This document shows, in pieces, positions 1 to 64,000 of a stretch of 64,000 nucleotides of DNA. The stretch is from Mageeibacillus sp. UBA5439 (GTDB taxonomy: Bacteria > Bacillota > Clostridia > Saccharofermentanales > DTU023): assembly GCA_002427505.1 (NCBI GenBank), contig DIRJ01000038.1, forward strand, positions 45,659 to 109,658, in the 5' to 3' direction. A program made the translations under genes and the position numbers. The notes under the pieces were generated by a model. That model did not search any database. It was not told the origin of the DNA and saw only the letters and a list, made by a program, of their open reading frames with translations. Every line of letters starts with the position of its first letter. Position 1 is the first letter of the stretch.

Positions 1-291
1 TCCATACATAATCTCAGGTGCTTTTGCTGTAAGTGACAGGGTCTGCAGACGCTCCTTTAATTCCGCAGCGGTCGCTGCATCTCCTACACTGACCAGTCGC
101 GGCTGAAAGTCTTCTATCTGCCTGATTAAGAGATCAATGTTCTTATTGCAGGACAAAGCTTGCACCTGGTAAGAACATTCTTTAGCCACTGCCAGGGTCT
201 GCCTGCCAATGGAACCGGTACTGCCTAAAATAGACAAACTCTGAGATTTGCTTACCGGTGTCTCATAAGATAGTGGTAATACACTCTGCAT
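1..291 (-). CDS. dxr: 1-deoxy-D-xylulose-5-phosphate reductoisomerase, N-terminal part (gene continues past the left edge)
   Basis: My own minus-strand translation from ATG 291-289 gives MQSVLPLSYETPVSKSQSLSILGSTGSIGRQTLAVAKE... The ILGSTGSIGxQTL nucleotide-binding motif and the position 2 nt after the cdsA stop fit Dxr. It is absent from the ORF track because the window edge truncates it. Confidence 0.85.
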   Translation of the reverse strand, partial: MQSVLPLSYETPVSKSQSLSILGSTGSIGRQTLAVAKECSYQVQALSCNKNIDLLIRQIEDFQPRLVSVGDAATAAELKERLQTLSLTAKAPEIMYG

Positions 292-293
292 TT

Positions 294-1208
294 CTACAAG
301 AAGTTGTGTAGCAGGAGCGCCAGTATAAGCACAGCCGGCATCGTCCAGGACATGCTGTCAAAGCGATCCGTCAGACCGCCGTGTCCCGGCAGTATACTGC
401 CAAAGTCTTTAATTCTGCACCAGCGTTTAATGGCTGACGCAAACAGGTCTCCTGCGGTAGATATAAGACTCATCACCAGACCGACAGCGATGGCCAGAAC
501 AATGGAAAGCCAGACTGACATCTTCAGTTTCGGCCCCAGAAGCAGTGTGAAATAGAGCAGATAAAATATCCATGTGCCAACAATACCGCCTAAAGTACCT
601 TCCCAGGTCTTTTTAGCGCTTATTTTGCCGGCCATCTTGCGCCGACCAAACAAACTACCGACAAAGTAGGAAAATGTATCAGAGATCCAGGGAGTAAAGA
701 TAGCTAGCAAGACCCAGTAGAATCCATCCGGAATACCATAGAATAGTGTAATTAATGCTGCCAGCGGCACGGTACTTGATAGTACAATAAAGACTTCAAA
801 AACTGAAAAAGGCAGTTGTTCAACACCTTTGCTCAAAGCAGCCGCCAAAATCCAGATAAAATAAACGCTCACCAGCACTATTACGTAGGCTGCAATTAAG
901 CGTGGTGCTATGATGGGAGCAGCAACTCTCATACTTTTTGCCGGAATTCCCCGTACAAACCATCCTTTCGGAATAAAGTAAAGCATAGGAAGAACCAGTA
1001 GAATACTTGCCAAAGCAGGACCTCTATTACTCAGCTTGGGCAAACGTCGGGATAAAGCTCTGCTCTTTTCTAAAGTTGACAGGTAAGTAATAACAAAAAA
1101 TAATAATAGTGGAATGAACGGCAGCCAATAACCGGGTATCAGGAATGCCAGCATGACCAGACCTATCATCACAGCTGTTCTCACGCGTATTTGTAATTCC
1201 GAATTCAT
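294..1208 (-). CDS. cdsA: phosphatidate cytidylyltransferase (CDP-diglyceride synthase)
   Basis: Polytopic 304-aa membrane ORF carrying the C-terminal signature GSILPGHGGLTDRFDS. It sits in the uppS-cdsA-dxr context. Confidence 0.9.
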   Translation of the reverse strand: MNSELQIRVRTAVMIGLVMLAFLIPGYWLPFIPLLLFFVITYLSTLEKSRALSRRLPKLSNRGPALASILLVLPMLYFIPKGWFVRGIPAKSMRVAAPIIAPRLIAAYVIVLVSVYFIWILAAALSKGVEQLPFSVFEVFIVLSSTVPLAALITLFYGIPDGFYWVLLAIFTPWISDTFSYFVGSLFGRRKMAGKISAKKTWEGTLGGIVGTWIFYLLYFTLLLGPKLKMSVWLSIVLAIAVGLVMSLISTAGDLFASAIKRWCRIKDFGSILPGHGGLTDRFDSMSWTMPAVLILALLLHNFL

Positions 1209-1236
1209 AACCCCTCCGGGCGAAATCCGCCCCTGC

Positions 1237-1971
1237 TTATTCTTCTTCTATAGCGCCGAAACGGCGGTCGCGTTTAGCGTATGCCTCCAGAGCCTGATCC
1301 AGTGTTTTTTCAGTAAAATCAGGCCAGAGAACCTTGGCAAAGTAAAGCTCGGAATATGCTGCCTGCCAGAGCAGAAAGTTAGACAATCGCTGTTCTCCGC
1401 TGGGTCTTATAATTAAATCCGGGTCAGGAACATCAGGCAAATATAAATAGTCCCGAAACTTGTCTTCATCAAGATCATCCGGATCAAGTTCACCGTTTTG
1501 AACCGCGGCAACAATCTTTTTGCAGCTATCCGCTATTTCTCTTCTGCTGCCGTAATTAAAGGCCAGAATCAACTGTAAGTTCTTGCGATGTACAGATGTC
1601 GACTCAGCCTCAGCAATAGTAGCTTTCACCTGATCTGACAAACCATCTTTAACACCCGAAAACCGAATACGAATGCCCTCTTTTTCCATTTCGTCCCTGT
1701 ACTTGTTGAAAAAATAAATGAAGAGGTCCATTATTTTTTCAATCTCCGCTTCCGGCCGCCGCCAGTTTTCGGTTGAAAAAGCAAAGACTGTCATGTAGTT
1801 TATCCGGCGTTTAATACACATGGCGCATAAGTCATACAATTTCTCAGCACCATAACGATGGCCGGCAGAACGGGCTAAGCCGCGTTTTTGCGCCCAGCGG
1901 CCATTGCCGTCCATAATAACAGCCAAATGCTGCAAAGGAGCCTTATTCTGCCTATAGTCGTCCTTTGACAC
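1237..1971 (-). CDS. uppS: isoprenyl transferase / undecaprenyl-diphosphate synthase
   Basis: Cis-prenyltransferase motifs HLAVIMDGNGRWA and RLSNFLLWQAAYSELYF. Confidence 0.93.
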   Translation of the reverse strand: MSKDDYRQNKAPLQHLAVIMDGNGRWAQKRGLARSAGHRYGAEKLYDLCAMCIKRRINYMTVFAFSTENWRRPEAEIEKIMDLFIYFFNKYRDEMEKEGIRIRFSGVKDGLSDQVKATIAEAESTSVHRKNLQLILAFNYGSRREIADSCKKIVAAVQNGELDPDDLDEDKFRDYLYLPDVPDPDLIIRPSGEQRLSNFLLWQAAYSELYFAKVLWPDFTEKTLDQALEAYAKRDRRFGAIEEE

Positions 1972-1976
1972 CAGGA

Positions 1977-2549
1977 TCAGATCTCCATCAGTTCTTCATT
2001 CTTCTCGCTGACAGCCAGATCTACAAGTTCCACATAGCGATCCGTCAGCTTTTGGATGTCCGCTTCTACCGTGTAATAAAGATTTTCTGAAATATCGCTG
2101 TCCTTCAGATACTTTTTATAAAGATCAATCGCTTCGCGGCGAATATTGCGTACTGAGACCTTGGCCTCTTCACCCATCTGGGAAACATCACGTGTCAGCT
2201 CCTGACGTCTTTCCTCTGTCAAAGGCGGGAAAACCAGCCGCAGGCTCTGCCCGTCATTCATCGGATTAATGCCGATATTGGAAGCCTGAACAGCACGTTC
2301 CAACTCTTTTAAGAGGGTCTTATCCCAGGGAGTAATCATCAGCATACGTGCTTCAGGCACCTGGATGTTAGCAACCTGGTTGAGCGGGGTTTCTGCTCCG
2401 TAATAAGAAACTGAAACATTATCCAGTACACGAGGATTTGCTCTGCCGGCCCGGATTGTCTGAAAATCACTTTTCAGCACAGATATGGTTTTTTTCATCT
2501 TTTCTTCAAACGGAACTAAAGACTTACTTGTATATTCTATATTAGCCAT
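1977..2549 (-). CDS. frr: ribosome recycling factor
   Basis: 190 aa, RRF-like throughout (RAGRANPRVLD..., LTEERRQELTR...). Located between pyrH and uppS. Confidence 0.93.
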   Translation of the reverse strand: MANIEYTSKSLVPFEEKMKKTISVLKSDFQTIRAGRANPRVLDNVSVSYYGAETPLNQVANIQVPEARMLMITPWDKTLLKELERAVQASNIGINPMNDGQSLRLVFPPLTEERRQELTRDVSQMGEEAKVSVRNIRREAIDLYKKYLKDSDISENLYYTVEADIQKLTDRYVELVDLAVSEKNEELMEI

Positions 2550-2634
2550 CTTGCACCTCCTGTTCGCAGGATCAATTCAATACGAATTTCATTTTAACAA
2601 ATTCAGCACTTCCCTGCTGAGTTACTTTTCATCT

Positions 2635-3348
2635 TTATTCTTCTTCGGCTGTTACCAGGGTACCAATCTGTTCACCATGCGCAATGCGCAGTATATTTTC
2701 CGGATCATTGAGATTAAAAACGATAAGTTCCATATTGTTGTCCCGGCAAAGCGCTGCTGCTGTCGCATCGATTACGTTTAGTTCCTCACTCAATACCTGA
2801 CCATAAGTCAGCTTTGTATACATTATTGCATCGGCAAAAAGCTTAGGATCCTTATCGTAAACCCCGTTAACGAGAGTTGCTTTCAGAATTACGTCAGCGT
2901 TAATTTCAGAAGCACGTAATGCTGCTGCAGAATCTGTAGTGAAAAATGGGTTTCCGGTACCGCCGGCAAAAATCACCACACGTCCTTTTTCCAGATGACG
3001 CACAGCACGTTTGCGGATGAAGGATTCGCTGATTTTCGGCATTTCCACCGCATTCATAACCCGGGTGGCCACACCGGTCTGCTCCAGTGCATCGGACAAA
3101 GCCAGTGCATTCATAGTAGTTCCCAACATTCCGATCTGATCAGCTGTGACACGATCCATAGCTTTGTAATCGCGCCCGCGCCAAAAATTACCACCACCGA
3201 CTACAATTGCCATCTCATAACCTTCAGCGTTCAGTTGAGCTACAACTTCACTGATTTTTATTAAAGTCTCGTTGTCAATGCCATTCTCTTTTTCACCGGC
3301 TAAAAACTCACCGGACAGTTTTAGCAGTATGCGCTGGTAATTCACCAT
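2635..3348 (-). CDS. pyrH: UMP kinase
   Basis: The ORF track starts at 3396. I prefer the internal ATG at 3348 (MVNYQRILLKLSGE...), which matches the usual UMP kinase N-terminus. GGGNFWRG motif present. Confidence 0.92.
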   Translation of the reverse strand: MVNYQRILLKLSGEFLAGEKENGIDNETLIKISEVVAQLNAEGYEMAIVVGGGNFWRGRDYKAMDRVTADQIGMLGTTMNALALSDALEQTGVATRVMNAVEMPKISESFIRKRAVRHLEKGRVVIFAGGTGNPFFTTDSAAALRASEINADVILKATLVNGVYDKDPKLFADAIMYTKLTYGQVLSEELNVIDATAAALCRDNNMELIVFNLNDPENILRIAHGEQIGTLVTAEEE

Positions 3349-3423
3349 ATATTTACCTCTCGGATTCATTTTTAAATATAAAAAAAGAAGGCTCATATGA
3401 ACCTTCTTTTTTAAGTCATATTC

Positions 3424-4083
3424 TTACTTGAGCTGAGCCGCTACCTCTTCGGCAAAGTTGCAGCAGTCTCTCTTCTCAAGACCCTCGCCCATCTCAAAGC
3501 GGACAAAGCGACGGACACTGATATTCTCGCCGATGATAGAAATCAGCTCTTTGACAACTTCATCAACGGTCTTGGAATCATCGCGGATAAAAGCCTGCTC
3601 CAGCAAACAGAAGTCTGCATAGTATTTCTCCAGTTTACCTGCAGCAATCTTGTCAATGATATGCTCCGGTTTTCCTTCCTTGCGGGCAGTCTCTTTAGCG
3701 ATTTCAATCTCCTGGTCGATAACATCCTGGGGAACTTCTTCTCTTCTGACGTATTTAGGACTCATGGCAGCTATCTGCATAGCGAGATCTTTCACCAATT
3801 TCCGAAATTCTGCATTTTTGGCGGCAAAGTCAGTTTCAATATTAACTTCAATCAATACACCGATACGTCCCTCACCATGTATATATGAATCTACGATGCC
3901 TTCTGCTGTAATGCGTCCTGCTTTTTTCTCAGCACTGGCTATGCCCTGTTCACGCAGCCATTTAACAGCTGCATCCATATCGCCGTTTGTAGCGCTCAGA
4001 GCCTTTTTGCAGTCCATCATCGGGGCTCCTGTCATTCCTCTCAGTTCTTTTACCATTTGTGCAGTAATGTTCATATTATCCAC
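3424..4083 (-). CDS. tsf: translation elongation factor Ts (short form, 219 aa)
   Basis: N-terminal UBA-like motif MVKELRGMTGAPMMDCKKAL. Lies directly downstream of rpsB. Confidence 0.93.
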   Translation of the reverse strand: MDNMNITAQMVKELRGMTGAPMMDCKKALSATNGDMDAAVKWLREQGIASAEKKAGRITAEGIVDSYIHGEGRIGVLIEVNIETDFAAKNAEFRKLVKDLAMQIAAMSPKYVRREEVPQDVIDQEIEIAKETARKEGKPEHIIDKIAAGKLEKYYADFCLLEQAFIRDDSKTVDEVVKELISIIGENISVRRFVRFEMGEGLEKRDCCNFAEEVAAQLK

Positions 4084-4134
4084 CTTTAATCTTGATAAAC
4101 AATCTTGCTTGTATCATTAACAACTGTTCTGTAA

Positions 4135-4914
4135 CTAATCTTCGTCATCATATCCATCCGTATAGGCTGCGTCAGCTTCAGCTTCAGCTTCCCTGGATTC
4201 TGCCACTGCAGGCTGTCCGGAGACAGCGTCCATACCTTCACGGCCTTCAATGACTGCATCAGCCATGATACCGGTTATCAGCTTGACTGCACGGATCGCA
4301 TCATCATTGCCCGGAATAACCAGATCAATGGGTTCCGGATCGCAGTTTGTATCTACGATAGCAACGATAGGAATATTCAGGCGTTTAGCTTCCGCCACAG
4401 CAATGTGTTCTTTATTTGTGTCTACGATGAAGAGGCAGGATGGCAAATCTGTCATCTCCGCTACACCACCCAGATTCTTTTCAAGCTTGCTCAGCTCCAG
4501 GCGTAAATCAGCAACTTCCTTCTTGGGCAGGACAGACCAGGAATCGCTCTCATCCATTTCACGCAATTCGTGCAGACGGTCAATGCGCTTTCTGATGGTC
4601 TGAAAGTTGGTTAAGGTTCCGCCCAGCCAGCGGTTACTCACATAATACATACCGCAGCGTTCCGCTTCTTCCCTGATAGAGTCCTGCGCCTGCTTTTTTG
4701 TGCCCACAAAAAGAACTTTGCCGCCACGGCCGGCTACTTCGCGCACAAACTGATGTGCTACTTCTACTTTTCTCAGTGTTTGTTGTAAATCGATGATGTA
4801 AATCCCGTTGCGCTCAGTGAAAATATACGGAGCCATTTTCGGGTTCCAACGACGTGTCTGGTGTCCAAAATGAACACCGCTTTCCAGCAATTGTTTCATG
4901 CTAACTACAGACAT
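4135..4914 (-). CDS. rpsB: 30S ribosomal protein S2, with acidic C-terminal tail
   Basis: [22 protein letters not shown]... The C-terminal roughly 25 aa are acidic ([22 protein letters not shown]). Confidence 0.95.
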
Positions 4915-5131
4915 TAAATTTTCCTCCTGTTTGTACCTCCAGCACGCCGCAATCTAAAGCAATTAATAATAAGCAACAGGAAGCGCGCACTGTGTGTTTT
5001 ACCGCTGATAAACATATCATAGAAATTGTTTTAATGCAAATATGGTAGACTATTTTCAGCAGCAGTTAACGCTGAAAAGAGCGTCAGTTAAGCAAGTGTT
5101 GACGCCAAATTAATTATAGCAGGAGTAACAT

Positions 5132-7009
5132 ATGATATCTAATGCCTTACTTAAATTCGCAGCAGCTCATGACTGGCATGCTGCCGATGACGAAAAATAC
5201 GTTTTTGGAAAGTTTAACGGATACTGCTTCACAGCCAAGACTCAAGATGCTCTCAGCAGTTATTTTCTGCCCCTGGCAGGCATAGCGCCGGAAGATCTTC
5301 TGGATTTATCTCAATACATTGAAGAAGGTCACTTTTCCTTGAAGCTTGTTGATTATGCAATGACTGACAACTTTCTCGCTCTGCGCGCCAAAGATACACT
5401 CTTCAATTCCACAGCCAAACAAATTGAGCGTTTTCTGACTCAGCTGACTGAAAAATTACAAGAATATGAACTCGACCCTCATAATTGTGTTATTTGCGGT
5501 CAGCCAGCAGAAACCGAGAGCTTATATGTTGGTCTCTATGCCTATGCTCACCCTGAGTGTCTGGATAAGAAAGGCATTGATTACACTGCAGCTTTTAAAG
5601 CCGAAGCAGATGACAGCGAAGAGCTTCTGATTCTGAGACGCGATAGCGACGGAGAAGACCTGGTCGCATATGATCCGCCCGCAGAAGATGACCTGCTGCC
5701 TGACCCTGAGAAGCTGGCTGCCCTGGCAGCTGAGATGAGCGAATATACCGCAGGACTGGTTAACGATCTGACTGACCTGTGCGCAGTCCCCTCTGTCAAA
5801 GGTCCGGAAGAAGAGGATGCTCCTTTCGGCAAAGCGACAGTTGAGGCCCTGAATGTCTTCTTAGGTCAGGCTGACGCCCTGGGTTTTCGCACTAAAAACC
5901 TCGATAATATGGCCGGCTATGCTGAGTATGGTCCTGAAGATGCAAGTGAAATGGTCGCTTGTGTCTGTCATTTAGATGTTGTTCCGCCCGGGGATGGCTG
6001 GACCGGAGACCCCTGGCAGCTGCGCCGTGAAGACGACAAGCTGATCGCCCGCGGCGTCAATGATGACAAAGGCCCTGCCCTGTCAGCTCTGTATGCCGTA
6101 AAAGCACTGATGGATGATCCGGATTTCAGCCCTGACAAGCGCATACGCGTCATAGTCGGTCTGGATGAAGAGTCAGGCAGCGCCTGCATGAATCACTATG
6201 TGAAACACGAAGAAATCCCACTGATGGGCTTCACTTCCGATGCCAATTTCCCTGCCATTTATGCAGAAAAAGGTATTGCACGCTTACGTTTTACAATTTC
6301 CAGATCGGAAAATGATCAGATCACACAGGCAAAAGCCGGCAATGCTGTCAACATGGTGCCAAGCAGCTGCCAGCTGGAACTGAAGGATACTGCTTCACAA
6401 CAGTTTGATGGTGTCACCGCTCATGGCAGCAGACCGGAACTGGGTCTTAACGCTATCAATGTTGCAGTCGATGCTCTGCTCGCTTCCGGACATGAAGACA
6501 GCTTCCTCAGCTTCTACAGCAAGTATTTTTCAGAATATGACGGCAGCGCACTGGGTCTGGCTTTTGAAGACGAAAGCGGCAGTACGACTGTGAACGCCGG
6601 CCTGCTGGAAATTGACGCGAAACAGGCGGAATTGGTAGTGGATCTTCGCTATCCGGTCAGTTTTGATCTGGACACTGCTCTGGAGGACCTGAAAGAATCT
6701 CTGGCTAAGGAAGGTGTAGCTCTCAGTATGCAGGATCACATGGAACCTTTATACCTGCCCCAGGATTCACCTCTCATATCTGCCCTGATGGATGTCTACA
6801 ATCAGGGAACAGGCACAGAAGGCCGCGCAGTAGCAATCGGCGGCGGCACCTATGCCCGCTCTATCCCGAATATCTGCGCCTATGGACCGGCTTTCCCGGG
6901 CGACGCTGATGTGGCGCATCAGGCAGATGAATGGATCTCGCTTGAGAAATTACTGGCCGCAACTTGCATATATCGCAATGCTTTTCGCATACTGGCCACT
7001 AAAGAATAA
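5132..7009 (+). CDS. M20-family dipeptidase (PepV/Sapep-like) with an unassigned N-terminal extension of about 195 aa
   Basis: From about aa 200 the sequence is PepV-like (HLDVVPPGDGWTGDPW, GVNDDKGPA, DEESGS). The first about 195 aa match nothing I recognise and contain CVICGQ...HPEC. SD AGGAG sits before ATG 5132. Confidence 0.8.
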   Translation: MISNALLKFAAAHDWHAADDEKYVFGKFNGYCFTAKTQDALSSYFLPLAGIAPEDLLDLSQYIEEGHFSLKLVDYAMTDNFLALRAKDTLFNSTAKQIERFLTQLTEKLQEYELDPHNCVICGQPAETESLYVGLYAYAHPECLDKKGIDYTAAFKAEADDSEELLILRRDSDGEDLVAYDPPAEDDLLPDPEKLAALAAEMSEYTAGLVNDLTDLCAVPSVKGPEEEDAPFGKATVEALNVFLGQADALGFRTKNLDNMAGYAEYGPEDASEMVACVCHLDVVPPGDGWTGDPWQLRREDDKLIARGVNDDKGPALSALYAVKALMDDPDFSPDKRIRVIVGLDEESGSACMNHYVKHEEIPLMGFTSDANFPAIYAEKGIARLRFTISRSENDQITQAKAGNAVNMVPSSCQLELKDTASQQFDGVTAHGSRPELGLNAINVAVDALLASGHEDSFLSFYSKYFSEYDGSALGLAFEDESGSTTVNAGLLEIDAKQAELVVDLRYPVSFDLDTALEDLKESLAKEGVALSMQDHMEPLYLPQDSPLISALMDVYNQGTGTEGRAVAIGGGTYARSIPNICAYGPAFPGDADVAHQADEWISLEKLLAATCIYRNAFRILATKE

Positions 7010-7040
7010 AGATAGATTGAATAATAAAGATAGATTGAAT
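7005..7040. repeat. perfect 18-bp tandem duplication (aataaagatagattgaat x2) spanning the pepV-like stop codon
   Basis: Read directly: units at 7005-7022 and 7023-7040 are identical. Confidence 0.9.
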
Positions 7041-7047
7041 AAATTGA

Positions 7048-7073
7048 GGGGCTGTCAGCTGACAGCCCCTTTT
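7048..7073. terminator. bidirectional intrinsic terminator between convergent pepV-like and ade genes
   Basis: Perfect palindromic stem ggggctgtcagctgacagcccc followed by tttt. An A-rich run lies upstream. Confidence 0.8.
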
Positions 7074-7096
7074 CTTTTAAGTAATGTTTTTATTTT

Positions 7097-8833
7097 CTAG
7101 GCTTCGATATCAATAAACTCAAACTTAACAACATCAAAGAGTCCCTTATCTGTAATCTTGAGCTCCGGTATAACCGGCAGCGCCATGAAGCAGAGCGTCA
7201 TGAGAGGATCAACTTCTTTAGAAACTTTGAGCTCTTTTATTGCAATATCATGCAGAATTTCCAGCTCTTCATTGATCCACTCTGCCGAACGATCAGTCAT
7301 GAGACCGGCCACAGGCAGGGGTGTGGCACGAAGAATTTTGGCCTCACGGGTCAAAACAAAGCCACCTTCCTGTTCAATCAGGCTTTTTATCGCCAGATCC
7401 ATGTCTATGTCATTGGTGCCTACACAAATAATGTTATGCGAGTCATGAGCAATAGACAGGGCTATGGCGCCGTGTTTGATTCCGTAATCTTTCAGAAGAG
7501 CCACTGCAAGATTTCCGCTTTCCTGATGCCGCTCCACTACTGCGATTTTTGCAACATCAATTTCAGGGTCAAATACAAAATTGTCAGCCTCGTCCCGGTG
7601 AACACGCACCAGTTCATCCTTTGTGTCAACTCCGCCCGGCAGTACCTTGATCGCATGAACTTTATCCGACTTAAGCTTCAGCTTCAAACGATCGATATTA
7701 TAATTTTTAACATGCATACTGCTGCTGACAGCATCTGTCGGATACTTATTAACTTCAGGCAGATATTCACCATCCCGTGCCACTTCAGCACCGGCAATAA
7801 ATACTTGCTTAACATCAAAATTGTCGAGATTTTCGAACAGGACAATATCCGCTCTCAGGCCGGGGGCGATAGCTCCGCGGTCATAAAGACGATAGCACTC
7901 AGCGGCATTCAATGAAGCCATAGCCAATGAAGTATAGACATCTAAACCGGCCTCCCGGCAGATCCGCAGATGGTGTTCCAGATGACCATGTTCAAAGATT
8001 GTCTTCGGTTGCCGGTCATCTGAACAAAGCAAACAGCGACGGTAATTGCGCGAAGTGACCCCTTGAACCAGTCGTTCCAGGTCATGACAGGCTGATCCCT
8101 GCCTGAGCAGCACGTACATTCCACGGCTGAGGCGGTCATTCATTTCTGCAATACTGGTACATTCATGGTCAGTTTTAATTCCTGCCGCAATATAAGCGTT
8201 GAGCGCATCGCCTTTAAGGCCGGGACTATGTCCGTCAATAACTACGCCGGCATCACGTGCCAGCATCAGTTTGTTCAGCGATTCATCATCAGCCAGGAAA
8301 ACGCCGACTGAATTCATGAATTCTCCAAGGCCCTGGATGTCCGGGCGTTCCAGCACGCCCGCCATATCCTGAGAAGTGATCGTCGCTCCTGCCGTTTCAA
8401 AACTCGTAGCAGGTACTGAAGAAGGAAACATATAATGAATATCGAGCGCCGTTCTCTCCCCTGCCTTGATCATATATTCCATTGCGGCAAAACCATTGAC
8501 ATTAACAATCTCGTGCGGATCAGCAATTATAGTTGTAGTGCCGTGAGGTACCACCAGGCTTCCGAATTCTTCGGGCGTCAGATAGGATGACTCAATATGA
8601 ATATGGCTGTCGATAAGTCCGGGTGATGCATATAAATCACTGGCGTCGATCTCTGTCACCCCCTCGTACGAGCCGACACCTGCTATCCATTCATCTGAGA
8701 TCGCAATATCTCCCTTTACTGTCTCGCCATTGAAAAGATCGATAACGGAAGCATTTTTCAAAACAAGATCCGCAGGAATCCTTTTCATCGCTACATCGAT
8801 AATTTTTTTCAGTTGTTCTTTTTTCATAGTCAT
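7097..8833 (-). CDS. ade: adenine deaminase
   Basis: 578 aa amidohydrolase with SPGLIDSHIHIESS. Its length and architecture are typical of adenine deaminase. Confidence 0.88.
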   Translation of the reverse strand: MTMKKEQLKKIIDVAMKRIPADLVLKNASVIDLFNGETVKGDIAISDEWIAGVGSYEGVTEIDASDLYASPGLIDSHIHIESSYLTPEEFGSLVVPHGTTTIIADPHEIVNVNGFAAMEYMIKAGERTALDIHYMFPSSVPATSFETAGATITSQDMAGVLERPDIQGLGEFMNSVGVFLADDESLNKLMLARDAGVVIDGHSPGLKGDALNAYIAAGIKTDHECTSIAEMNDRLSRGMYVLLRQGSACHDLERLVQGVTSRNYRRCLLCSDDRQPKTIFEHGHLEHHLRICREAGLDVYTSLAMASLNAAECYRLYDRGAIAPGLRADIVLFENLDNFDVKQVFIAGAEVARDGEYLPEVNKYPTDAVSSSMHVKNYNIDRLKLKLKSDKVHAIKVLPGGVDTKDELVRVHRDEADNFVFDPEIDVAKIAVVERHQESGNLAVALLKDYGIKHGAIALSIAHDSHNIICVGTNDIDMDLAIKSLIEQEGGFVLTREAKILRATPLPVAGLMTDRSAEWINEELEILHDIAIKELKVSKEVDPLMTLCFMALPVIPELKITDKGLFDVVKFEFIDIEA

Positions 8834-8903
8834 TCCTTTCTTACATTATTCTAGCTGACCGGTTCTGGAGAGTATTCAAAACCTGCAGACTTCCGGAGTA
8901 GCA

Positions 8904-8939
8904 AAAGGAGGAGGCAAAACACATGTCACCTCCTCCTTT
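8904..8939 (-). terminator. intrinsic terminator after ispH-S1
   Basis: 11-bp stem aaaggaggagg / cctcctccttt with a 14-nt loop. A T-run follows on the minus strand. Confidence 0.65.
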
Positions 8940-8969
8940 AATTATATCTTATAACCAGCTTTTACCGCC

Positions 8970-11468
8970 TTAAGCTTCGCTCGGATCCACTTCTTCTTCG
9001 GCGGTCTCTTCGACGACTTCCTCGACAGGCGCTTCGACGACTTCCTCGACAGGTGCTTCGATTGTTTCTTCAGCGGTCTCTTCGGCTGCTTCTTCCGTCA
9101 GATCTGTTACAGGCTCTTTCTTTGCTTCAGCTTTGTCAGCTTTTTCTTCGGCAGCCTCTTCTTTGAAGCTGTCAATAAAGTCTGAACCCTCTTTAGTAAC
9201 CGCGGTGAAATCAGCAAGCTGCGATATGGAAGATGAAGCGGGGCGATCAACATAGGTTGTCGGCAGCTCATTGGAACTTTCCTGACGCTTGCCCCGGCGA
9301 CGAGCTGGACGTTGTTCCTTGCGTTCTTCAGCACGTTTGACAACTTCGGAATCAGGATCCGGATTGATCGGCTCGACTTCGCGTATGCTGACGCTGATAC
9401 GGCGAGTTTCATCGGAAACCTCGACTACACGAGCATCAACTTCCATACCTTCATCGAGAACTTCATTAGGTGTGTTCAATCTGTAATCCGATATCTGCGA
9501 AATATGACAAAGGGCATCCACCCCAGGCGCGATATTGATGAAAGCACCAAAGGGGAACATGCGCACAACAACTCCGCGAACGATCATCCCCAGCGGGAAA
9601 CGTTCTTCGATACTGGCATACGGATCATCCTCTTTTTTGCGGTAGCCAAGTGAGATACGCTTTCTCTCACGATCAAAGTCTATAACGTGTACTTCAATAA
9701 CATCATCAACCGATAAGACATCGGATGGATGGCGTACACGCTGCCACGATAGTTCGCTGATGTGCACGAGTCCGTCCACGCCACCGATATCAACAAAAGC
9801 GCCAAAATTGGTAAGATTGCGGACAACGCCCTGATATACTTCACCAACTTCCATGGTATCCCATATTTCACGCGCTTTGTCACGCCGTTCACGTTGTAAG
9901 AGAGAGCGGCGCGATCCTGAAACACGCAAGCGTCTGCGATTTGGATCAAATTGGGTTACTAAGATATCAAAGGTCTTATCCATGTAGGGTTCCAGATCTT
10001 CAACGCGGCTGAGTTCCAGCTGAGTGCGATGAATGTAGATGTTGATGCTGCCATAGGCTGCGATCACACCGTCCCTGACAATTTTAACTACTTTTACTGT
10101 TACAGGTCTTTTTTCTTCAAATGCTGCTTCTACTTGTTCCTTGTGTTTAACAAAGTCAACACGAGCCTTCGATAAATTAATTTCTTTGCCCATGTCTGAG
10201 CTACGGATATTCCGCACATAGACATCAAGTTCCATGTGTTCTTGACACGCTTGTTCCAGATCGATATCGGGGTCGGCTTCAAACTCGCGGATCGGTATCC
10301 TTCCTTCTGTTTTATCCCTCACGTCGACGTAGACAAATTCATCGTCGTACCGAACAATTCTTCCCTTTACAATACTGCCTTTTTTCAATTCAGGAATACT
10401 GTCGATAAACTGTGTGAAGTCCACTTCAGGCTGCTCATCAGGCTGTTCTGGAGTTTCCTCCTGGGTTTCTTCAATTAGCTGCTCTGTCGTTTGCTCAAGC
10501 TCTTCTTCAGGCTGCTCTTGCCGCTCTTCGGGCTGCGCTAGCTGCTCTTCCGGCTGCGCTAGCTGCTCTTCCGGCTGCTCTTGAAGTACTTCCAGAGGCT
10601 GCTCTTCATTAATCAAGCCTTCTTTTTCCGTCATGTTTTGGATAACCTCCCTGATCATCTCTTCTGGTGTTGAGGCTCCGGCAGTGATGCCAATCCTCTC
10701 TGAACTCAAAACCTTTTCATATACGTCAAAAGGAATTTGGTCCGGCCTATCTATCCAATATGTGTTTTCACAATGCTCGCAACATATCTCATACAGTTTA
10801 GCAGTATTTGAGCTGTTGCGACCGCCCAATACAATCATGAGATCAGAATTTGCTGCAAGTGAAGACGCATCAGACTGCCTACGATCAGTCGTGACACATA
10901 TTGTATCAAAAATATCATAATTAGCAATTTTTTTCTGCAAAAGCTCACAAATCTCGCGCCATTTGTCAACAGAAAAGGTCGTTTGTGAGACTACAATCCA
11001 CTTTTTATCAGAAAACTCATACTTTTCAGCATCTTCCGCAGTTTCAAGAATAATTACTTCAGCCTCACCCGCATATCCGACTACACCCTGGACCTCAGGA
11101 TGATCACCGGTACCGGTAATAATGATGCCACTGCCTTCAGCGGCAGCATCTCTGACGATTTTCTGAATTTTCTTTACGAAAGGGCAGGTTTCATCGATGA
11201 TAGTACAGGAACGTTCCAATAGAGCCTGCTCAATTTCCGGAGAAATGCCATGAGCCCGAATCAGGACTCGTGAACCTGCTTCAATCTCATCGACAGAATT
11301 TGCCAGAATAACGCCTCGTTCAAGCAGGTCATCGACAACTGATTCGTTGTGAACAATAGCCCCCAGCATGTATAGAGGGCTAGAGTCCTCTTGCGCGGCT
11401 GCTTTGACAGCAGATTTGACAGCAATATTTACGCCGGGGCAAAATCCGGCGTTATCAGAAACTATAAT
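8970..11468 (-). CDS. ispH: bifunctional 4-hydroxy-3-methylbut-2-enyl diphosphate reductase (IspH/LytB) / ribosomal protein S1-domain fusion
   Basis: The N-terminal half is IspH-like and the C-terminal half holds four S1 domains (GxVxxxxxFGAFV-type). The track ORF starts at ATG 11369. The same frame stays open to 11501 and encodes KKKIIVSDNAGFCPGVNIAVKSAV, the conserved IspH N-terminus including the first Fe-S cysteine. The 5' end given here is the ATT at 11468-11466 and is uncertain. Confidence 0.85.
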   Translation of the reverse strand: MIVSDNAGFCPGVNIAVKSAVKAAAQEDSSPLYMLGAIVHNESVVDDLLERGVILANSVDEIEAGSRVLIRAHGISPEIEQALLERSCTIIDETCPFVKKIQKIVRDAAAEGSGIIITGTGDHPEVQGVVGYAGEAEVIILETAEDAEKYEFSDKKWIVVSQTTFSVDKWREICELLQKKIANYDIFDTICVTTDRRQSDASSLAANSDLMIVLGGRNSSNTAKLYEICCEHCENTYWIDRPDQIPFDVYEKVLSSERIGITAGASTPEEMIREVIQNMTEKEGLINEEQPLEVLQEQPEEQLAQPEEQLAQPEERQEQPEEELEQTTEQLIEETQEETPEQPDEQPEVDFTQFIDSIPELKKGSIVKGRIVRYDDEFVYVDVRDKTEGRIPIREFEADPDIDLEQACQEHMELDVYVRNIRSSDMGKEINLSKARVDFVKHKEQVEAAFEEKRPVTVKVVKIVRDGVIAAYGSINIYIHRTQLELSRVEDLEPYMDKTFDILVTQFDPNRRRLRVSGSRRSLLQRERRDKAREIWDTMEVGEVYQGVVRNLTNFGAFVDIGGVDGLVHISELSWQRVRHPSDVLSVDDVIEVHVIDFDRERKRISLGYRKKEDDPYASIEERFPLGMIVRGVVVRMFPFGAFINIAPGVDALCHISQISDYRLNTPNEVLDEGMEVDARVVEVSDETRRISVSIREVEPINPDPDSEVVKRAEERKEQRPARRRGKRQESSNELPTTYVDRPASSSISQLADFTAVTKEGSDFIDSFKEEAAEEKADKAEAKKEPVTDLTEEAAEETAEETIEAPVEEVVEAPVEEVVEETAEEEVDPSEA
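9008..9055 (-). repeat. in-frame 24-bp tandem repeat (2 copies, 23/24 identical) in the acidic C-terminal tail of IspH-S1
   Basis: cttcgacgacttcctcgacaggcg followed by cttcgacgacttcctcgacaggtg. Encodes APVEEVVE x2. Confidence 0.9.
10531..10572 (-). repeat. in-frame perfect 21-bp tandem repeat in the IspH-S1 interdomain linker
   Basis: ggctgcgctagctgctcttcc x2, flanked by degenerate copies. Encodes PEEQLAQ repeats inside EQPEEQLAQPEEQLAQPEERQEQPEEELEQ. Confidence 0.9.
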
Positions 11469-11493
11469 CTTCTTCTTGCTAGTATCCTTCTGA

Positions 11494-12282
11494 TTAATTT
11501 TCTATATCCGCTTCATTGCTAATTTCTTCTATATTCTCCCACAAATTGTGCTCATCGTCCAGTACCCTTACTTCGACCATTTCCTGCATAACCCGCTTAC
11601 ACTTCTCAGCCTCAGGATTATAATATTTTTGATCGCCCATTTTGTAGACACGCCGCATCAGTTCGTTGGATATAGCCAGGCTGCTTTGTTTATCAAGCTT
11701 CTTCCCTTCGCGCAAGCTGAGCAGAACAGTCGGACCGATCACAACCTTGGGTCTGCTGAAGAGGTATTTCTTGCCCGTAACTGAGCAAAGCTGAATCGGA
11801 ATGCCTTTTTTAATGGCCAGTTGTATCGTCGTCGACTTGGGTGGATTAGCTACTGCATTTCCGCCCAGTGTGACGCCGCCTTCAATAAAAATGCCCACAA
11901 TATGCTCATTTATCAGTTCGTTAATGATTCGCTTGGCTGCCTGAATGTCGTTTGCTTCCCGGTCAATCGGAAATATATCAAAACTTTTTAAGAAATACGT
12001 CGCTATTGGAATATTAAATAGAGACTCTTTGGCCAGCCAATGTAAATGCGGAGAACGATATCTGATGTAAATTAAAGCAGGATCCAGGATGCTGTTATGG
12101 TTGCAGATCAGCATCATTGGCCCTTTGCGTCCCTTAGTTTTACTGGAGATAATCACCCGGGGCAAGAAGACCAAATGCAGGATCGGCACAGCAATCAGCA
12201 TAAAGACAGCGCGCCTGACAGGATGCTTTGAAGCGGGTATATAGTTTTTCCCCTTGGGGGTTTCAGTCTCTGTCCGGAACAT
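11494..12282 (-). CDS. plsC: 1-acyl-sn-glycerol-3-phosphate acyltransferase family protein
   Basis: HX4D acyltransferase motif CNHNSILD and a later IFIEGG block. Sits in the cmk-plsC-ispH context. Its start overlaps the upstream gene end by 20 nt. Confidence 0.8.
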   Translation of the reverse strand: MFRTETETPKGKNYIPASKHPVRRAVFMLIAVPILHLVFLPRVIISSKTKGRKGPMMLICNHNSILDPALIYIRYRSPHLHWLAKESLFNIPIATYFLKSFDIFPIDREANDIQAAKRIINELINEHIVGIFIEGGVTLGGNAVANPPKSTTIQLAIKKGIPIQLCSVTGKKYLFSRPKVVIGPTVLLSLREGKKLDKQSSLAISNELMRRVYKMGDQKYYNPEAEKCKRVMQEMVEVRVLDDEHNLWENIEEISNEADIEN

Positions 12283-13588
12283 TTAAATTCACATTCGCCC
12301 TTTTTTTAACCAGGTCCAGCATTTCTTCAACTAAATCATCGACAGAGCGTCCGCTTGTATCAATCAAGATCGCATCCTCTGCTTGTTTTGTCGGAGCTAA
12401 GGCACGGTTGCTGTCATTATAATCACGTTGTTGCATGTCCAGCAAGACATCTTCATAATTGCCGTTCTCACCTTTTTGCAGCATTTCCTCATAACGTCTC
12501 CTGGCCCTTATTTCCAGACTTGCTGTCACGAAAAATTTCACAGTTGCCTGGGGCAGCACGTAAGTCCCGATATCCCGTCCATCCAGAACTAAAGACTGGC
12601 GGTCTGCCAGTGCCCGCTGCAGGTCCACACAAAAGTGACGGCAGACGCTGAGCGCGCTGATATCGGAAGCCGCCTGAGATACAGCCGGAGTTCTTATGTC
12701 CTGAGTGAACTCGATGCCATCAACAAAAGTACGCTGTCCGTCAGGAGCAAGTCCTACATCAAGATCCGTAGCGGCCAGCATTTGCTGAATCTCTGCTTCA
12801 TCGGCCGGATTCAAACCCTGACGGAGGGCTTTTAAAGCCAAAGCGCGATACATGGCTCCCGTATCTAAAAATAAAATGGAGAGTCGTGATGCTAATTCTC
12901 TGGCCAGGGTGCTCTTACCTGCTCCAGAGGGTCCGTCTATCGCAATAACAAGAGTTTCCTTCACATCATGGTCCTCCGTCTCTTCCAGTTTCCGATCTGA
13001 ATTTTCCTCAGATAATTTTTTCAATTTACGCTCTGTTTCCTCATCTGCGTATTCACTTACCTCGTCATACATAAGCAGGTCCACTGCTTCCAGGTCCTGA
13101 GTGGATTTCAGGCCGAAGTCTGCCAGAAACAGTTCGCTTACATAAAGTAATCCGGGTCTGCCCGGAACGTCCAGCGTCCCTCTTTGTTCAACTAAACCGC
13201 GTTCAATCAGGCGCGAAACAATGCTGTCACTGTTCACACCTCGCACCATCTCTATTTCCGATCTGGTGACCGGCTCGCTATAGGCTATAACTGCCAGCAC
13301 TTCGTATGACGCCTGAGACAGATCCTGCCGGTTCCTGGGGTCAAACAGAAGGGACAGGCTCTCACCAAGCTCCGCTTTGGTAGAGAGAGCAACTTTGTCG
13401 TTGATTTCACTTAAACGCAAAGCTGAGTGCACGTCAATCTGATAACGCCGCTTCAACTGATCCAGAAGCAAATCCAGCCTTTGGGTGCTTAGATCCATCA
13501 GGTCTGCCAGCTTCGTTTTCTCAATCGGATCCCCTGCAGCGAATAAAAACGCCTCCAGCAGGACCAGAGCTTCAACATCGCTCAACAT
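12263..13588 (-). CDS. ScpB (segregation and condensation protein B) fused in-frame to cytidylate kinase
   Basis: Aa 1 to about 185 are ScpB-like (LLEAFLFAAGDP..., SQASYEVLAVIAYSEPVTRSEIEMVRGV). An acidic linker follows. From about aa 223 it is Cmk-like (IAIDGPSGAGKSTLARELA, LDTGAMYRA). Single uninterrupted ORF. Confidence 0.85.
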   Translation of the reverse strand: MLSDVEALVLLEAFLFAAGDPIEKTKLADLMDLSTQRLDLLLDQLKRRYQIDVHSALRLSEINDKVALSTKAELGESLSLLFDPRNRQDLSQASYEVLAVIAYSEPVTRSEIEMVRGVNSDSIVSRLIERGLVEQRGTLDVPGRPGLLYVSELFLADFGLKSTQDLEAVDLLMYDEVSEYADEETERKLKKLSEENSDRKLEETEDHDVKETLVIAIDGPSGAGKSTLARELASRLSILFLDTGAMYRALALKALRQGLNPADEAEIQQMLAATDLDVGLAPDGQRTFVDGIEFTQDIRTPAVSQAASDISALSVCRHFCVDLQRALADRQSLVLDGRDIGTYVLPQATVKFFVTASLEIRARRRYEEMLQKGENGNYEDVLLDMQQRDYNDSNRALAPTKQAEDAILIDTSGRSVDDLVEEMLDLVKKRANVNLNVPDRD

Positions 13589-14361
13589 ACAGCCTTCTCC
13601 TTAGCTTCTATATAAATCGGCGAAAATACTGATCTTTGCTTTGCAGTGATCTGATTTCGCCGCAGCAGTTCAAGGACAGCCAGAAAACCTGCTATGCGTG
13701 TTTCCTTGGACTGTTCAGGCGGAAATAGTTCATAAAAGAAAAAGCGGGGTTTTTCATTCAGCTTATCTATGAGCTCATTCATGCAGGAATTAACTGAAAT
13801 TCTTTCCCGCTGCAATATTTGCTGCATGGTACTTTTACTGGACTGAAAGCGGGCTGTATTACGGTTGACAATCGTGTCAACCGCTTCAGCAAAGCGATCA
13901 ATATTCAGTTTCTGCCTTCTTGTTTCTTTCTTTATACCCAGACGCTGGGGTGATTCTTCAGGCTTATAATAAGTCAGGGCATAGATTTCGCGCCGCTCCT
14001 TTAATTGCATGGCAATCATGCGGCAGCGTCTGTAGCGTAGAAGTTGAAAGATTAATTCGCTGCTGGGATCAAACTCAGTTGCTGTTTCTGTTTCCATTTT
14101 GGAAGACGGCAGCAGCAGACTCGATTTGATCTGTATCAGCGTAGCTGCCATGAGCAGAAAAGAGCTGACCAGATCCATGTCAAAAGCAGGCATTTTTTTG
14201 ATTATCTCTAAATACTGATCTGTAATTGATGCGATCGAAACTTTATCTAAAGCCACATTGCCGCGCTCCAATAAATGGTCCAGAAGCGCCAGCGGACTCT
14301 CGAAAGAGTCCACATTTATATCCGGCTCCCTACTGTCAGTTTCTAGTATCTCATTCGCCAT
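13582..14361 (-). CDS. scpA: segregation and condensation protein A
   Basis: 259 aa kleisin-like protein with FESPLALLDHLL at the N-terminus. Overlaps the scpB start by 7 nt. Confidence 0.85.
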   Translation of the reverse strand: MANEILETDSREPDINVDSFESPLALLDHLLERGNVALDKVSIASITDQYLEIIKKMPAFDMDLVSSFLLMAATLIQIKSSLLLPSSKMETETATEFDPSSELIFQLLRYRRCRMIAMQLKERREIYALTYYKPEESPQRLGIKKETRRQKLNIDRFAEAVDTIVNRNTARFQSSKSTMQQILQRERISVNSCMNELIDKLNEKPRFFFYELFPPEQSKETRIAGFLAVLELLRRNQITAKQRSVFSPIYIEAKEKAVC

Positions 14362-14371
14362 AATAACCGTT

Positions 14372-15088
14372 TTAAAAAACCATAGGCGGCAAGCCCAGTG
14401 CTATCTGGATCTTTTGGAAGATCCAGCTGATCGGTTGTCTGATAATGTAATCAAAAGGAAGCTGAACCCAGTTTAAAACCGTGGAAAGCGCTCCGCGAAA
14501 AAATACCACGATCACAACGAAAACCAAGCCGATGATTCGCTCCTTCTGCATAATTTTATAGTAAAGGTCCGCGGGCAGGAGGGCACCAAATATCTTATAG
14601 CCATCCAAAGGCGGCACCGGCAGCAGGTTAAATACTGCCAGCCAAATATTTACTACGTATAAGTTAAAAAACAGTTTCATGAACACATGTACAACTGAAC
14701 TGCCGGCCCAGCCAAAAGCCACGGCCACAGTATACAGAAGACAATAGAGAAAGCAGGAGATCGCACTTAAAATCACATTGGACAGGGGTCCCCATAAACT
14801 TGTGTAGACCATGCCCTGTCGAGTTGATTTTGCCTTTGTGAAGCGTGCAGGGTTGATCGGTACCGGCTTTGCATAGCCAATCCCCAGAATTAAAAACATC
14901 AAAAATCCGATCGGATCAATATGTTTTAGCGGATTCAGGGTCAACCGGCCACTTAAGGCAGCAGTATCATCACCCATACGGAAGGCGGCATAGGCATGCG
15001 ACGCTTCGTGTACTGAAATCGACAGGCTTAGAACCAGAATCGTTATCAGCAGGTTAATAACATCAATTCCACCAAATATATCTAACAG
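14372..15088 (-). CDS. site-2 protease family (M50) membrane metalloprotease
   Basis: The track ORF begins at ATG 14977 (MGDDTAALSGRLTLNPLKHIDP). The frame is open upstream and encodes ...LVLSLSISVHEASHAYAAFR, the HExxH zinc motif. I set the 5' end at CTG 15088-15086, which lies 6 nt after a GAGGT Shine-Dalgarno. The start codon is uncertain. Confidence 0.8.
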   Translation of the reverse strand: MLDIFGGIDVINLLITILVLSLSISVHEASHAYAAFRMGDDTAALSGRLTLNPLKHIDPIGFLMFLILGIGYAKPVPINPARFTKAKSTRQGMVYTSLWGPLSNVILSAISCFLYCLLYTVAVAFGWAGSSVVHVFMKLFFNLYVVNIWLAVFNLLPVPPLDGYKIFGALLPADLYYKIMQKERIIGLVFVVIVVFFRGALSTVLNWVQLPFDYIIRQPISWIFQKIQIALGLPPMVF

Positions 15089-15118
15089 ATTATTACCTCA
15101 TTTCGCTTTAACTCGTAA

Positions 15119-15127
15119 ATTATAGCA
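15119..15127 (-). promoter_or_regulatory. candidate extended -10 promoter element (TGCTATAAT) for the M50-scpA-scpB/cmk... unit
   Basis: The minus strand reads TGCTATAAT about 30 nt upstream of the proposed CTG start. No good -35 seen. Confidence 0.4.
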
Positions 15128-15177
15128 TAGCTATTCAATTTCAAAACGCTTTCAGAAAAGCTGAATTGTTGTATTAG

Positions 15178-16809
15178 TTATGGTTCCGTCAGGTAGATAT
15201 CAAGACCATCCGAACTTATCATCTCATCATTGACAGTGACAAACAATGCCTCAACCTGTTCAAAGGAGGATAGGAAGGAATCAATTTCATCAGCCGGAGT
15301 CAGGAACAAGGCAGTTGACAAGGTGTCACCCAGGCTGCCATCCGGGCTGATCACGGTCACCGAACTGTAAATATTTCCCGGGCAGAGTGTCAGCGGATCA
15401 ATAATATGATGATAAGCCACACCCTCATAGTTATAAGTGCGTTCATAGGAGCCGGAAGTGGTCACAGTCATATCCTGAACAGAAAGAACTTCAATTATAC
15501 CGTTTTCCTGTTCCGGATCCGGATTTTTCACACCCACTTTCCACTTGCTATTTTTAAAATTATTCTGTCCCCCCGCATAAATATTGCCCCCCAGGTCCAG
15601 CAGAAAATTCTCCGCTCCGGCCTGTTTGAGATCTTGAATCAAAAGGTCTAAAGCATATCCTTTGGCGATTGCGCCTACATCTACAGAGGCTTGCGGATCT
15701 TTGATGTAGGCAGTACCGGCCGCATGATCAAGCAGCAGATCATTGATATCACAATGAGCGGCTGCTTCTTTCAGCAGATCATCTGCAGGTATCCGGGCAT
15801 GATCAGGATGGGCCAGAGAATATTGGCGTGCCTCATGCCATAAAGAAGTAACCGCACCTAACATGATGTTGACCCTGCCCTTGGTCAGCTCTGCTGCATC
15901 AATGCCAAGCTGCAGTAAATTCATAGTTTCTTCATCCAGGGCTACCGGTGCAATTCCGGCTTGTTCATTGAGGTCTTTTAAGCTGTTTACCTCCCCTGAG
16001 TCAGCATCGAATATATTGAATTTCTGATCAAACTCCTGCAGACGCTGCTCCAGGATATCGTGCCATTCTTCAAACTGCTCCTCATCATCAGTGTAAACAA
16101 GCAGTCTGCTGACAGTATCCAGATACTGTGTAAACAGAGCTTCCTGTTTCTTCGGCTTCTGATCAGCCGGAGCACAGGAAAAGGAAAATAGCATCAGGGG
16201 AAGCAAAAATACAGCGAGCAGAATATGTGACGAGTGTTTTAGCCATGACTCCAGCGGCCGCTGGGCCGCTTTTAGGATCAGAGAGGAAAGTGTACCCGTA
16301 ACTACAGCCAGTATAAGCAGCAAAGCCACCAGGTAGTTCCAGGAAACCGGCACCTCACTAATCAGGAGGAAGATCAGGAACTGACCCAAATTATGAAACA
16401 AAGCTCCTGTCACCGATAAAATTAACAGTGGCAGTTTTTTCCGGGAAAGCTTCAGCAAAACTATCATCGCCAGCAGAGACAGGACACTGCCGGTTAAAGA
16501 TGTCAGACCTGCCAGAAGACCGCGGGTTAAAAATACATAAAGACTTTTGCCCACTGTTACACAGGCAGCACTGCCATAAGAAAGGTAAAGCAAAGCTGCC
16601 ATTACCGCCACATTCGCCAGTCCATAGCGCATCGGGATCGGGGTTGGCAGAGCCGGCAATAATGATTCAAAAAGACTCAGAGCCAAAGCCATGGCCAAAA
16701 ACAAGGCGCTCAGGACTAATTGCCGTGTTTTCGCTCTTGTATTTACTTTTGAACCGGATTCAGGCAACAGCATCCACTCCTTCAGTTTCTGATCTTCCCT
16801 GCAGCACAA
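15178..16809 (-). CDS. apbE: fusion of a Gx-transporter-family (Hpre_diP_synt_I, ECF-S-like) membrane domain with FAD:protein FMN transferase ApbE
   Basis: The N-terminal about 190 aa are polytopic (LVLSALFLAMALALSLFESLLP..., GLANVAVMAAL). A hydrophobic segment plus Cys follows (LLAVFLLPLMLFSFSCAP). The rest is ApbE-like (GAIAKGYALD, TSGSYER, HHIIDPLT). The start could be ATG 16773 instead. Confidence 0.8.
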   Translation of the reverse strand: MCCREDQKLKEWMLLPESGSKVNTRAKTRQLVLSALFLAMALALSLFESLLPALPTPIPMRYGLANVAVMAALLYLSYGSAACVTVGKSLYVFLTRGLLAGLTSLTGSVLSLLAMIVLLKLSRKKLPLLILSVTGALFHNLGQFLIFLLISEVPVSWNYLVALLLILAVVTGTLSSLILKAAQRPLESWLKHSSHILLAVFLLPLMLFSFSCAPADQKPKKQEALFTQYLDTVSRLLVYTDDEEQFEEWHDILEQRLQEFDQKFNIFDADSGEVNSLKDLNEQAGIAPVALDEETMNLLQLGIDAAELTKGRVNIMLGAVTSLWHEARQYSLAHPDHARIPADDLLKEAAAHCDINDLLLDHAAGTAYIKDPQASVDVGAIAKGYALDLLIQDLKQAGAENFLLDLGGNIYAGGQNNFKNSKWKVGVKNPDPEQENGIIEVLSVQDMTVTTSGSYERTYNYEGVAYHHIIDPLTLCPGNIYSSVTVISPDGSLGDTLSTALFLTPADEIDSFLSSFEQVEALFVTVNDEMISSDGLDIYLTEP

Positions 16810-17179
16810 TTACAAAATTATTAGGCAGGCAGGCTGCAAACTGACCTGCAAATCTGATTCTGCCTGTTTTGACGCAGACTTGATCCGGACAATCAGATCT
16901 TACAATGGCTATTGACCGATCAGGCCATTGCTGAATTTCTATCGCCGGAAGCTGGTCATAGGAAAGAAGCCGGCTTGTCCCCTCCTCCAGAATAAAGCGA
17001 TCAATCACCACGCCTTCGTGATACACCAGCACCTCAATGCTGTCTGCAGGATTCAATAATGGCGGAATCAGCAATAGGGTCAGGGCCGCCACTACTATTA
17101 ATCCTAATAGAATAAAATCACGCGGTCTGGCCCAGGGGCGCTGCTCGCGTGATTTATCGCTTCTTATCTCATTGTTCAT
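16760..17179 (-). CDS. NusG domain II-containing (DUF1312-type) membrane-anchored protein
   Basis: N-terminal TM helix, then SDCPDQVCVKTGRIRFAGQFAACLPNNFVIVLQG, which matches the CPDxxC...CLPN signature of this family. Confidence 0.75.
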   Translation of the reverse strand: MNNEIRSDKSREQRPWARPRDFILLGLIVVAALTLLLIPPLLNPADSIEVLVYHEGVVIDRFILEEGTSRLLSYDQLPAIEIQQWPDRSIAIVRSDCPDQVCVKTGRIRFAGQFAACLPNNFVIVLQGRSETEGVDAVA

Positions 17180-17221
17180 TTATTTTCTTACTTACTTTAG
17201 TTATCGACAGACAGAAGCCGG

Positions 17222-18844
17222 CTATCCTTCGTCACTTGTGTCTGAAGGATCAACTGTCTCTGTTGCCGACTCAGCTGCTGTCGGCTCCGAAGCAGGGTCT
17301 GTTGGCACCGGCGTTACTTCAGTCTCCACAGGCTTAACTGTTAAGCTGAACTCAAAAACAGCATTTTCCTTTAGGCCATTGTCAGCTGTCAGGATAACTG
17401 TATAAACACCTGCCGGCAAACCTTCGGCAATCACTAGCTCCTGCGCAGCATCATTCCAGCTAATCCCGTCATTACTAGAGTTTATGCTCAGTCTGGGTGC
17501 AGGATGTCCGCTAATTTCAAATGCTCCGGAAGACGCTTGCTTATATCCTTCAATTAATTCCAGACTTGACGGACCTGAAATCAGCGGCGCTTGCTGGGCC
17601 TTTTCAACAATTAAAGTGAACTTCAATGTCATGTCATCAAGGCTGTTACTTACTTTCAGATTGATCTCATATTTCCCCTGAGTCAATCCCGCAGCAATAT
17701 CAATTTTCTTGCTTGTATTGTTCCAGCTAATCTTTGTGCTGTCCGGGTTCATACTGATGCTGATTTCAGGCGACGGATTACCAGTAATTGTAAAGGCAGC
17801 TGTCGAAGTCTTTTTGTAGCCTTCTGTCAATGTCAGAGTTTTATCACCACTTATGGACGGTCCTTTAAATAGTCCCTGATAGGGGTTCTCCTGATGCCAG
17901 TCAGTCGGATCCCAGCCAAGTCTGCCGGATATGCTGTAGGGTTTGCCGGCCTGGACTGCAGGAACGGACTGCGGTGTTGGCCAGGAATAACCGGAACTAT
18001 TCGTTAAAATATAAAGAGGCATACCGGGGTAAGCATAGCTTTGCATCTTAGCTGCATCCCGAACACTTAAACGAATACAGCCACCGGTTGTTTTATATCT
18101 GCCCAAAGCATACATACCGCCGATCCAGCATTCATTATATTCGGGTCCCTTGGAACCGCTATACTCATATGGAACAGAGTGAAAAAAGTAATCACCCATT
18201 ATTTGCGTAGGATAGCGCACGTAGCAGTCACCCAGTAAGGAAAACTTTAGATATGACGGTCTGAAGGCCGTGATTCTGATTGGTTTTCCCTCAGGCGCCT
18301 TGGGAGTTGCATTGTTGTAGCCGGTAGAACAATAAAATGCCTCTATCGGTATTTCCTGATCAGCTTCATCCAATCCATAGATTACGGTAACCTGCATGTC
18401 TTCAAAGACGCGGATAGAATGAGCCCTGCCCACTTTACCCACAGGCTTGGCAGCAAGATTAGCAGCTATTGTTGTTGTCGTTGTCGTTTTGCTTGCAGCA
18501 GTAGGGGATGTCTCCGTACTAGTAATACTATGTCTGCTTTTGCTGGGAGGAGTGTTCTCATTAAAAGCAGAACTCGAAGCAGGCTCAGATTCACCATGAG
18601 GCGGCGTATCACTGCTAGTGCCGGTCACAGCCGAAGTCGCTGTTGAGCTGTCTGCTTCACCACTGCTGGGATCGGAGGGCGTAAAATTCTGCATATTCGG
18701 AACACAGGCTAAGAGAACAGATGCCAGTAATAAAAGCATAGTAATTGAAGAAAGCAGCCCCAGCCCTCTTCTTAGTTTTATGTTTTTAAACTTAGTCAAA
18801 GTAAACTCCCGGCAAAGATGTATAGTTGTACCAATACTACACAT
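17222..18844 (-). CDS. L,D-transpeptidase (YkuD) family lipoprotein with two tandem Ig-like repeats
   Basis: Signal peptide ending LLAC. S/T-rich spacer. YkuD catalytic block FHSVP...TTGGCIRLS. Two C-terminal repeats of about 90 aa follow (roughly 17330-17870). Confidence 0.8.
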   Translation of the reverse strand: MCSIGTTIHLCREFTLTKFKNIKLRRGLGLLSSITMLLLLASVLLACVPNMQNFTPSDPSSGEADSSTATSAVTGTSSDTPPHGESEPASSSAFNENTPPSKSRHSITSTETSPTAASKTTTTTTIAANLAAKPVGKVGRAHSIRVFEDMQVTVIYGLDEADQEIPIEAFYCSTGYNNATPKAPEGKPIRITAFRPSYLKFSLLGDCYVRYPTQIMGDYFFHSVPYEYSGSKGPEYNECWIGGMYALGRYKTTGGCIRLSVRDAAKMQSYAYPGMPLYILTNSSGYSWPTPQSVPAVQAGKPYSISGRLGWDPTDWHQENPYQGLFKGPSISGDKTLTLTEGYKKTSTAAFTITGNPSPEISISMNPDSTKISWNNTSKKIDIAAGLTQGKYEINLKVSNSLDDMTLKFTLIVEKAQQAPLISGPSSLELIEGYKQASSGAFEISGHPAPRLSINSSNDGISWNDAAQELVIAEGLPAGVYTVILTADNGLKENAVFEFSLTVKPVETEVTPVPTDPASEPTAAESATETVDPSDTSDEG

Positions 18845-19037
18845 CTTCAGATTTTATTTCTATAGATCTTATCATAACAAATATAGGCCATTTGTAGTAG
18901 ATGATACGAAATCAATAGACTATAATCTGCTGAAAAATCAATGCTTTATTTATAGATTTTCATAGTAGCTATGTTATATTTAATGTAATTTGCTCTCTCT
19001 GCCAGACAATACAGGAGATGCAAAATGAAAGTGAATT

Positions 19038-20324
19038 ATGTCAGCATCCGGAAAGAAAACAAGCACTAATCGCCACTACACTTCTGCCACTTACCGCAGT
19101 AATTTCCGCTATCGTTTATCTTTCCCTATACTTAAAGTTCTACTCACCCCTGTAATCTGGTTTTTATTCAATTATAGAGCTGATTACTACGACGCACCTA
19201 AAGACGAGAACTATTTAATACTGTCTAATCATACAGGTTCTCTGGATCCCTTGATGCTGGCAAAAAGCTTTAGAAGACCGATTTTTTTCGTCGCCTCTGA
19301 TCATTTGTTTCGTCTGGGTATTATCAGCAAGATCATAGATTTCCTTGTAGCCCCTATTCCCATTATCAAATCAAAACAGGATCTGCAGGCTCTGCGTAAT
19401 ATTAGTTCAGAGCTGGCAAATGGCAATACAGTTGCCTTGTTTCCCAGTGGGAGCCGGTCAGTCAGCGGGCCGGAAGAAGCTATCCCCCGCGCTACCGGCA
19501 AATTGCTCAAAATTTTGAAAGTGCCGGTTCTGCTTTATCGTCTCGAGGGCGGCTATCTCAGTTCCCCTCGTTGGGCCAGGTCACACCGCCGCGGAAAAAT
19601 GAGCGGCAGAGTTGTGTATAAGCTGACAGCCGCCGATATTGAAAGATCTACACCTGAAGAGCTGAACAGGATTTTGTATGAGCATCTGGATGCCAACCCC
19701 TACGCCGGCAAAGAAAGAAATACTATTAATTATCTGGGCCGCAACTACGCTCAATATCTGGAACGCATATTCTGGAAGTGTCCTTCCTGTTTGCGCTTAC
19801 AAAGCTTGAAGTCAGAAAAAGATATTGTCTTCTGCAACTGCGGTTTCCGTCTGCGCTACAATGCCAGAGGCTACTTTGAAGCTGCGGGGAATACTGCCAG
19901 GGACCAGTTCTACGCAATACGTTTCCCGCAGGTGGATAGTTTTTATCAGTGGCAGCTAAATGAATTAAAAAAAGACTTCAGTACTGAGAAACTGGCATCA
20001 ATGAATTTGCGTCAATCAATTTTTACTGATAACGAAGAGACACTGGTACTAACATCCAAAGCCCGCAAAAATCAGAAAGTACTAAAAGGTTCACTCGCTC
20101 TCTACCCCGACAGATTGGAATATCTTGATCCTCATAGCGGAGTCTGTTTCCGCTTCCCTTTGGCGCAAATCTTTGATATTGACTGTATCGGTCCCCAGCG
20201 ATTACAGTTTACAGATGCTCGGGACCAGCTGGTTTATGAAAGCTATAATAAAAAGCCCCGCTCCGCTTATAAATATATAGAAACAATTAAACAAATTAAG
20301 TCGCAGTTTCTATCAAGCAGATGA
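19038..20324 (+). CDS. lysophospholipid/glycerol-phosphate acyltransferase family protein with a C-terminal extension of about 200 aa
   Basis: HX4D motif SNHTGSLDP and FPSGSRS block. The C-terminal half contains CPSC...CNCG (possible Zn ribbon). Confidence 0.7.
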   Translation: MSASGKKTSTNRHYTSATYRSNFRYRLSFPILKVLLTPVIWFLFNYRADYYDAPKDENYLILSNHTGSLDPLMLAKSFRRPIFFVASDHLFRLGIISKIIDFLVAPIPIIKSKQDLQALRNISSELANGNTVALFPSGSRSVSGPEEAIPRATGKLLKILKVPVLLYRLEGGYLSSPRWARSHRRGKMSGRVVYKLTAADIERSTPEELNRILYEHLDANPYAGKERNTINYLGRNYAQYLERIFWKCPSCLRLQSLKSEKDIVFCNCGFRLRYNARGYFEAAGNTARDQFYAIRFPQVDSFYQWQLNELKKDFSTEKLASMNLRQSIFTDNEETLVLTSKARKNQKVLKGSLALYPDRLEYLDPHSGVCFRFPLAQIFDIDCIGPQRLQFTDARDQLVYESYNKKPRSAYKYIETIKQIKSQFLSSR

Positions 20325-20402
20325 GATCAGGGACAGCTATTAAGCAGTAGTCTCTCCAAATAGTCAATTCAGTTATTTGAGAGATAGTTTCAGGAGAAGA
20401 GT

Positions 20403-21836
20403 ATGGATTTTTCATCAGCCAATAAAGAGTTATGGGAGTTTGTGTTAACCAGTGGTGTTTTGGCTATCTTGTTGCTTCTTGCTAATTTACTGCGCAGGAA
20501 GACGAGGTTTTTCCGCAATGCCCTGGTTCCCACATCCGTTATTGCAGGATTCCTAGGGCTAATTTTTAATGAAAGCAGACTGATCACACTGGATGTTGAT
20601 TTGCTTCAGATGCTCACATATCACGGTCTTGCGATCGGTTTTATCGCCCTTAGTCTCCGGGTCCCGCGATTACATGATCTCAAGAAGCAAAAGGGAGACG
20701 GTTTATATAACAGTGTCAACTCCGGCATGCTGATAGTTTCCAACTACCTCATGCAGGGAGCACTTGGTTTAATCATCACCATTATCGCTTCTTTTACCTT
20801 CGCCCCGGGTTTCTTCAAAGCTTCAGGCATACTTTTACCGATGGGATATGGTCAGGGTCCGGGTCAGGGCAATAATATTGGTGCCATGTATGAATCTTAT
20901 GGTTTTGCCGGCGGGCAAAGTTTCGGTCTGGCCATTGCCAGCATTGGATTCGTCTGGGCCAGTATTGGTGGTATCGCCTATCTTTATTATCTTAAGAAAA
21001 AAGGCAAGCTGTCGGACACGGCTATCAGACACAAAAAAGACCAGGTTGAAGTTATCTTTGAAGATGAGGATGAAGTTCCTCTGTCTGAGCCTGTTGACCG
21101 TTTAACTCTGCAAGTCGCACTAATCGCACTGGTTTACCTCATAACTTATGGTGTGATTTATGGTCTGTTATGGGTTTTGGGCCGCTTCCCTGCTTTGTCC
21201 GGTCTGGTAAATACTCTCAGTCCGCTGCTTTGGGGCTTTAACTTCCTCATCGGTTCCGTCCTAGCCATGTTATTGCGCAGCTCTCTGAAAAAAATCCGGC
21301 AAAAAGGTCTGATGTCTCATCAGTACCCTAATACGTATTTGTTGAATCGCATTGCCGGCTTCGCCTTTGATGTAATGGTCGTCGGTGCTATATCCACTAT
21401 TTCGATTGATGACCTTAAAGATAATTGGCCGGTATTTCTCATTATGTCAACGCTAGGCGGACTGGCAACTTTGTTCTACAACATCAAAATGTCCAAAATC
21501 GTCTATCCGGATTATCCGGTCGCAGGCATGATGGGCATGTATGGCATGATGACCGGTACAGCCAGTACGGGAATTATGCTCCTGCGTGAGGTTGACCCGC
21601 TCTTTCACACTCCGATGTCAATGAATCTGGTTACCGGCAGCAGTACAGCCATCATCTTTGCCGCACCTATATTGCTTTTTGTCGGCCTGGCAGCTCAATC
21701 TGATTTACTCTTATACGTCACCCTGGCCGCCATCTTTGTCTACTGGGCAATTCTGCATTTCGGCCTTAAATACCGGGCAGGAAAACATGCCCTGAAATAT
21801 AAGGCTACAATCCGTTCTGAAGAGGAGTGCGATTAA
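20403..21836 (+). CDS. polytopic membrane transporter, GltS/ESS (sodium:glutamate symporter)-like
   Basis: 477 aa. The N-terminus and the central block LPMGYGQGPGQGNNIGAMYESYGFAGG...GGIAYLY parallel E. coli GltS as I recall it (LSGGHGTGAAW...GGLIGGP). Substrate unknown. Confidence 0.5.
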   Translation: MDFSSANKELWEFVLTSGVLAILLLLANLLRRKTRFFRNALVPTSVIAGFLGLIFNESRLITLDVDLLQMLTYHGLAIGFIALSLRVPRLHDLKKQKGDGLYNSVNSGMLIVSNYLMQGALGLIITIIASFTFAPGFFKASGILLPMGYGQGPGQGNNIGAMYESYGFAGGQSFGLAIASIGFVWASIGGIAYLYYLKKKGKLSDTAIRHKKDQVEVIFEDEDEVPLSEPVDRLTLQVALIALVYLITYGVIYGLLWVLGRFPALSGLVNTLSPLLWGFNFLIGSVLAMLLRSSLKKIRQKGLMSHQYPNTYLLNRIAGFAFDVMVVGAISTISIDDLKDNWPVFLIMSTLGGLATLFYNIKMSKIVYPDYPVAGMMGMYGMMTGTASTGIMLLREVDPLFHTPMSMNLVTGSSTAIIFAAPILLFVGLAAQSDLLLYVTLAAIFVYWAILHFGLKYRAGKHALKYKATIRSEEECD

Positions 21837-21905
21837 AATCGTCAAAAGTGTATAATAAGATTTGTTAACTCGCTTAGCATGAGCGGGCTGCAAAAGAGGA
21901 GACTT

Positions 21906-22892
21906 ATGTTGTTTAACAGACGCAAAGACGGGAAGCTGGTTAAAGGCGGCGATCCCATGATGCACATCATGCCGTATGTGATGCGGGGACGTAATGAGTC
22001 TGCAGTCTATTACGGAAAATCATTTTGTGTGGAAAACATTCAGGAATATATCCGTGAAAAACGCCGGGAAGGCAAGCGAATAACTCTGTTTAATGTTATC
22101 GTTTCCGCGCTTCTCCATACCCTATACCGGAGACCGCATTTAAATCGTTTTGTGGCCGGGCGTAAGCTATATCAGCGTAACACCATGGATGTATTGTATG
22201 TAGTGAAAACCCTGATGACAGATGAGGGTGTTGAATCCGTTGCTAAAATTACCAGCGATGGTCATGACACACTGGAAGATGTCACCAAGATGATGAGCGA
22301 ACATATCAGCTATATTAAAGACGGACAATCAAAAAGCGATGACCGTCTCATTGGATTCGCTACCAAATTGCCCAGGTTCCTGATCAGATCGGTCTTATGG
22401 CTTGTCAGGATACTGGATTTTCATGGTTTAATGCCTAAAGTATTGATGGATAACATTCCACTTTATTCCTCAGTTTTTATATCGCATATGGGAAGTCTCG
22501 GAGCTGAAGCACCCTTTCATCATCTTTACGAATTTGGAACTACCTCTATCTTCTGTACCATCGGCAAGATTTATAAAAAGCCATATCAAAATGTTGCCAG
22601 CGGAGAACTGGAGTGGAAGAAAACTATTGACATCAGCATCAGCATCGATGAACGCATCTGTGACGGCTTCTACCTGATAAAAAGCCTGCGCCTGTTTGAG
22701 ACTTATATCGATGATCCCTACTTGCTGGAACAAAGTCCCATAGAGCTGGATCTGGAGTACAAGCATAAACTGCGTCAATATAAGAAGCACTATGACGGAG
22801 ATTCAGAATCATTCCTGGAAGATTACTGGGAAAACATGATGGCGGAAGCGGATGGCAACAAGAGCAACGGTCAATCGGAGGAGAAGCTGTAA
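21906..22892 (+). CDS. 2-oxoacid dehydrogenase E2 / CAT-fold acyltransferase catalytic-domain protein (no lipoyl domain)
   Basis: C-terminal block SIDERICDGFYLIKSLRLFETYIDDPYLL parallels the E2 motif DHRxxDG...F...L..P..LL. I prefer the start at ATG 21906, which has a GAGGAG SD 5 nt upstream, over 21879. Confidence 0.6.
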   Translation: MLFNRRKDGKLVKGGDPMMHIMPYVMRGRNESAVYYGKSFCVENIQEYIREKRREGKRITLFNVIVSALLHTLYRRPHLNRFVAGRKLYQRNTMDVLYVVKTLMTDEGVESVAKITSDGHDTLEDVTKMMSEHISYIKDGQSKSDDRLIGFATKLPRFLIRSVLWLVRILDFHGLMPKVLMDNIPLYSSVFISHMGSLGAEAPFHHLYEFGTTSIFCTIGKIYKKPYQNVASGELEWKKTIDISISIDERICDGFYLIKSLRLFETYIDDPYLLEQSPIELDLEYKHKLRQYKKHYDGDSESFLEDYWENMMAEADGNKSNGQSEEKL

Positions 22893-23932
22893 GCCTCTTC
22901 TTCTCCTCTGAGCAGACGCAGACCACCTTCATGCAATGCTTCCATCTCTAATTCCCCGGCATATACGTAAAGCGGCGCGATGAACTCAACCCGCTTTCTT
23001 ACTTCTTCTGTAATAAATTTTGAATGTGCCAGGCCTCCGGTGAGAATGATTGCGCGGATGTCTCCACTGACAACAGGGGCCAGAGACCCGATGGCTTTCG
23101 CGATCTGGTAGGCCATGGTTCTGTAGACGAGGCCGGCCTCTTCATTCCCTGCACGCATGCGTCTTTCTACCTCAATGGCATCATTTGTCTCCAGATAAGA
23201 TATCAGGCCCCCCCGTCCGACCTCATAACTGTATAAACCGTCCGCACCTTCTTCCCGTGCTATTTCAGAAGCATTATATATAGGCAGGCCGCCGGCTCTT
23301 TCAGGTGAAAAGGCCCCTTCATCAGCTGATATAACATCTATAAATTCGCCCTTAGACTGTATATTCATAGAAAAGCCACCGCCCAGATGCGCCAGAATAA
23401 CATTTTCTTTCAGAAGATCAAAACCTTCCTGCTCCGCTATCCTTCGGGCCACCGCTCTTGTGTTGAGCACATGTGTAAAGCTTCTGCGGTTATGACCTTT
23501 TACACCTGACAGCCGGGCTTCCGGTAAAAGTTCATCTACGGAAATTGAATCATAGATATAAGCAGGTACTCCCCCGCCATCTTTAGATATATTTAAAGCT
23601 ATACCTGCTCCCATATTGGAAGCATGTTCCTGCACCGGCTTGTGTAAGAGCGTATCTACCAGTAATTGATCAATCCGATAGGCCCCATGACGCACCGGCG
23701 GCAATATGCCGCCACGGGAGACGATAATATTCAGCTCCCGGGGCTGCAAATCATTATCGGCAAAAAAAGTCCGGACCGCTTCGGTTCTCATTTCCAGCTG
23801 ATCGTTTATTTTCTTGAACTGTGACAATATCTTACAGTCGTGGATAATCTTCTTTTCACACAAGCAACTTGTTTCATCATACAAAGCAACCCTGGTCGAT
23901 GTAGAACCCGGGTTTATTACAAATATCTTCAT
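22871..23932 (-). CDS. buk: butyrate kinase
   Basis: MKIFVINPGSTSTRVALYDE... 353 aa ASKHA-fold kinase, downstream of and 4-nt overlapped with ptb. Confidence 0.9.
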   Translation of the reverse strand: MKIFVINPGSTSTRVALYDETSCLCEKKIIHDCKILSQFKKINDQLEMRTEAVRTFFADNDLQPRELNIIVSRGGILPPVRHGAYRIDQLLVDTLLHKPVQEHASNMGAGIALNISKDGGGVPAYIYDSISVDELLPEARLSGVKGHNRRSFTHVLNTRAVARRIAEQEGFDLLKENVILAHLGGGFSMNIQSKGEFIDVISADEGAFSPERAGGLPIYNASEIAREEGADGLYSYEVGRGGLISYLETNDAIEVERRMRAGNEEAGLVYRTMAYQIAKAIGSLAPVVSGDIRAIILTGGLAHSKFITEEVRKRVEFIAPLYVYAGELEMEALHEGGLRLLRGEEEAYSFSSD

Positions 23933-24843
23933 CTTGCTTCCTTCTCAGCCGGTGTTTGGGCCAGAACAACTGCTAAAGCTATCGTATTCATCTTTTCTGC
24001 AGCAGAAGCACTGCGGGAGATCAGCAAAATCGGTATCCGGGCACCCACTATCAGTCCGGCCATTTTCCCGCCCCCACCATAAACCAGCCCCTTTGCCAGC
24101 AAATTTCCTGAAACGAGATCAGGCACCAGAAGTACATCTGCATCACCTGCTACCGGACTGTTATATCCTTTGGCAGCAGCCGCTGCTGCCATATAGGCAA
24201 GATCAAAGGATATGGGTCCTTCGACCATACAGTTACCATACTTTCCCTGCACCGCCTGTTCTTTCAGATAGGCCGCCTCCCTGGTTTCTCTAAGCTTAGG
24301 ATTGACTTTTTCCGTTGCAGCCAGCACTGCCACCTTGGGTCTTGAGAGACCCAGCCGCTGCGAATAACTAACAGCATGCTGCAGGATTCCCTCTTTCTCT
24401 TCCAGACTGGGATAAGGAATCATACCTCCGTCAGTTACGATAAATAATTTATGATAGCTGGGCATCTCCAGCCAGGCTAAATGCGTTAAGAGCTTGCCTG
24501 TAGTCAGACCGCTGTCTTTTTTCAAGACAGCATGCAGAAGAACAGAGCTGTCAAGATTACCCTTCATCAGCATCTGACATTCAGAGGCTGCACATGCAGC
24601 GACAGCATATTCAGCCGCCTCTTCCGCTGTTTCAAGTACATAATAAGAAAATTCAGAGTTTCTGACCTGATCCAGAACATATTGTTCAGTAGTGGTGGTC
24701 ATGAAAAAGGCTGCTGAGGCCAGTCCCAGGTCCACAGCCTCTGTAACCGCCTCCAGACTGTGTCTGTCAGGTACCACTACTGCAATACGCGGCTTGGCCG
24801 AAACTGCCTGTGCCCGCCTGCGGATCTCTTCAAAATTCTTCAT
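23929..24843 (-). CDS. ptb: phosphate butyryltransferase
   Basis: 304 aa phosphate acyltransferase family protein. Shows the ptb-buk operon arrangement. Confidence 0.85.
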   Translation of the reverse strand: MKNFEEIRRRAQAVSAKPRIAVVVPDRHSLEAVTEAVDLGLASAAFFMTTTTEQYVLDQVRNSEFSYYVLETAEEAAEYAVAACAASECQMLMKGNLDSSVLLHAVLKKDSGLTTGKLLTHLAWLEMPSYHKLFIVTDGGMIPYPSLEEKEGILQHAVSYSQRLGLSRPKVAVLAATEKVNPKLRETREAAYLKEQAVQGKYGNCMVEGPISFDLAYMAAAAAAKGYNSPVAGDADVLLVPDLVSGNLLAKGLVYGGGGKMAGLIVGARIPILLISRSASAAEKMNTIALAVVLAQTPAEKEAR

Positions 24844-24966
24844 ATTTACTCCTTAAGTTTACGCCCAAAGTCACAAGTATTCTCTTAATAATATAGTACA
24901 CTTAGCATAAAAGTCACAAAAGTTTTGTGTTATTTAAGCGAATAATATTCTGTTGAGATAGCAGTG

Positions 24967-24975
24967 TGGTAAAAT
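24967..24975 (+). promoter_or_regulatory. candidate extended -10 promoter element (TGGTAAAAT) upstream of the xdh-like operon
   Basis: Read directly, about 50 nt before ATG 25026. The -35 is weak. Confidence 0.35.
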
Positions 24976-25025
24976 GCAAAGAAACATACAAGGCACAAGC
25001 TTATTAATAAGAATGGAGGTTATAA

Positions 25026-27398
25026 ATGAGCGTTGGAAAAAGCATCAAAAGAGTTGACGCTTTTGATAAAGTAACGGGCCGGGCGCAATATACAGCCGAT
25101 CTGGTCGATAAAAATGCACTGATAGCTAAAATACTCCCTTCAACAATTGCCCATGGCCGGGTGATAAGTATGGATACTTCAGAAGCCGAGAAAGTTAAGG
25201 GTGTGGTGAAAATCGTAACCTGCTTTGAGGTGCCTGATGTCCAGTTTCCTACAGCTGGCCACCCCTGGACAACCGATCCTGAGCATCAGGACGTTGCAGA
25301 CCGCTTGCTTTTAAATAAACATGTTCGCTACTACGGCGATGAGATTGCTCTGGTTATAGCAGAAGATGAAATTTCAGCCAAGCAGGCTTTAAAGAAGATT
25401 AAAGTCGAGTATGAGGAGTATCCCATTCTTCTCGACCCGATGGAAAGCATTAAGGAAGGCGCCCCTCTCCTGCACGAGGATATTTCGCCAAATAATATTT
25501 TGGCATCCTCCAGTGTCCGCCAGGGCAACTACGAGGAAGCTATTAAGGAAGAAGGCCTGACTAAGGTAGAGGGCTGGTACCATCTGCCGACAGTTCAGCA
25601 CGCCCACCTGGAACCTAACGTTTGCTATGCCTACATGGAAAAAAATCGGGTTACCGTTGTAACTTCGACTCAGATTCCACATATTGTAAGGCGTGTCGTC
25701 GGACAGGCAAACTGCCTGCCCTGGGGTGACGTTCGTATAGTGAAGCCGTACATCGGCGGTGGCTTCGGCAATAAGCAGGATGCCCTGTGGGAGCCTCTCT
25801 GCGCCTTTGCCTCGCGCTGCGTGGGCGGCCGTCTGGTTTTCCTGGACACGACTAGGGAAGAGACTTTTGTCAACAACCGTGTTCGTCATGCCATGCATGC
25901 GCACATTATTTCCTGGGTGCGTCCGGACGGCACAATCGCAGCCAGAAAGCTGAAGTTTTATTCTGATCAGGGAGCCTATGCATCGCACGGTCACTCAGTT
26001 GCCGGCAAAGCGCTGGGTTCAGTCAATCAGATTTATCCCTGCGAAAACTTTGAAGGTGACGCCTACACTGTCTATACAAACAAAACAGTTGCCGGAGCAA
26101 TGCGTGCTTATGGTATGCCGCAGGCAACTTTCTTTACTGAAGCACATACTGAAGATATCTGCAAACAGATGCATCTGGATTCTGTGGAGTTCAGACGCAA
26201 GAATTCGATGCCGAAAGGCTTTATAGATGACTTTTCCAAAAATGAAAACTACTACGATACTTACAATCTCTTAATCGATAAAGTCATGGAAATGACCGAT
26301 TACGAAGAGAAACGCAAGCTGTATGATCAGCCTCAGGAAGGTCCTGTGCGCCGCGGAATCGGCATGTCTCTCTTCTGGTACAATACCGCAGTCTGGCCCA
26401 TATCTGTCGAGACTTCAGCTTGCCGCATGGCTTTGAATCAGGACGGATCAATTCAGTTGCAATTGGGCGAAACGGAAATCGGACAAGGTGCTGATACCGT
26501 ATTCTCACAAATGGCTGCATCAGCTGTAGGCATTCCGGTCGAGGACGTCAATATCGTTTCCACCCAGGATACTGACATAACGCCTTTCGGTCTGGGAGCT
26601 TATGGTTCGCGTCAAACATATGTGGCAGGTTTTTCTATCAAACAAACCGGCTCCATACTAAAGGAACGCATACTCGAAAACGCACACCGTTACGTACGCA
26701 TGCCGGTCGCTGTGCTCGATCTGGTGGATGGCAAAATTGTGCGCAAGGGCGACGGCAAGGTGCTGATGAGCTTATGTGATCTCGCCTTAAATGTTTTGTA
26801 CTGCCACGAGCAGGGAAATCATATTACAGCAGAAAGTACCTATCAGGTTAAAAGTAATGCCTATTCCTTTGGCGTCTCTGTTGCTGAAGTTGAAGTGGAT
26901 ATTCCCCTGTGCAAGGTAGAAATCTTAGATATCTGTAATGTCCATGACGCCGGCAACTTAATCAATCCTCAGACTTCTGAAGCTCAGGTCCATGGCGGCA
27001 TGAGCATGAGTATAGGTTACGGTCTCTACGAACAAGTGCTCTATGACGAAAAGACCGGCCGTGTTTTGAACGACAACCTCTTAGACTATAAGCTCAGCAC
27101 CTTCATGGATCATCCTGATATGAAGGTCGCCTTCATCGAGAACCCTGAGCCAACCAGTCCCTTTGGAACCAGGGCACTGGGCGAACCGCCGGCCTGCTCA
27201 CCTGCCGTCGCTATCCGCAATGCCATACTTCAGGCGACCGGAGTATCCTTCAACACACTCCCGATGACGCCACAAAGACTATATGAAGGCTTCGCTGAAG
27301 CGGGTTTGCTTGAATCAGATTTCGAGATAAAATCCAGACGTGAGCAATATGCAAAAACCAGGGACGAGTTAAACAAACTGTCTCAGGAAACAGCCTAG
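25026..27398 (+). CDS. xdhA: xanthine dehydrogenase family, molybdopterin-binding large subunit
   Basis: 790 aa. N-terminal MSVGKSIKRVDAFDKVTGRAQYTAD, then GGGFGNK and GEPP motifs typical of the Mo-hydroxylase family. The symbol follows the E. coli xdhABC order. Substrate not proven. Confidence 0.8.
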   Translation: MSVGKSIKRVDAFDKVTGRAQYTADLVDKNALIAKILPSTIAHGRVISMDTSEAEKVKGVVKIVTCFEVPDVQFPTAGHPWTTDPEHQDVADRLLLNKHVRYYGDEIALVIAEDEISAKQALKKIKVEYEEYPILLDPMESIKEGAPLLHEDISPNNILASSSVRQGNYEEAIKEEGLTKVEGWYHLPTVQHAHLEPNVCYAYMEKNRVTVVTSTQIPHIVRRVVGQANCLPWGDVRIVKPYIGGGFGNKQDALWEPLCAFASRCVGGRLVFLDTTREETFVNNRVRHAMHAHIISWVRPDGTIAARKLKFYSDQGAYASHGHSVAGKALGSVNQIYPCENFEGDAYTVYTNKTVAGAMRAYGMPQATFFTEAHTEDICKQMHLDSVEFRRKNSMPKGFIDDFSKNENYYDTYNLLIDKVMEMTDYEEKRKLYDQPQEGPVRRGIGMSLFWYNTAVWPISVETSACRMALNQDGSIQLQLGETEIGQGADTVFSQMAASAVGIPVEDVNIVSTQDTDITPFGLGAYGSRQTYVAGFSIKQTGSILKERILENAHRYVRMPVAVLDLVDGKIVRKGDGKVLMSLCDLALNVLYCHEQGNHITAESTYQVKSNAYSFGVSVAEVEVDIPLCKVEILDICNVHDAGNLINPQTSEAQVHGGMSMSIGYGLYEQVLYDEKTGRVLNDNLLDYKLSTFMDHPDMKVAFIENPEPTSPFGTRALGEPPACSPAVAIRNAILQATGVSFNTLPMTPQRLYEGFAEAGLLESDFEIKSRREQYAKTRDELNKLSQETA

Positions 27399-27407
27399 GA
27401 GGATGCA

Positions 27408-28295
27408 ATGAAGTACGATATTAAAAAGCTTTACGAAGCTGCTTCGCTGGATGAAGCGATCAGCCTGCTCGATGAGCATCCTGAGGCAAAGATCATTGCC
27501 GGCGGCTCTGACGTTCTTATCAGTATACGCGGAGGCGAACTGGCCGGCTGCACTTTGGTCAGTATCTATGGCCTGGATGACTTGAGGGGCGTGACAGTTG
27601 ATGAAGACGGAACGATTCGCATCGGCTCACTGACCAGCTTCACCAGCATCGCCCGTAACGAAATAATCATGAAATATCTGCCCTATCTGGGCGAAGCCGC
27701 TGCCTCTGTTGGCGGCCCGCAAGTCCGGAATATCGGCACGATCGGCGGCAACACCTGTAACGGTGTGACCTCTGCAGATACAGCCTCTACCCTGCTGGCT
27801 CTCGATGCCATCATCGAAGTTAAGGGCAAAGACGGCTATCGCCGGATCCCGATGAAAAACTGGTACATTAAAGCCAAAGTAGTTGATCTGAAGCCTACGG
27901 AAGTTCAAACCGCAATCCTGATACCAAAAGAGTCCTATCAGGGCTATTTCGGTAATTACTACAAATACAGTGCACGGCATGCCATGGACATTGCAACCTG
28001 CGGCTGCTCAGTCAATGTCAAGCTGTCTGATGACAAGAAAACAATAGAGGATGTCCGCATCGCTTACGGCGTTGCAGGTCCGGTTCCCTTACGCGCCGGA
28101 ACAGCCGAAGCCGCCGTCAAAGGACGCGCAGTTAACCTCGAGACTCTTGAGCTTTTCTCAGAAAAGGTAAAAGATGATATTAATCCGCGGACAAGCTGGC
28201 GCGCCTCAAAAGAATTCCGCACACATCTGATGACAGAACTGGCACGTAGATGCTTAACAGAATCAATCAGCCGTTCAGGAGGTATTTTTCAATGA
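27408..28295 (+). CDS. xdhB: xanthine dehydrogenase family, FAD-binding subunit
   Basis: 295 aa CO-dehydrogenase-flavoprotein-like protein (AGGSDVL, GTIGGN). Confidence 0.8.
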   Translation: MKYDIKKLYEAASLDEAISLLDEHPEAKIIAGGSDVLISIRGGELAGCTLVSIYGLDDLRGVTVDEDGTIRIGSLTSFTSIARNEIIMKYLPYLGEAAASVGGPQVRNIGTIGGNTCNGVTSADTASTLLALDAIIEVKGKDGYRRIPMKNWYIKAKVVDLKPTEVQTAILIPKESYQGYFGNYYKYSARHAMDIATCGCSVNVKLSDDKKTIEDVRIAYGVAGPVPLRAGTAEAAVKGRAVNLETLELFSEKVKDDINPRTSWRASKEFRTHLMTELARRCLTESISRSGGIFQ

Positions 28296-28798
28296 GTGAC
28301 ATTCAATATAAAGAACTAAATTTCACAGTCAACGGCAAGGAAAGGTCTCTCATGATCGATGTGCGCTCCTCCCTGCTTGATGTCCTGCGCAATGAACTGC
28401 ATCTGCACTCAGTGAAAAAGGGTTGTGAAGTCGGAGAATGTGGTGCCTGTACGGTCCTGATCGATGGCGAACCTTATGATTCCTGTATTTACCTGGCAAT
28501 CTGGGCGGAGGGCAAGGATATCCTCACTGTTGAAGGCTTAATGGGCGATGACGGTTCTATTTCCGATATCCAGCAGGCTTTCATTGACGAAGTGGCAGTT
28601 CAGTGCGGTTTTTGCACACCGGGCCTGATTATGACCGCTTACAGCGTTCTGGCTGATGGCAAGCGCTATACCCGGGATGAGCTCCGTCAGAAGCTGGCCG
28701 GCAATATGTGCCGTTGCACCGGCTATCATAATATTATCAATGCTGTGGAAAAAACAATGTTAAAGCGTATCGAGGCAGCGGAAGCCAAGAACAGCTAA
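28292..28798 (+). CDS. xdhC: xanthine dehydrogenase family, [2Fe-2S] small subunit
   Basis: Start moved to ATG 28292 (AGGAGG SD; ATGA overlap with the xdhB stop). Cys clusters CEVGECGACTV and CGFCTPG...CRCTGY. Confidence 0.85.
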   Translation: MSDIQYKELNFTVNGKERSLMIDVRSSLLDVLRNELHLHSVKKGCEVGECGACTVLIDGEPYDSCIYLAIWAEGKDILTVEGLMGDDGSISDIQQAFIDEVAVQCGFCTPGLIMTAYSVLADGKRYTRDELRQKLAGNMCRCTGYHNIINAVEKTMLKRIEAAEAKNS

Positions 28799-28820
28799 AG
28801 AGAACAGCAATCAAGTAATA

Positions 28821-28859
28821 AAAAAAAGGGACTGGCTCCACGGAGTCAGTCCCTTTTTC
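28821..28859. terminator. bidirectional intrinsic terminator (xdh operon / HIT gene)
   Basis: A-run, then stem gggactggctcc/ggagtcagtccc with one mismatch, then T-run. Confidence 0.8.
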
Positions 28860-28874
28860 AATGTCAGTAAATCT

Positions 28875-29228
28875 TCAGATCAAGCCGGGACCCAGATTTT
28901 TCCCGCCGATCAGGTGAAAATGAACATGCCTTACAGTCTGTCCGCCTTCTTCGCCGCAGTTGTTAATCAGGCGGAAGCCGCTTTCCTCAACACCGAGCTC
29001 TTCAGCAATCTGCGGCAGGGCAGCCATTAATCGGCTTAAATCAGCCAGGCCGGCTTCTGTCGCAGAGATATCCAGAATACTTTCGTAGTGTTTTTTCGGA
29101 ACGACTAAGGTGTGCACAGGAGCCACCGGATTAACATCTTCGAAGGCAAGAACGCTTTCGTTTTCGAATACCTTTTTCGCTGGTATCTCACCACTGATGA
29201 TTTTACAGAATATACAGTTTTGTGGCAT
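28875..29228 (-). CDS. HIT (histidine triad) family protein
   Basis: CIFCKI... and the HVHFHLIGG triad. Confidence 0.9.
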   Translation of the reverse strand: MPQNCIFCKIISGEIPAKKVFENESVLAFEDVNPVAPVHTLVVPKKHYESILDISATEAGLADLSRLMAALPQIAEELGVEESGFRLINNCGEEGGQTVRHVHFHLIGGKNLGPGLI

Positions 29229-29257
29229 CTTCTACTCCTTTACAAGCTAGGGTTTTA

Positions 29258-31933
29258 CTATTTACCGGCCAGTTCCTGCAGCTTGGCACGGGCCAAAGTG
29301 AAAGCTTCCGTTATTTTCTGCGGATCATTGCCGCCGCCCTGAGCCATATCCGGTCTGCCTCCGCCCTTGCCGCCGCTGATAGCGGCTGCCAGCTTGATCA
29401 GATCGCCCGCTTTGGCTCCGGAAGCAATCGCGGTTTTACCCATCATGGCAAGCCATACTACCTTATCTGCAGCCAATTTAGAGGCAATCAGGACAACGGC
29501 ATTGTCACCCAGATGGTCGCGCATACGATCTCCGGCTGCGCGCATAGCTTCGGCTTCGAAATTTTCAAGCTCGGCAAAAATGTAATCAAATTCACCGATT
29601 TTCTCTTTCTGATCCAATAAAGAAGTGACAATTTTCTGCTGTTCTTCCTGCCGTTGTGTAGCGAGAATTTTATTCAGCCTGGCCAGCTGATCATCTTTTT
29701 CTTCCAGACGACTGAATATCTCGCTTACCTGATCTACATGCAGGCGATTCAACAGGCGCCTGACGACGGAACGGCCCAGCAAGGCAGCGTCATGGGCAGC
29801 TTCGCCGGTGACAGCCTCTATACGTCTTACACCTGAGGCTATGCCTCCTTCAGAACTGATGAAAAAGAGTCCGATTACGCCAGTTGAGCTCAGGTGTGTG
29901 CCACCACATAGTTCACAGGAGAAATCTCCTATAGTGATCACACGGACCTCTTCATCATACCTCTCGTCAAAGAGCGCCATGGCTCCGGAAGCACGGGCTT
30001 CTTCCAGCTTTTTCACCTCAGTCACCACCGGATAATTGTCTAGGATAGCCGTATTGACAATCTCCTCAATTTTAGCTTTTTCTTCATCTGTAAGCGGCTC
30101 ATCATGCTGGAAGTCAAAGCGAAGTCTGCTGGCAGAAACGTATGATCCCTTCTGGACCACATGGTCTCCCAGGACCCGACGTAAGGCTTCGTGCAGGAGA
30201 TGGGTTGCCGTGTGATTCCGGGCGATGGACAGGCGCCTGCTGCGGTCTACACTGCCCAGAACTTTCATGCCGCTGCTAAAGCTGCCCGCAGATATTCTGA
30301 CTTTGTGCAGGAAAATACCATCAGCAGTCTCTTCTGTATCGAGAACTTCTGCTCTGGATTCACCCGTGCCGACAGCTGCAAATACACCCTGGTCTCCAAC
30401 CTGTCCGCCTGCTTCTGCATAGAAAGGTGATGCCTTCAGGACAAAAATAAGCTCATCACCTTCATTGGCCTCATCCACACTTTCCAGCAGATTGCTGTCG
30501 TCAGCAGTTCTGAGGATAAAGGCCAGATCCAGTTCCGCCTCCAGTTGATCGTAACCAAGAAATTCCGTCTTGCCCAAAGCTTTGACTTGATCCGGCAGCT
30601 GCAGGGTCCCCCAGGCTGTCGAGACCTTTTCCTGAGCTGCACGGCGGGCTCTTTCCTTCTGCCCGTCCATTAGACGCTTAAAGCGCACACGATCCACCTT
30701 AAGTGAACGCTCGCTCGCGATTTCATCTGTCAAATCCAAGGGGAAACCGAAAGTGTCATGCAGCTGGAAAGCTATATCACCGGGCAGAATATCCTTCATT
30801 TCGCTGCGCGCCTTATCGATTTCTTCGTTCAGTATCTGCATACCTTGCTGTAAAGTACGGCCAAAGCGCTCCTCTTCTTTTGCCAGAACATGCAAAATAC
30901 GGTCCTGATCCTGCAGCTCGGGGTAATAATCGACTGACTGGGCAATGGCTAGCTCAGTCAGTTCACTGAGGAAGGGATCTTTAATGTCCAGCAATCTGCC
31001 GTAGCGGACAGCGCGCCTGATCAGGCGTCTTAAGACGTAGCCCCTGCCCTCATTACCCGGCAGAACACCATCAGCAATCATCATCATAGCTGAACGCACG
31101 TGGTCACTGATCACACGTATTGCAATGTCATCTTTCTTATCTTTACCATATTCCTTGCCGCTGATTTCGCAGACTTTATCCAGAATTGCCCGCACAGTAT
31201 CAACTTCAAAGAGGTTTTTGACACCTTGCATGATAACGGCAATCCGTTCCAGACCGGCGCCGGTATCGATATTTTTCTGTTTCAGCGGCGTATACGATCC
31301 ATCCTCTTCGCGGTTAAACTCAGTAAATACAAGGTTCCAAAACTCAACATAGCGGTCACAGTCACAGCCTACGTCACAGTTGGGATCATCACAGGCGAAT
31401 TCAGGACCGCGGTCATAGAAAATTTCAGAACATGGTCCGCAGGGTCCGGTTCCGTGCTCCCAGAAATTATCCTTATCGAAGCAACGTATGCGTTCTGCCG
31501 GTATTCCGACTTCATCGTGCCAGATGTCGTATGCTTCATCATCATTGCAGTGTACTGTGATCAGAAGCCTCTCCACAGGCATTTCCAGCCATTCTGTAAT
31601 AAATTCCCAGGCCCAGGTGATGGCTTCGCGCTTGAAATAGTCACCGAAAGAAAAGTTACCCAGCATCTCAAAATAGGTGCCATGTCTGTCGGATATACCC
31701 ACATTCTCTATATCCGGCGTACGAATGCATTTTTGACAGCTGGCAACACGTTTGCGCGGTGGCGTGGCCGCTCCCGTAAACCAATTCTTCATTGGGGTCA
31801 TACCTGCATTAATCAGCAGAATTGAGGGATCATTTTTTGGTATCAGAGAGAAACTGGGCAGTATAAGATGATCTTTTTCCTGAAAAAAATCCAGAAACAT
31901 TGATCTGATGGTGTTTAAGCTAAGAGGCTGCAT
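29258..31933 (-). CDS. alaS: alanine--tRNA ligase
   Basis: 891 aa. N-terminal IRSMFLDFFQEKDH, editing-domain HTATHLLH and CGGTH motifs. Confidence 0.95.
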   Translation of the reverse strand: MQPLSLNTIRSMFLDFFQEKDHLILPSFSLIPKNDPSILLINAGMTPMKNWFTGAATPPRKRVASCQKCIRTPDIENVGISDRHGTYFEMLGNFSFGDYFKREAITWAWEFITEWLEMPVERLLITVHCNDDEAYDIWHDEVGIPAERIRCFDKDNFWEHGTGPCGPCSEIFYDRGPEFACDDPNCDVGCDCDRYVEFWNLVFTEFNREEDGSYTPLKQKNIDTGAGLERIAVIMQGVKNLFEVDTVRAILDKVCEISGKEYGKDKKDDIAIRVISDHVRSAMMMIADGVLPGNEGRGYVLRRLIRRAVRYGRLLDIKDPFLSELTELAIAQSVDYYPELQDQDRILHVLAKEEERFGRTLQQGMQILNEEIDKARSEMKDILPGDIAFQLHDTFGFPLDLTDEIASERSLKVDRVRFKRLMDGQKERARRAAQEKVSTAWGTLQLPDQVKALGKTEFLGYDQLEAELDLAFILRTADDSNLLESVDEANEGDELIFVLKASPFYAEAGGQVGDQGVFAAVGTGESRAEVLDTEETADGIFLHKVRISAGSFSSGMKVLGSVDRSRRLSIARNHTATHLLHEALRRVLGDHVVQKGSYVSASRLRFDFQHDEPLTDEEKAKIEEIVNTAILDNYPVVTEVKKLEEARASGAMALFDERYDEEVRVITIGDFSCELCGGTHLSSTGVIGLFFISSEGGIASGVRRIEAVTGEAAHDAALLGRSVVRRLLNRLHVDQVSEIFSRLEEKDDQLARLNKILATQRQEEQQKIVTSLLDQKEKIGEFDYIFAELENFEAEAMRAAGDRMRDHLGDNAVVLIASKLAADKVVWLAMMGKTAIASGAKAGDLIKLAAAISGGKGGGRPDMAQGGGNDPQKITEAFTLARAKLQELAGK

Positions 31934-31974
31934 ACATTGGACTCCTTAAAGTGTTTATTGTAATTATTCTATAA

Positions 31975-32020
31975 TTTAAAGGCGGCTGACGCTGTGTCCT
32001 GGAGAACATGCGTCGCCGCC
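31975..32020 (-). terminator. intrinsic terminator after the PP2C-like/LysM gene
   Basis: Arms ggcggctgacgc / gcgtcgccgcc (one bulge) with a 17-nt loop. TTTAAATT follows on the minus strand. Confidence 0.55.
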
Positions 32021-32080
32021 CTTTATTCTATATCTTTTATCCCCGTCTTACAAAAAACGGCGACAGAAGCGGCTCAGTGC

Positions 32081-33772
32081 CTAATCTTCGATCAAGGCAT
32101 CCAAAACTGCTTGCGGGGGAACCAGAAGTTCTTCACCGGTAAAGATATTGTCACCAACTGCTTTACCGTTATACTCCATGAAGGCTGCATACAGCTCATC
32201 AGAGTAAGTTCCGTATGATTCCATCATTATGCCCCAGGGCGAGTCACCGGCCTGAACAACATAGGTCGAATCCGCCGGTGCCGGAGTCGTTTCAGTTGTA
32301 TCTTCCGTGGGATCGGTCTGTGTATCTGTAGGATCAGTATTCACCGGCGGCACGATGACCGGCGGTGTTTCAGTGGAAACTACAGGTGTGGTCGTGTTTG
32401 ATTCTGTCGAATCCGGATCATCTTTACCGCCACCCAGAAGTTTAATCAAAGCGAAAATACATAAAGCGATTATTGCGATCAGAACAACATAGAAAACAAT
32501 CTGTTTATTGCGGGAAGAACGGACATACTTGGCACGCTCATCATCCTCATCATAGTAAAGATCGTCATCATCATCACCCAGATAACTGTCATCCCAGACC
32601 TGGCCTTTGTAGGCACTGCTGCTGTAGGCATCATCCTGGTCTGCAGAATCATCGTAGATTTCACCCTGTCCGAAGCGTCTGCGCTGATCTTCAGGAGAAG
32701 TGTAGGCAAAACCGGGAACAGCGGGCGTGCTGTCATCTTTGATCTGATCAAAAGATGCTGTTTCATTATCCGGTTCAGAATATTCCGGTCTGAAGGCGGC
32801 ATCCGTGTCATCCGGCTTTTCCCAGCTGTCATCAGGTTTAGCTTCCGCTTCCGGTTCGCTTAAAAAATCTACCATATCCTGACGCTGGTAACGCTGTGTT
32901 GCCTGCTCATCCGGATCAGCCGGGACAGGAGCATCAAAGGGTGTTCCCATCACAACCTGAGTATTGAAACGCCCCAGATTAAGCTGGGAAGATTTACGGC
33001 TGTCTTCCATCACAGACTCCACCATGCCCAGCATCAGCTGCAAGGGAGTACCCGGCACCTGGGCGGACGCTGACGTAAGCAGGAGACCGGCAGCATCGTA
33101 CTGATCTTCAGCACTATTCAGAATACGCATAATGTCTCTTTGTCCCAGCGCCTGATACAGCTCCTGATTACAAATAAGAAGAACATCTCCCTGCTCAATC
33201 TGGGCTATGTTGGAGTAACGTAAAGTGCCGGCTTCTCCGGCAATAAAATCATTAATACCGCCCACGGCCTGTCCGTCAGCGTCAACTGCATTAAAATCCA
33301 TTGTCTCATCAGTGAGGGGGTAAAGAACGCCGCGACGGTAGAGCATGGCTGCTCCGGCACCTAGTGTTACGGCTGCCACTTCACCATCGCGCAGTACAAA
33401 TCCTGAAAAATACGGCTCACGGGCTCCTGCTTCCGCAATGGTTATCCGGCCTGTAACATCCATAGCGGCGTCGGCTAAATCATTGAGTCCGCTATCGATG
33501 TCACTGGAAGGATCATTTATTTTTTCTGTCAGGCGCTCGAGAGGCTCCCGCCAGGATGTGTCGTCTTCCTGCCTATTATACGGATAGCCGAAAATTGAAA
33601 ACAGAAAACCCCTGTCTTCACGGTCCAGCGTTGAATCAACAGACCTTTGCTCTCGTCTGCCTGGGAAGCGGCCATCCAGGCAGTATGAATCAACAATTCC
33701 CTCTGTCGGATAGTAGCGGGCTGCCACAGTAAGTGCCAATCGCGTAAAAACAGTAGATGATGACTTGGCCAT
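32081..33772 (-). CDS. membrane protein: degenerate PP2C-like N-terminal domain, acidic linker, one TM helix, Pro/Thr-rich spacer, C-terminal LysM
   Basis: PP2C-like blocks with catalytic residues replaced: TLGAGAAMLYRRGVLYPLTDE versus the usual GDSRxY...T.DH, and GDVLLICNQEL versus GDxLLLCSDGL. TM helix QIVFYVVLIAIIALCIFALIKLL. C-terminal YVVQAGDSPWGIM...GEELLVP is LysM-like. Confidence 0.6.
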   Translation of the reverse strand: MAKSSSTVFTRLALTVAARYYPTEGIVDSYCLDGRFPGRREQRSVDSTLDREDRGFLFSIFGYPYNRQEDDTSWREPLERLTEKINDPSSDIDSGLNDLADAAMDVTGRITIAEAGAREPYFSGFVLRDGEVAAVTLGAGAAMLYRRGVLYPLTDETMDFNAVDADGQAVGGINDFIAGEAGTLRYSNIAQIEQGDVLLICNQELYQALGQRDIMRILNSAEDQYDAAGLLLTSASAQVPGTPLQLMLGMVESVMEDSRKSSQLNLGRFNTQVVMGTPFDAPVPADPDEQATQRYQRQDMVDFLSEPEAEAKPDDSWEKPDDTDAAFRPEYSEPDNETASFDQIKDDSTPAVPGFAYTSPEDQRRRFGQGEIYDDSADQDDAYSSSAYKGQVWDDSYLGDDDDDLYYDEDDERAKYVRSSRNKQIVFYVVLIAIIALCIFALIKLLGGGKDDPDSTESNTTTPVVSTETPPVIVPPVNTDPTDTQTDPTEDTTETTPAPADSTYVVQAGDSPWGIMMESYGTYSDELYAAFMEYNGKAVGDNIFTGEELLVPPQAVLDALIED

Positions 33773-33926
33773 ACATGCCTCCTAAAAAAATAATTGAATA
33801 AACATTTTGATTAATTCTAACATAAAATAACAATCTGCTAATACCATTTCAACAGCAAAGCCGGCATTTGTCCTCATTCCCTGTAAAATGGTAACAGCCG
33901 TGAATAAAGCATTTTATATCTTCAGA

Positions 33927-34664
33927 CTAGTCATAAAAATATCCGGCCTTATACAGCAGTTGCGCCAGCTCTATGTCAGCCGGGGTAGTCAGTTTCAGAT
34001 TGCGGCTGTCACCGCTGACCGCGCGCACCGGGTAGCCCATGCGCAGGAGAAGGGCAATATCATCTGTTGCCTGTATCCCCTCTTCTCTGGCAAGTTCAAA
34101 GGCATGCAGCAGTATATCCAGGTCAGCAGCCTGAGGGGTCTGCATTTTTAAAAGTTCCTCACGTGGTATCTCAAGTTCTTTGAGCGAGTCATACTCGGCT
34201 TGTCTGATTGTGTCCGTAACGGGCAAAGCTGCAACGACAGCACAGCGTTCAGATTTCAACCTCGCTAAAACGCGCCCGATCACTGCAGACGGGATAAAAC
34301 AACGGGCTCCGTCATGAATCAGAACCAAAACCCGGCCCTTAAAGCCGGCAGCATGCTTTTCAACTGCCTTCAAACCATTGAAAACAGAGTCCTGGCGCGT
34401 CTTGCCTCCGGCAACAATGCCCTCCAGTCCCCGGCAGCTTTCAGGCAAAACCCGGGCCTGATCTGTTTCACCCCGGGAAGACATGTCCTCCGGGGCCATG
34501 ACTGTAAAGATATGTTCAATAGCTGAGTTCTTGCTGAAGCGTTCCAGACACAGCTCCAGCAAAGTGCGGCCGGCTATTTCAAGCAGCATCTTGTTTCGAT
34601 CCGCCTGCATACGCTCGCCGCGTCCGGCTGCTAAAATAATGGCATATGTCCGAAATTCGCTCAT
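33927..34664 (-). CDS. ispD: 2-C-methyl-D-erythritol 4-phosphate cytidylyltransferase
   Basis: AIILAAGRGERM N-terminal motif. 245 aa. Downstream of radA, as is common in Firmicutes. Confidence 0.88.
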   Translation of the reverse strand: MSEFRTYAIILAAGRGERMQADRNKMLLEIAGRTLLELCLERFSKNSAIEHIFTVMAPEDMSSRGETDQARVLPESCRGLEGIVAGGKTRQDSVFNGLKAVEKHAAGFKGRVLVLIHDGARCFIPSAVIGRVLARLKSERCAVVAALPVTDTIRQAEYDSLKELEIPREELLKMQTPQAADLDILLHAFELAREEGIQATDDIALLLRMGYPVRAVSGDSRNLKLTTPADIELAQLLYKAGYFYD

Positions 34665-34673
34665 TAACTTTTC

Positions 34674-36077
34674 CTAATTCTCTCCGGAAAAAAGCAGATC
34701 AAATGCTTCCTGTACATTACTGACATAGTAAAGCTTCACATCACTCTTTTGTGTGTTTTCATAACGTTTCATCTGCTCGCGTCCGGCGGCGGGCAAGACA
34801 AAGCTCTGCCAGCCGGCACGACTGCCTGCTTCAATCCGCAAGGCCATCTGGCTGACAGGGCGAACTTCACCCGTCAGGCCGACTTCGCCTAATACTATAG
34901 CATCCAGATGCAGGGGTTCTTCGCGGAAAGTGGAGAGTATTGCTGACATAATAGCCAGGTCTGCCGCGGTTTCCGCGATCCGGATACCTCCGGTCACGTT
35001 TACGTAGGTGTCAGACTGTGATAGATCTACCCGGATGCTTTTAGCCATGACCGCCAGCAGCAGCGACAGCCGTGAACGATCGATCCCCTGCGTCATTCTG
35101 GTCGGGGTAGCATAGGGAGAGGCAACTGTTAAAGCCTGTATTTCCAGAAGCAGAGGGCGGCTGCCTTCCATGGTGGAAGTTACAACTGAACCGGCAGTAT
35201 GTCTGGGACGGCCCCGGGACAGTAAAGCCGAAGTTTCACTGACCGAAATAAGGCCCTTGTCCGTCATCTCAAATACACCCAGCTCATCGGTAGCGCCAAA
35301 GCGGTTCTTTACAGCACGCAGGAGACGAATGCTTGTATCCTTTTCGCCCTCAAAATAAAGGACGACATCCACCATATGCTCTAAAACACGGGGTCCTGCT
35401 ACAGTGCCTTCCTTGGTCACATGTCCGGTCAGAATCAAAGTGATGCCGAGTGCTTTTGCGATACGCAGCAAACCCAGAGTAACTTCCCGAATCTGACTGA
35501 CCGATCCGGGTGCCGCCGCAAGCTCGGCCGAATATACAGTTTGAATGGAATCTATTACTGCTATCTGAGGGTGCAGAGCTCTCAGGCTTTCTTCAATGGC
35601 AGCAAAGTCAGTTACGGTAAGCAGGCGGATAGCTTTATCCGTTAAACCCAGGCGTTCCGCCCTCAGGCGTATTTGCTCAGCTGATTCTTCGCCGCTGATA
35701 TAAAGTGTTGCCTCCTCCGGAAAGCTGCCCAAAGCCTGGAGGGCCAGAGTCGATTTGCCAATACCCGGATCACCACCCAGCAGGATCAGCGATCCTCTCA
35801 CAAATCCCCGGCCCAAAACCTGATCCAACTCAGCAATACCGGTAGGAAATCTGTCCTGCAGATCTGCTTGAAGTTCATTCAGCTTTACCGGCTGTGTGCT
35901 TTGTTCGCCATCATAGCTCTGAACCCAGCTGCCTTGTGCCAGCTGTTTCTTTTTACTTTCTTTACTGTCCGGCACTTCAACAATCGTATTGTAGGCACCG
36001 CAATTAGTGCAGCGACCAAACCAGCCAATATAATCCTGGCCACATTCAGTGCACATATAAAGAGACTTTTTCGCCAT
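34674..36077 (-). CDS. radA: DNA repair protein RadA/Sms
   Basis: Zn ribbon CTECG...CTNCG, Walker A GGDPGIGKST, KNRFG motif, Lon-like C-terminal domain. Confidence 0.95.
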   Translation of the reverse strand: MAKKSLYMCTECGQDYIGWFGRCTNCGAYNTIVEVPDSKESKKKQLAQGSWVQSYDGEQSTQPVKLNELQADLQDRFPTGIAELDQVLGRGFVRGSLILLGGDPGIGKSTLALQALGSFPEEATLYISGEESAEQIRLRAERLGLTDKAIRLLTVTDFAAIEESLRALHPQIAVIDSIQTVYSAELAAAPGSVSQIREVTLGLLRIAKALGITLILTGHVTKEGTVAGPRVLEHMVDVVLYFEGEKDTSIRLLRAVKNRFGATDELGVFEMTDKGLISVSETSALLSRGRPRHTAGSVVTSTMEGSRPLLLEIQALTVASPYATPTRMTQGIDRSRLSLLLAVMAKSIRVDLSQSDTYVNVTGGIRIAETAADLAIMSAILSTFREEPLHLDAIVLGEVGLTGEVRPVSQMALRIEAGSRAGWQSFVLPAAGREQMKRYENTQKSDVKLYYVSNVQEAFDLLFSGEN

Positions 36078-36100
36078 AAATCAACTCCTGGTGCCAGTAT

Positions 36101-36128
36101 AGGACATTCGATTGATAAATGGTATAAT
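36101..36128 (+). promoter_or_regulatory. candidate promoter (AGGACA -35, 16-nt spacer, extended -10 TGGTATAAT)
   Basis: Read directly, about 115 nt upstream of the GTG start at 36244. Confidence 0.4.
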
Positions 36129-36243
36129 TTCTCGCAGTATTTCTCTTAGTGACCAGTGCCTGTTGAAGTCCCTGACTCTGTCATTTCAATCATTCTGCAT
36201 TGATCTTTATTGGGAGAATTCTGAAAGGAATTAAGGGAATATT

Positions 36244-38010
36244 GTGACTGAAGACATTAAAACTATTAAGAGTTCCTCTATGTCCGGTTATGCTGATGGC
36301 TTTGAGATCCCTGCTCTGACCATGAACGAATCTCTGACAGCTATGGCTGTGAAGCGTCCTGATGAAAAAGCGCTTTCATATTACGGTAAGGACCTGTCCT
36401 ATACTGAATTGCAGGCAAAAATAGACACTTGCGCCCGCGCACTGGTTGCCAGCGGAGTCAGGGAGGGTGATGTCCTGGCTCTCGGTCTGCCCAACATTCC
36501 TGCCGCCGTCATCGTGTTTTATGCTGCTAACAGACTGGGCTGCATCTGTAATATGATTCACCCGCTCTCACCTCCCCGCCTGGTCGGCAAACACCTGACA
36601 GAAACCGATAGCAGCTTTCTGTTTATTGCTGATATGGCAGTCAATAAATTGCGGCCCTTGCTGGAGGAATTGAAAGGGTCGCCGAAGATAAAAGATATTA
36701 TCATCTGCGGCATGGCCGACGAGGCACCCGCCTGGAAGCAGCCCTTTTTTAAACTTCAGCTGCGTAAAAATAAAGCGGAAAAGGATCTTTTGGCCGGAAC
36801 GACCAGCTGGAAGACTTTCCTGAAAAAAGCTGAATCCGTCAGGGTTACCCCCGCACGCAGCAAAGACCACAAAAGTGTCTGTGCATACTTACACAGCGGC
36901 GGCACCACTTCCGAACCGAAAACAATCATGCTCAGCGACTATAACTTCAACGCTATCGCCTATCAGGCCAATCAGCTGCTGGGTTATCCCCTGTCTGCAC
37001 CGGTTCCGTCCGGCAAAAGCATGATTACAGTATTACCCCTTTTCCATGGTTTCGGTCTGTGTATCGGCATGCATACCTGCCTGATTAATGACATTAAGGT
37101 TTATCTTCTGCCCCGCTTCTCGGCTAAGGCTGTGGCCGATTTATTCAAGCACAGACAGGCCAACTATATCTGCGGTGTCCCGACTTTATATGAAGCTTTA
37201 TCCAAAGCCGAGGCCATGCAGAACACTGATCTTTCCTGTCTGGAAGCCGCTTTCTGTGGGGGTGATTCCCTGACGCCGGAGCTGAAAGACCGCTTTGACA
37301 AGTTTTTGGCAGACCATGGTTCCAAGTCGAAACTGCGTGAAGGCTACGGACTGACTGAAACTGTTACCGTCTGTTCAGTTATGCCGGATAAATACTCGGA
37401 CAGAAACGGCATCGGCCTGCCACTGTCCAATATCAGGATGAAGATAATCAATTCTGAAAGCCGGGAGACGCTGCCGGCAAATGAAATCGGAGAAATCTGC
37501 GTTAGCGGACCCACTACCATGCTGGGTTACCTCAATGATGAAACCGCCACATCTCATGCCATTGTGACCCATGAGGACGGACTGGACTGGGTAGAAACCG
37601 GGGATATCGGTTATCAGGATGAAGAAGCTTTTTTCCATTTTAAAGGCCGGCTTAAACGCACGCTCAAAGTTTCCGGCATTCCTGTTTTTCCTAAAGAAAT
37701 CGAGGAACTGATCTCGGGTCTGCCGCAAGTGAGATATGTCGCCGCTATCGGCATCCCGCATCCCTATAAGATGACTGTGGTCAAGGTCTTTGTTGTCGCT
37801 CATGAGGGGGCAGATCCGGAAGAGCTGGAACAAGATATCATTCGCCTGTGTAAGTCTTCACTGATTGCTCACGCCGTACCTCAGGAAATTGAATTCCGTG
37901 ACAGCCTGCCTCAGACTCTGGTCGGGAAGATCGACGTCAAGCTGCTGGAAGCAGAGGAAGCGGCACGACAGACAAAAGTTGAAAAGCAGTCGGCAGTATC
38001 AGGCCAATAA
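36244..38010 (+). CDS. AMP-dependent synthetase/ligase (acyl-CoA synthetase family)
   Basis: AMP-binding motif YLHSGGTTSEPK, then GYGLTE and TGD blocks. GTG start per the ORF track. Confidence 0.8.
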   Translation: MTEDIKTIKSSSMSGYADGFEIPALTMNESLTAMAVKRPDEKALSYYGKDLSYTELQAKIDTCARALVASGVREGDVLALGLPNIPAAVIVFYAANRLGCICNMIHPLSPPRLVGKHLTETDSSFLFIADMAVNKLRPLLEELKGSPKIKDIIICGMADEAPAWKQPFFKLQLRKNKAEKDLLAGTTSWKTFLKKAESVRVTPARSKDHKSVCAYLHSGGTTSEPKTIMLSDYNFNAIAYQANQLLGYPLSAPVPSGKSMITVLPLFHGFGLCIGMHTCLINDIKVYLLPRFSAKAVADLFKHRQANYICGVPTLYEALSKAEAMQNTDLSCLEAAFCGGDSLTPELKDRFDKFLADHGSKSKLREGYGLTETVTVCSVMPDKYSDRNGIGLPLSNIRMKIINSESRETLPANEIGEICVSGPTTMLGYLNDETATSHAIVTHEDGLDWVETGDIGYQDEEAFFHFKGRLKRTLKVSGIPVFPKEIEELISGLPQVRYVAAIGIPHPYKMTVVKVFVVAHEGADPEELEQDIIRLCKSSLIAHAVPQEIEFRDSLPQTLVGKIDVKLLEAEEAARQTKVEKQSAVSGQ

Positions 38011-38086
38011 TCCGGTCTATAAGTTGACTCACTCTAAATATGTGATAGAATATCGAAGCGGTTAAGTCACTGTTGGATCGCATCCC

Positions 38087-38162
38087 GGGCGATTAGCTCA
38101 GTTGGGAGAGCGCTGCGTTCGCATCGCAGAGGCCGAGAGTTCGAATCTCTTATCGTCCACCA
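38087..38162 (+). tRNA. tRNA-Ala (anticodon CGC), CCA encoded
   Basis: Hand-folded cloverleaf. The acceptor stem GGGCGAT/ATCGTCC includes the G3:U70 alanine identity pair. The anticodon stem ctgcg/cgcag has loop ttCGCat. T-arm gagagttcgaatctct. 3' ACCA. Confidence 0.9.
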
Positions 38163-38194
38163 AAAAACCCTGATTTTAGAATCAGGGTTTTTTA
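38163..38194. terminator. intrinsic terminator after tRNA-Ala (also faces the convergent SDR gene)
   Basis: aaaaaa, then ccctgatt/aatcaggg stem with loop ttag, then ttttttt. Confidence 0.8.
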
Positions 38195-39007
38195 TTATCC
38201 GTACATTTTAGATACGATCCATCCGGTCAGTCTGATGGGAAATATCTTATAGGCCGCCAGCAGGAAACGATAGGAAAAACCGACTCCATACAGGGCTTTG
38301 GGACGCCTCTTCCCGGCATAACGGAAAAGCTGACCCGCAACATATTCAGCCGGATAGCCGCTGCGCTCATCTGCTTCCATCTTGCTGATGGACCTTGCTT
38401 CACTTTTTTCATAACAGGCCGGGGTCTCGGCATTTTTTTCGCGATTATCAGTAAAAGCGGTCCGGCAGTCACCCGGCATAACAGCTATTGCTTTAATCCC
38501 GTCTGCCGCCAGCTCCGTGTTCAATGCCAGCGCCAGCATATTAAGCGAAGCCTTGCTGGCTGAATAGAAGGCCTGATAGGGAATCGAGATCTCCCCTGCC
38601 ACCGAGCTTGTGATCACAATACGGGGGTATTGGGCTTTGCGCAGAAGTGGCAGACATCTTTGGATTACAGAAACGGCAGAAAAGCAGTTGACATCAAACT
38701 GCTTGATCATTTGACTCTTTTTAGTGCTCGCTACCGTGCCCGAAATTCCGAAGCCGGCATTAGAGAAAAGGACATCACAATATTCCCACTTTTCTGATAT
38801 TTTTCTAAAGACTGCCGCCAGCTGCTCTTCATTACTGATATCACAGGGAATCTGCCACAAATTCTCTATCTGCTCCTGTCCGGAAAAATCGGCCTCTGTC
38901 CTGGAAAGAGAAATAACTTCAACTCCTGCTTTCAGTAAAAGATTGACCAGAGCAGCACCAATACCGGAGCTTCCTCCTGTGACAATTGCGCGAGTAAGTA
39001 GCAACAT
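38195..39007 (-). CDS. SDR family oxidoreductase
   Basis: TGGSSGIGAAL cofactor motif and YSASKAS catalytic motif. ATG 39007 (AAGGGAG SD) preferred over GTG 39022. Confidence 0.8.
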   Translation of the reverse strand: MLLLTRAIVTGGSSGIGAALVNLLLKAGVEVISLSRTEADFSGQEQIENLWQIPCDISNEEQLAAVFRKISEKWEYCDVLFSNAGFGISGTVASTKKSQMIKQFDVNCFSAVSVIQRCLPLLRKAQYPRIVITSSVAGEISIPYQAFYSASKASLNMLALALNTELAADGIKAIAVMPGDCRTAFTDNREKNAETPACYEKSEARSISKMEADERSGYPAEYVAGQLFRYAGKRRPKALYGVGFSYRFLLAAYKIFPIRLTGWIVSKMYG

Positions 39008-39138
39008 ACGATCTCCCTTCACTACAGTTGAGCTGAATTAAAACCAGTCTAGCAGAAAGTGTCAGCAGCGCAATTATTTCCTTCGAAAAATCTGCTAAAC
39101 TGATCCTAAATATCTTTAAGCAGTGAGGATAAGGATCA

Positions 39139-39717
39139 ATGAAAAATATCACATACAGACTAGCAACTAAAGCTGACCTGGATCAGGTACACCGGCTGCA
39201 AGAGCGTTACCATGTCAGCACAATTTCTGACGAAGACCGTCCGGATGGCTTCGTGACCACGCTTTTCACCACCGAGCAGTTTGAGCGCCTGATCGACGAC
39301 GAGGGGGGTCTTTCTATCGCCCTGGACGGTGACAAGGTTATTGCTTACGCAATGGCGGCTTCCTGGGAGTACTGGTCAGAATGGCCTTTATTCGCACACA
39401 TGATTAAAGACTTGCCTGATACAGAATATCTGGGCAGAACCATGTCGATGGAAAACTCCTATCAGTATGGTCCGATCTGTGTCGATAAGGAATATCGCGG
39501 CACGGGAGTTTTTGCACATTTGTTTGACTTCTCACGTGCAAGCATGCGCGACCGCTACCCGGTTCTGCTTACTTTTATCAATCAGATAAACCCTCGTTCC
39601 CTGGCTGCCCACCGTAAACTGGGACTTGATCTGGTCAAAGAATTCCAATTCAATAACAACGACTACTATGAGTTGGGTTTTGATACCGGTAAATCAGTTT
39701 TGGCAGATAAGCTGTAA
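39139..39717 (+). CDS. GNAT family N-acetyltransferase
   Basis: 192 aa with an acetyl-CoA motif-A-like block (VDKEYRGTGVFAHLF). Confidence 0.65.
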   Translation: MKNITYRLATKADLDQVHRLQERYHVSTISDEDRPDGFVTTLFTTEQFERLIDDEGGLSIALDGDKVIAYAMAASWEYWSEWPLFAHMIKDLPDTEYLGRTMSMENSYQYGPICVDKEYRGTGVFAHLFDFSRASMRDRYPVLLTFINQINPRSLAAHRKLGLDLVKEFQFNNNDYYELGFDTGKSVLADKL

Positions 39718-40541
39718 TGCTGCTTTATTTTATACTGGCACTCCTCCTTGTAGCAGCAGTATTTCTTTTTTATGGGTTTACAATTGCTCCCGGGCGTGTG
39801 CGTGTGAAAAACTATCAGCTTGACCCGGACAAAACTCTGGGCAGTTTTGCCGGCAAACGCATTGTGTTCTTCAGCGATATTCATCTGGGCCCCAACTTTA
39901 CTGCTGAACACTTGAATAAACTTTGCCGGCTGATCCTCTCCCAAAAACCTCAGCTGATACTCTTCGGCGGCGATATGGTGGAAGAAAAAACTGATCTGAC
40001 CAGCGAAAGTTTCAAGGCCGCTATCAGCAAAAATCTTGCTGTTCTGAGTGATTTTTGCCCCTGTTATGCTGTGTTGGGAAACCACGACGTTGAAACTCTG
40101 ATCAATCGTCACTACACTGCTGAAGTCATTGCCGCAGCCGGTTTTACACTATTGCAAAACAGCTGGGCTGAGCTTGATGATCTGGCTCTGTATGGCTTCG
40201 CAAACGCCACTCACGATCAGCCTGTTTTCGTGGACAAGGCAGCTTTAGCTGAGGACAGCTTTCGGCTTCTGCTCTGTCACGAACCCGGCTTCGTTGGTAA
40301 GAACAAGCCGGTTCCGGGCAACAGCCTCTATCTTTCCGGGCATTCCCATGGAGGACAGGTGACTCTCTTCGGTTTGCCGCTTATTCTTCCCTATCTGGGC
40401 AGACGCTATGTGCGCGGCTGCCATCAGCTGCGTGATAACAGCCAGCTTTTAATCAGCAACGGAGTCGGCACCGTCCACATCCATGCACGTTTTTGCGCCA
40501 GACCGGACATCATTGTTCTGGATTTTCCGGACAAAAATTAA
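39717..40541 (+). CDS. metallophosphoesterase (calcineurin-like), N-terminal TM anchor
   Basis: Motifs SDIHLG, GGDMVE, GNHD, GHSHGG. The start ATG overlaps the GNAT stop (TAATG). Confidence 0.8.
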   Translation: MLLYFILALLLVAAVFLFYGFTIAPGRVRVKNYQLDPDKTLGSFAGKRIVFFSDIHLGPNFTAEHLNKLCRLILSQKPQLILFGGDMVEEKTDLTSESFKAAISKNLAVLSDFCPCYAVLGNHDVETLINRHYTAEVIAAAGFTLLQNSWAELDDLALYGFANATHDQPVFVDKAALAEDSFRLLLCHEPGFVGKNKPVPGNSLYLSGHSHGGQVTLFGLPLILPYLGRRYVRGCHQLRDNSQLLISNGVGTVHIHARFCARPDIIVLDFPDKN

Positions 40542-40665
40542 ATTGAGATCTCCCAGGCTGTTCTTTAGCTGCAACAGGGCTGCCCGGCAGTTTTAACTGC
40601 ATCTTTTCTTATGCAATCATGTATAATGAAAACTGAACATTTTAATATGTTCGAGGAGGAAGTAA

Positions 40666-41502
40666 ATGAATCAAGAAGTAATACGTGCATTAACTATCGC
40701 AGGTACAGACGCCAGCGGCGGTGCCGGGATGGCGGCGGACCTGACTACTTTTGAGGAGTACGGTTTATACGGGCAAGTCGCTCTGACTACTGTGGTGACG
40801 ATGGATAAAGAAAGCTGGGGGCATCATGTAAGCAGTCTGTCGACCTCCCTCATAGAGGCCCAGTTTGAAACAATAGTTGCCAGTACAGTACCGATTACAG
40901 CAGTAAAAACCGGTATGCTCGGCACTGTCGAGATCGTTGAGCTGGTTGCCAATTTTTTAAAGGATAACGAATTTAAATATATCGTGATTGATCCTGTTCT
41001 GGCTTGCAAAGGCACTGATGAAGTACTCAACCCGGAAACTGCGGACAGCATCCGCGACCTGCTGCTGCCAATAGCAACTGTAGCAACTCCCAATCTGTTT
41101 GAAGCAGGTGTTATGTCCGGTTTGGGCACACCCACCAGCCTGGAAGAGATGAAAAAAGCGGCAAAAGCTATTCATGCTCTGGGCACCAAATATGTCGTGG
41201 TCAAGGGCGGCAAAGCTGTTCAAGCTGAAACAGCCATAGATATTCTCTATGATGGTGAAGACTTCACGGTCCTCTCTAATCAGATGTTGGAACCGGCTCA
41301 CACTCATGGTGCCGGCTGCACTTTTTCCGCCGCTATCACAGCCGGACTTGCTCTGGATATGGATATTCATGATGCTGTGCGTATGGCCAAAGACTATGTC
41401 ACAACTGCCATCGAGAATGGCTTCCAGTACAATGATTTTGTCGGACCGCTCTTTCGCCCGGCCTACCGTCTGGAAAAGCAAGGTCGTTTTAAACAGCAGT
41501 AA
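40666..41502 (+). CDS. pdxK: pyridoxal/pyridoxine kinase of the ThiD family
   Basis: ALTIAGTDASGGAGMAADL, TPNLFEA and HTHGAGCTFSAAITA. Collinear with B. subtilis PdxK as I recall it. No TPP riboswitch upstream. Confidence 0.7.
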   Translation: MNQEVIRALTIAGTDASGGAGMAADLTTFEEYGLYGQVALTTVVTMDKESWGHHVSSLSTSLIEAQFETIVASTVPITAVKTGMLGTVEIVELVANFLKDNEFKYIVIDPVLACKGTDEVLNPETADSIRDLLLPIATVATPNLFEAGVMSGLGTPTSLEEMKKAAKAIHALGTKYVVVKGGKAVQAETAIDILYDGEDFTVLSNQMLEPAHTHGAGCTFSAAITAGLALDMDIHDAVRMAKDYVTTAIENGFQYNDFVGPLFRPAYRLEKQGRFKQQ

Positions 41503-41520
41503 GAATACGCTCTGAGCTCA

Positions 41521-41547
41521 AAGCGGCCTCATGCAGGCCGCTTTTTG
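41521..41547 (+). terminator. intrinsic terminator after pdxK
   Basis: Stem aagcggcct/aggccgctt, loop catgc, T-run. Confidence 0.8.
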
Positions 41548-41568
41548 TTATCTGATTTACGCGGCCGC

Positions 41569-42354
41569 TTAAAAGCCGCTTTTGCGTTCAAACCAAAGCA
41601 CAAGCCTGTGTGGCAGAATTCTGGATATTACACGCAGTATTTTAGCCGGCAAATTGCAGACTGACATATCTTTGCCCTTATCTGATCGCTTGAGGGCTTT
41701 GGCGGCGACCTTTTCAACATCCTCAATGCCGATTTTCTTGATGGGATTAGCATCGATCTCAATCCCGTTGGCCTCAAAAAACTCTGTTTTCATAGGATTG
41801 GGACATACGGCCGTAACAGTAATATCACGCTCTTTCAATTCCTGATGCAGGGCACGTGAAAAGCTGATGACATAAGCTTTGCTGGCTGCATACACTGCTG
41901 CTTTATATTGCGGCATGAAACCGGCCACTGACGCCATATTGATTATGCGTCCGCCGTTCTGCATGTAAGGAAGGCAGAGAGAGGTCAGAGCGGTCAGGGC
42001 CTGACAGTTTACTTCCACCATCCTTTCATTGCAATCCAGATCACAAAAAGCTTCAAACTTGCCGAAACCGGCAGAATTGATCAGCGTGTGAATTTGACAT
42101 TCGCTGTCCTTAATTTCAAGCAACAGCCGGTCGCGCCATTTCTTATCTGTAATATCCCCGGCCAGAACGCGTGCCGGCTTTCTCAGTGATGCGGCAAGTT
42201 CCTGCAAACGTTCTTCACGTCTGGCACACAGCCAGATTTCATCCAGACGCACGTCACCGTCCAAATCGATGGCAAACTGACGTCCGATTCCTGAGGAAGC
42301 GCCGCTGATTATTGCAATCCTGGCGTTTTTCCCCGAAGATACTGCAACTGTCAC
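41569..42354 (-). CDS. SDR family oxidoreductase
   Basis: ISGASSGIGRQFA and YAASKAY motifs. Confidence 0.8.
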   Translation of the reverse strand: MTVAVSSGKNARIAIISGASSGIGRQFAIDLDGDVRLDEIWLCARREERLQELAASLRKPARVLAGDITDKKWRDRLLLEIKDSECQIHTLINSAGFGKFEAFCDLDCNERMVEVNCQALTALTSLCLPYMQNGGRIINMASVAGFMPQYKAAVYAASKAYVISFSRALHQELKERDITVTAVCPNPMKTEFFEANGIEIDANPIKKIGIEDVEKVAAKALKRSDKGKDMSVCNLPAKILRVISRILPHRLVLWFERKSGF

Positions 42355-42444
42355 TGTATTACCTCGCCTCTTTGCTCTGGCATGTTTCTTATTGACATTG
42401 TAGCAAATTAACTCTTAATTTAATTTTATCAGGATTCCGGGCAA

Positions 42445-42475
42445 AGAAAAAACAAACACACTGTGTTTGTTTTAC
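42445..42475 (-). terminator. intrinsic terminator after the Rrf2 regulator gene
   Basis: Palindrome acaaacaca(c)tgtgtttgt flanked by an A-run and a T-run. Confidence 0.6.
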
Positions 42476-42525
42476 TGATATCTGTGTCAAAACCTGATGT
42501 TCGGTGTTGCTTATATTCGCCTTGC

Positions 42526-42921
42526 TTAAAGCAGGTCAGCAAAAGTTAAGCTTTTCATGCAATTATCAAAATGATCCTGCATTTTTTGGTAAGCTGAATG
42601 AACTTTGCAATAGTCTGCAGCGTCGCGGCTGCAAAAAGCATCTGCCTCCAGACATCTGTTGAGGCGAGTTGTATTTTCCATTGCATTTATGACCTCGAAC
42701 AGGCTGATTTCACCGGCAGGCTTGGTCAGACTGGAACCGCCTTTGGCTCCTCTCTTAACAGAGACAATACCGGCTTCTCTTAATTTTTGTATTATCGAAG
42801 GCAGATAATTGCCCGGAATATTCATCTCCTCTGCAATTTTAGTTGTTGATAATACTTCATCTGCCTGTGCGAGCCGGAGGACAGCCCGAATTGCATAATC
42901 AGTAGTAATATTTATTTGCAT
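42526..42921 (-). CDS. Rrf2 family transcriptional regulator
   Basis: 131 aa. N-terminal wHTH TDYAIRAVLRLA...IAEEMNIPGNYLPSIIQKLREAGIV. Three Cys in the C-terminal half (possible Fe-S ligands). Confidence 0.85.
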   Translation of the reverse strand: MQINITTDYAIRAVLRLAQADEVLSTTKIAEEMNIPGNYLPSIIQKLREAGIVSVKRGAKGGSSLTKPAGEISLFEVINAMENTTRLNRCLEADAFCSRDAADYCKVHSAYQKMQDHFDNCMKSLTFADLL

Positions 42922-43111
42922 TAAGCAACCTCCAAAACATTAATAAGTTATTGAAATATTCGCTGTCTGAAGACTACGTATTAGAGTTAATTCCTTTATT
43001 TGAAAAGATTATTGTATAAGTACCTAGCCAACGAATAAAGCATAAGTTAAGGTATTTAAATTGTCAAATGACTGCCTGCTTAGAAATTTTCTGCGAAAAA
43101 GGCCATAAAAC

Positions 43112-43163
43112 AGCGTGAATTCTTCTATATTTTCACTCACTGAAATGGATAAGAATTCACGCT
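43112..43163 (-). terminator. long hairpin downstream of cdd (probable terminator)
   Basis: Perfect 13-bp arms agcgtgaattctt / aagaattcacgct with an inner tttca/tgaaa stem. GTTTTAT follows on the minus strand. Confidence 0.55.
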
Positions 43164-43201
43164 ATTATTTGATAACAGTTCTGCTTCTGCTGGAGATCTT
43201 T

Positions 43202-43660
43202 CTATAGATCCAGGTTTCTCGGGCCAAAGCCGTGCAGCAATAAGCTGGACAAATCATTTTTTTCATAGTCAGTTACAGAACGTGCAACATAGACACTCAT
43301 GCGGCCATCAGAAAATTCGTTGAGAAACTGGCGGCAGATACCGCAAGGATATGCTAATCCCCGATCCCGCTCAGCATTAGTATCCTTCCAGCCGGCAACT
43401 GCTATGGCGGTAAATTCCTGAGCACCTGCAGCCACTGCCTGCATAGCGGCACCACGTTCAGCACAGATTCCGGCCCCATAGGCTGCGTTTTCTACATTGC
43501 AGCCACTGAAAACTCTGCCATCGGAGCACAGCAGGGCGGCGCCGACTTTAAAGGCTGAATACGGCGCGTAGGCCTTATCGCGTGCTGCTATAGCCGCGCG
43601 TATAAGCGTCTGTACTTCCAGTTCACTCAGTTCATTGTCTCTGACCTTAAACTCTGACAT
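43202..43660 (-). CDS. cdd: cytidine deaminase (small homotetrameric type)
   Basis: Zinc motifs CAERGA and PCGICRQ. 152 aa. Confidence 0.9.
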   Translation of the reverse strand: MSEFKVRDNELSELEVQTLIRAAIAARDKAYAPYSAFKVGAALLCSDGRVFSGCNVENAAYGAGICAERGAAMQAVAAGAQEFTAIAVAGWKDTNAERDRGLAYPCGICRQFLNEFSDGRMSVYVARSVTDYEKNDLSSLLLHGFGPRNLDL

Positions 43661-43672
43661 TATTAACTCCTT

Positions 43673-44743
43673 TTAGTAACGGAAACGAGCTGCAATTCTC
43701 TTTTCCATTTCCTTCACGGAAACCGGAACCATGACCACATTGCCTGCCATCTGGAAACAGTCACGAACAAGTTGGTCCAATTCCTCCCTCTCTTCATCAC
43801 AGTAATCACTGCGGATATACAATGTTTCGATCTTACACTCGTCCGCTGCATTTTTTATGTCACTCATGCGAGTAGATGCCTTGCCGTCAGCCAAACCTTT
43901 GGCCAGACTGTCCATTCCTCTTTTTATTTCCTCATTCTGGATATTGTCAAAAATATTAAGGATCGCTGCTTTCAGACTTTGTGGGTCAAAATCATGGAGC
44001 GGCTTGCCCAGATCTTCTTTAAGGTATACTTCATTTGTCGCGACCGAGCGCCAGTCCGCCATGTTTTCGCGAACTCCCGACAAGATAACGGGCGATCGTT
44101 TGTCGGCAAAATACGCTGTCAGATTTTCTTCCAGATATCGATAATACTTGATCTTATCAATTTCTTTCATTTCTGCAGCAGAGCGGTGACCATGAAATGC
44201 TGTGCCGCCTTTGCCGCCGTAGCTGCCGAAGTTCACATCGGAGTCAGGATCCAGATCAGGGAATAATTCCGTAAAGGTCAGGATCCCATGATCCTCAACC
44301 ACTTTCAGTTTTGATCCGTCCCCACGATGAAGACGGAAGCGGTCTCGGCCTATATCCAGAATATAGTGGCTGGATATATGTTGTTCAGCAGCCAGCAAGG
44401 GCAACAAATGCAGAATTCCCTGTACTACTACCAGATCATCTACAGCTTCGGACAAGTTGTAGATCAGCATATTCCTGTCTCTTAAGAAAAGAGCAAAGGC
44501 TTCACTTCTGTCATTCCAGAAAACGGTATCTTTCTGCAGGTCCTGCAGAAGCTCCATCTGTTCCTTCAGCGCTTTTCGATCCAAATATTTTGCCAGTTTT
44601 TCTTCTGCTTCCTTAATCAGATTCTTGAAACGAATGGCATTGGATCCCGGATCGGATCCTTCATGCGGAGTAGATTGATAGAGTGATAAAACTGTAGCAG
44701 CTTCATCATTCATCTTGCGGATTTTAGGGTGAAGTCTGTCCAT
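43673..44743 (-). CDS. bacterial eRF1/Pelota-like (baeRF-type) protein of unknown function
   Basis: GSYGGKGGTAFHGHRSAAEMKEIDKIKYYRYLEENL parallels the eRF1 GGQ loop region. The following regions parallel the end of the eRF1 M domain and the C domain. The N-terminal SLYQSTPHEGSDPGSNAIRFKNLIKEAEEKL resembles bacterial baeRF families. See findings. Confidence 0.6.
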   Translation of the reverse strand: MDRLHPKIRKMNDEAATVLSLYQSTPHEGSDPGSNAIRFKNLIKEAEEKLAKYLDRKALKEQMELLQDLQKDTVFWNDRSEAFALFLRDRNMLIYNLSEAVDDLVVVQGILHLLPLLAAEQHISSHYILDIGRDRFRLHRGDGSKLKVVEDHGILTFTELFPDLDPDSDVNFGSYGGKGGTAFHGHRSAAEMKEIDKIKYYRYLEENLTAYFADKRSPVILSGVRENMADWRSVATNEVYLKEDLGKPLHDFDPQSLKAAILNIFDNIQNEEIKRGMDSLAKGLADGKASTRMSDIKNAADECKIETLYIRSDYCDEEREELDQLVRDCFQMAGNVVMVPVSVKEMEKRIAARFRY

Positions 44744-44937
44744 AGTAGGCCCTTTCTATGATCTTTTCAGAATGGTAGATCAGATCGTTCGATAGATTTA
44801 TTCTAGCAGATAGCTATCAATCTTTCTGTCACGGCAGGATTATAAGATGAACAGGACCGGTCTGTGCTGAATCGCTCAGCGCTCCGCTTTTCATTAGTGT
44901 AAACTTAGCGCAGAACAATCGATGAAAGGAATCTATT

Positions 44938-45474
44938 ATGGATTTACAAACAGCAAAAGGATACAAAAAGGCAGCCGCCCCAACTAATTTGATCAATATC
45001 GTTATGGACAGCGGCAATAGCATAGTAATTGAGCTGGATGAACAAGCAGCACCTGTCACCGTTGCAAATTTTCAGAAGCTCGTTGCCGAAGGGTTCTATA
45101 ATGGCATTATTTTCCACCGCATTATTCCCGGCTTCATGATTCAGGGCGGTGATCCCCAAGGTACCGGAACAGGTGGTTCCGACACTCACATTAAAGGTGA
45201 ATTCGCCTCTAATGGGGTCAATAACCACTTGTCCCATGTCCGCGGGGCTGTTTCCATGGCCAGAACCCAAGTACCGGATTCAGCAAGCTCACAGTTTTTT
45301 ATCTGTCATGCCGACAGTCTTTTTCTGGACGGTCAATATGCCGCTTTTGGAAAAGTTGTTGCCGGCATGGAGGAAGTTGACCGCATCGCCGGTCTTAAGA
45401 CCAATAGAAATGATTTCCCGGAAACTCCTCCGGTCATGGAAGAGGTCTTTTTCCTGGAGCAGGAAGAAGCCTAA
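44938..45474 (+). CDS. ppiB: peptidylprolyl isomerase, cyclophilin type
   Basis: FHRIIPGFMIQGGDP and SQFFI motifs. Confidence 0.9.
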   Translation: MDLQTAKGYKKAAAPTNLINIVMDSGNSIVIELDEQAAPVTVANFQKLVAEGFYNGIIFHRIIPGFMIQGGDPQGTGTGGSDTHIKGEFASNGVNNHLSHVRGAVSMARTQVPDSASSQFFICHADSLFLDGQYAAFGKVVAGMEEVDRIAGLKTNRNDFPETPPVMEEVFFLEQEEA

Positions 45475-45579
45475 GCCGAGTATTAGCGGCCTGGCGTTTA
45501 TTTGACATTCTTGACAACAATAGCCCCGAACTATAGGATATTATCATACACATTTCATAGATTTTCAGAGGGGGAAATT

Positions 45580-46773
45580 ATGGATAATCAAGATTTTGCA
45601 ACTCGTCAGATTCACGCCGGGTCATTAAAACGTGAGAACTTCAGACCTCTGGTGATGCCCATCTACCAAAGTTCAACTTTCTACTTTGATAGCGTCGAAC
45701 AGGGTGCTGCCCTCTTTGCCGGTGAGCAGGATGGATATTTTTACACCAGAATCGACAACCCGAATCAAAGAGAACTGGCGGCACGCCTGGCTCAGTTGGA
45801 AGGCGGCGAGGGTGGCCTGGTGTTCGCCTCCGGTATGGGTGCGATCAGCTCAATGTTCTGGTCCCTGCTTAGCAGCGGTGATCACGTAATCGCCGGCAAG
45901 ACACTCTACGGCTGCACCTATGAACTTCTGCATCAAGGCTTCCCGCGCTTCATGATCGATGTCGATTTTGTTGATTTGAGTCAAAACGGAATGCTGGAGC
46001 AATTTCTGCGTCCGGAAACGAAAATTATCTATATCGAAACCCCTGCCAACCCTAACTTAAAAATAGCGGACATCAGCTATCTGGCAACCACGGCACACAG
46101 TTTCAATCCGGAAATCAAAGTGGTCGTGGACAACACTTTCGCTACTCCTTATCTGCAGCTGCCCTTGTCTCTCGGAGCCGATATCGTAGTCCATTCTGCT
46201 ACCAAGTATCTCAATGGGCATGGCGATGTTGTCGCGGGTGCTGTCATCTCTGACTCAGAAACTATTAAATTAATCGCAGAAAACGGCTTGAGATATTTCA
46301 CCGGTTCTGTACTGGGACCTTTTGAATGCTTCCTGATCTCCCGCGGACTGAAGACGCTTGATCTGCGCATGGAAAAACACTGTGCCAATGCACTGAAAGT
46401 TGCGGAGTTTCTGGAACAGGATAGCCGGGTGAAAAAGGTCAACTTCCCCGGTCTCAAATCACACCCTGCTTACCAGCTGGCTCAAAAACAGATGAAGCTG
46501 CCGGGAGCCATGATCTCCTTTGAACTGGCAGGCGATAAAGAATACTGCGCCAGCTTTGTGAATAACTGCAAACTCTGCCGCCGCGCGGTTTCCCTGGGCG
46601 ATGCTGAAACTCTGATCCAGCACCCTGCCAGCATGACTCACAACACCTATAGCCCTGAGGCCTTAGCTGAAGCAGATATAGCGGAGAACCTGCTGCGTAT
46701 TTCAGTCGGGCTGGAATCCGCAGCAGATATTATCGCTGACCTTAAACAGGCACTGGACAATTGCGATAATTGA
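45580..46773 (+). CDS. Cys/Met-metabolism PLP-dependent enzyme, methionine gamma-lyase-like
   Basis: Start moved to ATG 45580 (SD AGAGGGGG). TRQIHAG, YTRIDNPN, and PLP-lysine block HSATKYLNGHGD. 397 aa. Confidence 0.8.
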   Translation: MDNQDFATRQIHAGSLKRENFRPLVMPIYQSSTFYFDSVEQGAALFAGEQDGYFYTRIDNPNQRELAARLAQLEGGEGGLVFASGMGAISSMFWSLLSSGDHVIAGKTLYGCTYELLHQGFPRFMIDVDFVDLSQNGMLEQFLRPETKIIYIETPANPNLKIADISYLATTAHSFNPEIKVVVDNTFATPYLQLPLSLGADIVVHSATKYLNGHGDVVAGAVISDSETIKLIAENGLRYFTGSVLGPFECFLISRGLKTLDLRMEKHCANALKVAEFLEQDSRVKKVNFPGLKSHPAYQLAQKQMKLPGAMISFELAGDKEYCASFVNNCKLCRRAVSLGDAETLIQHPASMTHNTYSPEALAEADIAENLLRISVGLESAADIIADLKQALDNCDN

Positions 46774-46795
46774 CCTCCACCGGCTTAAGACAATC

Positions 46796-46834
46796 AAAAA
46801 GTGACATTCAAATATTGTCGGATGTCACTTTTTT
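46796..46834. terminator. bidirectional intrinsic terminator between convergent genes
   Basis: Arms aaaaagtgacat / atgtcacttttt with a 14-nt loop. Confidence 0.75.
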
Positions 46835-46852
46835 GATGGTTTTTTAATAGAA

Positions 46853-48673
46853 CTAATACTCCTCGTACTGTAACTTGTAGAGAACTTTGAAAAGTCCATT
46901 CCGGGCCAGAAGTTCATCTCTGCTTCCCTGCTCTGCAATTCTGCCCTTATGCATGACAATAATCTTATCCGCATTGGCAATGGTAGAGATTCTGTGAGCT
47001 ACTGCTATCATGCTGCGGTTAGCAGACATTTTGCTGATGGCATCCTGAATCAGCAGTTCCGTCTCCGTGTCAATATTGGCAGTTGCCTCATCCAAAATCA
47101 GCAGCGAAGGCCTGGCAGCAAGAGTACGGGCGAAAGATAGCAGCTGCCTCTGCCCGGACGACAAGGTACTGCCGCGTTCCATGATTTCCTCATCATAGCG
47201 TTTTGGCAATTTATCAATAAAGATATCAGCATTAACATTTTTTGCTGCCTGTCTGACATCAGCGGCAGATACTTCCGGCCGATTCAGGCTGATATTATCC
47301 ATGACACTGCCGGAATAGAGGAAGACATCCTGCTGAACCACTCCTATAGCCTCGCGCAGCTGCTTCAGGTCATAGTCCCTGATGTCGATACCGTCAAGCA
47401 GAATCTGTCCTTTATCGATGTCGTAGAAGCGACAGAGCAGATGCATAATTGTTGACTTGCCGGCACCGGTAGCGCCAACAAAAGCAACAAACTCTCCGGG
47501 CTCGATGCTGAAGGAAACATCTTTGAGAATCCATTCATCTTCATTGTAGGCAAACCAGACGTTTTTGAACTCGATTTTTCCTGCAAATCCTGAAGCAGGA
47601 ACAGCCACTTCCCCGCCAATATCCTCTGCTTCCTGATCCATCAAATGGAAGATTCGGTGCGTGGATGTCATGGCAGACTGAACTATGTTAAAGGTTTCGG
47701 CCAGTTCCAGAATCGGCTGGAAGAAACGTTGAATATAATCTATAAAAGCATAGAGAATACCGAAAGTGATAACACCATCAAGATGATTGCGTCCGCCAAA
47801 CCAAATCAGGGCAGCGATGCCCAGTGACCGCACAATCTCAATAAAGGGACGATAGGTCGCGTAGTACTGTACTTCCTTGCTGCTTAAGTCCAGATATTCG
47901 CGGTTAACCTCATCAAACTCCTCGCTCACCTGTTTTTGTCTGTTAAATACCTGAATTGTCCGCATGCCGGAGATATTCTCCGACAATTTTGTATTGATTC
48001 TGGAAAGAACACGGCGCTGCGCATAATATATTTTACGAATTATACGGCGGAATACCGCAGAAACAATGATGATCGCCGGCGTCAGAGCCATTACATAGCT
48101 GGCGAGTCTGGCATTCATGCTGTACATGATCCCAACAATGCCGGCCAAAGTAATCAGACTGCGGAAAATTGTGGTCAGGACTGAAGTAAACATTTCGTTC
48201 AGCGTTTCAGTGTCGTTGGTCACACGCGTAACCAGGCTTCCTTGCGGATAATGATCAAAGAATGTCATGGGAAGCTTCAGAATATGATCGTAAAGATCCT
48301 GCCTGATTCTTCTTAAAATCTTTTGTCCTGTCTTATGCAGCATATAGTCCTGGCTGTATCCGGCCAGGAAAGCTACTACGACAGTTGCAAGATAGATCAA
48401 TGCCGTCCGCGTCGCCTCACTCATAGCCAGAGCCTGTTCACTCCGGCTTTTAGCAGGATCAAGCAGAACGGAAATATTGTTGTCGATAATGAGCTGAGTC
48501 AGCCGGGGCTGAGCCAGCGTCATGCCGACAGTAACGATAATCAGTATAAAAATGATGATGAACTGTTTATAGTAAGGGGTGCCGTAAGAGTAAAGGCGTT
48601 TTAAGGTCTTGCGGTCCGGCTTTTTGGACCTGGCATTCTGTTCATCAAGATCTTTTTGCTCAGTCTGCGCCAT
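46853..48673 (-). CDS. ABC exporter, fused permease/ATPase (heterodimer partner 2)
   Basis: Six-TM domain plus NBD (GATGAGKST, LSSGQRQ, LILDEAT). Start moved to ATG 48673, 1 nt after the upstream stop. Confidence 0.88.
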   Translation of the reverse strand: MAQTEQKDLDEQNARSKKPDRKTLKRLYSYGTPYYKQFIIIFILIIVTVGMTLAQPRLTQLIIDNNISVLLDPAKSRSEQALAMSEATRTALIYLATVVVAFLAGYSQDYMLHKTGQKILRRIRQDLYDHILKLPMTFFDHYPQGSLVTRVTNDTETLNEMFTSVLTTIFRSLITLAGIVGIMYSMNARLASYVMALTPAIIIVSAVFRRIIRKIYYAQRRVLSRINTKLSENISGMRTIQVFNRQKQVSEEFDEVNREYLDLSSKEVQYYATYRPFIEIVRSLGIAALIWFGGRNHLDGVITFGILYAFIDYIQRFFQPILELAETFNIVQSAMTSTHRIFHLMDQEAEDIGGEVAVPASGFAGKIEFKNVWFAYNEDEWILKDVSFSIEPGEFVAFVGATGAGKSTIMHLLCRFYDIDKGQILLDGIDIRDYDLKQLREAIGVVQQDVFLYSGSVMDNISLNRPEVSAADVRQAAKNVNADIFIDKLPKRYDEEIMERGSTLSSGQRQLLSFARTLAARPSLLILDEATANIDTETELLIQDAISKMSANRSMIAVAHRISTIANADKIIVMHKGRIAEQGSRDELLARNGLFKVLYKLQYEEY

Positions 48674-48674
48674 C

Positions 48675-50447
48675 TTATGCCTCCTCCCTGTCTTCACGCA
48701 GTTCACTTTCCAGCAGCTGCCTCTGATAAAGTCTGGCATAGAAGCCGTCTTTGTCTTGCAGAAGCTCTGCATGTGACCCACGTTGCGAAATAACACCATC
48801 TTCGAGGACCAGTATCTGATTGGAGCGCTGGACTGTCGATACGCGCTGACTTACAACTATCAGACCTGCTTCCACTTTTTCCAGCTGATTCAAAATATCT
48901 TTCTCTGTGTTGGTATCGACGGCAGAAAGTGAATCATCCAGAACCAGAATCTGTGCGTCCTGGTAATAGGCACGGGCAATCGCCAGCCGTTGTTTTTGGC
49001 CGCCGGAAAGAGTTACGCCTCTTTCACCCACCCAGGTCCTGTATTGGTCAGGCATTGCCTCTATGTCATCTGCTAGCTGTGAAAACTCCGCAGCTTGCCG
49101 GACTTTTTCCGGATCATAATCGTCATCACCGCTAAAGGCAATATTGCCGGCAATAGTACGTGAGAACATGAAACTCTCCTGCTCAACAAAAGCAATTTTG
49201 CTATAGAGTTCCTCATAAGAGATATCTCTGATATCAAGACCATTCAGAAGAATCTGTCCTGAATTAAGATCATAGCGCCGCAGCAACAGGTTCAGGATCG
49301 TACTTTTGCCTGCCCCCGTGCGACCCAGAATTGCCAGGCTCTCCTTGCCTTCAAGTGTAAAACTCACACCTCGCAGAATCCAGGGCAGATTGTCTGCATA
49401 ACGGAAAAAGACATCTCTGAACTCTATTCTGACTGAATCGTCATCTGTAGAAAAGCTGATTTTGCCAGGAGTTGTAGTTTCCTTTACTTTCGCTTCAGCC
49501 GCAAGTATTTCATTAATCCTGCCCATGGCCGCAATACCGCGCTGGAAACTGTTGACAACCATGCCTATGGCCATCAGCGGCCAGACCATCATGCGCAGAT
49601 AGTTAAGTACGGCTACAAAATCACCTAAAGAAAGATTGCCAACAAGCATGCGCCGGATACCATAAAGAATAAAAATGACCAGAGCTATACCGGCTATAAG
49701 CTGAATCAGGGGGTCAAAGAGCGCGCTCATGCGCAGCATATCCATATTTTTAGTCTGATAATCTTTGTTGATTTTCTCAAAAGACCCGGCCTGGTTTTCT
49801 TCAATACCAAAAGCTTTAATGCTGTTGATGCCGGAGATATTCTCCTGGACTTCATTGGTCAGTTCAGAGAAGGTATCCTGTACAGCCCGGCTGCGTCTCT
49901 GCAGAGGTTTGGACATGCTGAAGACAACAACCGTAATAAAAGGCAGTGCCAGCAAGGCAACCACTGCTGTTTTAAATCCTACGGTATAAATCATCATGAT
50001 GACGGTGAACAAAGTCATGAAGACAGCATCTACAACCATGATAATGCCGCCTCCCATCGTGTTGCGCACCATAAGAACATCATTAGTAACATGCGCCATT
50101 AAATCACCGGTACGATGTTTATTAAAAAAGTTGTCATCCAGCCGGAGATATTTTTTGAACAATTTATCCCGCAGCCAATACTCCAGCTTTCTGGCAGTGC
50201 CGAAGATATAGACGCGCCAGACATAGCGGCCGCCTGCAACTATCAGGCCTAAGATAAAGATGGCCGCAGCAGCCTGCCCGGTTCGCTCAAGCGTAAGTTC
50301 TCCGAACTGTGCCCAGTCAGCAAATTTTTTCAATACCTGAGGTACCAGCAGATTTGCAGAATCAACAAAAAGCAAGGCAATAATTCCGAAGATATAACGC
50401 CATTTGTGTTCACGTATAAATGGTAAAATTGTTCGATATTCTCTCAT
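48675..50447 (-). CDS. ABC exporter, fused permease/ATPase (heterodimer partner 1)
   Basis: TM domain plus NBD (GRTGAGKST, LSGGQKQ, LVLDDSLS). Confidence 0.88.
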   Translation of the reverse strand: MREYRTILPFIREHKWRYIFGIIALLFVDSANLLVPQVLKKFADWAQFGELTLERTGQAAAAIFILGLIVAGGRYVWRVYIFGTARKLEYWLRDKLFKKYLRLDDNFFNKHRTGDLMAHVTNDVLMVRNTMGGGIIMVVDAVFMTLFTVIMMIYTVGFKTAVVALLALPFITVVVFSMSKPLQRRSRAVQDTFSELTNEVQENISGINSIKAFGIEENQAGSFEKINKDYQTKNMDMLRMSALFDPLIQLIAGIALVIFILYGIRRMLVGNLSLGDFVAVLNYLRMMVWPLMAIGMVVNSFQRGIAAMGRINEILAAEAKVKETTTPGKISFSTDDDSVRIEFRDVFFRYADNLPWILRGVSFTLEGKESLAILGRTGAGKSTILNLLLRRYDLNSGQILLNGLDIRDISYEELYSKIAFVEQESFMFSRTIAGNIAFSGDDDYDPEKVRQAAEFSQLADDIEAMPDQYRTWVGERGVTLSGGQKQRLAIARAYYQDAQILVLDDSLSAVDTNTEKDILNQLEKVEAGLIVVSQRVSTVQRSNQILVLEDGVISQRGSHAELLQDKDGFYARLYQRQLLESELREDREEA

Positions 50448-50500
50448 ACTCTTCCCCTACCTCAAGCATTGTACCGTAATTATCAGAAAACGGGAGAAAT

Positions 50501-50530
50501 AAATGCGCTCCGCTGTCACGGAGCGCATTT
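50501..50530 (-). terminator. hairpin/terminator after the membrane-protein/M20 unit
   Basis: 12-bp arms aaatgcgctccg / cggagcgcattt, loop ctgtca. T-rich on both sides. Confidence 0.6.
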
Positions 50531-50551
50531 AAAATTTTTGTTATGAGAAAA

Positions 50552-51223
50552 TCAGATCAATTTCTTCTTATACATGATCCTCGATACAGCAACCGTCATG
50601 GCCACACTGATGGGGATCAGGACACTGACTGCACTCGAAAGCGAAGGCCGGATCAGGAAGAGGGTCAACATCAGCACAAGTGGTGCTACAGCGATCTTCC
50701 AGTTTTTTGCCAGGAAAACGATAGCCAGCCCCCCAAAAAGTGCCGGCAAAACATTGGCGAAGGCAGGTGCCAGCTTTGCTGATTCCAGTATAGGGCTGAG
50801 AATGTTCAGGAGAACTATGCCTAACACCAGAATGACAGTTGTCACAATGGAACTCACAGCGATAGCAATAGTTGAAACCACTTCGCCCTCTTCTGTGTTA
50901 GGCTCGACACCGGCAATTTGCATAGCCCTGAGTGCTGCCGGTACCTTCATAGCGGTTAGGTTTCCGGTGACAAAACCAAGATAAGATCCGCCGGACCCCA
51001 GCATGGGACTGAAGGTAAAGGCTTCAATTATTCCTACGGTCCAGAAGACCGGTGCTACCGCCAGCAAGCCCTGAAATACAGCCGCCCCATCCGGCCAGAC
51101 CTTGAAAAGCACCGACGTAAAAAACGGATAGGACATAAAGAGCAGTATCGCCAGAACCAAAGAGACTCTGCCCCAGCGATGAACCTTTTCCGGATAATTG
51201 GAATATTTCTTTTTGTTCTCCAT
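50552..51223 (-). CDS. polytopic membrane protein, unassigned family (second of a coupled pair)
   Basis: Start at ATG 51223 (MENKKKYSNYPEK...). Its GGAGG SD lies inside the last codons of the upstream gene. Multiple TM helices. Confidence 0.6.
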   Translation of the reverse strand: MENKKKYSNYPEKVHRWGRVSLVLAILLFMSYPFFTSVLFKVWPDGAAVFQGLLAVAPVFWTVGIIEAFTFSPMLGSGGSYLGFVTGNLTAMKVPAALRAMQIAGVEPNTEEGEVVSTIAIAVSSIVTTVILVLGIVLLNILSPILESAKLAPAFANVLPALFGGLAIVFLAKNWKIAVAPLVLMLTLFLIRPSLSSAVSVLIPISVAMTVAVSRIMYKKKLI

Positions 51224-51225
51224 AT

Positions 51226-51951
51226 TTAGCCTCCGATCCATTGGGTCAGCGGGATGGCGAAGGCCATTCCACCCAGCATGCTAAAGGGCATGGCGTAGTT
51301 CTCCAGCCACTTCCAGTTTAATAGTTTGACCAGCAGACCGAATATGGTCATCAGCAAGGCAGAGAAGAGCATGACGAAGACCGGTATCCAGCCAGGCAGA
51401 CCGGATCTGATGTCGGCAAAAACCATACCCAGAAAGGTAGCAATCATACCGACGAAGAGAGAATCCATCAGGATGGAGCTCCAGCGCTGATCTTTAGTTT
51501 TCAGCTTCTGCAGGCGCTGATTCATATTTTTCTGGAAAAAGAGGATAATCAGGATACCCGACATAATCCCCAGTGTCATTACCCAGGCAATGGCGACATA
51601 GGCTGATCCGTCCGTGACCGGCTGATCCATCGGTAAATTCATAGCTTGTGCCGTGGAGGCTACAGCCGGCAGCTCGTAGGTCAGTGCGCCCAGCACGGAC
51701 AGACGCAGCCAGGGCAACGGCAGGCCGAGGAAGCGCGACAGGCTGATCAGGCCCAGCAGGACGCCGATGGCCGGCGCAATCGTGAAGAGCGCGCTGCCAA
51801 AAGCTACTCCACGCAGGACTTTGGCTTCGATCTTCAGCTCTCTGGCCCGTCTCCAGGCTTTCGCCATAAAGAAAACGGATTGTCCTATCACATAGAGTAT
51901 GACCACTCCGGCCAAAACAAAGAGGATAGGATGATTGACATTAAACTCCAT
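51226..51951 (-). CDS. polytopic membrane protein, unassigned DUF-type family (first of a coupled pair)
   Basis: 241 aa with several TM helices and a conserved-looking LGLPLPWLRLSVLGALTYELPA block. Confidence 0.6.
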   Translation of the reverse strand: MEFNVNHPILFVLAGVVILYVIGQSVFFMAKAWRRARELKIEAKVLRGVAFGSALFTIAPAIGVLLGLISLSRFLGLPLPWLRLSVLGALTYELPAVASTAQAMNLPMDQPVTDGSAYVAIAWVMTLGIMSGILIILFFQKNMNQRLQKLKTKDQRWSSILMDSLFVGMIATFLGMVFADIRSGLPGWIPVFVMLFSALLMTIFGLLVKLLNWKWLENYAMPFSMLGGMAFAIPLTQWIGG

Positions 51952-52035
51952 AAAGGTCTCCTCACATTATGTAGTCGCCGCTTTTACCGCCTGCATTTTA
52001 TATGACCGGCGGCAGCTGACTCATCAGGGTCTAAA

Positions 52036-53346
52036 TTATCTGAGATTGAGCATAAATTCAGTATAAAACTCAATCATCTTGTAAAAATTCTCGTGGCTGA
52101 TGCATTCGCCGCGGCCATGCATGGTATCCAGTTCTTTGCCGCTAAGCTTATTGGGCAGAAAGCGATAGGCATTATCCGCAACCTGGTCATAGTAGCGGCA
52201 GTCAGTCCCTCCCACCATGAGGTAAGGTAAGGCAACAGCATCGGGAAAAATCTTGGCGATAGTTTCTTTCGTGTGTTGCATACCTTCTCCATTTACATCT
52301 GAGATTGCTGTAGCTTCATTAATCATAATTTTTTCTGCTATTTCAAAATCATGTCCCAGACTTCTCAGATGGTCGAGAATACCCTCTACGGTATCACCCT
52401 GGAGAATACGGATATTGGCCACGCAACTGGCAGTTCGCGGCAGGATATTATGTCCGGTGCCCGCTTCCGTCATGGTAAAGGCAATGGTCGAACGCAGCAT
52501 GGCTGCTGTCTGCTTATTTTTGAGTAATATTCTGGCTAATATGGGTGCAAACAATTGGGGATTGCGCAGAACAAAAGCTTCGGCTTTGCTTTTAAAAGGA
52601 GCCAGGGCCTCGAGAGTGGCGGCTAGTGTTTCTGTTATTCTGAGTTTGGGCGGCTTGTTCTCAACATCATGGATGAAGGCAGCCATTTTGCCCACAGCAG
52701 ATGATTTCGGCGGCGTCGCGGAGTGTCCCTCCTCACCGCGGAAGAGAAAGCGGAGGCTGTTGTTGCCTTTCTCCGCAATACCTATCACTGCCAGATCCGG
52801 TGCAACGCCCAGGGACTTGCCCTCAGTAACCGCCCCGCCCTCATCCAGAACATAGCGGAAGTGGATCTTCTTTTTCTGAAAATAATTCGCTATTTCCTGG
52901 GCACCAAGCTCACCGCCGACCTCTTCGTCAAAACCGAAGGCGAAATAAATGTCGTATGGCGGTATATAGTCCGCTTCCAGCAAGGAATTGGCCGCCTCCA
53001 TGATCGCAATCAGAGAACCTTTGTCGTCCAGTGTTCCCCTGCCCCAAATCTTCTCTCCGTCATCATGCCCGGAAAATGGCGGGTGCTGCCAATCCTCGTC
53101 CGTAGCTGCTACCACATCATAGTGTGCTGTCAGCAGCAGGGGTTTTTCTTCTGACGAACCCGGCCAGCGATAAACCAGACCAAAGTCGTTAACCCGCTGC
53201 AACTCCATTTTTTCATGAATCAGCGGATAAGCTGCCGCCATAAATTCTCCGAATTCACGAAAAGCAGACCAGTCAGCTTCATAGGGGTCGGAATGTGAAA
53301 CAGTGGCAAGGCGAATCGCGTCCTGCAAGTGCTTGATTGCATCCAT
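52036..53346 (-). CDS. M20/M25/M40 family metallohydrolase (CPS1/PM20D1-like carboxypeptidase type)
   Basis: Start moved to ATG 53346 (MDAIKHLQDAIRL...). Motifs LLLTAHYDVV, GRGTLDDKG, FGFDEEVGG. Confidence 0.8.
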   Translation of the reverse strand: MDAIKHLQDAIRLATVSHSDPYEADWSAFREFGEFMAAAYPLIHEKMELQRVNDFGLVYRWPGSSEEKPLLLTAHYDVVAATDEDWQHPPFSGHDDGEKIWGRGTLDDKGSLIAIMEAANSLLEADYIPPYDIYFAFGFDEEVGGELGAQEIANYFQKKKIHFRYVLDEGGAVTEGKSLGVAPDLAVIGIAEKGNNSLRFLFRGEEGHSATPPKSSAVGKMAAFIHDVENKPPKLRITETLAATLEALAPFKSKAEAFVLRNPQLFAPILARILLKNKQTAAMLRSTIAFTMTEAGTGHNILPRTASCVANIRILQGDTVEGILDHLRSLGHDFEIAEKIMINEATAISDVNGEGMQHTKETIAKIFPDAVALPYLMVGGTDCRYYDQVADNAYRFLPNKLSGKELDTMHGRGECISHENFYKMIEFYTEFMLNLR

Positions 53347-53424
53347 AGTTTTCTCCTTACATCTCAAGAGATTCCACAAATACTACTGTGGATATAGTAT
53401 GACACAAAACACTCTGTCTGCGTA

Positions 53425-54531
53425 TCAGGCCTTAAAATTATATTCGGGTTTTATGTGGTGTAAAACATCAACAGTATCCTTGATCAGGCCGCTGATTTCC
53501 TCCATAGGCTTATAGGCAGCAGGGCTTTCATCCAGAGTCGAAATTTTGACAGACGTGGTATATATGCCGACCATATCCTCATGCAGATTCTTTAAAGACA
53601 GCTCTTTCCTGGCCCGGCTTCGCGACATAATGCGCCCGGCACCATGCGGCGCTGAACAGTTCCAGTCCGGATTACCCAGGCCCCTGCAGATAAAGGACCC
53701 GTCGCGCATATTAAAGGGTATCAGGGCCAGTTCAGCTGCCTGAGCTGATATCGCACCTTTGCGCAGAATCATGTTCTCCATATCAATATAGTTGTGAGTT
53801 GTAGTGAAATCCTCTGCTACTTCCAGTTCCATATTCCGGACAATAACATCGATCATTGCCTTGCGGTTAAGCACGGCATAACGCTGCATGACCTGCATGT
53901 CATGACAGTAATCATCCATTGATTGTCCTTGCAGATAGGCGAGATCCCGCAAGGAATGCGGCTGCTCCTTTTGGGCCAGCTTTTGGTAATGCTGGGCTAT
54001 CTGCAGGCCTATATGACGCGAGCCGGAATGGACCACCAGATAAAGCCTGCCTTCCTCATCGCGGTTGCCTTCAATGAAGTGATTACCACCGCCCAATGTA
54101 CCCAATGAAAGGTAGGCTCTGTCCATTTTTAATTTTGCATCGTTCTTGCCGCCCTGACGGGCGCGGAGCTTTGACAGGTCAATTGCTTCCAGGTAAGGAT
54201 GGGGACGCTTGCGGATGTCGTGCCCTGCCGGTATTTTTTCCCGGATGAGCCGGTCCAGCCGGCCCCAGTCTATTTCTTTATCTGCCAGACGGATGGTTTC
54301 CATGCCGCAGCCAATATCAACCCCGACCAGATTCGGCACTACTTTGTCTGTAATCGTCATGGTCGTGCCGATTGTTGATCCGGCGCCGGCATGTACATCC
54401 GGCATAATACGAATCCTGCTGCCTGCAACAAAGGGCTGGTCACAGAGAGTCTGTATCTGCTCTCTCGCTGTCGGTTCAAGGTAATTAGCAAACACTTTGG
54501 CAGCGTTATATTTACCACTGATGATAATCAC
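53425..54531 (-). CDS. rtcB: RtcB family RNA 3'-phosphate ligase (short, 368 aa)
   Basis: IMPDVHAGAGSTIGTTM, GGGNHF, and C-terminal SAPHGAGR (guanylyl-His block). GTG start with AAGGAG SD. Confidence 0.85.
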   Translation of the reverse strand: MIIISGKYNAAKVFANYLEPTAREQIQTLCDQPFVAGSRIRIMPDVHAGAGSTIGTTMTITDKVVPNLVGVDIGCGMETIRLADKEIDWGRLDRLIREKIPAGHDIRKRPHPYLEAIDLSKLRARQGGKNDAKLKMDRAYLSLGTLGGGNHFIEGNRDEEGRLYLVVHSGSRHIGLQIAQHYQKLAQKEQPHSLRDLAYLQGQSMDDYCHDMQVMQRYAVLNRKAMIDVIVRNMELEVAEDFTTTHNYIDMENMILRKGAISAQAAELALIPFNMRDGSFICRGLGNPDWNCSAPHGAGRIMSRSRARKELSLKNLHEDMVGIYTTSVKISTLDESPAAYKPMEEISGLIKDTVDVLHHIKPEYNFKA

Positions 54532-54851
54532 CGGTCACTCCTTCCGCTTCTGTTAAAGCTCCTGAAGAAGCTCTGCTATGCAGGGCCATTATACTAAAGA
54601 CCCCGCAATTCACTGTAACTAAGTGCTTCCACAGAATAGCCGGTCAGAGCATATCAGCAAGAAATAAAAAAATCTTTTGCAAGCATAGGCTTTAGTCGTT
54701 AAGCGGTCACAAACAGGCAGATCCGCTTTAGTAATATCTGCTATCTTAGAACAGGCGGCAGGATCTTATCCGATTGCCGTGCCAATAAGGGTTAATCATT
54801 AGTCAGTCCGTTATAATGAACTGAGTAAGCTCATTAAGAGGGGGATATTCA

Positions 54852-55379
54852 ATGCAGGATTTATTATTTGTTGTAGACATGCAAAACGACTTCATCGATG
54901 GCAGCCTGGGCACTAAAGAAGCTAAAGCCATTGTGCCTCGCGTGCGTGAGCTCATTGACAGCTACCCGGCAGATAAAGTCTATTTTACCCGCGACACCCA
55001 TCAGGAAAACTATCTTGATACACAGGAAGGCAGAAATCTGCCGGTTCTGCACTGTATCGAAGGCAGCCAGGGCTGGCAGATAGAGGCCTCCTTAGATCAA
55101 AGACGTACAACTGCTGCCATCGACAAAGCCGCCTTCGGCTCAGTTGAACTGGCCCGTCTTCTGGAAGAACTCAACGAGGCAGAAGAGATTCGCAGCCTGC
55201 GTTTTGTCGGCCTTTGCACTGACATCTGTGTCATATCGAACTCTCTGATCGCCAAAGCTGTGTTGCCGGAAGCAGAAATTATCGTGGACGCTTCCGCCTG
55301 CGCCGGCGTCACACCCGGTCAGCATCAGACAGCCTTAGCTGCCATGAAAGCCTGTCAGATTACAATTGAAAACGGCTAA
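54852..55379 (+). CDS. isochorismatase-family cysteine hydrolase (nicotinamidase-like)
   Basis: VVDMQNDF and GLCTDICV motifs. Confidence 0.8.
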   Translation: MQDLLFVVDMQNDFIDGSLGTKEAKAIVPRVRELIDSYPADKVYFTRDTHQENYLDTQEGRNLPVLHCIEGSQGWQIEASLDQRRTTAAIDKAAFGSVELARLLEELNEAEEIRSLRFVGLCTDICVISNSLIAKAVLPEAEIIVDASACAGVTPGQHQTALAAMKACQITIENG

Positions 55380-55400
55380 GAACATCCAGGCTTAGCCGCT

Positions 55401-55793
55401 TTACTGATTTAATGCATTGTACACAGCGGCCTTGATCACTTCGCTGGAACTGGTCGCGCCGCTGATGGCGTCGACATTCACGCTTTGAGCACGGATAATA
55501 TCCGCGACAATTGCCTCAGCCGCTTTGCCTCTGATTTGCCTGTGTAAGAGAATATCTATGCCTTCAATCTCCCCGTCCCCGACGGTCACCTCCAGCCGTA
55601 CTTTTACCAGACCCGCAAATTCTTCGCCTAGATATCTGCCGGCTGCAACTTGGCTGAGGTCCAGTTCAGAGTAGTTATTTTCTCTCAGCTCGCTTGTGCG
55701 CACCCGTGCCAGCATAAAAGCCATGAATATCAGCAGCAGGAGCAGGGAAACTGCCATGGCTGCTGATAATATCATGTACCTTTTTTTCTCCAC
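55401..55793 (-). CDS. membrane-anchored FMN-binding domain protein
   Basis: N-terminal TM anchor. C-terminal VDAISGATSSSEV matches the FMN_bind flavinylation motif. Confidence 0.8.
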   Translation of the reverse strand: MEKKRYMILSAAMAVSLLLLLIFMAFMLARVRTSELRENNYSELDLSQVAAGRYLGEEFAGLVKVRLEVTVGDGEIEGIDILLHRQIRGKAAEAIVADIIRAQSVNVDAISGATSSSEVIKAAVYNALNQ

Positions 55794-55812
55794 TTATTTC
55801 TCCCGGGCAAGG

Positions 55813-56742
55813 CTAATAGCGTCCCAAAATCTCCAGAAAACAGTCGAGAAAACGCTTGTGATCAATTCCCAGCACCACATCAACCGTGCGGTCCTCGAAT
55901 TTATAATCGCTGTAGACATCTGAAACCGTCTTGCCGCGCGTCAATTTGCCCTTTGTTTCAATTTTAACACCGGCCCGCTCAGACCTGAAAAGATCGGGAT
56001 ATATTAGATAAAGAAAGGTGCAGGGATCGTGCATAGCAACAGAATCAAGATTATAGAGTTTTTTGGCCCAAGTCAGAGTCTGACGCATAGAAGCGGCCAT
56101 AAAAGCGCCCTGTTCATTGACAGCATTAATCCTGTCAATAGCAGGCTCATCCAGATAGGCCTGCATAGTCACATCCAGACCCAGCATGGAGATGTCAAGC
56201 CCGGCGCTGAACACAATATCCGCAGCTTCGGGATCAAAATAGATATTGAACTCAGCAACAGGAGTCGTATTTCCATAAGAAACAGCCCCGCCCATCAGGA
56301 CTACACGCCTGATTTTTTCCTTCAAATCTTTATATTTCAGCAAAGCTAAGGCCAGATTGGTCAGTGGCCCGATCATGACCACAATAAGCTCGCCGTCTTC
56401 TGCGCAGGCCGCCCGGTAAATAGCATCCCAGGCCGGCAGTTCTTCATGTCCGGCCGTCGAAACAGGCAGGGTCTGGCCCCCTAGACCATTCTTGCCGTGG
56501 ATCTCTCGTGCGAAATGCGGTTCAGCCAGCAGGGGCCGGTCCGCCCCCTTATGCACCGGCACATCAAGGCCGGTATAGGCCAGCAGATTGCGGGCATTCT
56601 CATAGGTGTGGACAAGCTCCACATTCCCTGCGCAGGCGGAAACACCCACAAGCTCAATTTCCGGCATTTTTGCCGCCAAAATAATCGCAGCTGCGTCATC
56701 TACTCCGGGATCAGCGTCAAGCCATACTTTCATTGCTGTCAT
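55813..56742 (-). CDS. nucleoside hydrolase (IUNH family)
   Basis: N-terminal DADPGVDDA (DxDxxxDD) motif. 309 aa. Confidence 0.88.
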   Translation of the reverse strand: MTAMKVWLDADPGVDDAAAIILAAKMPEIELVGVSACAGNVELVHTYENARNLLAYTGLDVPVHKGADRPLLAEPHFAREIHGKNGLGGQTLPVSTAGHEELPAWDAIYRAACAEDGELIVVMIGPLTNLALALLKYKDLKEKIRRVVLMGGAVSYGNTTPVAEFNIYFDPEAADIVFSAGLDISMLGLDVTMQAYLDEPAIDRINAVNEQGAFMAASMRQTLTWAKKLYNLDSVAMHDPCTFLYLIYPDLFRSERAGVKIETKGKLTRGKTVSDVYSDYKFEDRTVDVVLGIDHKRFLDCFLEILGRY

Positions 56743-57686
56743 TCTCTCACCTCCCCGTAAGATTCCAGCGACTCACAGAGCAGGTCAATAAACTTGTCAC
56801 GGTCGATGCCCATCACTACATTCATGTTAGGCTCCTGCCCCCAGACGCCATAAGGGTCAGCTACTGTAGCAGCGCGGCAATAGTCTGCGGACAGCTCAAC
56901 ATCCACAAAACAGGGTCTCATGGTCAGAATTTCTGGATTTGTTAAAGCGATAACTGCCACAGCATCATGAACCGGTGCCCCGCTGTAGCCTTTTGCCTTA
57001 TGAAAAAGATAGAAGAAATCAAGCCACTCGGCTACAATTCGCGCGACCGGGTTATCAATCTTGCGCATGCGCTCTATATCAGCAGGTTTTACCAGAGCCT
57101 GTTCCGTTACATCCAGACCACACATGGTCAGTGGCAGTCCGGAATGAAAAACGACATATGCCGCTTCCGGGTCGACCAGGATATTAAACTCCGCAGCCGG
57201 CGTCCAATTGCCATAGGCAGCTCCGCCGCCCATGAAACAGATATGCGCAATTTTTTCTTTCAGCTCAGGATGAGTCAGCAAAAGCAGGGCCACATTGGTC
57301 AGAGGTCCTGTCGGCACTATAGTGACCGGTTCTTCCGCTTCCCGCAGTATCTTTGCCATCAGGTCAAGAGCACTCAGTTCCTGCAGTTCAATCGCAGGAG
57401 CGGGTAAATCAGGTCCATCCAGACCTGACTCGCCATGAACAGATGGTGCAGCAATATGTTCAGTAAACAAAGGCTTGACTGCACCCCGGGCGATCGCCAC
57501 ATCTTTGCCCAGTAAAGTCCAGATCTTTCTGCTGTTCAAAGTTGTCTTGTCCAGAGAAACATTACCAGCCACTGTGCTAACGGCAAGAATGTCCAGTTGG
57601 GGCGACGACGCCGCCAAAGTCCAGGCAATGGCGTCGTCGTGGCCGGGGTCACCGTCCAAAAAGACGGGGATCTTTTTCATCTTCAT
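56739..57686 (-). CDS. nucleoside hydrolase (IUNH family), paralogue
   Basis: N-terminal DGDPGHDDA motif. 315 aa. 4-nt overlap with the next hydrolase gene. Confidence 0.88.
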   Translation of the reverse strand: MKMKKIPVFLDGDPGHDDAIAWTLAASSPQLDILAVSTVAGNVSLDKTTLNSRKIWTLLGKDVAIARGAVKPLFTEHIAAPSVHGESGLDGPDLPAPAIELQELSALDLMAKILREAEEPVTIVPTGPLTNVALLLLTHPELKEKIAHICFMGGGAAYGNWTPAAEFNILVDPEAAYVVFHSGLPLTMCGLDVTEQALVKPADIERMRKIDNPVARIVAEWLDFFYLFHKAKGYSGAPVHDAVAVIALTNPEILTMRPCFVDVELSADYCRAATVADPYGVWGQEPNMNVVMGIDRDKFIDLLCESLESYGEVRE

Positions 57687-57688
57687 CT

Positions 57689-58645
57689 TTACTCCCCGTC
57701 AGAAGTACTGATCTGTCTGCGACGTTTGTCTGCTTTACGCTTGGAACTCCAGACAAAGACAACCAGACCGATTATAGTAACCAGATATGGAATCGCTGCC
57801 ACCAGGAAAGATGATACCCCCTGAATACCGGATACGCGTGTTTCCAGCGCTTGTGCGAAACCGAATATTAATGAGCTGAGCATGGCACCCACCGGCTGCC
57901 CGCGGCCCATAGCCTCTGCAGCCAATGCGATAAAGCCGCGTCCTGCGATCATGCCCACATTCCAGCTTTGCGAATAATACATGGACATAAAGGCACCGCC
58001 AAGTCCGGCTAAGGCCCCCGACATAATGAGGGCTATATACTGGACACGCTTAACGGATATACCAACAGAACGGGCTGCATTGCTGTTTTCACCTACAGCA
58101 CGGATATTCAGACCTGTAGATGTACGATTCAGCATGAAGCGCACAACAAAAACCAGAATAAAGGCCAGGTAAGTCAACACCGCATGACCGGATAGTATGG
58201 AACCAAGCACCGGAATATCCTTCAGCAAAGGAATTTTTACCGTGGGAATGAGAATATTGGACGAACTCAGTGAGCTGGTATTGCCACGCAAGCCGGTAAA
58301 CATGTAGAGTAAAAAGATCGTGCCGCCGCCGCCCAGCATATTAATCGCAATACCGGTCAGAATAATATCTGTGCGCAGGCGTAAGGCAAAAAAGCCCATC
58401 ATCAGGCCTAAGACCATGCCGACAAGAACCGCTCCTAAAACGCCCACAAGCCAGCTTTGTGTCCAGTAGCTGATCAGGGTACCAAAGAGAGCTGCTATAC
58501 TCATCATTCCGTCAAGGCCGATATTCGTCACGCCTGCTTTTTCGGCAATGATAGCTCCCAGTGCTGCAAAGAGGATGGGCGCTGTAATTCTAAAAATAGC
58601 AAAGACAAATTCCGCGTTAAATACTGTACTCCAAAATCCAGACAT
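57689..58645 (-). CDS. ABC transporter permease (BMP/nucleoside-type)
   Basis: 318 aa polytopic protein, in operon between the permease and hydrolase genes. Confidence 0.85.
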   Translation of the reverse strand: MSGFWSTVFNAEFVFAIFRITAPILFAALGAIIAEKAGVTNIGLDGMMSIAALFGTLISYWTQSWLVGVLGAVLVGMVLGLMMGFFALRLRTDIILTGIAINMLGGGGTIFLLYMFTGLRGNTSSLSSSNILIPTVKIPLLKDIPVLGSILSGHAVLTYLAFILVFVVRFMLNRTSTGLNIRAVGENSNAARSVGISVKRVQYIALIMSGALAGLGGAFMSMYYSQSWNVGMIAGRGFIALAAEAMGRGQPVGAMLSSLIFGFAQALETRVSGIQGVSSFLVAAIPYLVTIIGLVVFVWSSKRKADKRRRQISTSDGE

Positions 58646-59773
58646 TTATTTGCCCTCCTGCACAGTTTTAGCTTCCATTGCAGCTAACTCATCCTGGGCG
58701 TTTTTAACCACCAGTTTTTGACGTGCACCTGAGAGGAATTGTTCGGCGGCAAAGAAGAGAAAGATCGCTGCCTGAATAATCGCTATCATTTCTGACGGCA
58801 CATCGCTGTGTGTTGACATCAGTTGGCAGCCTCGGTCCAGATAGGCCAGGAAGAAGGCTGCGAACGGCACAAAGGCCGGGTTATTTCGGGCCAGAATAGC
58901 TATGGTGATTCCGGTCCAGCCATATCCCGGCAGCTCTTTCCAGAGGAAGGTGTTATAACGTCCCAGAACTTCAATGGCACCGCCCATGCCCGAAAGCAAA
59001 CCGCCGATAAACTGCGCTAAAATCAGAGTTGAAGCCACGTTCATGCCGGAATATTTGGCAAAATTGGGGTTTACGCCAATCATGCGGACCTGATAACCCC
59101 AACGCGTGCGATACATGAAAATCGCAGTTATCACAACAAAAACCAAGGCTATCAGGAAACCATAAGTCAGGCGGGAGCCGCCAGTTACCAGCTGAGGAAT
59201 TTTTGCAGTTTCAATAAAGGGAAAGCTTTGGGTTGATCCCTTGGAGCGGTCCGCGAAGACGTTATTCAGATAATGCATGATGATATACATGACAACATAG
59301 TTGAACATCAGGGATGACACCATCTCGCTGGCGCCGACTTTGACACGCAAGAGCGCGGGAATCAAAGTTACCAGCCCACCAACCAGTGTACCGACCAGGA
59401 CAGCAACCACAGGGTGCACACCGGCCGGCATCGGTACATAAATAGCAATCAGAGATGCAACAAAGCCACCGGCCATTACTGCGCCCTCACCACCCAGATT
59501 AAACATATCGGCGGAGAACATGACACAAACACCAAGGCCGGTGAACATGGTCGGGATCATCAGGGCTAAGATCTGATAGAGGGACTGCACGTTGAAAGCA
59601 GCACTTTCACCGCGGAAATTCACCAAAGGTGCAATCAATAATTGTTTCAGGGCTTCAAAAGGTTCATCTGAGGCCAGAAATATAAATATAGCCGCCACGG
59701 CCAGGGCAAGTATAATAGCTGCGAGACCACGCAGTATATTAAATACGACCATTCTGCGTTTATACATATGCAA
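58646..59773 (-). CDS. ABC transporter permease (BMP/nucleoside-type)
   Basis: 375 aa polytopic protein. Abuts the next permease with no gap. Confidence 0.85.
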   Translation of the reverse strand: MHMYKRRMVVFNILRGLAAIILALAVAAIFIFLASDEPFEALKQLLIAPLVNFRGESAAFNVQSLYQILALMIPTMFTGLGVCVMFSADMFNLGGEGAVMAGGFVASLIAIYVPMPAGVHPVVAVLVGTLVGGLVTLIPALLRVKVGASEMVSSLMFNYVVMYIIMHYLNNVFADRSKGSTQSFPFIETAKIPQLVTGGSRLTYGFLIALVFVVITAIFMYRTRWGYQVRMIGVNPNFAKYSGMNVASTLILAQFIGGLLSGMGGAIEVLGRYNTFLWKELPGYGWTGITIAILARNNPAFVPFAAFFLAYLDRGCQLMSTHSDVPSEMIAIIQAAIFLFFAAEQFLSGARQKLVVKNAQDELAAMEAKTVQEGK

Positions 59774-61355
59774 GCTCCTCCAGCTCTTTCTTTTCCTGTC
59801 TTCTCAGGCCCAGCATGTACTCACCCATCACTTCGTCTGTCAGAGTACTGGTATCGTCAAAGCTGGCCACTATTTCACCGCCGTAGAAGATCAGAAGGCG
59901 ATCTGACATTTCCATGACTTCACTCAGATCTGCTGAAACCAGAAGCACAGCAGCACCTTCACGGCTCAGGTCAAGCAGTCGCTTCCTGATAAACTCCGTC
60001 GCCCCGACATCAATTCCCCGTGTCGGCTGGTCAGCAATGATCAGATGCGGACGGCTGGAAAATTCGCGCGCAACCACCACTTTCTGGATATTTCCACCCG
60101 AAAGCATGTCTACCTGCTGCGACTGATTTTTTGCTACAATCCTGTATTCCTTAATCAGTTGTTCAGTATCTTTCTGTATTTTCTTAGCCCGGAAAAAGGG
60201 CCCGACATTATATTCCTTATTTGCGTAACGGTCCGCCAGGATATTGTCAGTAATGCTGCCTGAAGCTGCTATACCATAAAGCATGCGGTCTTCCGGAATC
60301 AGGGACACACCCATTTCACGGATGACCCGCTGGCTTTTGCCCAATATGCTTGCATTATTAACCTTAACTTCACCGGTATGCGCATTGCGCAGGCCAAAGA
60401 GAATATCGACAAGTTCTTTTTGTCCATTACCCTCAACGCCGGCGATACCGACAATTTCTCCGGCTCGCACGTCAAAGGAAACATTATCAAGCATCAGCTT
60501 GTTCCACTCATTGGTGTAGCTGACGTTTTCCACAGAAAGAACCACTTCCCGCGGGTCGGCTTCATCTTTTTCCAGCTCTAAAAGAACATCACGTCCCACC
60601 ATGAGACGGGAAATCTCCTGTTCAGTGATAGCGGCTGTATTGTGCACACCCATGAAGCGGCCGCCCCGCATGATCGTCATGCGGTCTGTGAGTTCTTTTA
60701 TTTCATTCAAACGGTGGGAAATAAAGATGATGGTAAAACCATCATCGCGCAGATTCCGCAGCTGCTGGAAAAGTTCTACCGTTTCATTTGAGGTCAACAC
60801 AGCGGTAGGTTCATCCAGAATCAATATTTCAGCGCCCCTGAGCAGAGCCTTCAAAATCTCAATTTTCTGTTTCATGCCGACCGGAATGTCCATGACGCGT
60901 TTCTCCGCGTCGATCTTAAAGTTGTAGCGTTCAGCTATCTCCGTCGTCATCCTGACAGCTGCCTGGTAATCAATGGCTATACCTTTTTTGGGCGGCATGC
61001 CCAAAACCATATTTTCCGCAACAGTCAGGCTTGGCACCAGCATCAGGTGTTGGTGAACCATGCCGATTCCATGCTCAATCGCCTGGGCCGGAGATGCCAG
61101 CTGCACCTCTTTCCCATTAAGCAGGATTTCACCTGCTGTGGGCTGTTCCATGCCAAAAAGCATCTTGACCAGCGTTGATTTGCCGGCCCCGTTTTCACCT
61201 ATCAAGGCATGGATTTCGCCCTTGCGAACCGAAAAATTAACATTTTGATTTGCTGCGATTCCGTTGGGATATACCTTGGAAATATTCCTCATGTCAACTG
61301 CGAGTTCAATATTCTGAGCCGTATCGTTAGCAGCTCCCATCGGCTTTTCCTCCAC
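59760..61355 (-). CDS. ABC transporter ATP-binding protein with duplicated NBD
   Basis: 531 aa. First cassette GENGAGKST...LILDEPT. Second cassette LSGGNIQK...IIADQPTRGID. Confidence 0.9.
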   Translation of the reverse strand: MEEKPMGAANDTAQNIELAVDMRNISKVYPNGIAANQNVNFSVRKGEIHALIGENGAGKSTLVKMLFGMEQPTAGEILLNGKEVQLASPAQAIEHGIGMVHQHLMLVPSLTVAENMVLGMPPKKGIAIDYQAAVRMTTEIAERYNFKIDAEKRVMDIPVGMKQKIEILKALLRGAEILILDEPTAVLTSNETVELFQQLRNLRDDGFTIIFISHRLNEIKELTDRMTIMRGGRFMGVHNTAAITEQEISRLMVGRDVLLELEKDEADPREVVLSVENVSYTNEWNKLMLDNVSFDVRAGEIVGIAGVEGNGQKELVDILFGLRNAHTGEVKVNNASILGKSQRVIREMGVSLIPEDRMLYGIAASGSITDNILADRYANKEYNVGPFFRAKKIQKDTEQLIKEYRIVAKNQSQQVDMLSGGNIQKVVVAREFSSRPHLIIADQPTRGIDVGATEFIRKRLLDLSREGAAVLLVSADLSEVMEMSDRLLIFYGGEIVASFDDTSTLTDEVMGEYMLGLRRQEKKELEELAYV

Positions 61356-61446
61356 TTCTTCGTCTCCTATTGAAGAATAGCGGATGACCGTAAGACGATC
61401 ATCCGCTTATTCAATTTTCCACTAAAATTAGTACTCGCTTAAGAGC

Positions 61447-62637
61447 TTATGGCTGCAGTGAATCTCTCAGGCTTTCAGCTGCTCCTTCTGTATCGCCGAT
61501 AGCAGTAGGAACTTCGATGCTGCCATCGACAATGCCAGCTGTAGCTTCGTCAACCAGTGCCTTGATTTCGTCAGTTGCATAGGTAGCGAAGTTTTTGTCA
61601 GTTACGATGCCGACTCCACCTTCGGGGATACCGAGGAGAATGTTTTCACCGTAATGCTCACGGCCTGCATCCAGTTCGTCAAAGAACCAGACGATTGAAT
61701 TACCGATATTTTTCAGTCCGCTGGTCAGTGTGATTGCCGCCAGTTCCTTGGACAAGGTCAGCTCCTGGTCAGAGTCAACGCCGATGAACCAGGCTTTGCC
61801 GGTTTCCAGGGCAGCTTCTGCTGCACCGTTACCTGAGTTTCCGGCTACACCCCAGATGATGTCGCAGTTATTGTCGTTAATCATGGAAAGGGCTAATTCT
61901 TTAGCTCTGGCCGGATCAACATAGCTGTTGACATAACGTGTATCAACCTTAATGTCTTCGTTGGCATACTGGGCACCCAAGAGGAAGCCGTACAGGAAGT
62001 CGTTGATTACGGGGCTGTCAATGCCGCCGACAAAACCTACGACTGAATCGCCATTGATGTTTTCCAGATCGGTCTCCAGGGTCATAGCACCTGCAAAGAC
62101 ACCTACCAGATAACCCATGTCGTTTTGTTTGTAGTTGATATTGATGATGTTGTCGCCATCACCTTCTGAGTCGTAAATCAAATACTTTTGATCAGGATAT
62201 TCAGCTGCTACTTCGTTCAGATATTCAGGCATCTGATAAGTTCCGCAGACAATCAGGTCATACTCACCTGATTCGGAAACTTCATAAAGAGTGCTGAGCC
62301 ATTTAGGCTGATCTTCGTCATCACCACCCATTTCGATGGTGCGATAGGTAATACGTCCAGCTGCTGCTAATTCGGCCAATCCGGCTTCTGCTGAGTCAAA
62401 GAATGATCTGTCTCCCAGAGTACCGTTAACCAGATTGACAACGTTATAAACTTTTCCTGCCGGTTCGGTCGGTTCTTCACCGCCCGGTTCGGTCGGATCT
62501 TCGCCGGCCGGTTCGCTGGCATCAGGAGCTTGTGTTGTTGACGGGTTTGTAGGCTCTGCCGGCGTTGAAGGTGCACAAGACGCCACCATGGCCACAACCA
62601 TAATCAGGCTTAGCAAAGTCATTAGAAATTTTTTCAT
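61447..62637 (-). CDS. BMP family (PnrA/Med-like) ABC substrate-binding lipoprotein
   Basis: Signal peptide with lipobox VASC. Acidic Pro-rich repeat spacer. BMP-like body. Confidence 0.85.
   Translation of the reverse strand: MKKFLMTLLSLIMVVAMVASCAPSTPAEPTNPSTTQAPDASEPAGEDPTEPGGEEPTEPAGKVYNVVNLVNGTLGDRSFFDSAEAGLAELAAAGRITYRTIEMGGDDEDQPKWLSTLYEVSESGEYDLIVCGTYQMPEYLNEVAAEYPDQKYLIYDSEGDGDNIININYKQNDMGYLVGVFAGAMTLETDLENINGDSVVGFVGGIDSPVINDFLYGFLLGAQYANEDIKVDTRYVNSYVDPARAKELALSMINDNNCDIIWGVAGNSGNGAAEAALETGKAWFIGVDSDQELTLSKELAAITLTSGLKNIGNSIVWFFDELDAGREHYGENILLGIPEGGVGIVTDKNFATYATDEIKALVDEATAGIVDGSIEVPTAIGDTEGAAESLRDSLQP
62460..62520 (-). repeat. in-frame 24-bp tandem repeat (2.5 copies) in the lipoprotein spacer
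   Basis: ccggttcggtcggttcttcaccgc, then ccggttcggtcggatcttcgccgg, then ccggttcgctggc. Encodes the EPAGEDPTEPGGEEPTEPAG spacer segment. Confidence 0.85.
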
Positions 62638-62822
62638 TTTTTCCTCCCTTGAAATTGCATCAAAGTATTTTTATCTTGCAATTTACATTATATCTAAGTA
62701 TAAACATCTAAGTTTCCTTGTCAATTCCATAAAATTGACCAATACTCCAGGCAAAGCATGTGGCACAATGTAGAATATTACAATCAATAAAATACAAAAT
62801 AGAAAGTTTAAAAGCGATATAA

Positions 62823-63416
62823 ATGGAAAAGTTATTATATATAGACTCCTGTATCCGCAGGGAAGCATCCCGTAGCAGACAAGCAGCTGATTATCTGATG
62901 AAAAAAATGGAAGCAAGCGGAAAATATGAAATTGAAACCCTCTGCCTGATGGACGAGCCGCTGCATTATCTTGGCGGAGATTTTTTCCTGCAGCGGGAGC
63001 GGCTGCTGGCTGAAGGCCGGCGCGACCACCGACGTTTTGATTACGCGCATCAGTTTGCCCGGGCGGATGTAATTGTGATTGCAGCGCCTTTCTGGGATCT
63101 GGGCTTTCCGGCCCTGTTAAAAACTTACATTGAAAATATCTCTGTGGACGGCATTACTTTTTACGCTGATACCGAAGGATGTCACGGCATGTCACAGGGA
63201 CGTCAGCTGATCTTCGTCACTACCCGCGGCGGTTATTATGAAAATACACCCCTGGAAATGGGCTCCCTTTACATGGAAGCCCTCTCAGTATTTTTCGGCA
63301 TTGATCAATACAAATGCTTCTTCGCCGAAGGTCTCGATATTGAAGGCAGTGATCAGAAAATGCTGATGCAGAATCTATTCGACCAAATAGATGAGTTTGC
63401 AGCTGACTGGACTTAG
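62823..63416 (+). CDS. flavodoxin-like-fold NAD(P)H oxidoreductase, AzoR-like
   Basis: ADVIVIAAPFWDLGFPALLKTYIENISVDGITF...VTTRGGYY is collinear with FMN-dependent NADH-azoreductase as I recall it. Confidence 0.7.
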   Translation: MEKLLYIDSCIRREASRSRQAADYLMKKMEASGKYEIETLCLMDEPLHYLGGDFFLQRERLLAEGRRDHRRFDYAHQFARADVIVIAAPFWDLGFPALLKTYIENISVDGITFYADTEGCHGMSQGRQLIFVTTRGGYYENTPLEMGSLYMEALSVFFGIDQYKCFFAEGLDIEGSDQKMLMQNLFDQIDEFAADWT

Positions 63417-63459
63417 TGCATATAAACGTGCCTGGCACCAATCCATGCACACGGGATAA

Positions 63460-63753
63460 CTATTTGTGCTGAAGCCGGTCTTTTCCTCCGGCTGCTTGCT
63501 TCTGTGCAGAGCCTTTGATCAGCTCCAGTTTCTGAGACCGACTGAGTTTCTTAATGGCAATCTCCCGGCTCAAGGCTTCCTCTTTGGTCGCATATTCTTC
63601 CAGGTGGCGCAACTCAACCGGATGTCTGCTGCGGGTATACTTGCAGCCGATTCCGGAATTATGTTCTTCCAGGCGTCTCTTAATATCAGTGGTCCAGCCG
63701 GTATAAAGTGTTCCGTCTTTGCATTCCAGAATATAAACGTAGTTCACAGGCAT
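63460..63753 (-). CDS. GIY-YIG nuclease family protein (UPF0213/YhbQ-like)
   Basis: Start moved to ATG 63753 (MPVNYVYILECKDGTLYTGWTTDIKRRLEEHNSG). The longer track ORF overlaps the upstream CDGSH gene. Confidence 0.85.
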   Translation of the reverse strand: MPVNYVYILECKDGTLYTGWTTDIKRRLEEHNSGIGCKYTRSRHPVELRHLEEYATKEEALSREIAIKKLSRSQKLELIKGSAQKQAAGGKDRLQHK

Positions 63754-64000
63754 CAGTCCCGGTCTGCTTTCCCGGTCTCCTTCAGACCGTCCTGGAATCC
63801 CTGATGCAAATGCTGGCCATCGCAAAAAGGCATGTTTTTTGACTGCCCACAGCGGCACAGGGCCATCCTGTTCCGAACTTCATAGCTGTCCCCATCGGCT
63901 GAAAACAGAGGCACATATCCTTTGACCGCGATGGGACCGCTCACATCTTTTTCCGGATCCTGCAGGATTTCAACTGCAGGATCGTAATCTGGTTCGATCA
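63753..64000 (-). CDS. CDGSH iron-sulfur domain protein (5' end probably beyond the right edge)
   Basis: CRCGQSKNMPFCDGQH fits CxCx2Sx3PxCDGxH. The frame remains open from 63945 to the window edge. The track's GTG 63944 is only a minimal start. Confidence 0.75.
   Translation of the reverse strand, partial: IEPDYDPAVEILQDPEKDVSGPIAVKGYVPLFSADGDSYEVRNRMALCRCGQSKNMPFCDGQHLHQGFQDGLKETGKADRD

Follow-up and report, generated by a model that had tools for sequence, protein, structure and literature searches.

The locus described here is probably a flavin-trafficking module of the EetA/EetB/ApbE type, from a Mageeibacillus-like clostridium whose eetB and apbE have been merged. It lies within a 64-kb stretch of DNA, which we refer to as the window, and its features are listed in Table 1. 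It departs from the norm in one respect: exporter subunit and attaching enzyme, usually the products of neighbouring genes, are encoded by a single gene. In other respects it is a typical representative of a system already described. The idea that the membrane domain exports FAD is not new, but is the published model for EetB.

Table 1 Features of the merged eetB-apbE locus and of a candidate client, in window coordinates
Feature	Coordinates	Strand	Basis
eetA (139 aa, NusG_II/DUF1312)	16760..17179	(-)	Pfam PF07009, E 7.8e-17
eetB::apbE fusion, maximal ORF of 543 aa	15178..16809	(-)	Pfam, ORF reading
EetB domain, residues ~7-177 of the 529-aa product	16237..16749	(-)	PF07456, 82.6 bits; AF2 helices
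Junction, residues 181-198, hydrophobic helix HILLAVFLLPLMLFSFS then invariant Cys198	16174..16227	(-)	ApbE N-termini of split relatives
Cys198 codon	16176-16174	(-)	End of the junction
ApbE domain, residues 199-529, predicted extracytoplasmic	15181..16173	(-)	PF02424, E 1.7e-61
FMN_bind protein, 130 aa, candidate flavinylation substrate	55401..55793	(-)	PF04205, E 9.6e-11

As an earlier note on this DNA had claimed, a Gx-type membrane domain and ApbE share one ORF: the frame is continuous, with neither a stop nor a frameshift at the junction, and both PF07456 and PF02424 were matched. The TTG at 16809 is merely the first possible start of the 543-aa ORF. A GGAG at 16780-16777 is followed by an ATG at 16773 and a TTG at 16767, and the public gene calls for the fusion start at 16767 and give a 529-aa product (P0001, 100% identical). 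Judging from the sequence, the fusion gene likely starts at one of these two codons (giving 531 or 529 aa), in which case its overlap with eetA is 8-14 nt and not 50. Thus the preceding gene does encode a membrane-anchored PF07009 (NusG-II) protein and does overlap the fusion, as had been noted, but by much less than the maximal ORF implies. The module sits between a gene for a YkuD-like lipoprotein and an M50 peptidase/scpA/scpB-cmk block, and is separate from rnf. A scan of positions 14300-19200 for promoters and terminators returned no excess of sites over shuffled sequence.

The assignment of the N-terminal domain rests on the PF07456 profile (Hpre_diP_synt_I, 'Gx transporter'), which matched ORF residues 38-180 across profile positions 2-145 of 147 (E 3.7e-23; cut-off 30 bits). 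In Listeria, the PF07456 protein EetB is a FAD-binding, ECF-S-like subunit with a RibU-like fold that, together with the ECF-T protein FmnA and the ATPases EcfA/A', exports FAD to FmnB/ApbE; deletion of eetB or fmnA stops flavinylation of PplA unless FAD is added (Rivera-Lugo et al. 2023, PMC9973259). The suggestion in the earlier note of FAD export by the membrane domain, with ApbE receiving it on the extracytoplasmic side, agrees with these experiments and with the predicted topology, which places ApbE outside. The description of the locus as a compact module was, however, overstated, since the known system needs an ECF-T protein and two ATPases, genes for which are absent from the window. 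Annotation of the whole 64-kb window with Pfam found no ECF-T (CbiQ), ECF ATPase or rnf gene, so that both the energising partners and the main substrates are assumed. ECF-T and ECF-A/A' occur near eetB in 291 and 796 of 4,214 genomes, respectively (PMC9973259), and most eetB loci are therefore without local ECF-T or ECF-A.

The product of the upstream gene scored 61.8 bits against the PF07009 cut-off of 29.6, and PF07009 carries the label EetA in Data Set S1 of the Listeria study (PMC9973259). It has a positively charged cytoplasmic N-terminal tail, a transmembrane helix spanning roughly residues 19-42 and, on the extracytoplasmic side, a beta domain at 48-128 (AF2 pLDDT 80.6), with the DUF1312 structure 4ESN as its best Foldseek match (TM 0.89) and an invariant C-P-D-x-x-C...C-L-P-N motif. 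The view that NusG_II proteins are habitually paired with Gx proteins is borne out by published counts, in which eetB adjoins eetA in 3,328 genomes and apbE in 2,169 (PMC9973259). Deletion of eetA in Listeria gave no phenotype (PMC9973259).

Fusion of EetB to ApbE is rare (2/80 related species genomes), and many GTDB matches that appeared to be full-length fusions proved, upon ORF and HMM analysis, to be adjacent split genes; the exceptions were two Mageeibacillus MAGs (L008 and L009). The syntenic relatives are split and share the order YkuD-eetA-eetB-apbE-M50-scpA-scpB-cmk, with an eetB of 186-188 aa and an apbE of 348-358 aa, between which there is either an overlap of 14 nt or a gap of 45 nt. 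The identical EetA followed by the same 529-aa fusion is present in the JGI and Logan contigs shown (24 contigs with that EetA were examined, with 21 similar places collapsed), and data from JGI, ENA, Logan and NCBI contain further fused relatives, 66-82% identical. For other fusions the nearest relatives are split genes, for example L076/L080 (60-62%) for P0010, found directly after rnfCDGEAB-eetA in locus L002, and L051 for P0009. These nearest-relative relationships argue that the EetB-ApbE fusion arose several times. Moreover, in one case (P0180) EetB, EetA and ApbE form a triple fusion within a single chain. The EetB-ApbE fusion is absent from the main text of the Listeria study (PMC9973259), and two Méheust/Huang surveys and a 2025 ApbE review make no mention of PF07456, NusG or ECF fusions.

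The origin of the junction can be read from the split relatives. In syntenic relatives the ApbE N-termini are MKRIRRGYLAVFFACLLLLSAC and ...LLIVTAAVSC; that is, split ApbE starts with a lipoprotein signal, the hydrophobic core of which aligns with the junction in the window. By this alignment, the junction is a retained ApbE lipoprotein signal peptide that is now internal, located after six transmembrane helices rather than at an N-terminus. The earlier note was correct in seeing here a retained signal anchor that misses the lipobox consensus: SFSC fails the strict pattern [LVI][ASTVI][GAS]C while meeting a permissive PROSITE-type one. The junction is nonetheless more than a relic, since the Cys is kept in 9/9 aligned fusions and in 18/18 overall, always preceded by Gly, Ala or Ser at -1. 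The strict lipobox is found in 9/18 fusions (LTGC, VTGC, LSSC, LTSC, LSAC, LVAC, LAGC, LSGC and others) and the permissive pattern in 17/18. Retention of the Cys in every fusion suggests that lipidation may still take place, perhaps followed by cleavage.

If cleavage does occur, the fusion might exist only as a precursor. Lgt would lipidate the junction Cys and signal peptidase II would cut before it, leaving a normal lipoprotein ApbE and an EetB that carries one additional helix at its C-terminus, so that the merger would be near-neutral in function and would bring at most co-translation and equal stoichiometry. We regard this as a serious possibility, though one we would not bet on. Consistent with it are the conservation of the Cys and of the small residue at -1 across fusions of several independent origins, the strict lipobox in half of them, and the fact that in the clade of the window the hydrophobic segment has diverged with the Cys and the -1 residue unchanged. 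Similarly, a Cys lies upstream of the mature domain in 78/81 related stand-alone ApbE ORFs, many with a recognisable lipobox, and ApbEs are typically lipoproteins (PMC12052999); repeated fusion would also be easily tolerated if cutting gives back two proteins. Against it, the clade of the window has a Ser at -3 (SFSC, SSSC, SLSC) that breaks the strict consensus, and neither the library of papers searched nor a broader search gave a report of an internally processed lipobox. Furthermore, the triple fusion P0180 is without a lipobox and must remain uncut, which shows that a permanent tether is viable. We know of no precedent for Lgt or signal peptidase II acting on a signal peptide behind a polytopic domain. 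Slightly more doubtful, and offered tentatively, is the proposal that EetB-ApbE fusions are natural precursors with a functional internal lipobox that is lipidated by Lgt and cleaved by signal peptidase II. Were this true, one gene would yield an exporter subunit and an adjacent lipid-anchored client enzyme, the lipoprotein pathway would be able to handle a signal peptide away from the N-terminus, and the repeated fusion without loss of the Cys would be explained.

The C-terminal domain matched PF02424 at ORF residues 231-523 with 208.5 bits (cut-off 25.6). By phmmer it resembles T. pallidum Ftp (E 1.9e-39) and Listeria FmnB (E 1e-38), and by Foldseek it has TM values of 0.86-0.88 to the Ftp and FmnB structures 4XDT, 4IG1 and 7ESA. 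The motifs AKG, GGN, TSGxYxR, YHHxIxP (HHxIDP) and DxLSTA are invariant in an alignment of nine fusions and align with Ftp. On sequence scores the domain is a member of the family rather than of the enterobacterial ApbE equivalog NF007774 (NCBIfam), for which it scored 103.8 bits, below the cut-off of 498. Asp256 aligns with T. pallidum N55, the position of the flavin-stacking Tyr60 of E. coli, and this position holds Asp or Ser in the clade of the window and Tyr in the other fusions. Because Asp or Ser stands in place of the stacking Tyr of FAD-retaining ApbEs, the enzymology of the clade may differ.

The properties of this domain bear on an improbable alternative, namely that the locus salvages flavin, with FAD from the environment split into FMN and AMP by an outer ApbE/Ftp, and the flavin imported through the RibU-like domain. 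In keeping with such a role, riboflavin importers (RibU 3P5N and 5KBW) are the closest solved structures of the N-terminal domain, the best sequence match of the ApbE domain is a bifunctional FAD pyrophosphatase/FMN transferase (T. pallidum Ftp), and the Asp/Ser of the clade falls at the Ftp N55 position, where a polar residue has been tied to FAD hydrolysis by Deka et al. (PMC4767422). However, the substrate-binding subunits of Listeria are strictly directional, with RibU importing and EetB exporting (PMC9973259), and the domain in the window falls in the PF07456/EetB family and not in that of RibU. Moreover, the eetA partner is kept, a related fusion lies behind an rnf operon, whose subunits require flavinylation, and other fusions have the Tyr. 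Export of FAD thus remains our preferred reading.

On which side of the membrane ApbE is found depends upon the number of spans in EetB. The AF2 model of the EetB domain has six helices (residues 7-36, 52-61, 64-82, 84-107, 114-136 and 143-177) with pLDDT mostly >85, and its best structural matches are RibU 3P5N (TM 0.70), 5KBW (TmRibU) and BioY 4DVE. Positive charges are concentrated at the N-terminus, in the loop at 108-113 and in the tail at 166-180, with 4, 3 and 3 Lys/Arg, respectively, whereas the loops on the opposite side have 1, 0 and 0. (Note that the hydropathy profile by itself fails to separate helices 2 and 3.) An EetB of six helices with both termini inside, followed by one further transmembrane helix at the junction, would put ApbE outside, and the model accordingly predicts an extracytoplasmic ApbE domain. 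In the AF2 model of the whole fusion the junction helix has a pLDDT of 56-71 and the pTM is 0.68, making the packing of the domains uncertain. By contrast, a strict five-span EetB would put ApbE inside, the extra helix returning the chain to the cytoplasm, where the ApbE of Klebsiella is also found. We consider this very improbable: while transmembrane predictors give five segments for EetB in the published dataset (PMC9973259) and ApbEs of cytoplasmic type exist (PMC12052999), the six modelled helices agree with the six-helix S-component fold, the charge pattern suits a topology with both ends inside, and the junction descends from an export signal whose lipobox Cys is kept. In addition, published EetB-ABC-ATPase fusions need a cytoplasmic EetB C-terminus (PMC9973259).

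Finally, there is next to no chance that the single ORF is an artefact of assembly or sequencing (a lost stop or a frameshift), or that ApbE is separately translated from an internal start, because, even though split eetB and apbE overlap by just 14 nt in a close relative and a single-base error could fuse them, the same 529-aa gene lies behind EetA in independent JGI and Logan contigs, fused orthologues recur in four data sources and in two further MAGs, and, of the in-frame ATG, GTG and TTG codons, we found none that has a ribosome-binding site and would still supply a functional signal peptide before Cys198. A translation start at the junction, which the earlier note listed for checking, is therefore not upheld. 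(An out-of-frame ATG after a GGAG near the junction, at 16250-16240, opens just a short unrelated ORF.)

We envisage that the EetB domain would act as a six-helix ECF-S-type subunit whose two termini are cytoplasmic, binding cytoplasmic FAD and carrying it to the outer face, as Listeria genetics indicates; transport would probably depend on an ECF-T protein and EcfA/A' encoded elsewhere in the genome, again by reference to Listeria. The seventh helix, formerly the ApbE signal peptide, is predicted to cross the membrane and so to place ApbE outside beside the exporter. ApbE would then attach FMN from the exported FAD to the Thr of [S/T]GA[T/S] in FMN_bind proteins. A gene for such a substrate was predicted in the earlier note and is present: its product has an N-terminal transmembrane anchor and the motif DAISGATSS, the sole FMN_bind-type [ST]GA[ST] site among the window ORFs. 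This protein is a candidate client, and Rnf subunits encoded beyond the window are probably others. EetA would be an accessory partner, single-pass with its DUF1312 domain extracytoplasmic. In the triple fusion P0180 a single transmembrane segment lies between the domains, so that the EetA domain would be outside with ApbE if the EetB C-terminus is cytoplasmic; this chain suggests that EetA sits on the outer face together with ApbE. The EetB-ApbE fusion might either stay intact as a tether for direct hand-off or undergo lipidation at the Cys and cleavage by signal peptidase II.

Whether exported FAD is freely released or specifically handed to ApbE was left open by the authors of the Listeria study, who detected no change in extracellular flavin in eetB mutants (PMC9973259). 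That EetB and ApbE have been joined repeatedly and independently, and that a triple EetB-EetA-ApbE chain exists as well, is evidence from gene fusion for the three acting as a unit, and favours targeted delivery of FAD. The fusion is also a single-gene construct suited to tests of FAD hand-off, and its conserved internal lipobox presents a minor anomaly of lipoprotein processing that lends itself to testing.

Of the known systems, that of Listeria monocytogenes (EetA, EetB and FmnB) has the same three families (PF07009, PF07456 and PF02424), with eetA followed by eetB and with apbE alongside; its EetB fold is RibU-like and its ApbE is outside, as is predicted for the proteins of the window. 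There are differences, in that EetB and ApbE of the window are one polypeptide linked by the former ApbE signal peptide, the window has no FmnA-like ECF-T or ATPase gene and no ndh2, dmk or pplA, and the likely clients are the small FMN_bind protein and, by clostridial analogy, Rnf. Clostridial rnfCDGEAB-eetA-eetB-apbE clusters share their class and the eetA-eetB-apbE order with the window, where the module is detached from rnf; in 572 genomes of Clostridia, eetB has Rnf genes as neighbours (PMC9973259).

The published fusions of EetB (EetB-ECF-T, EetB-ECF-A and EetA-EetB; PMC9973259) likewise join partners of one machine in 'Rosetta stone' fashion, but they join EetB to transport partners, whereas in the window it would be joined across the membrane to the enzyme for which the exported FAD is the substrate. 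Stand-alone ApbE/Ftp proteins (T. pallidum TP0796 and those of E. coli and V. cholerae) have the catalytic fold, motifs and lipidation Cys in common with the window, in which, by contrast, the signal peptide is internal behind a six-helix domain, the -3 residue of the lipobox is non-canonical, and a polar Asp resembling T. pallidum N55 replaces the Tyr60 of E. coli. RibU (3P5N, 5KBW) is the closest solved fold to the N-terminal domain (TM 0.61-0.70), but with an identity of 14-16% it belongs to another Pfam family and, in Listeria, transports in the direction opposite to EetB. In the trypanosomatid ApbE-fumarate reductase, ApbE is likewise fused to a functional partner (PMC12052999); there the partner is the flavinylation target and the fusion is cytoplasmic or glycosomal, whereas in the window the partner would be the supplier of the cofactor and the fusion would span the membrane.

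The earlier note had described a single ORF joining a Gx domain to ApbE, downstream of a NusG-II gene, and this was confirmed by Pfam matches (see the table), by a reading frame that is continuous across the junction, and by independent assemblies. In particular, 24 public contigs were read that encode an EetA protein (P0296) 100% identical to the one encoded upstream of the window's fusion, and the 529-aa fused gene likewise adjoins it in the JGI and Logan places listed (21 similar places were collapsed). Fused orthologues at 66–82% identity are present in JGI, ENA, Logan and NCBI data, and a scan in which each species was represented by a single genome recovered one two-domain ORF in each of two uncultured Mageeibacillus MAGs (loci L008, 70% identity, and L009, 67%). 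These matches make the source organism a Mageeibacillus-like bacterium of the Oscillospiraceae. The EetB-ApbE fusion is real. Note that the earliest possible start, TTG 16809, is probably unused; GGAG at 16780-16777 lies upstream of ATG 16773 and TTG 16767, either of which gives an 8–14 nt overlap with eetA, and public gene calls start at 16767 (529 aa, the numbering used below). NCBIfam matched the ApbE part alone, with a score under the enterobacterial equivalog cut-off.

Features of the flavin locus and other genes in the window (domain residues refer to the 543-aa ORF)
Feature	Position	Strand	Size	Match or remark
Fusion gene, maximal ORF	15178-16809	-	543 aa	ORF reading
EetB domain	residues 38-180			PF07456 (Hpre_diP_synt_I; NCBI name 'Gx transporter family protein'), E 3.7e-23
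ApbE domain	residues 231-523			PF02424, E 1.7e-61
eetA	16760-17179	-	139 aa	PF07009 NusG_II, E 7.8e-17
Candidate flavinylation substrate	55401-55793	-	130 aa	N-terminal anchor; FMN_bind, E 9.6e-11
Putative lipoprotein (…LLLASVLLAC)	17222-18844	-	540 aa	weak YkuD L,D-transpeptidase match; repeated C-terminal segments
scpB-cmk (cytidylate kinase)	12263-13588	-	441 aa	one fused ORF
ispH (LytB)-S1	8970-11369	-	799 aa	fused to S1 RNA-binding repeats
Nucleoside operon with FMN_bind gene	55401-62637	-		
baeRF-like protein	43673-44743	-		several bacterial archaeo-eukaryotic release factor families
ORF	32081-33772	-	563 aa	no Pfam match
ORF	50552-51241	-	229 aa	no Pfam match; adjoins DUF5058 gene

Among EetB proteins that stand alone, the closest are P0122 and P0123 (48–49% identical by BLAST); they are encoded in loci that share the window's gene order (YkuD-like, eetA, eetB, apbE, M50 peptidase, scpA, scpB, cmk, acyltransferase, ispH-S1) and have separate eetB (186–188 aa) and apbE (348–358 aa) genes. 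In split relatives these two genes overlap by 14 nt (locus L005) or are separated by 45 nt (L006 and L007), and the ApbE N-termini are lipoprotein signals, MKRIRRGYLAVFFACLLLLSAC and ...IALLIVTAAVSC. The window junction reads ...KAAQRPLESWLKHSSHILLAVFLLPLMLFSFSC-APADQ, and is the cytoplasmic tail of EetB run into the hydrophobic core and Cys of such an ApbE signal peptide. (A second gene fusion, scpB-cmk, occurs in the same neighbourhood and lineage, the two genes being separate in the syntenic L006 and L007; the region matching ispH-S1 is called as two genes in L006 and one in L007, and in both a YkuD protein is encoded directly upstream of eetA.)

Among 80 related species genomes, eetB and apbE are fused in two, adjacent and split (eetA-eetB-apbE) in 11, separated by one unknown gene after eetA-eetB in about 30, and ordered apbE-eetA-eetB in seven. 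The intervening gene (L026 4658-5881 and some 30 other loci) encodes an unannotated protein of ~330–400 aa, for which no Pfam match was found in the ~30 related loci; L026 is a Listeria-type electron-transfer cluster, since an Ndh2-like oxidoreductase and a polyprenyl synthase are encoded upstream of eetA. When 1.84 billion cluster representatives were searched exhaustively, 12,893 ApbE-like clusters were found at E<1e-10, with about ten fused clusters in the best 150 matches. In a nearest-neighbour comparison, the window clade (the fusions closest to the window's), P0009/P0150, P0010, P0148, P0149, P0151, P0246, P0270 and the P0188/P0276/P0278 group each resembled split genes more than they resembled one another, and by this measure the fusions are polyphyletic. 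The P0010 fusion lies directly downstream of rnfCDGEAB-eetA. P0180 is a triple fusion, EetB-TM-EetA (NusG_II)-ApbE, in one 635-aa chain without a lipobox, which makes it a possible single-chain model for the complete complex.

At the junction, all nine aligned fusions have Cys198, and each of 18 fusions, of several origins, has a Cys preceded at -1 by Gly, Ala or Ser; nine of the 18 fit a strict lipobox and 17 a permissive pattern. The earlier note was correct that the window's junction misses the strict consensus, because the window clade has Ser at -3 (SFSC, SSSC, SLSC). The Cys has been kept despite divergence of the hydrophobic segment, which suggests that lipidation still takes place, possibly along with cleavage by signal peptidase II. 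An uncleaved tether is also viable, given the triple fusion without a lipobox. Literature searches for earlier reports of an internal lipobox, such as the one conserved in EetB-ApbE fusions, returned none.

An AlphaFold2 model of the fusion (94 sequences, mean pLDDT 92.4, pTM 0.68) has N-terminal helices at 7-36, 52-61, 64-82, 84-107, 114-136 and 143-177, a low-confidence junction helix at 181-196 (pLDDT 56–71), and then an ApbE fold. By Foldseek, the C-terminal part matched T. pallidum Ftp and Listeria FmnB (TM 0.86–0.88), and the N-terminal part matched best RibU 3P5N (TM 0.70), TmRibU and BioY. Lys/Arg counts (four at the N-terminus, three in loop 108-113 and three in tail 166-180, versus 1, 0 and 0 in the alternate loops) fit an N-in, C-in six-helix S-component topology, and a cytoplasmic EetB C-terminus is independently required by EetB-ABC-ATPase fusions (PMC9973259). 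Because one further helix follows that C-terminus, ApbE is predicted to lie outside, as expected of a domain that descends from an exported lipoprotein.

ApbE motifs are intact in the fusion. Asp256 (codon 15999-16001, reverse strand) aligns with Ftp N55 (E. coli Y60); this position is Asp or Ser in the window clade, whereas most relatives, including other fusions and the split L005, have a flavin-stacking Tyr. According to Deka et al., a polar residue at the Ftp N55 site marks Mg-dependent FAD pyrophosphatase-type enzymes, and E. coli ApbE Y60N gains hydrolysis (PMC4767422). Speculatively, direct coupling to a supplier might help an enzyme that wastes free FAD.

EetA is modelled with a TM helix (19-42) followed by a beta domain (48-128) that matches the DUF1312 structural-genomics structures 4ESN, 3LD7 and 4OBI and Aquifex NusG domain II. 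Both the place of this domain in the triple fusion and the positive N-terminus of EetA put it outside with ApbE. In a 31-sequence alignment, the predicted extracytoplasmic domain carries an invariant C-P-D-x-x-C...C-L-P-N (three Cys, residues 96-120), which may bind metal or form a disulfide; in the solved Listeria innocua homologue Lin0431 the first two Cys are missing.

The candidate substrate contains DAISGATSS, the sole FMN_bind-type [S/T]GA[T/S] flavinylation site within the window. Its gene is 38 kb from the fusion locus and ends a nucleoside transporter/hydrolase operon, lying 19 nt 3' of genes for two inosine-uridine nucleoside hydrolases and for a Bmp-type ABC transporter (binding protein, ATPase, two permeases). 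Such an operon is an odd partner for a predicted flavinylated redox protein. No rnf, ECF-T or ECF-A genes were found within the 64-kb window, and thus the energising module and any Rnf clients are presumably encoded elsewhere.

These findings support the interpretation of the locus as an EetA/EetB/ApbE module for flavin export and flavinylation, in which eetB and apbE are joined by a gene fusion that is rare but recurrent. The mechanism proposed earlier, in which the membrane domain exports FAD to an extracytoplasmic ApbE, is likewise supported; it is the published EetB model, reached independently, so that the earlier interpretation largely repeats a known system. Rivera-Lugo et al. (2023; PMC9973259) assigned Listeria EetB to PF07456, with a RibU-like predicted fold, pulled down FAD with it, and found that the export of FAD to be used in flavinylation by FmnB, an extracytosolic ApbE enzyme, needs EetB, FmnA (ECF-T) and the EcfA/A' ATPases. 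PF07009 proteins are labelled EetA in their Data Set S1, and eetA deletion had no phenotype. Next to eetB they reported eetA in 3,328 genomes, apbE in 2,169 and Rnf genes in 572 Clostridia, as well as EetB-ECF-T, EetB-ECF-A and EetA-EetB fusions; the main texts searched, theirs included, made no mention of an EetB-ApbE fusion. Their discussion raises the idea that EetB may hand FAD specifically to ApbE, and the EetB-ApbE fusion is modest gene-fusion evidence in favour of such a targeted hand-off.
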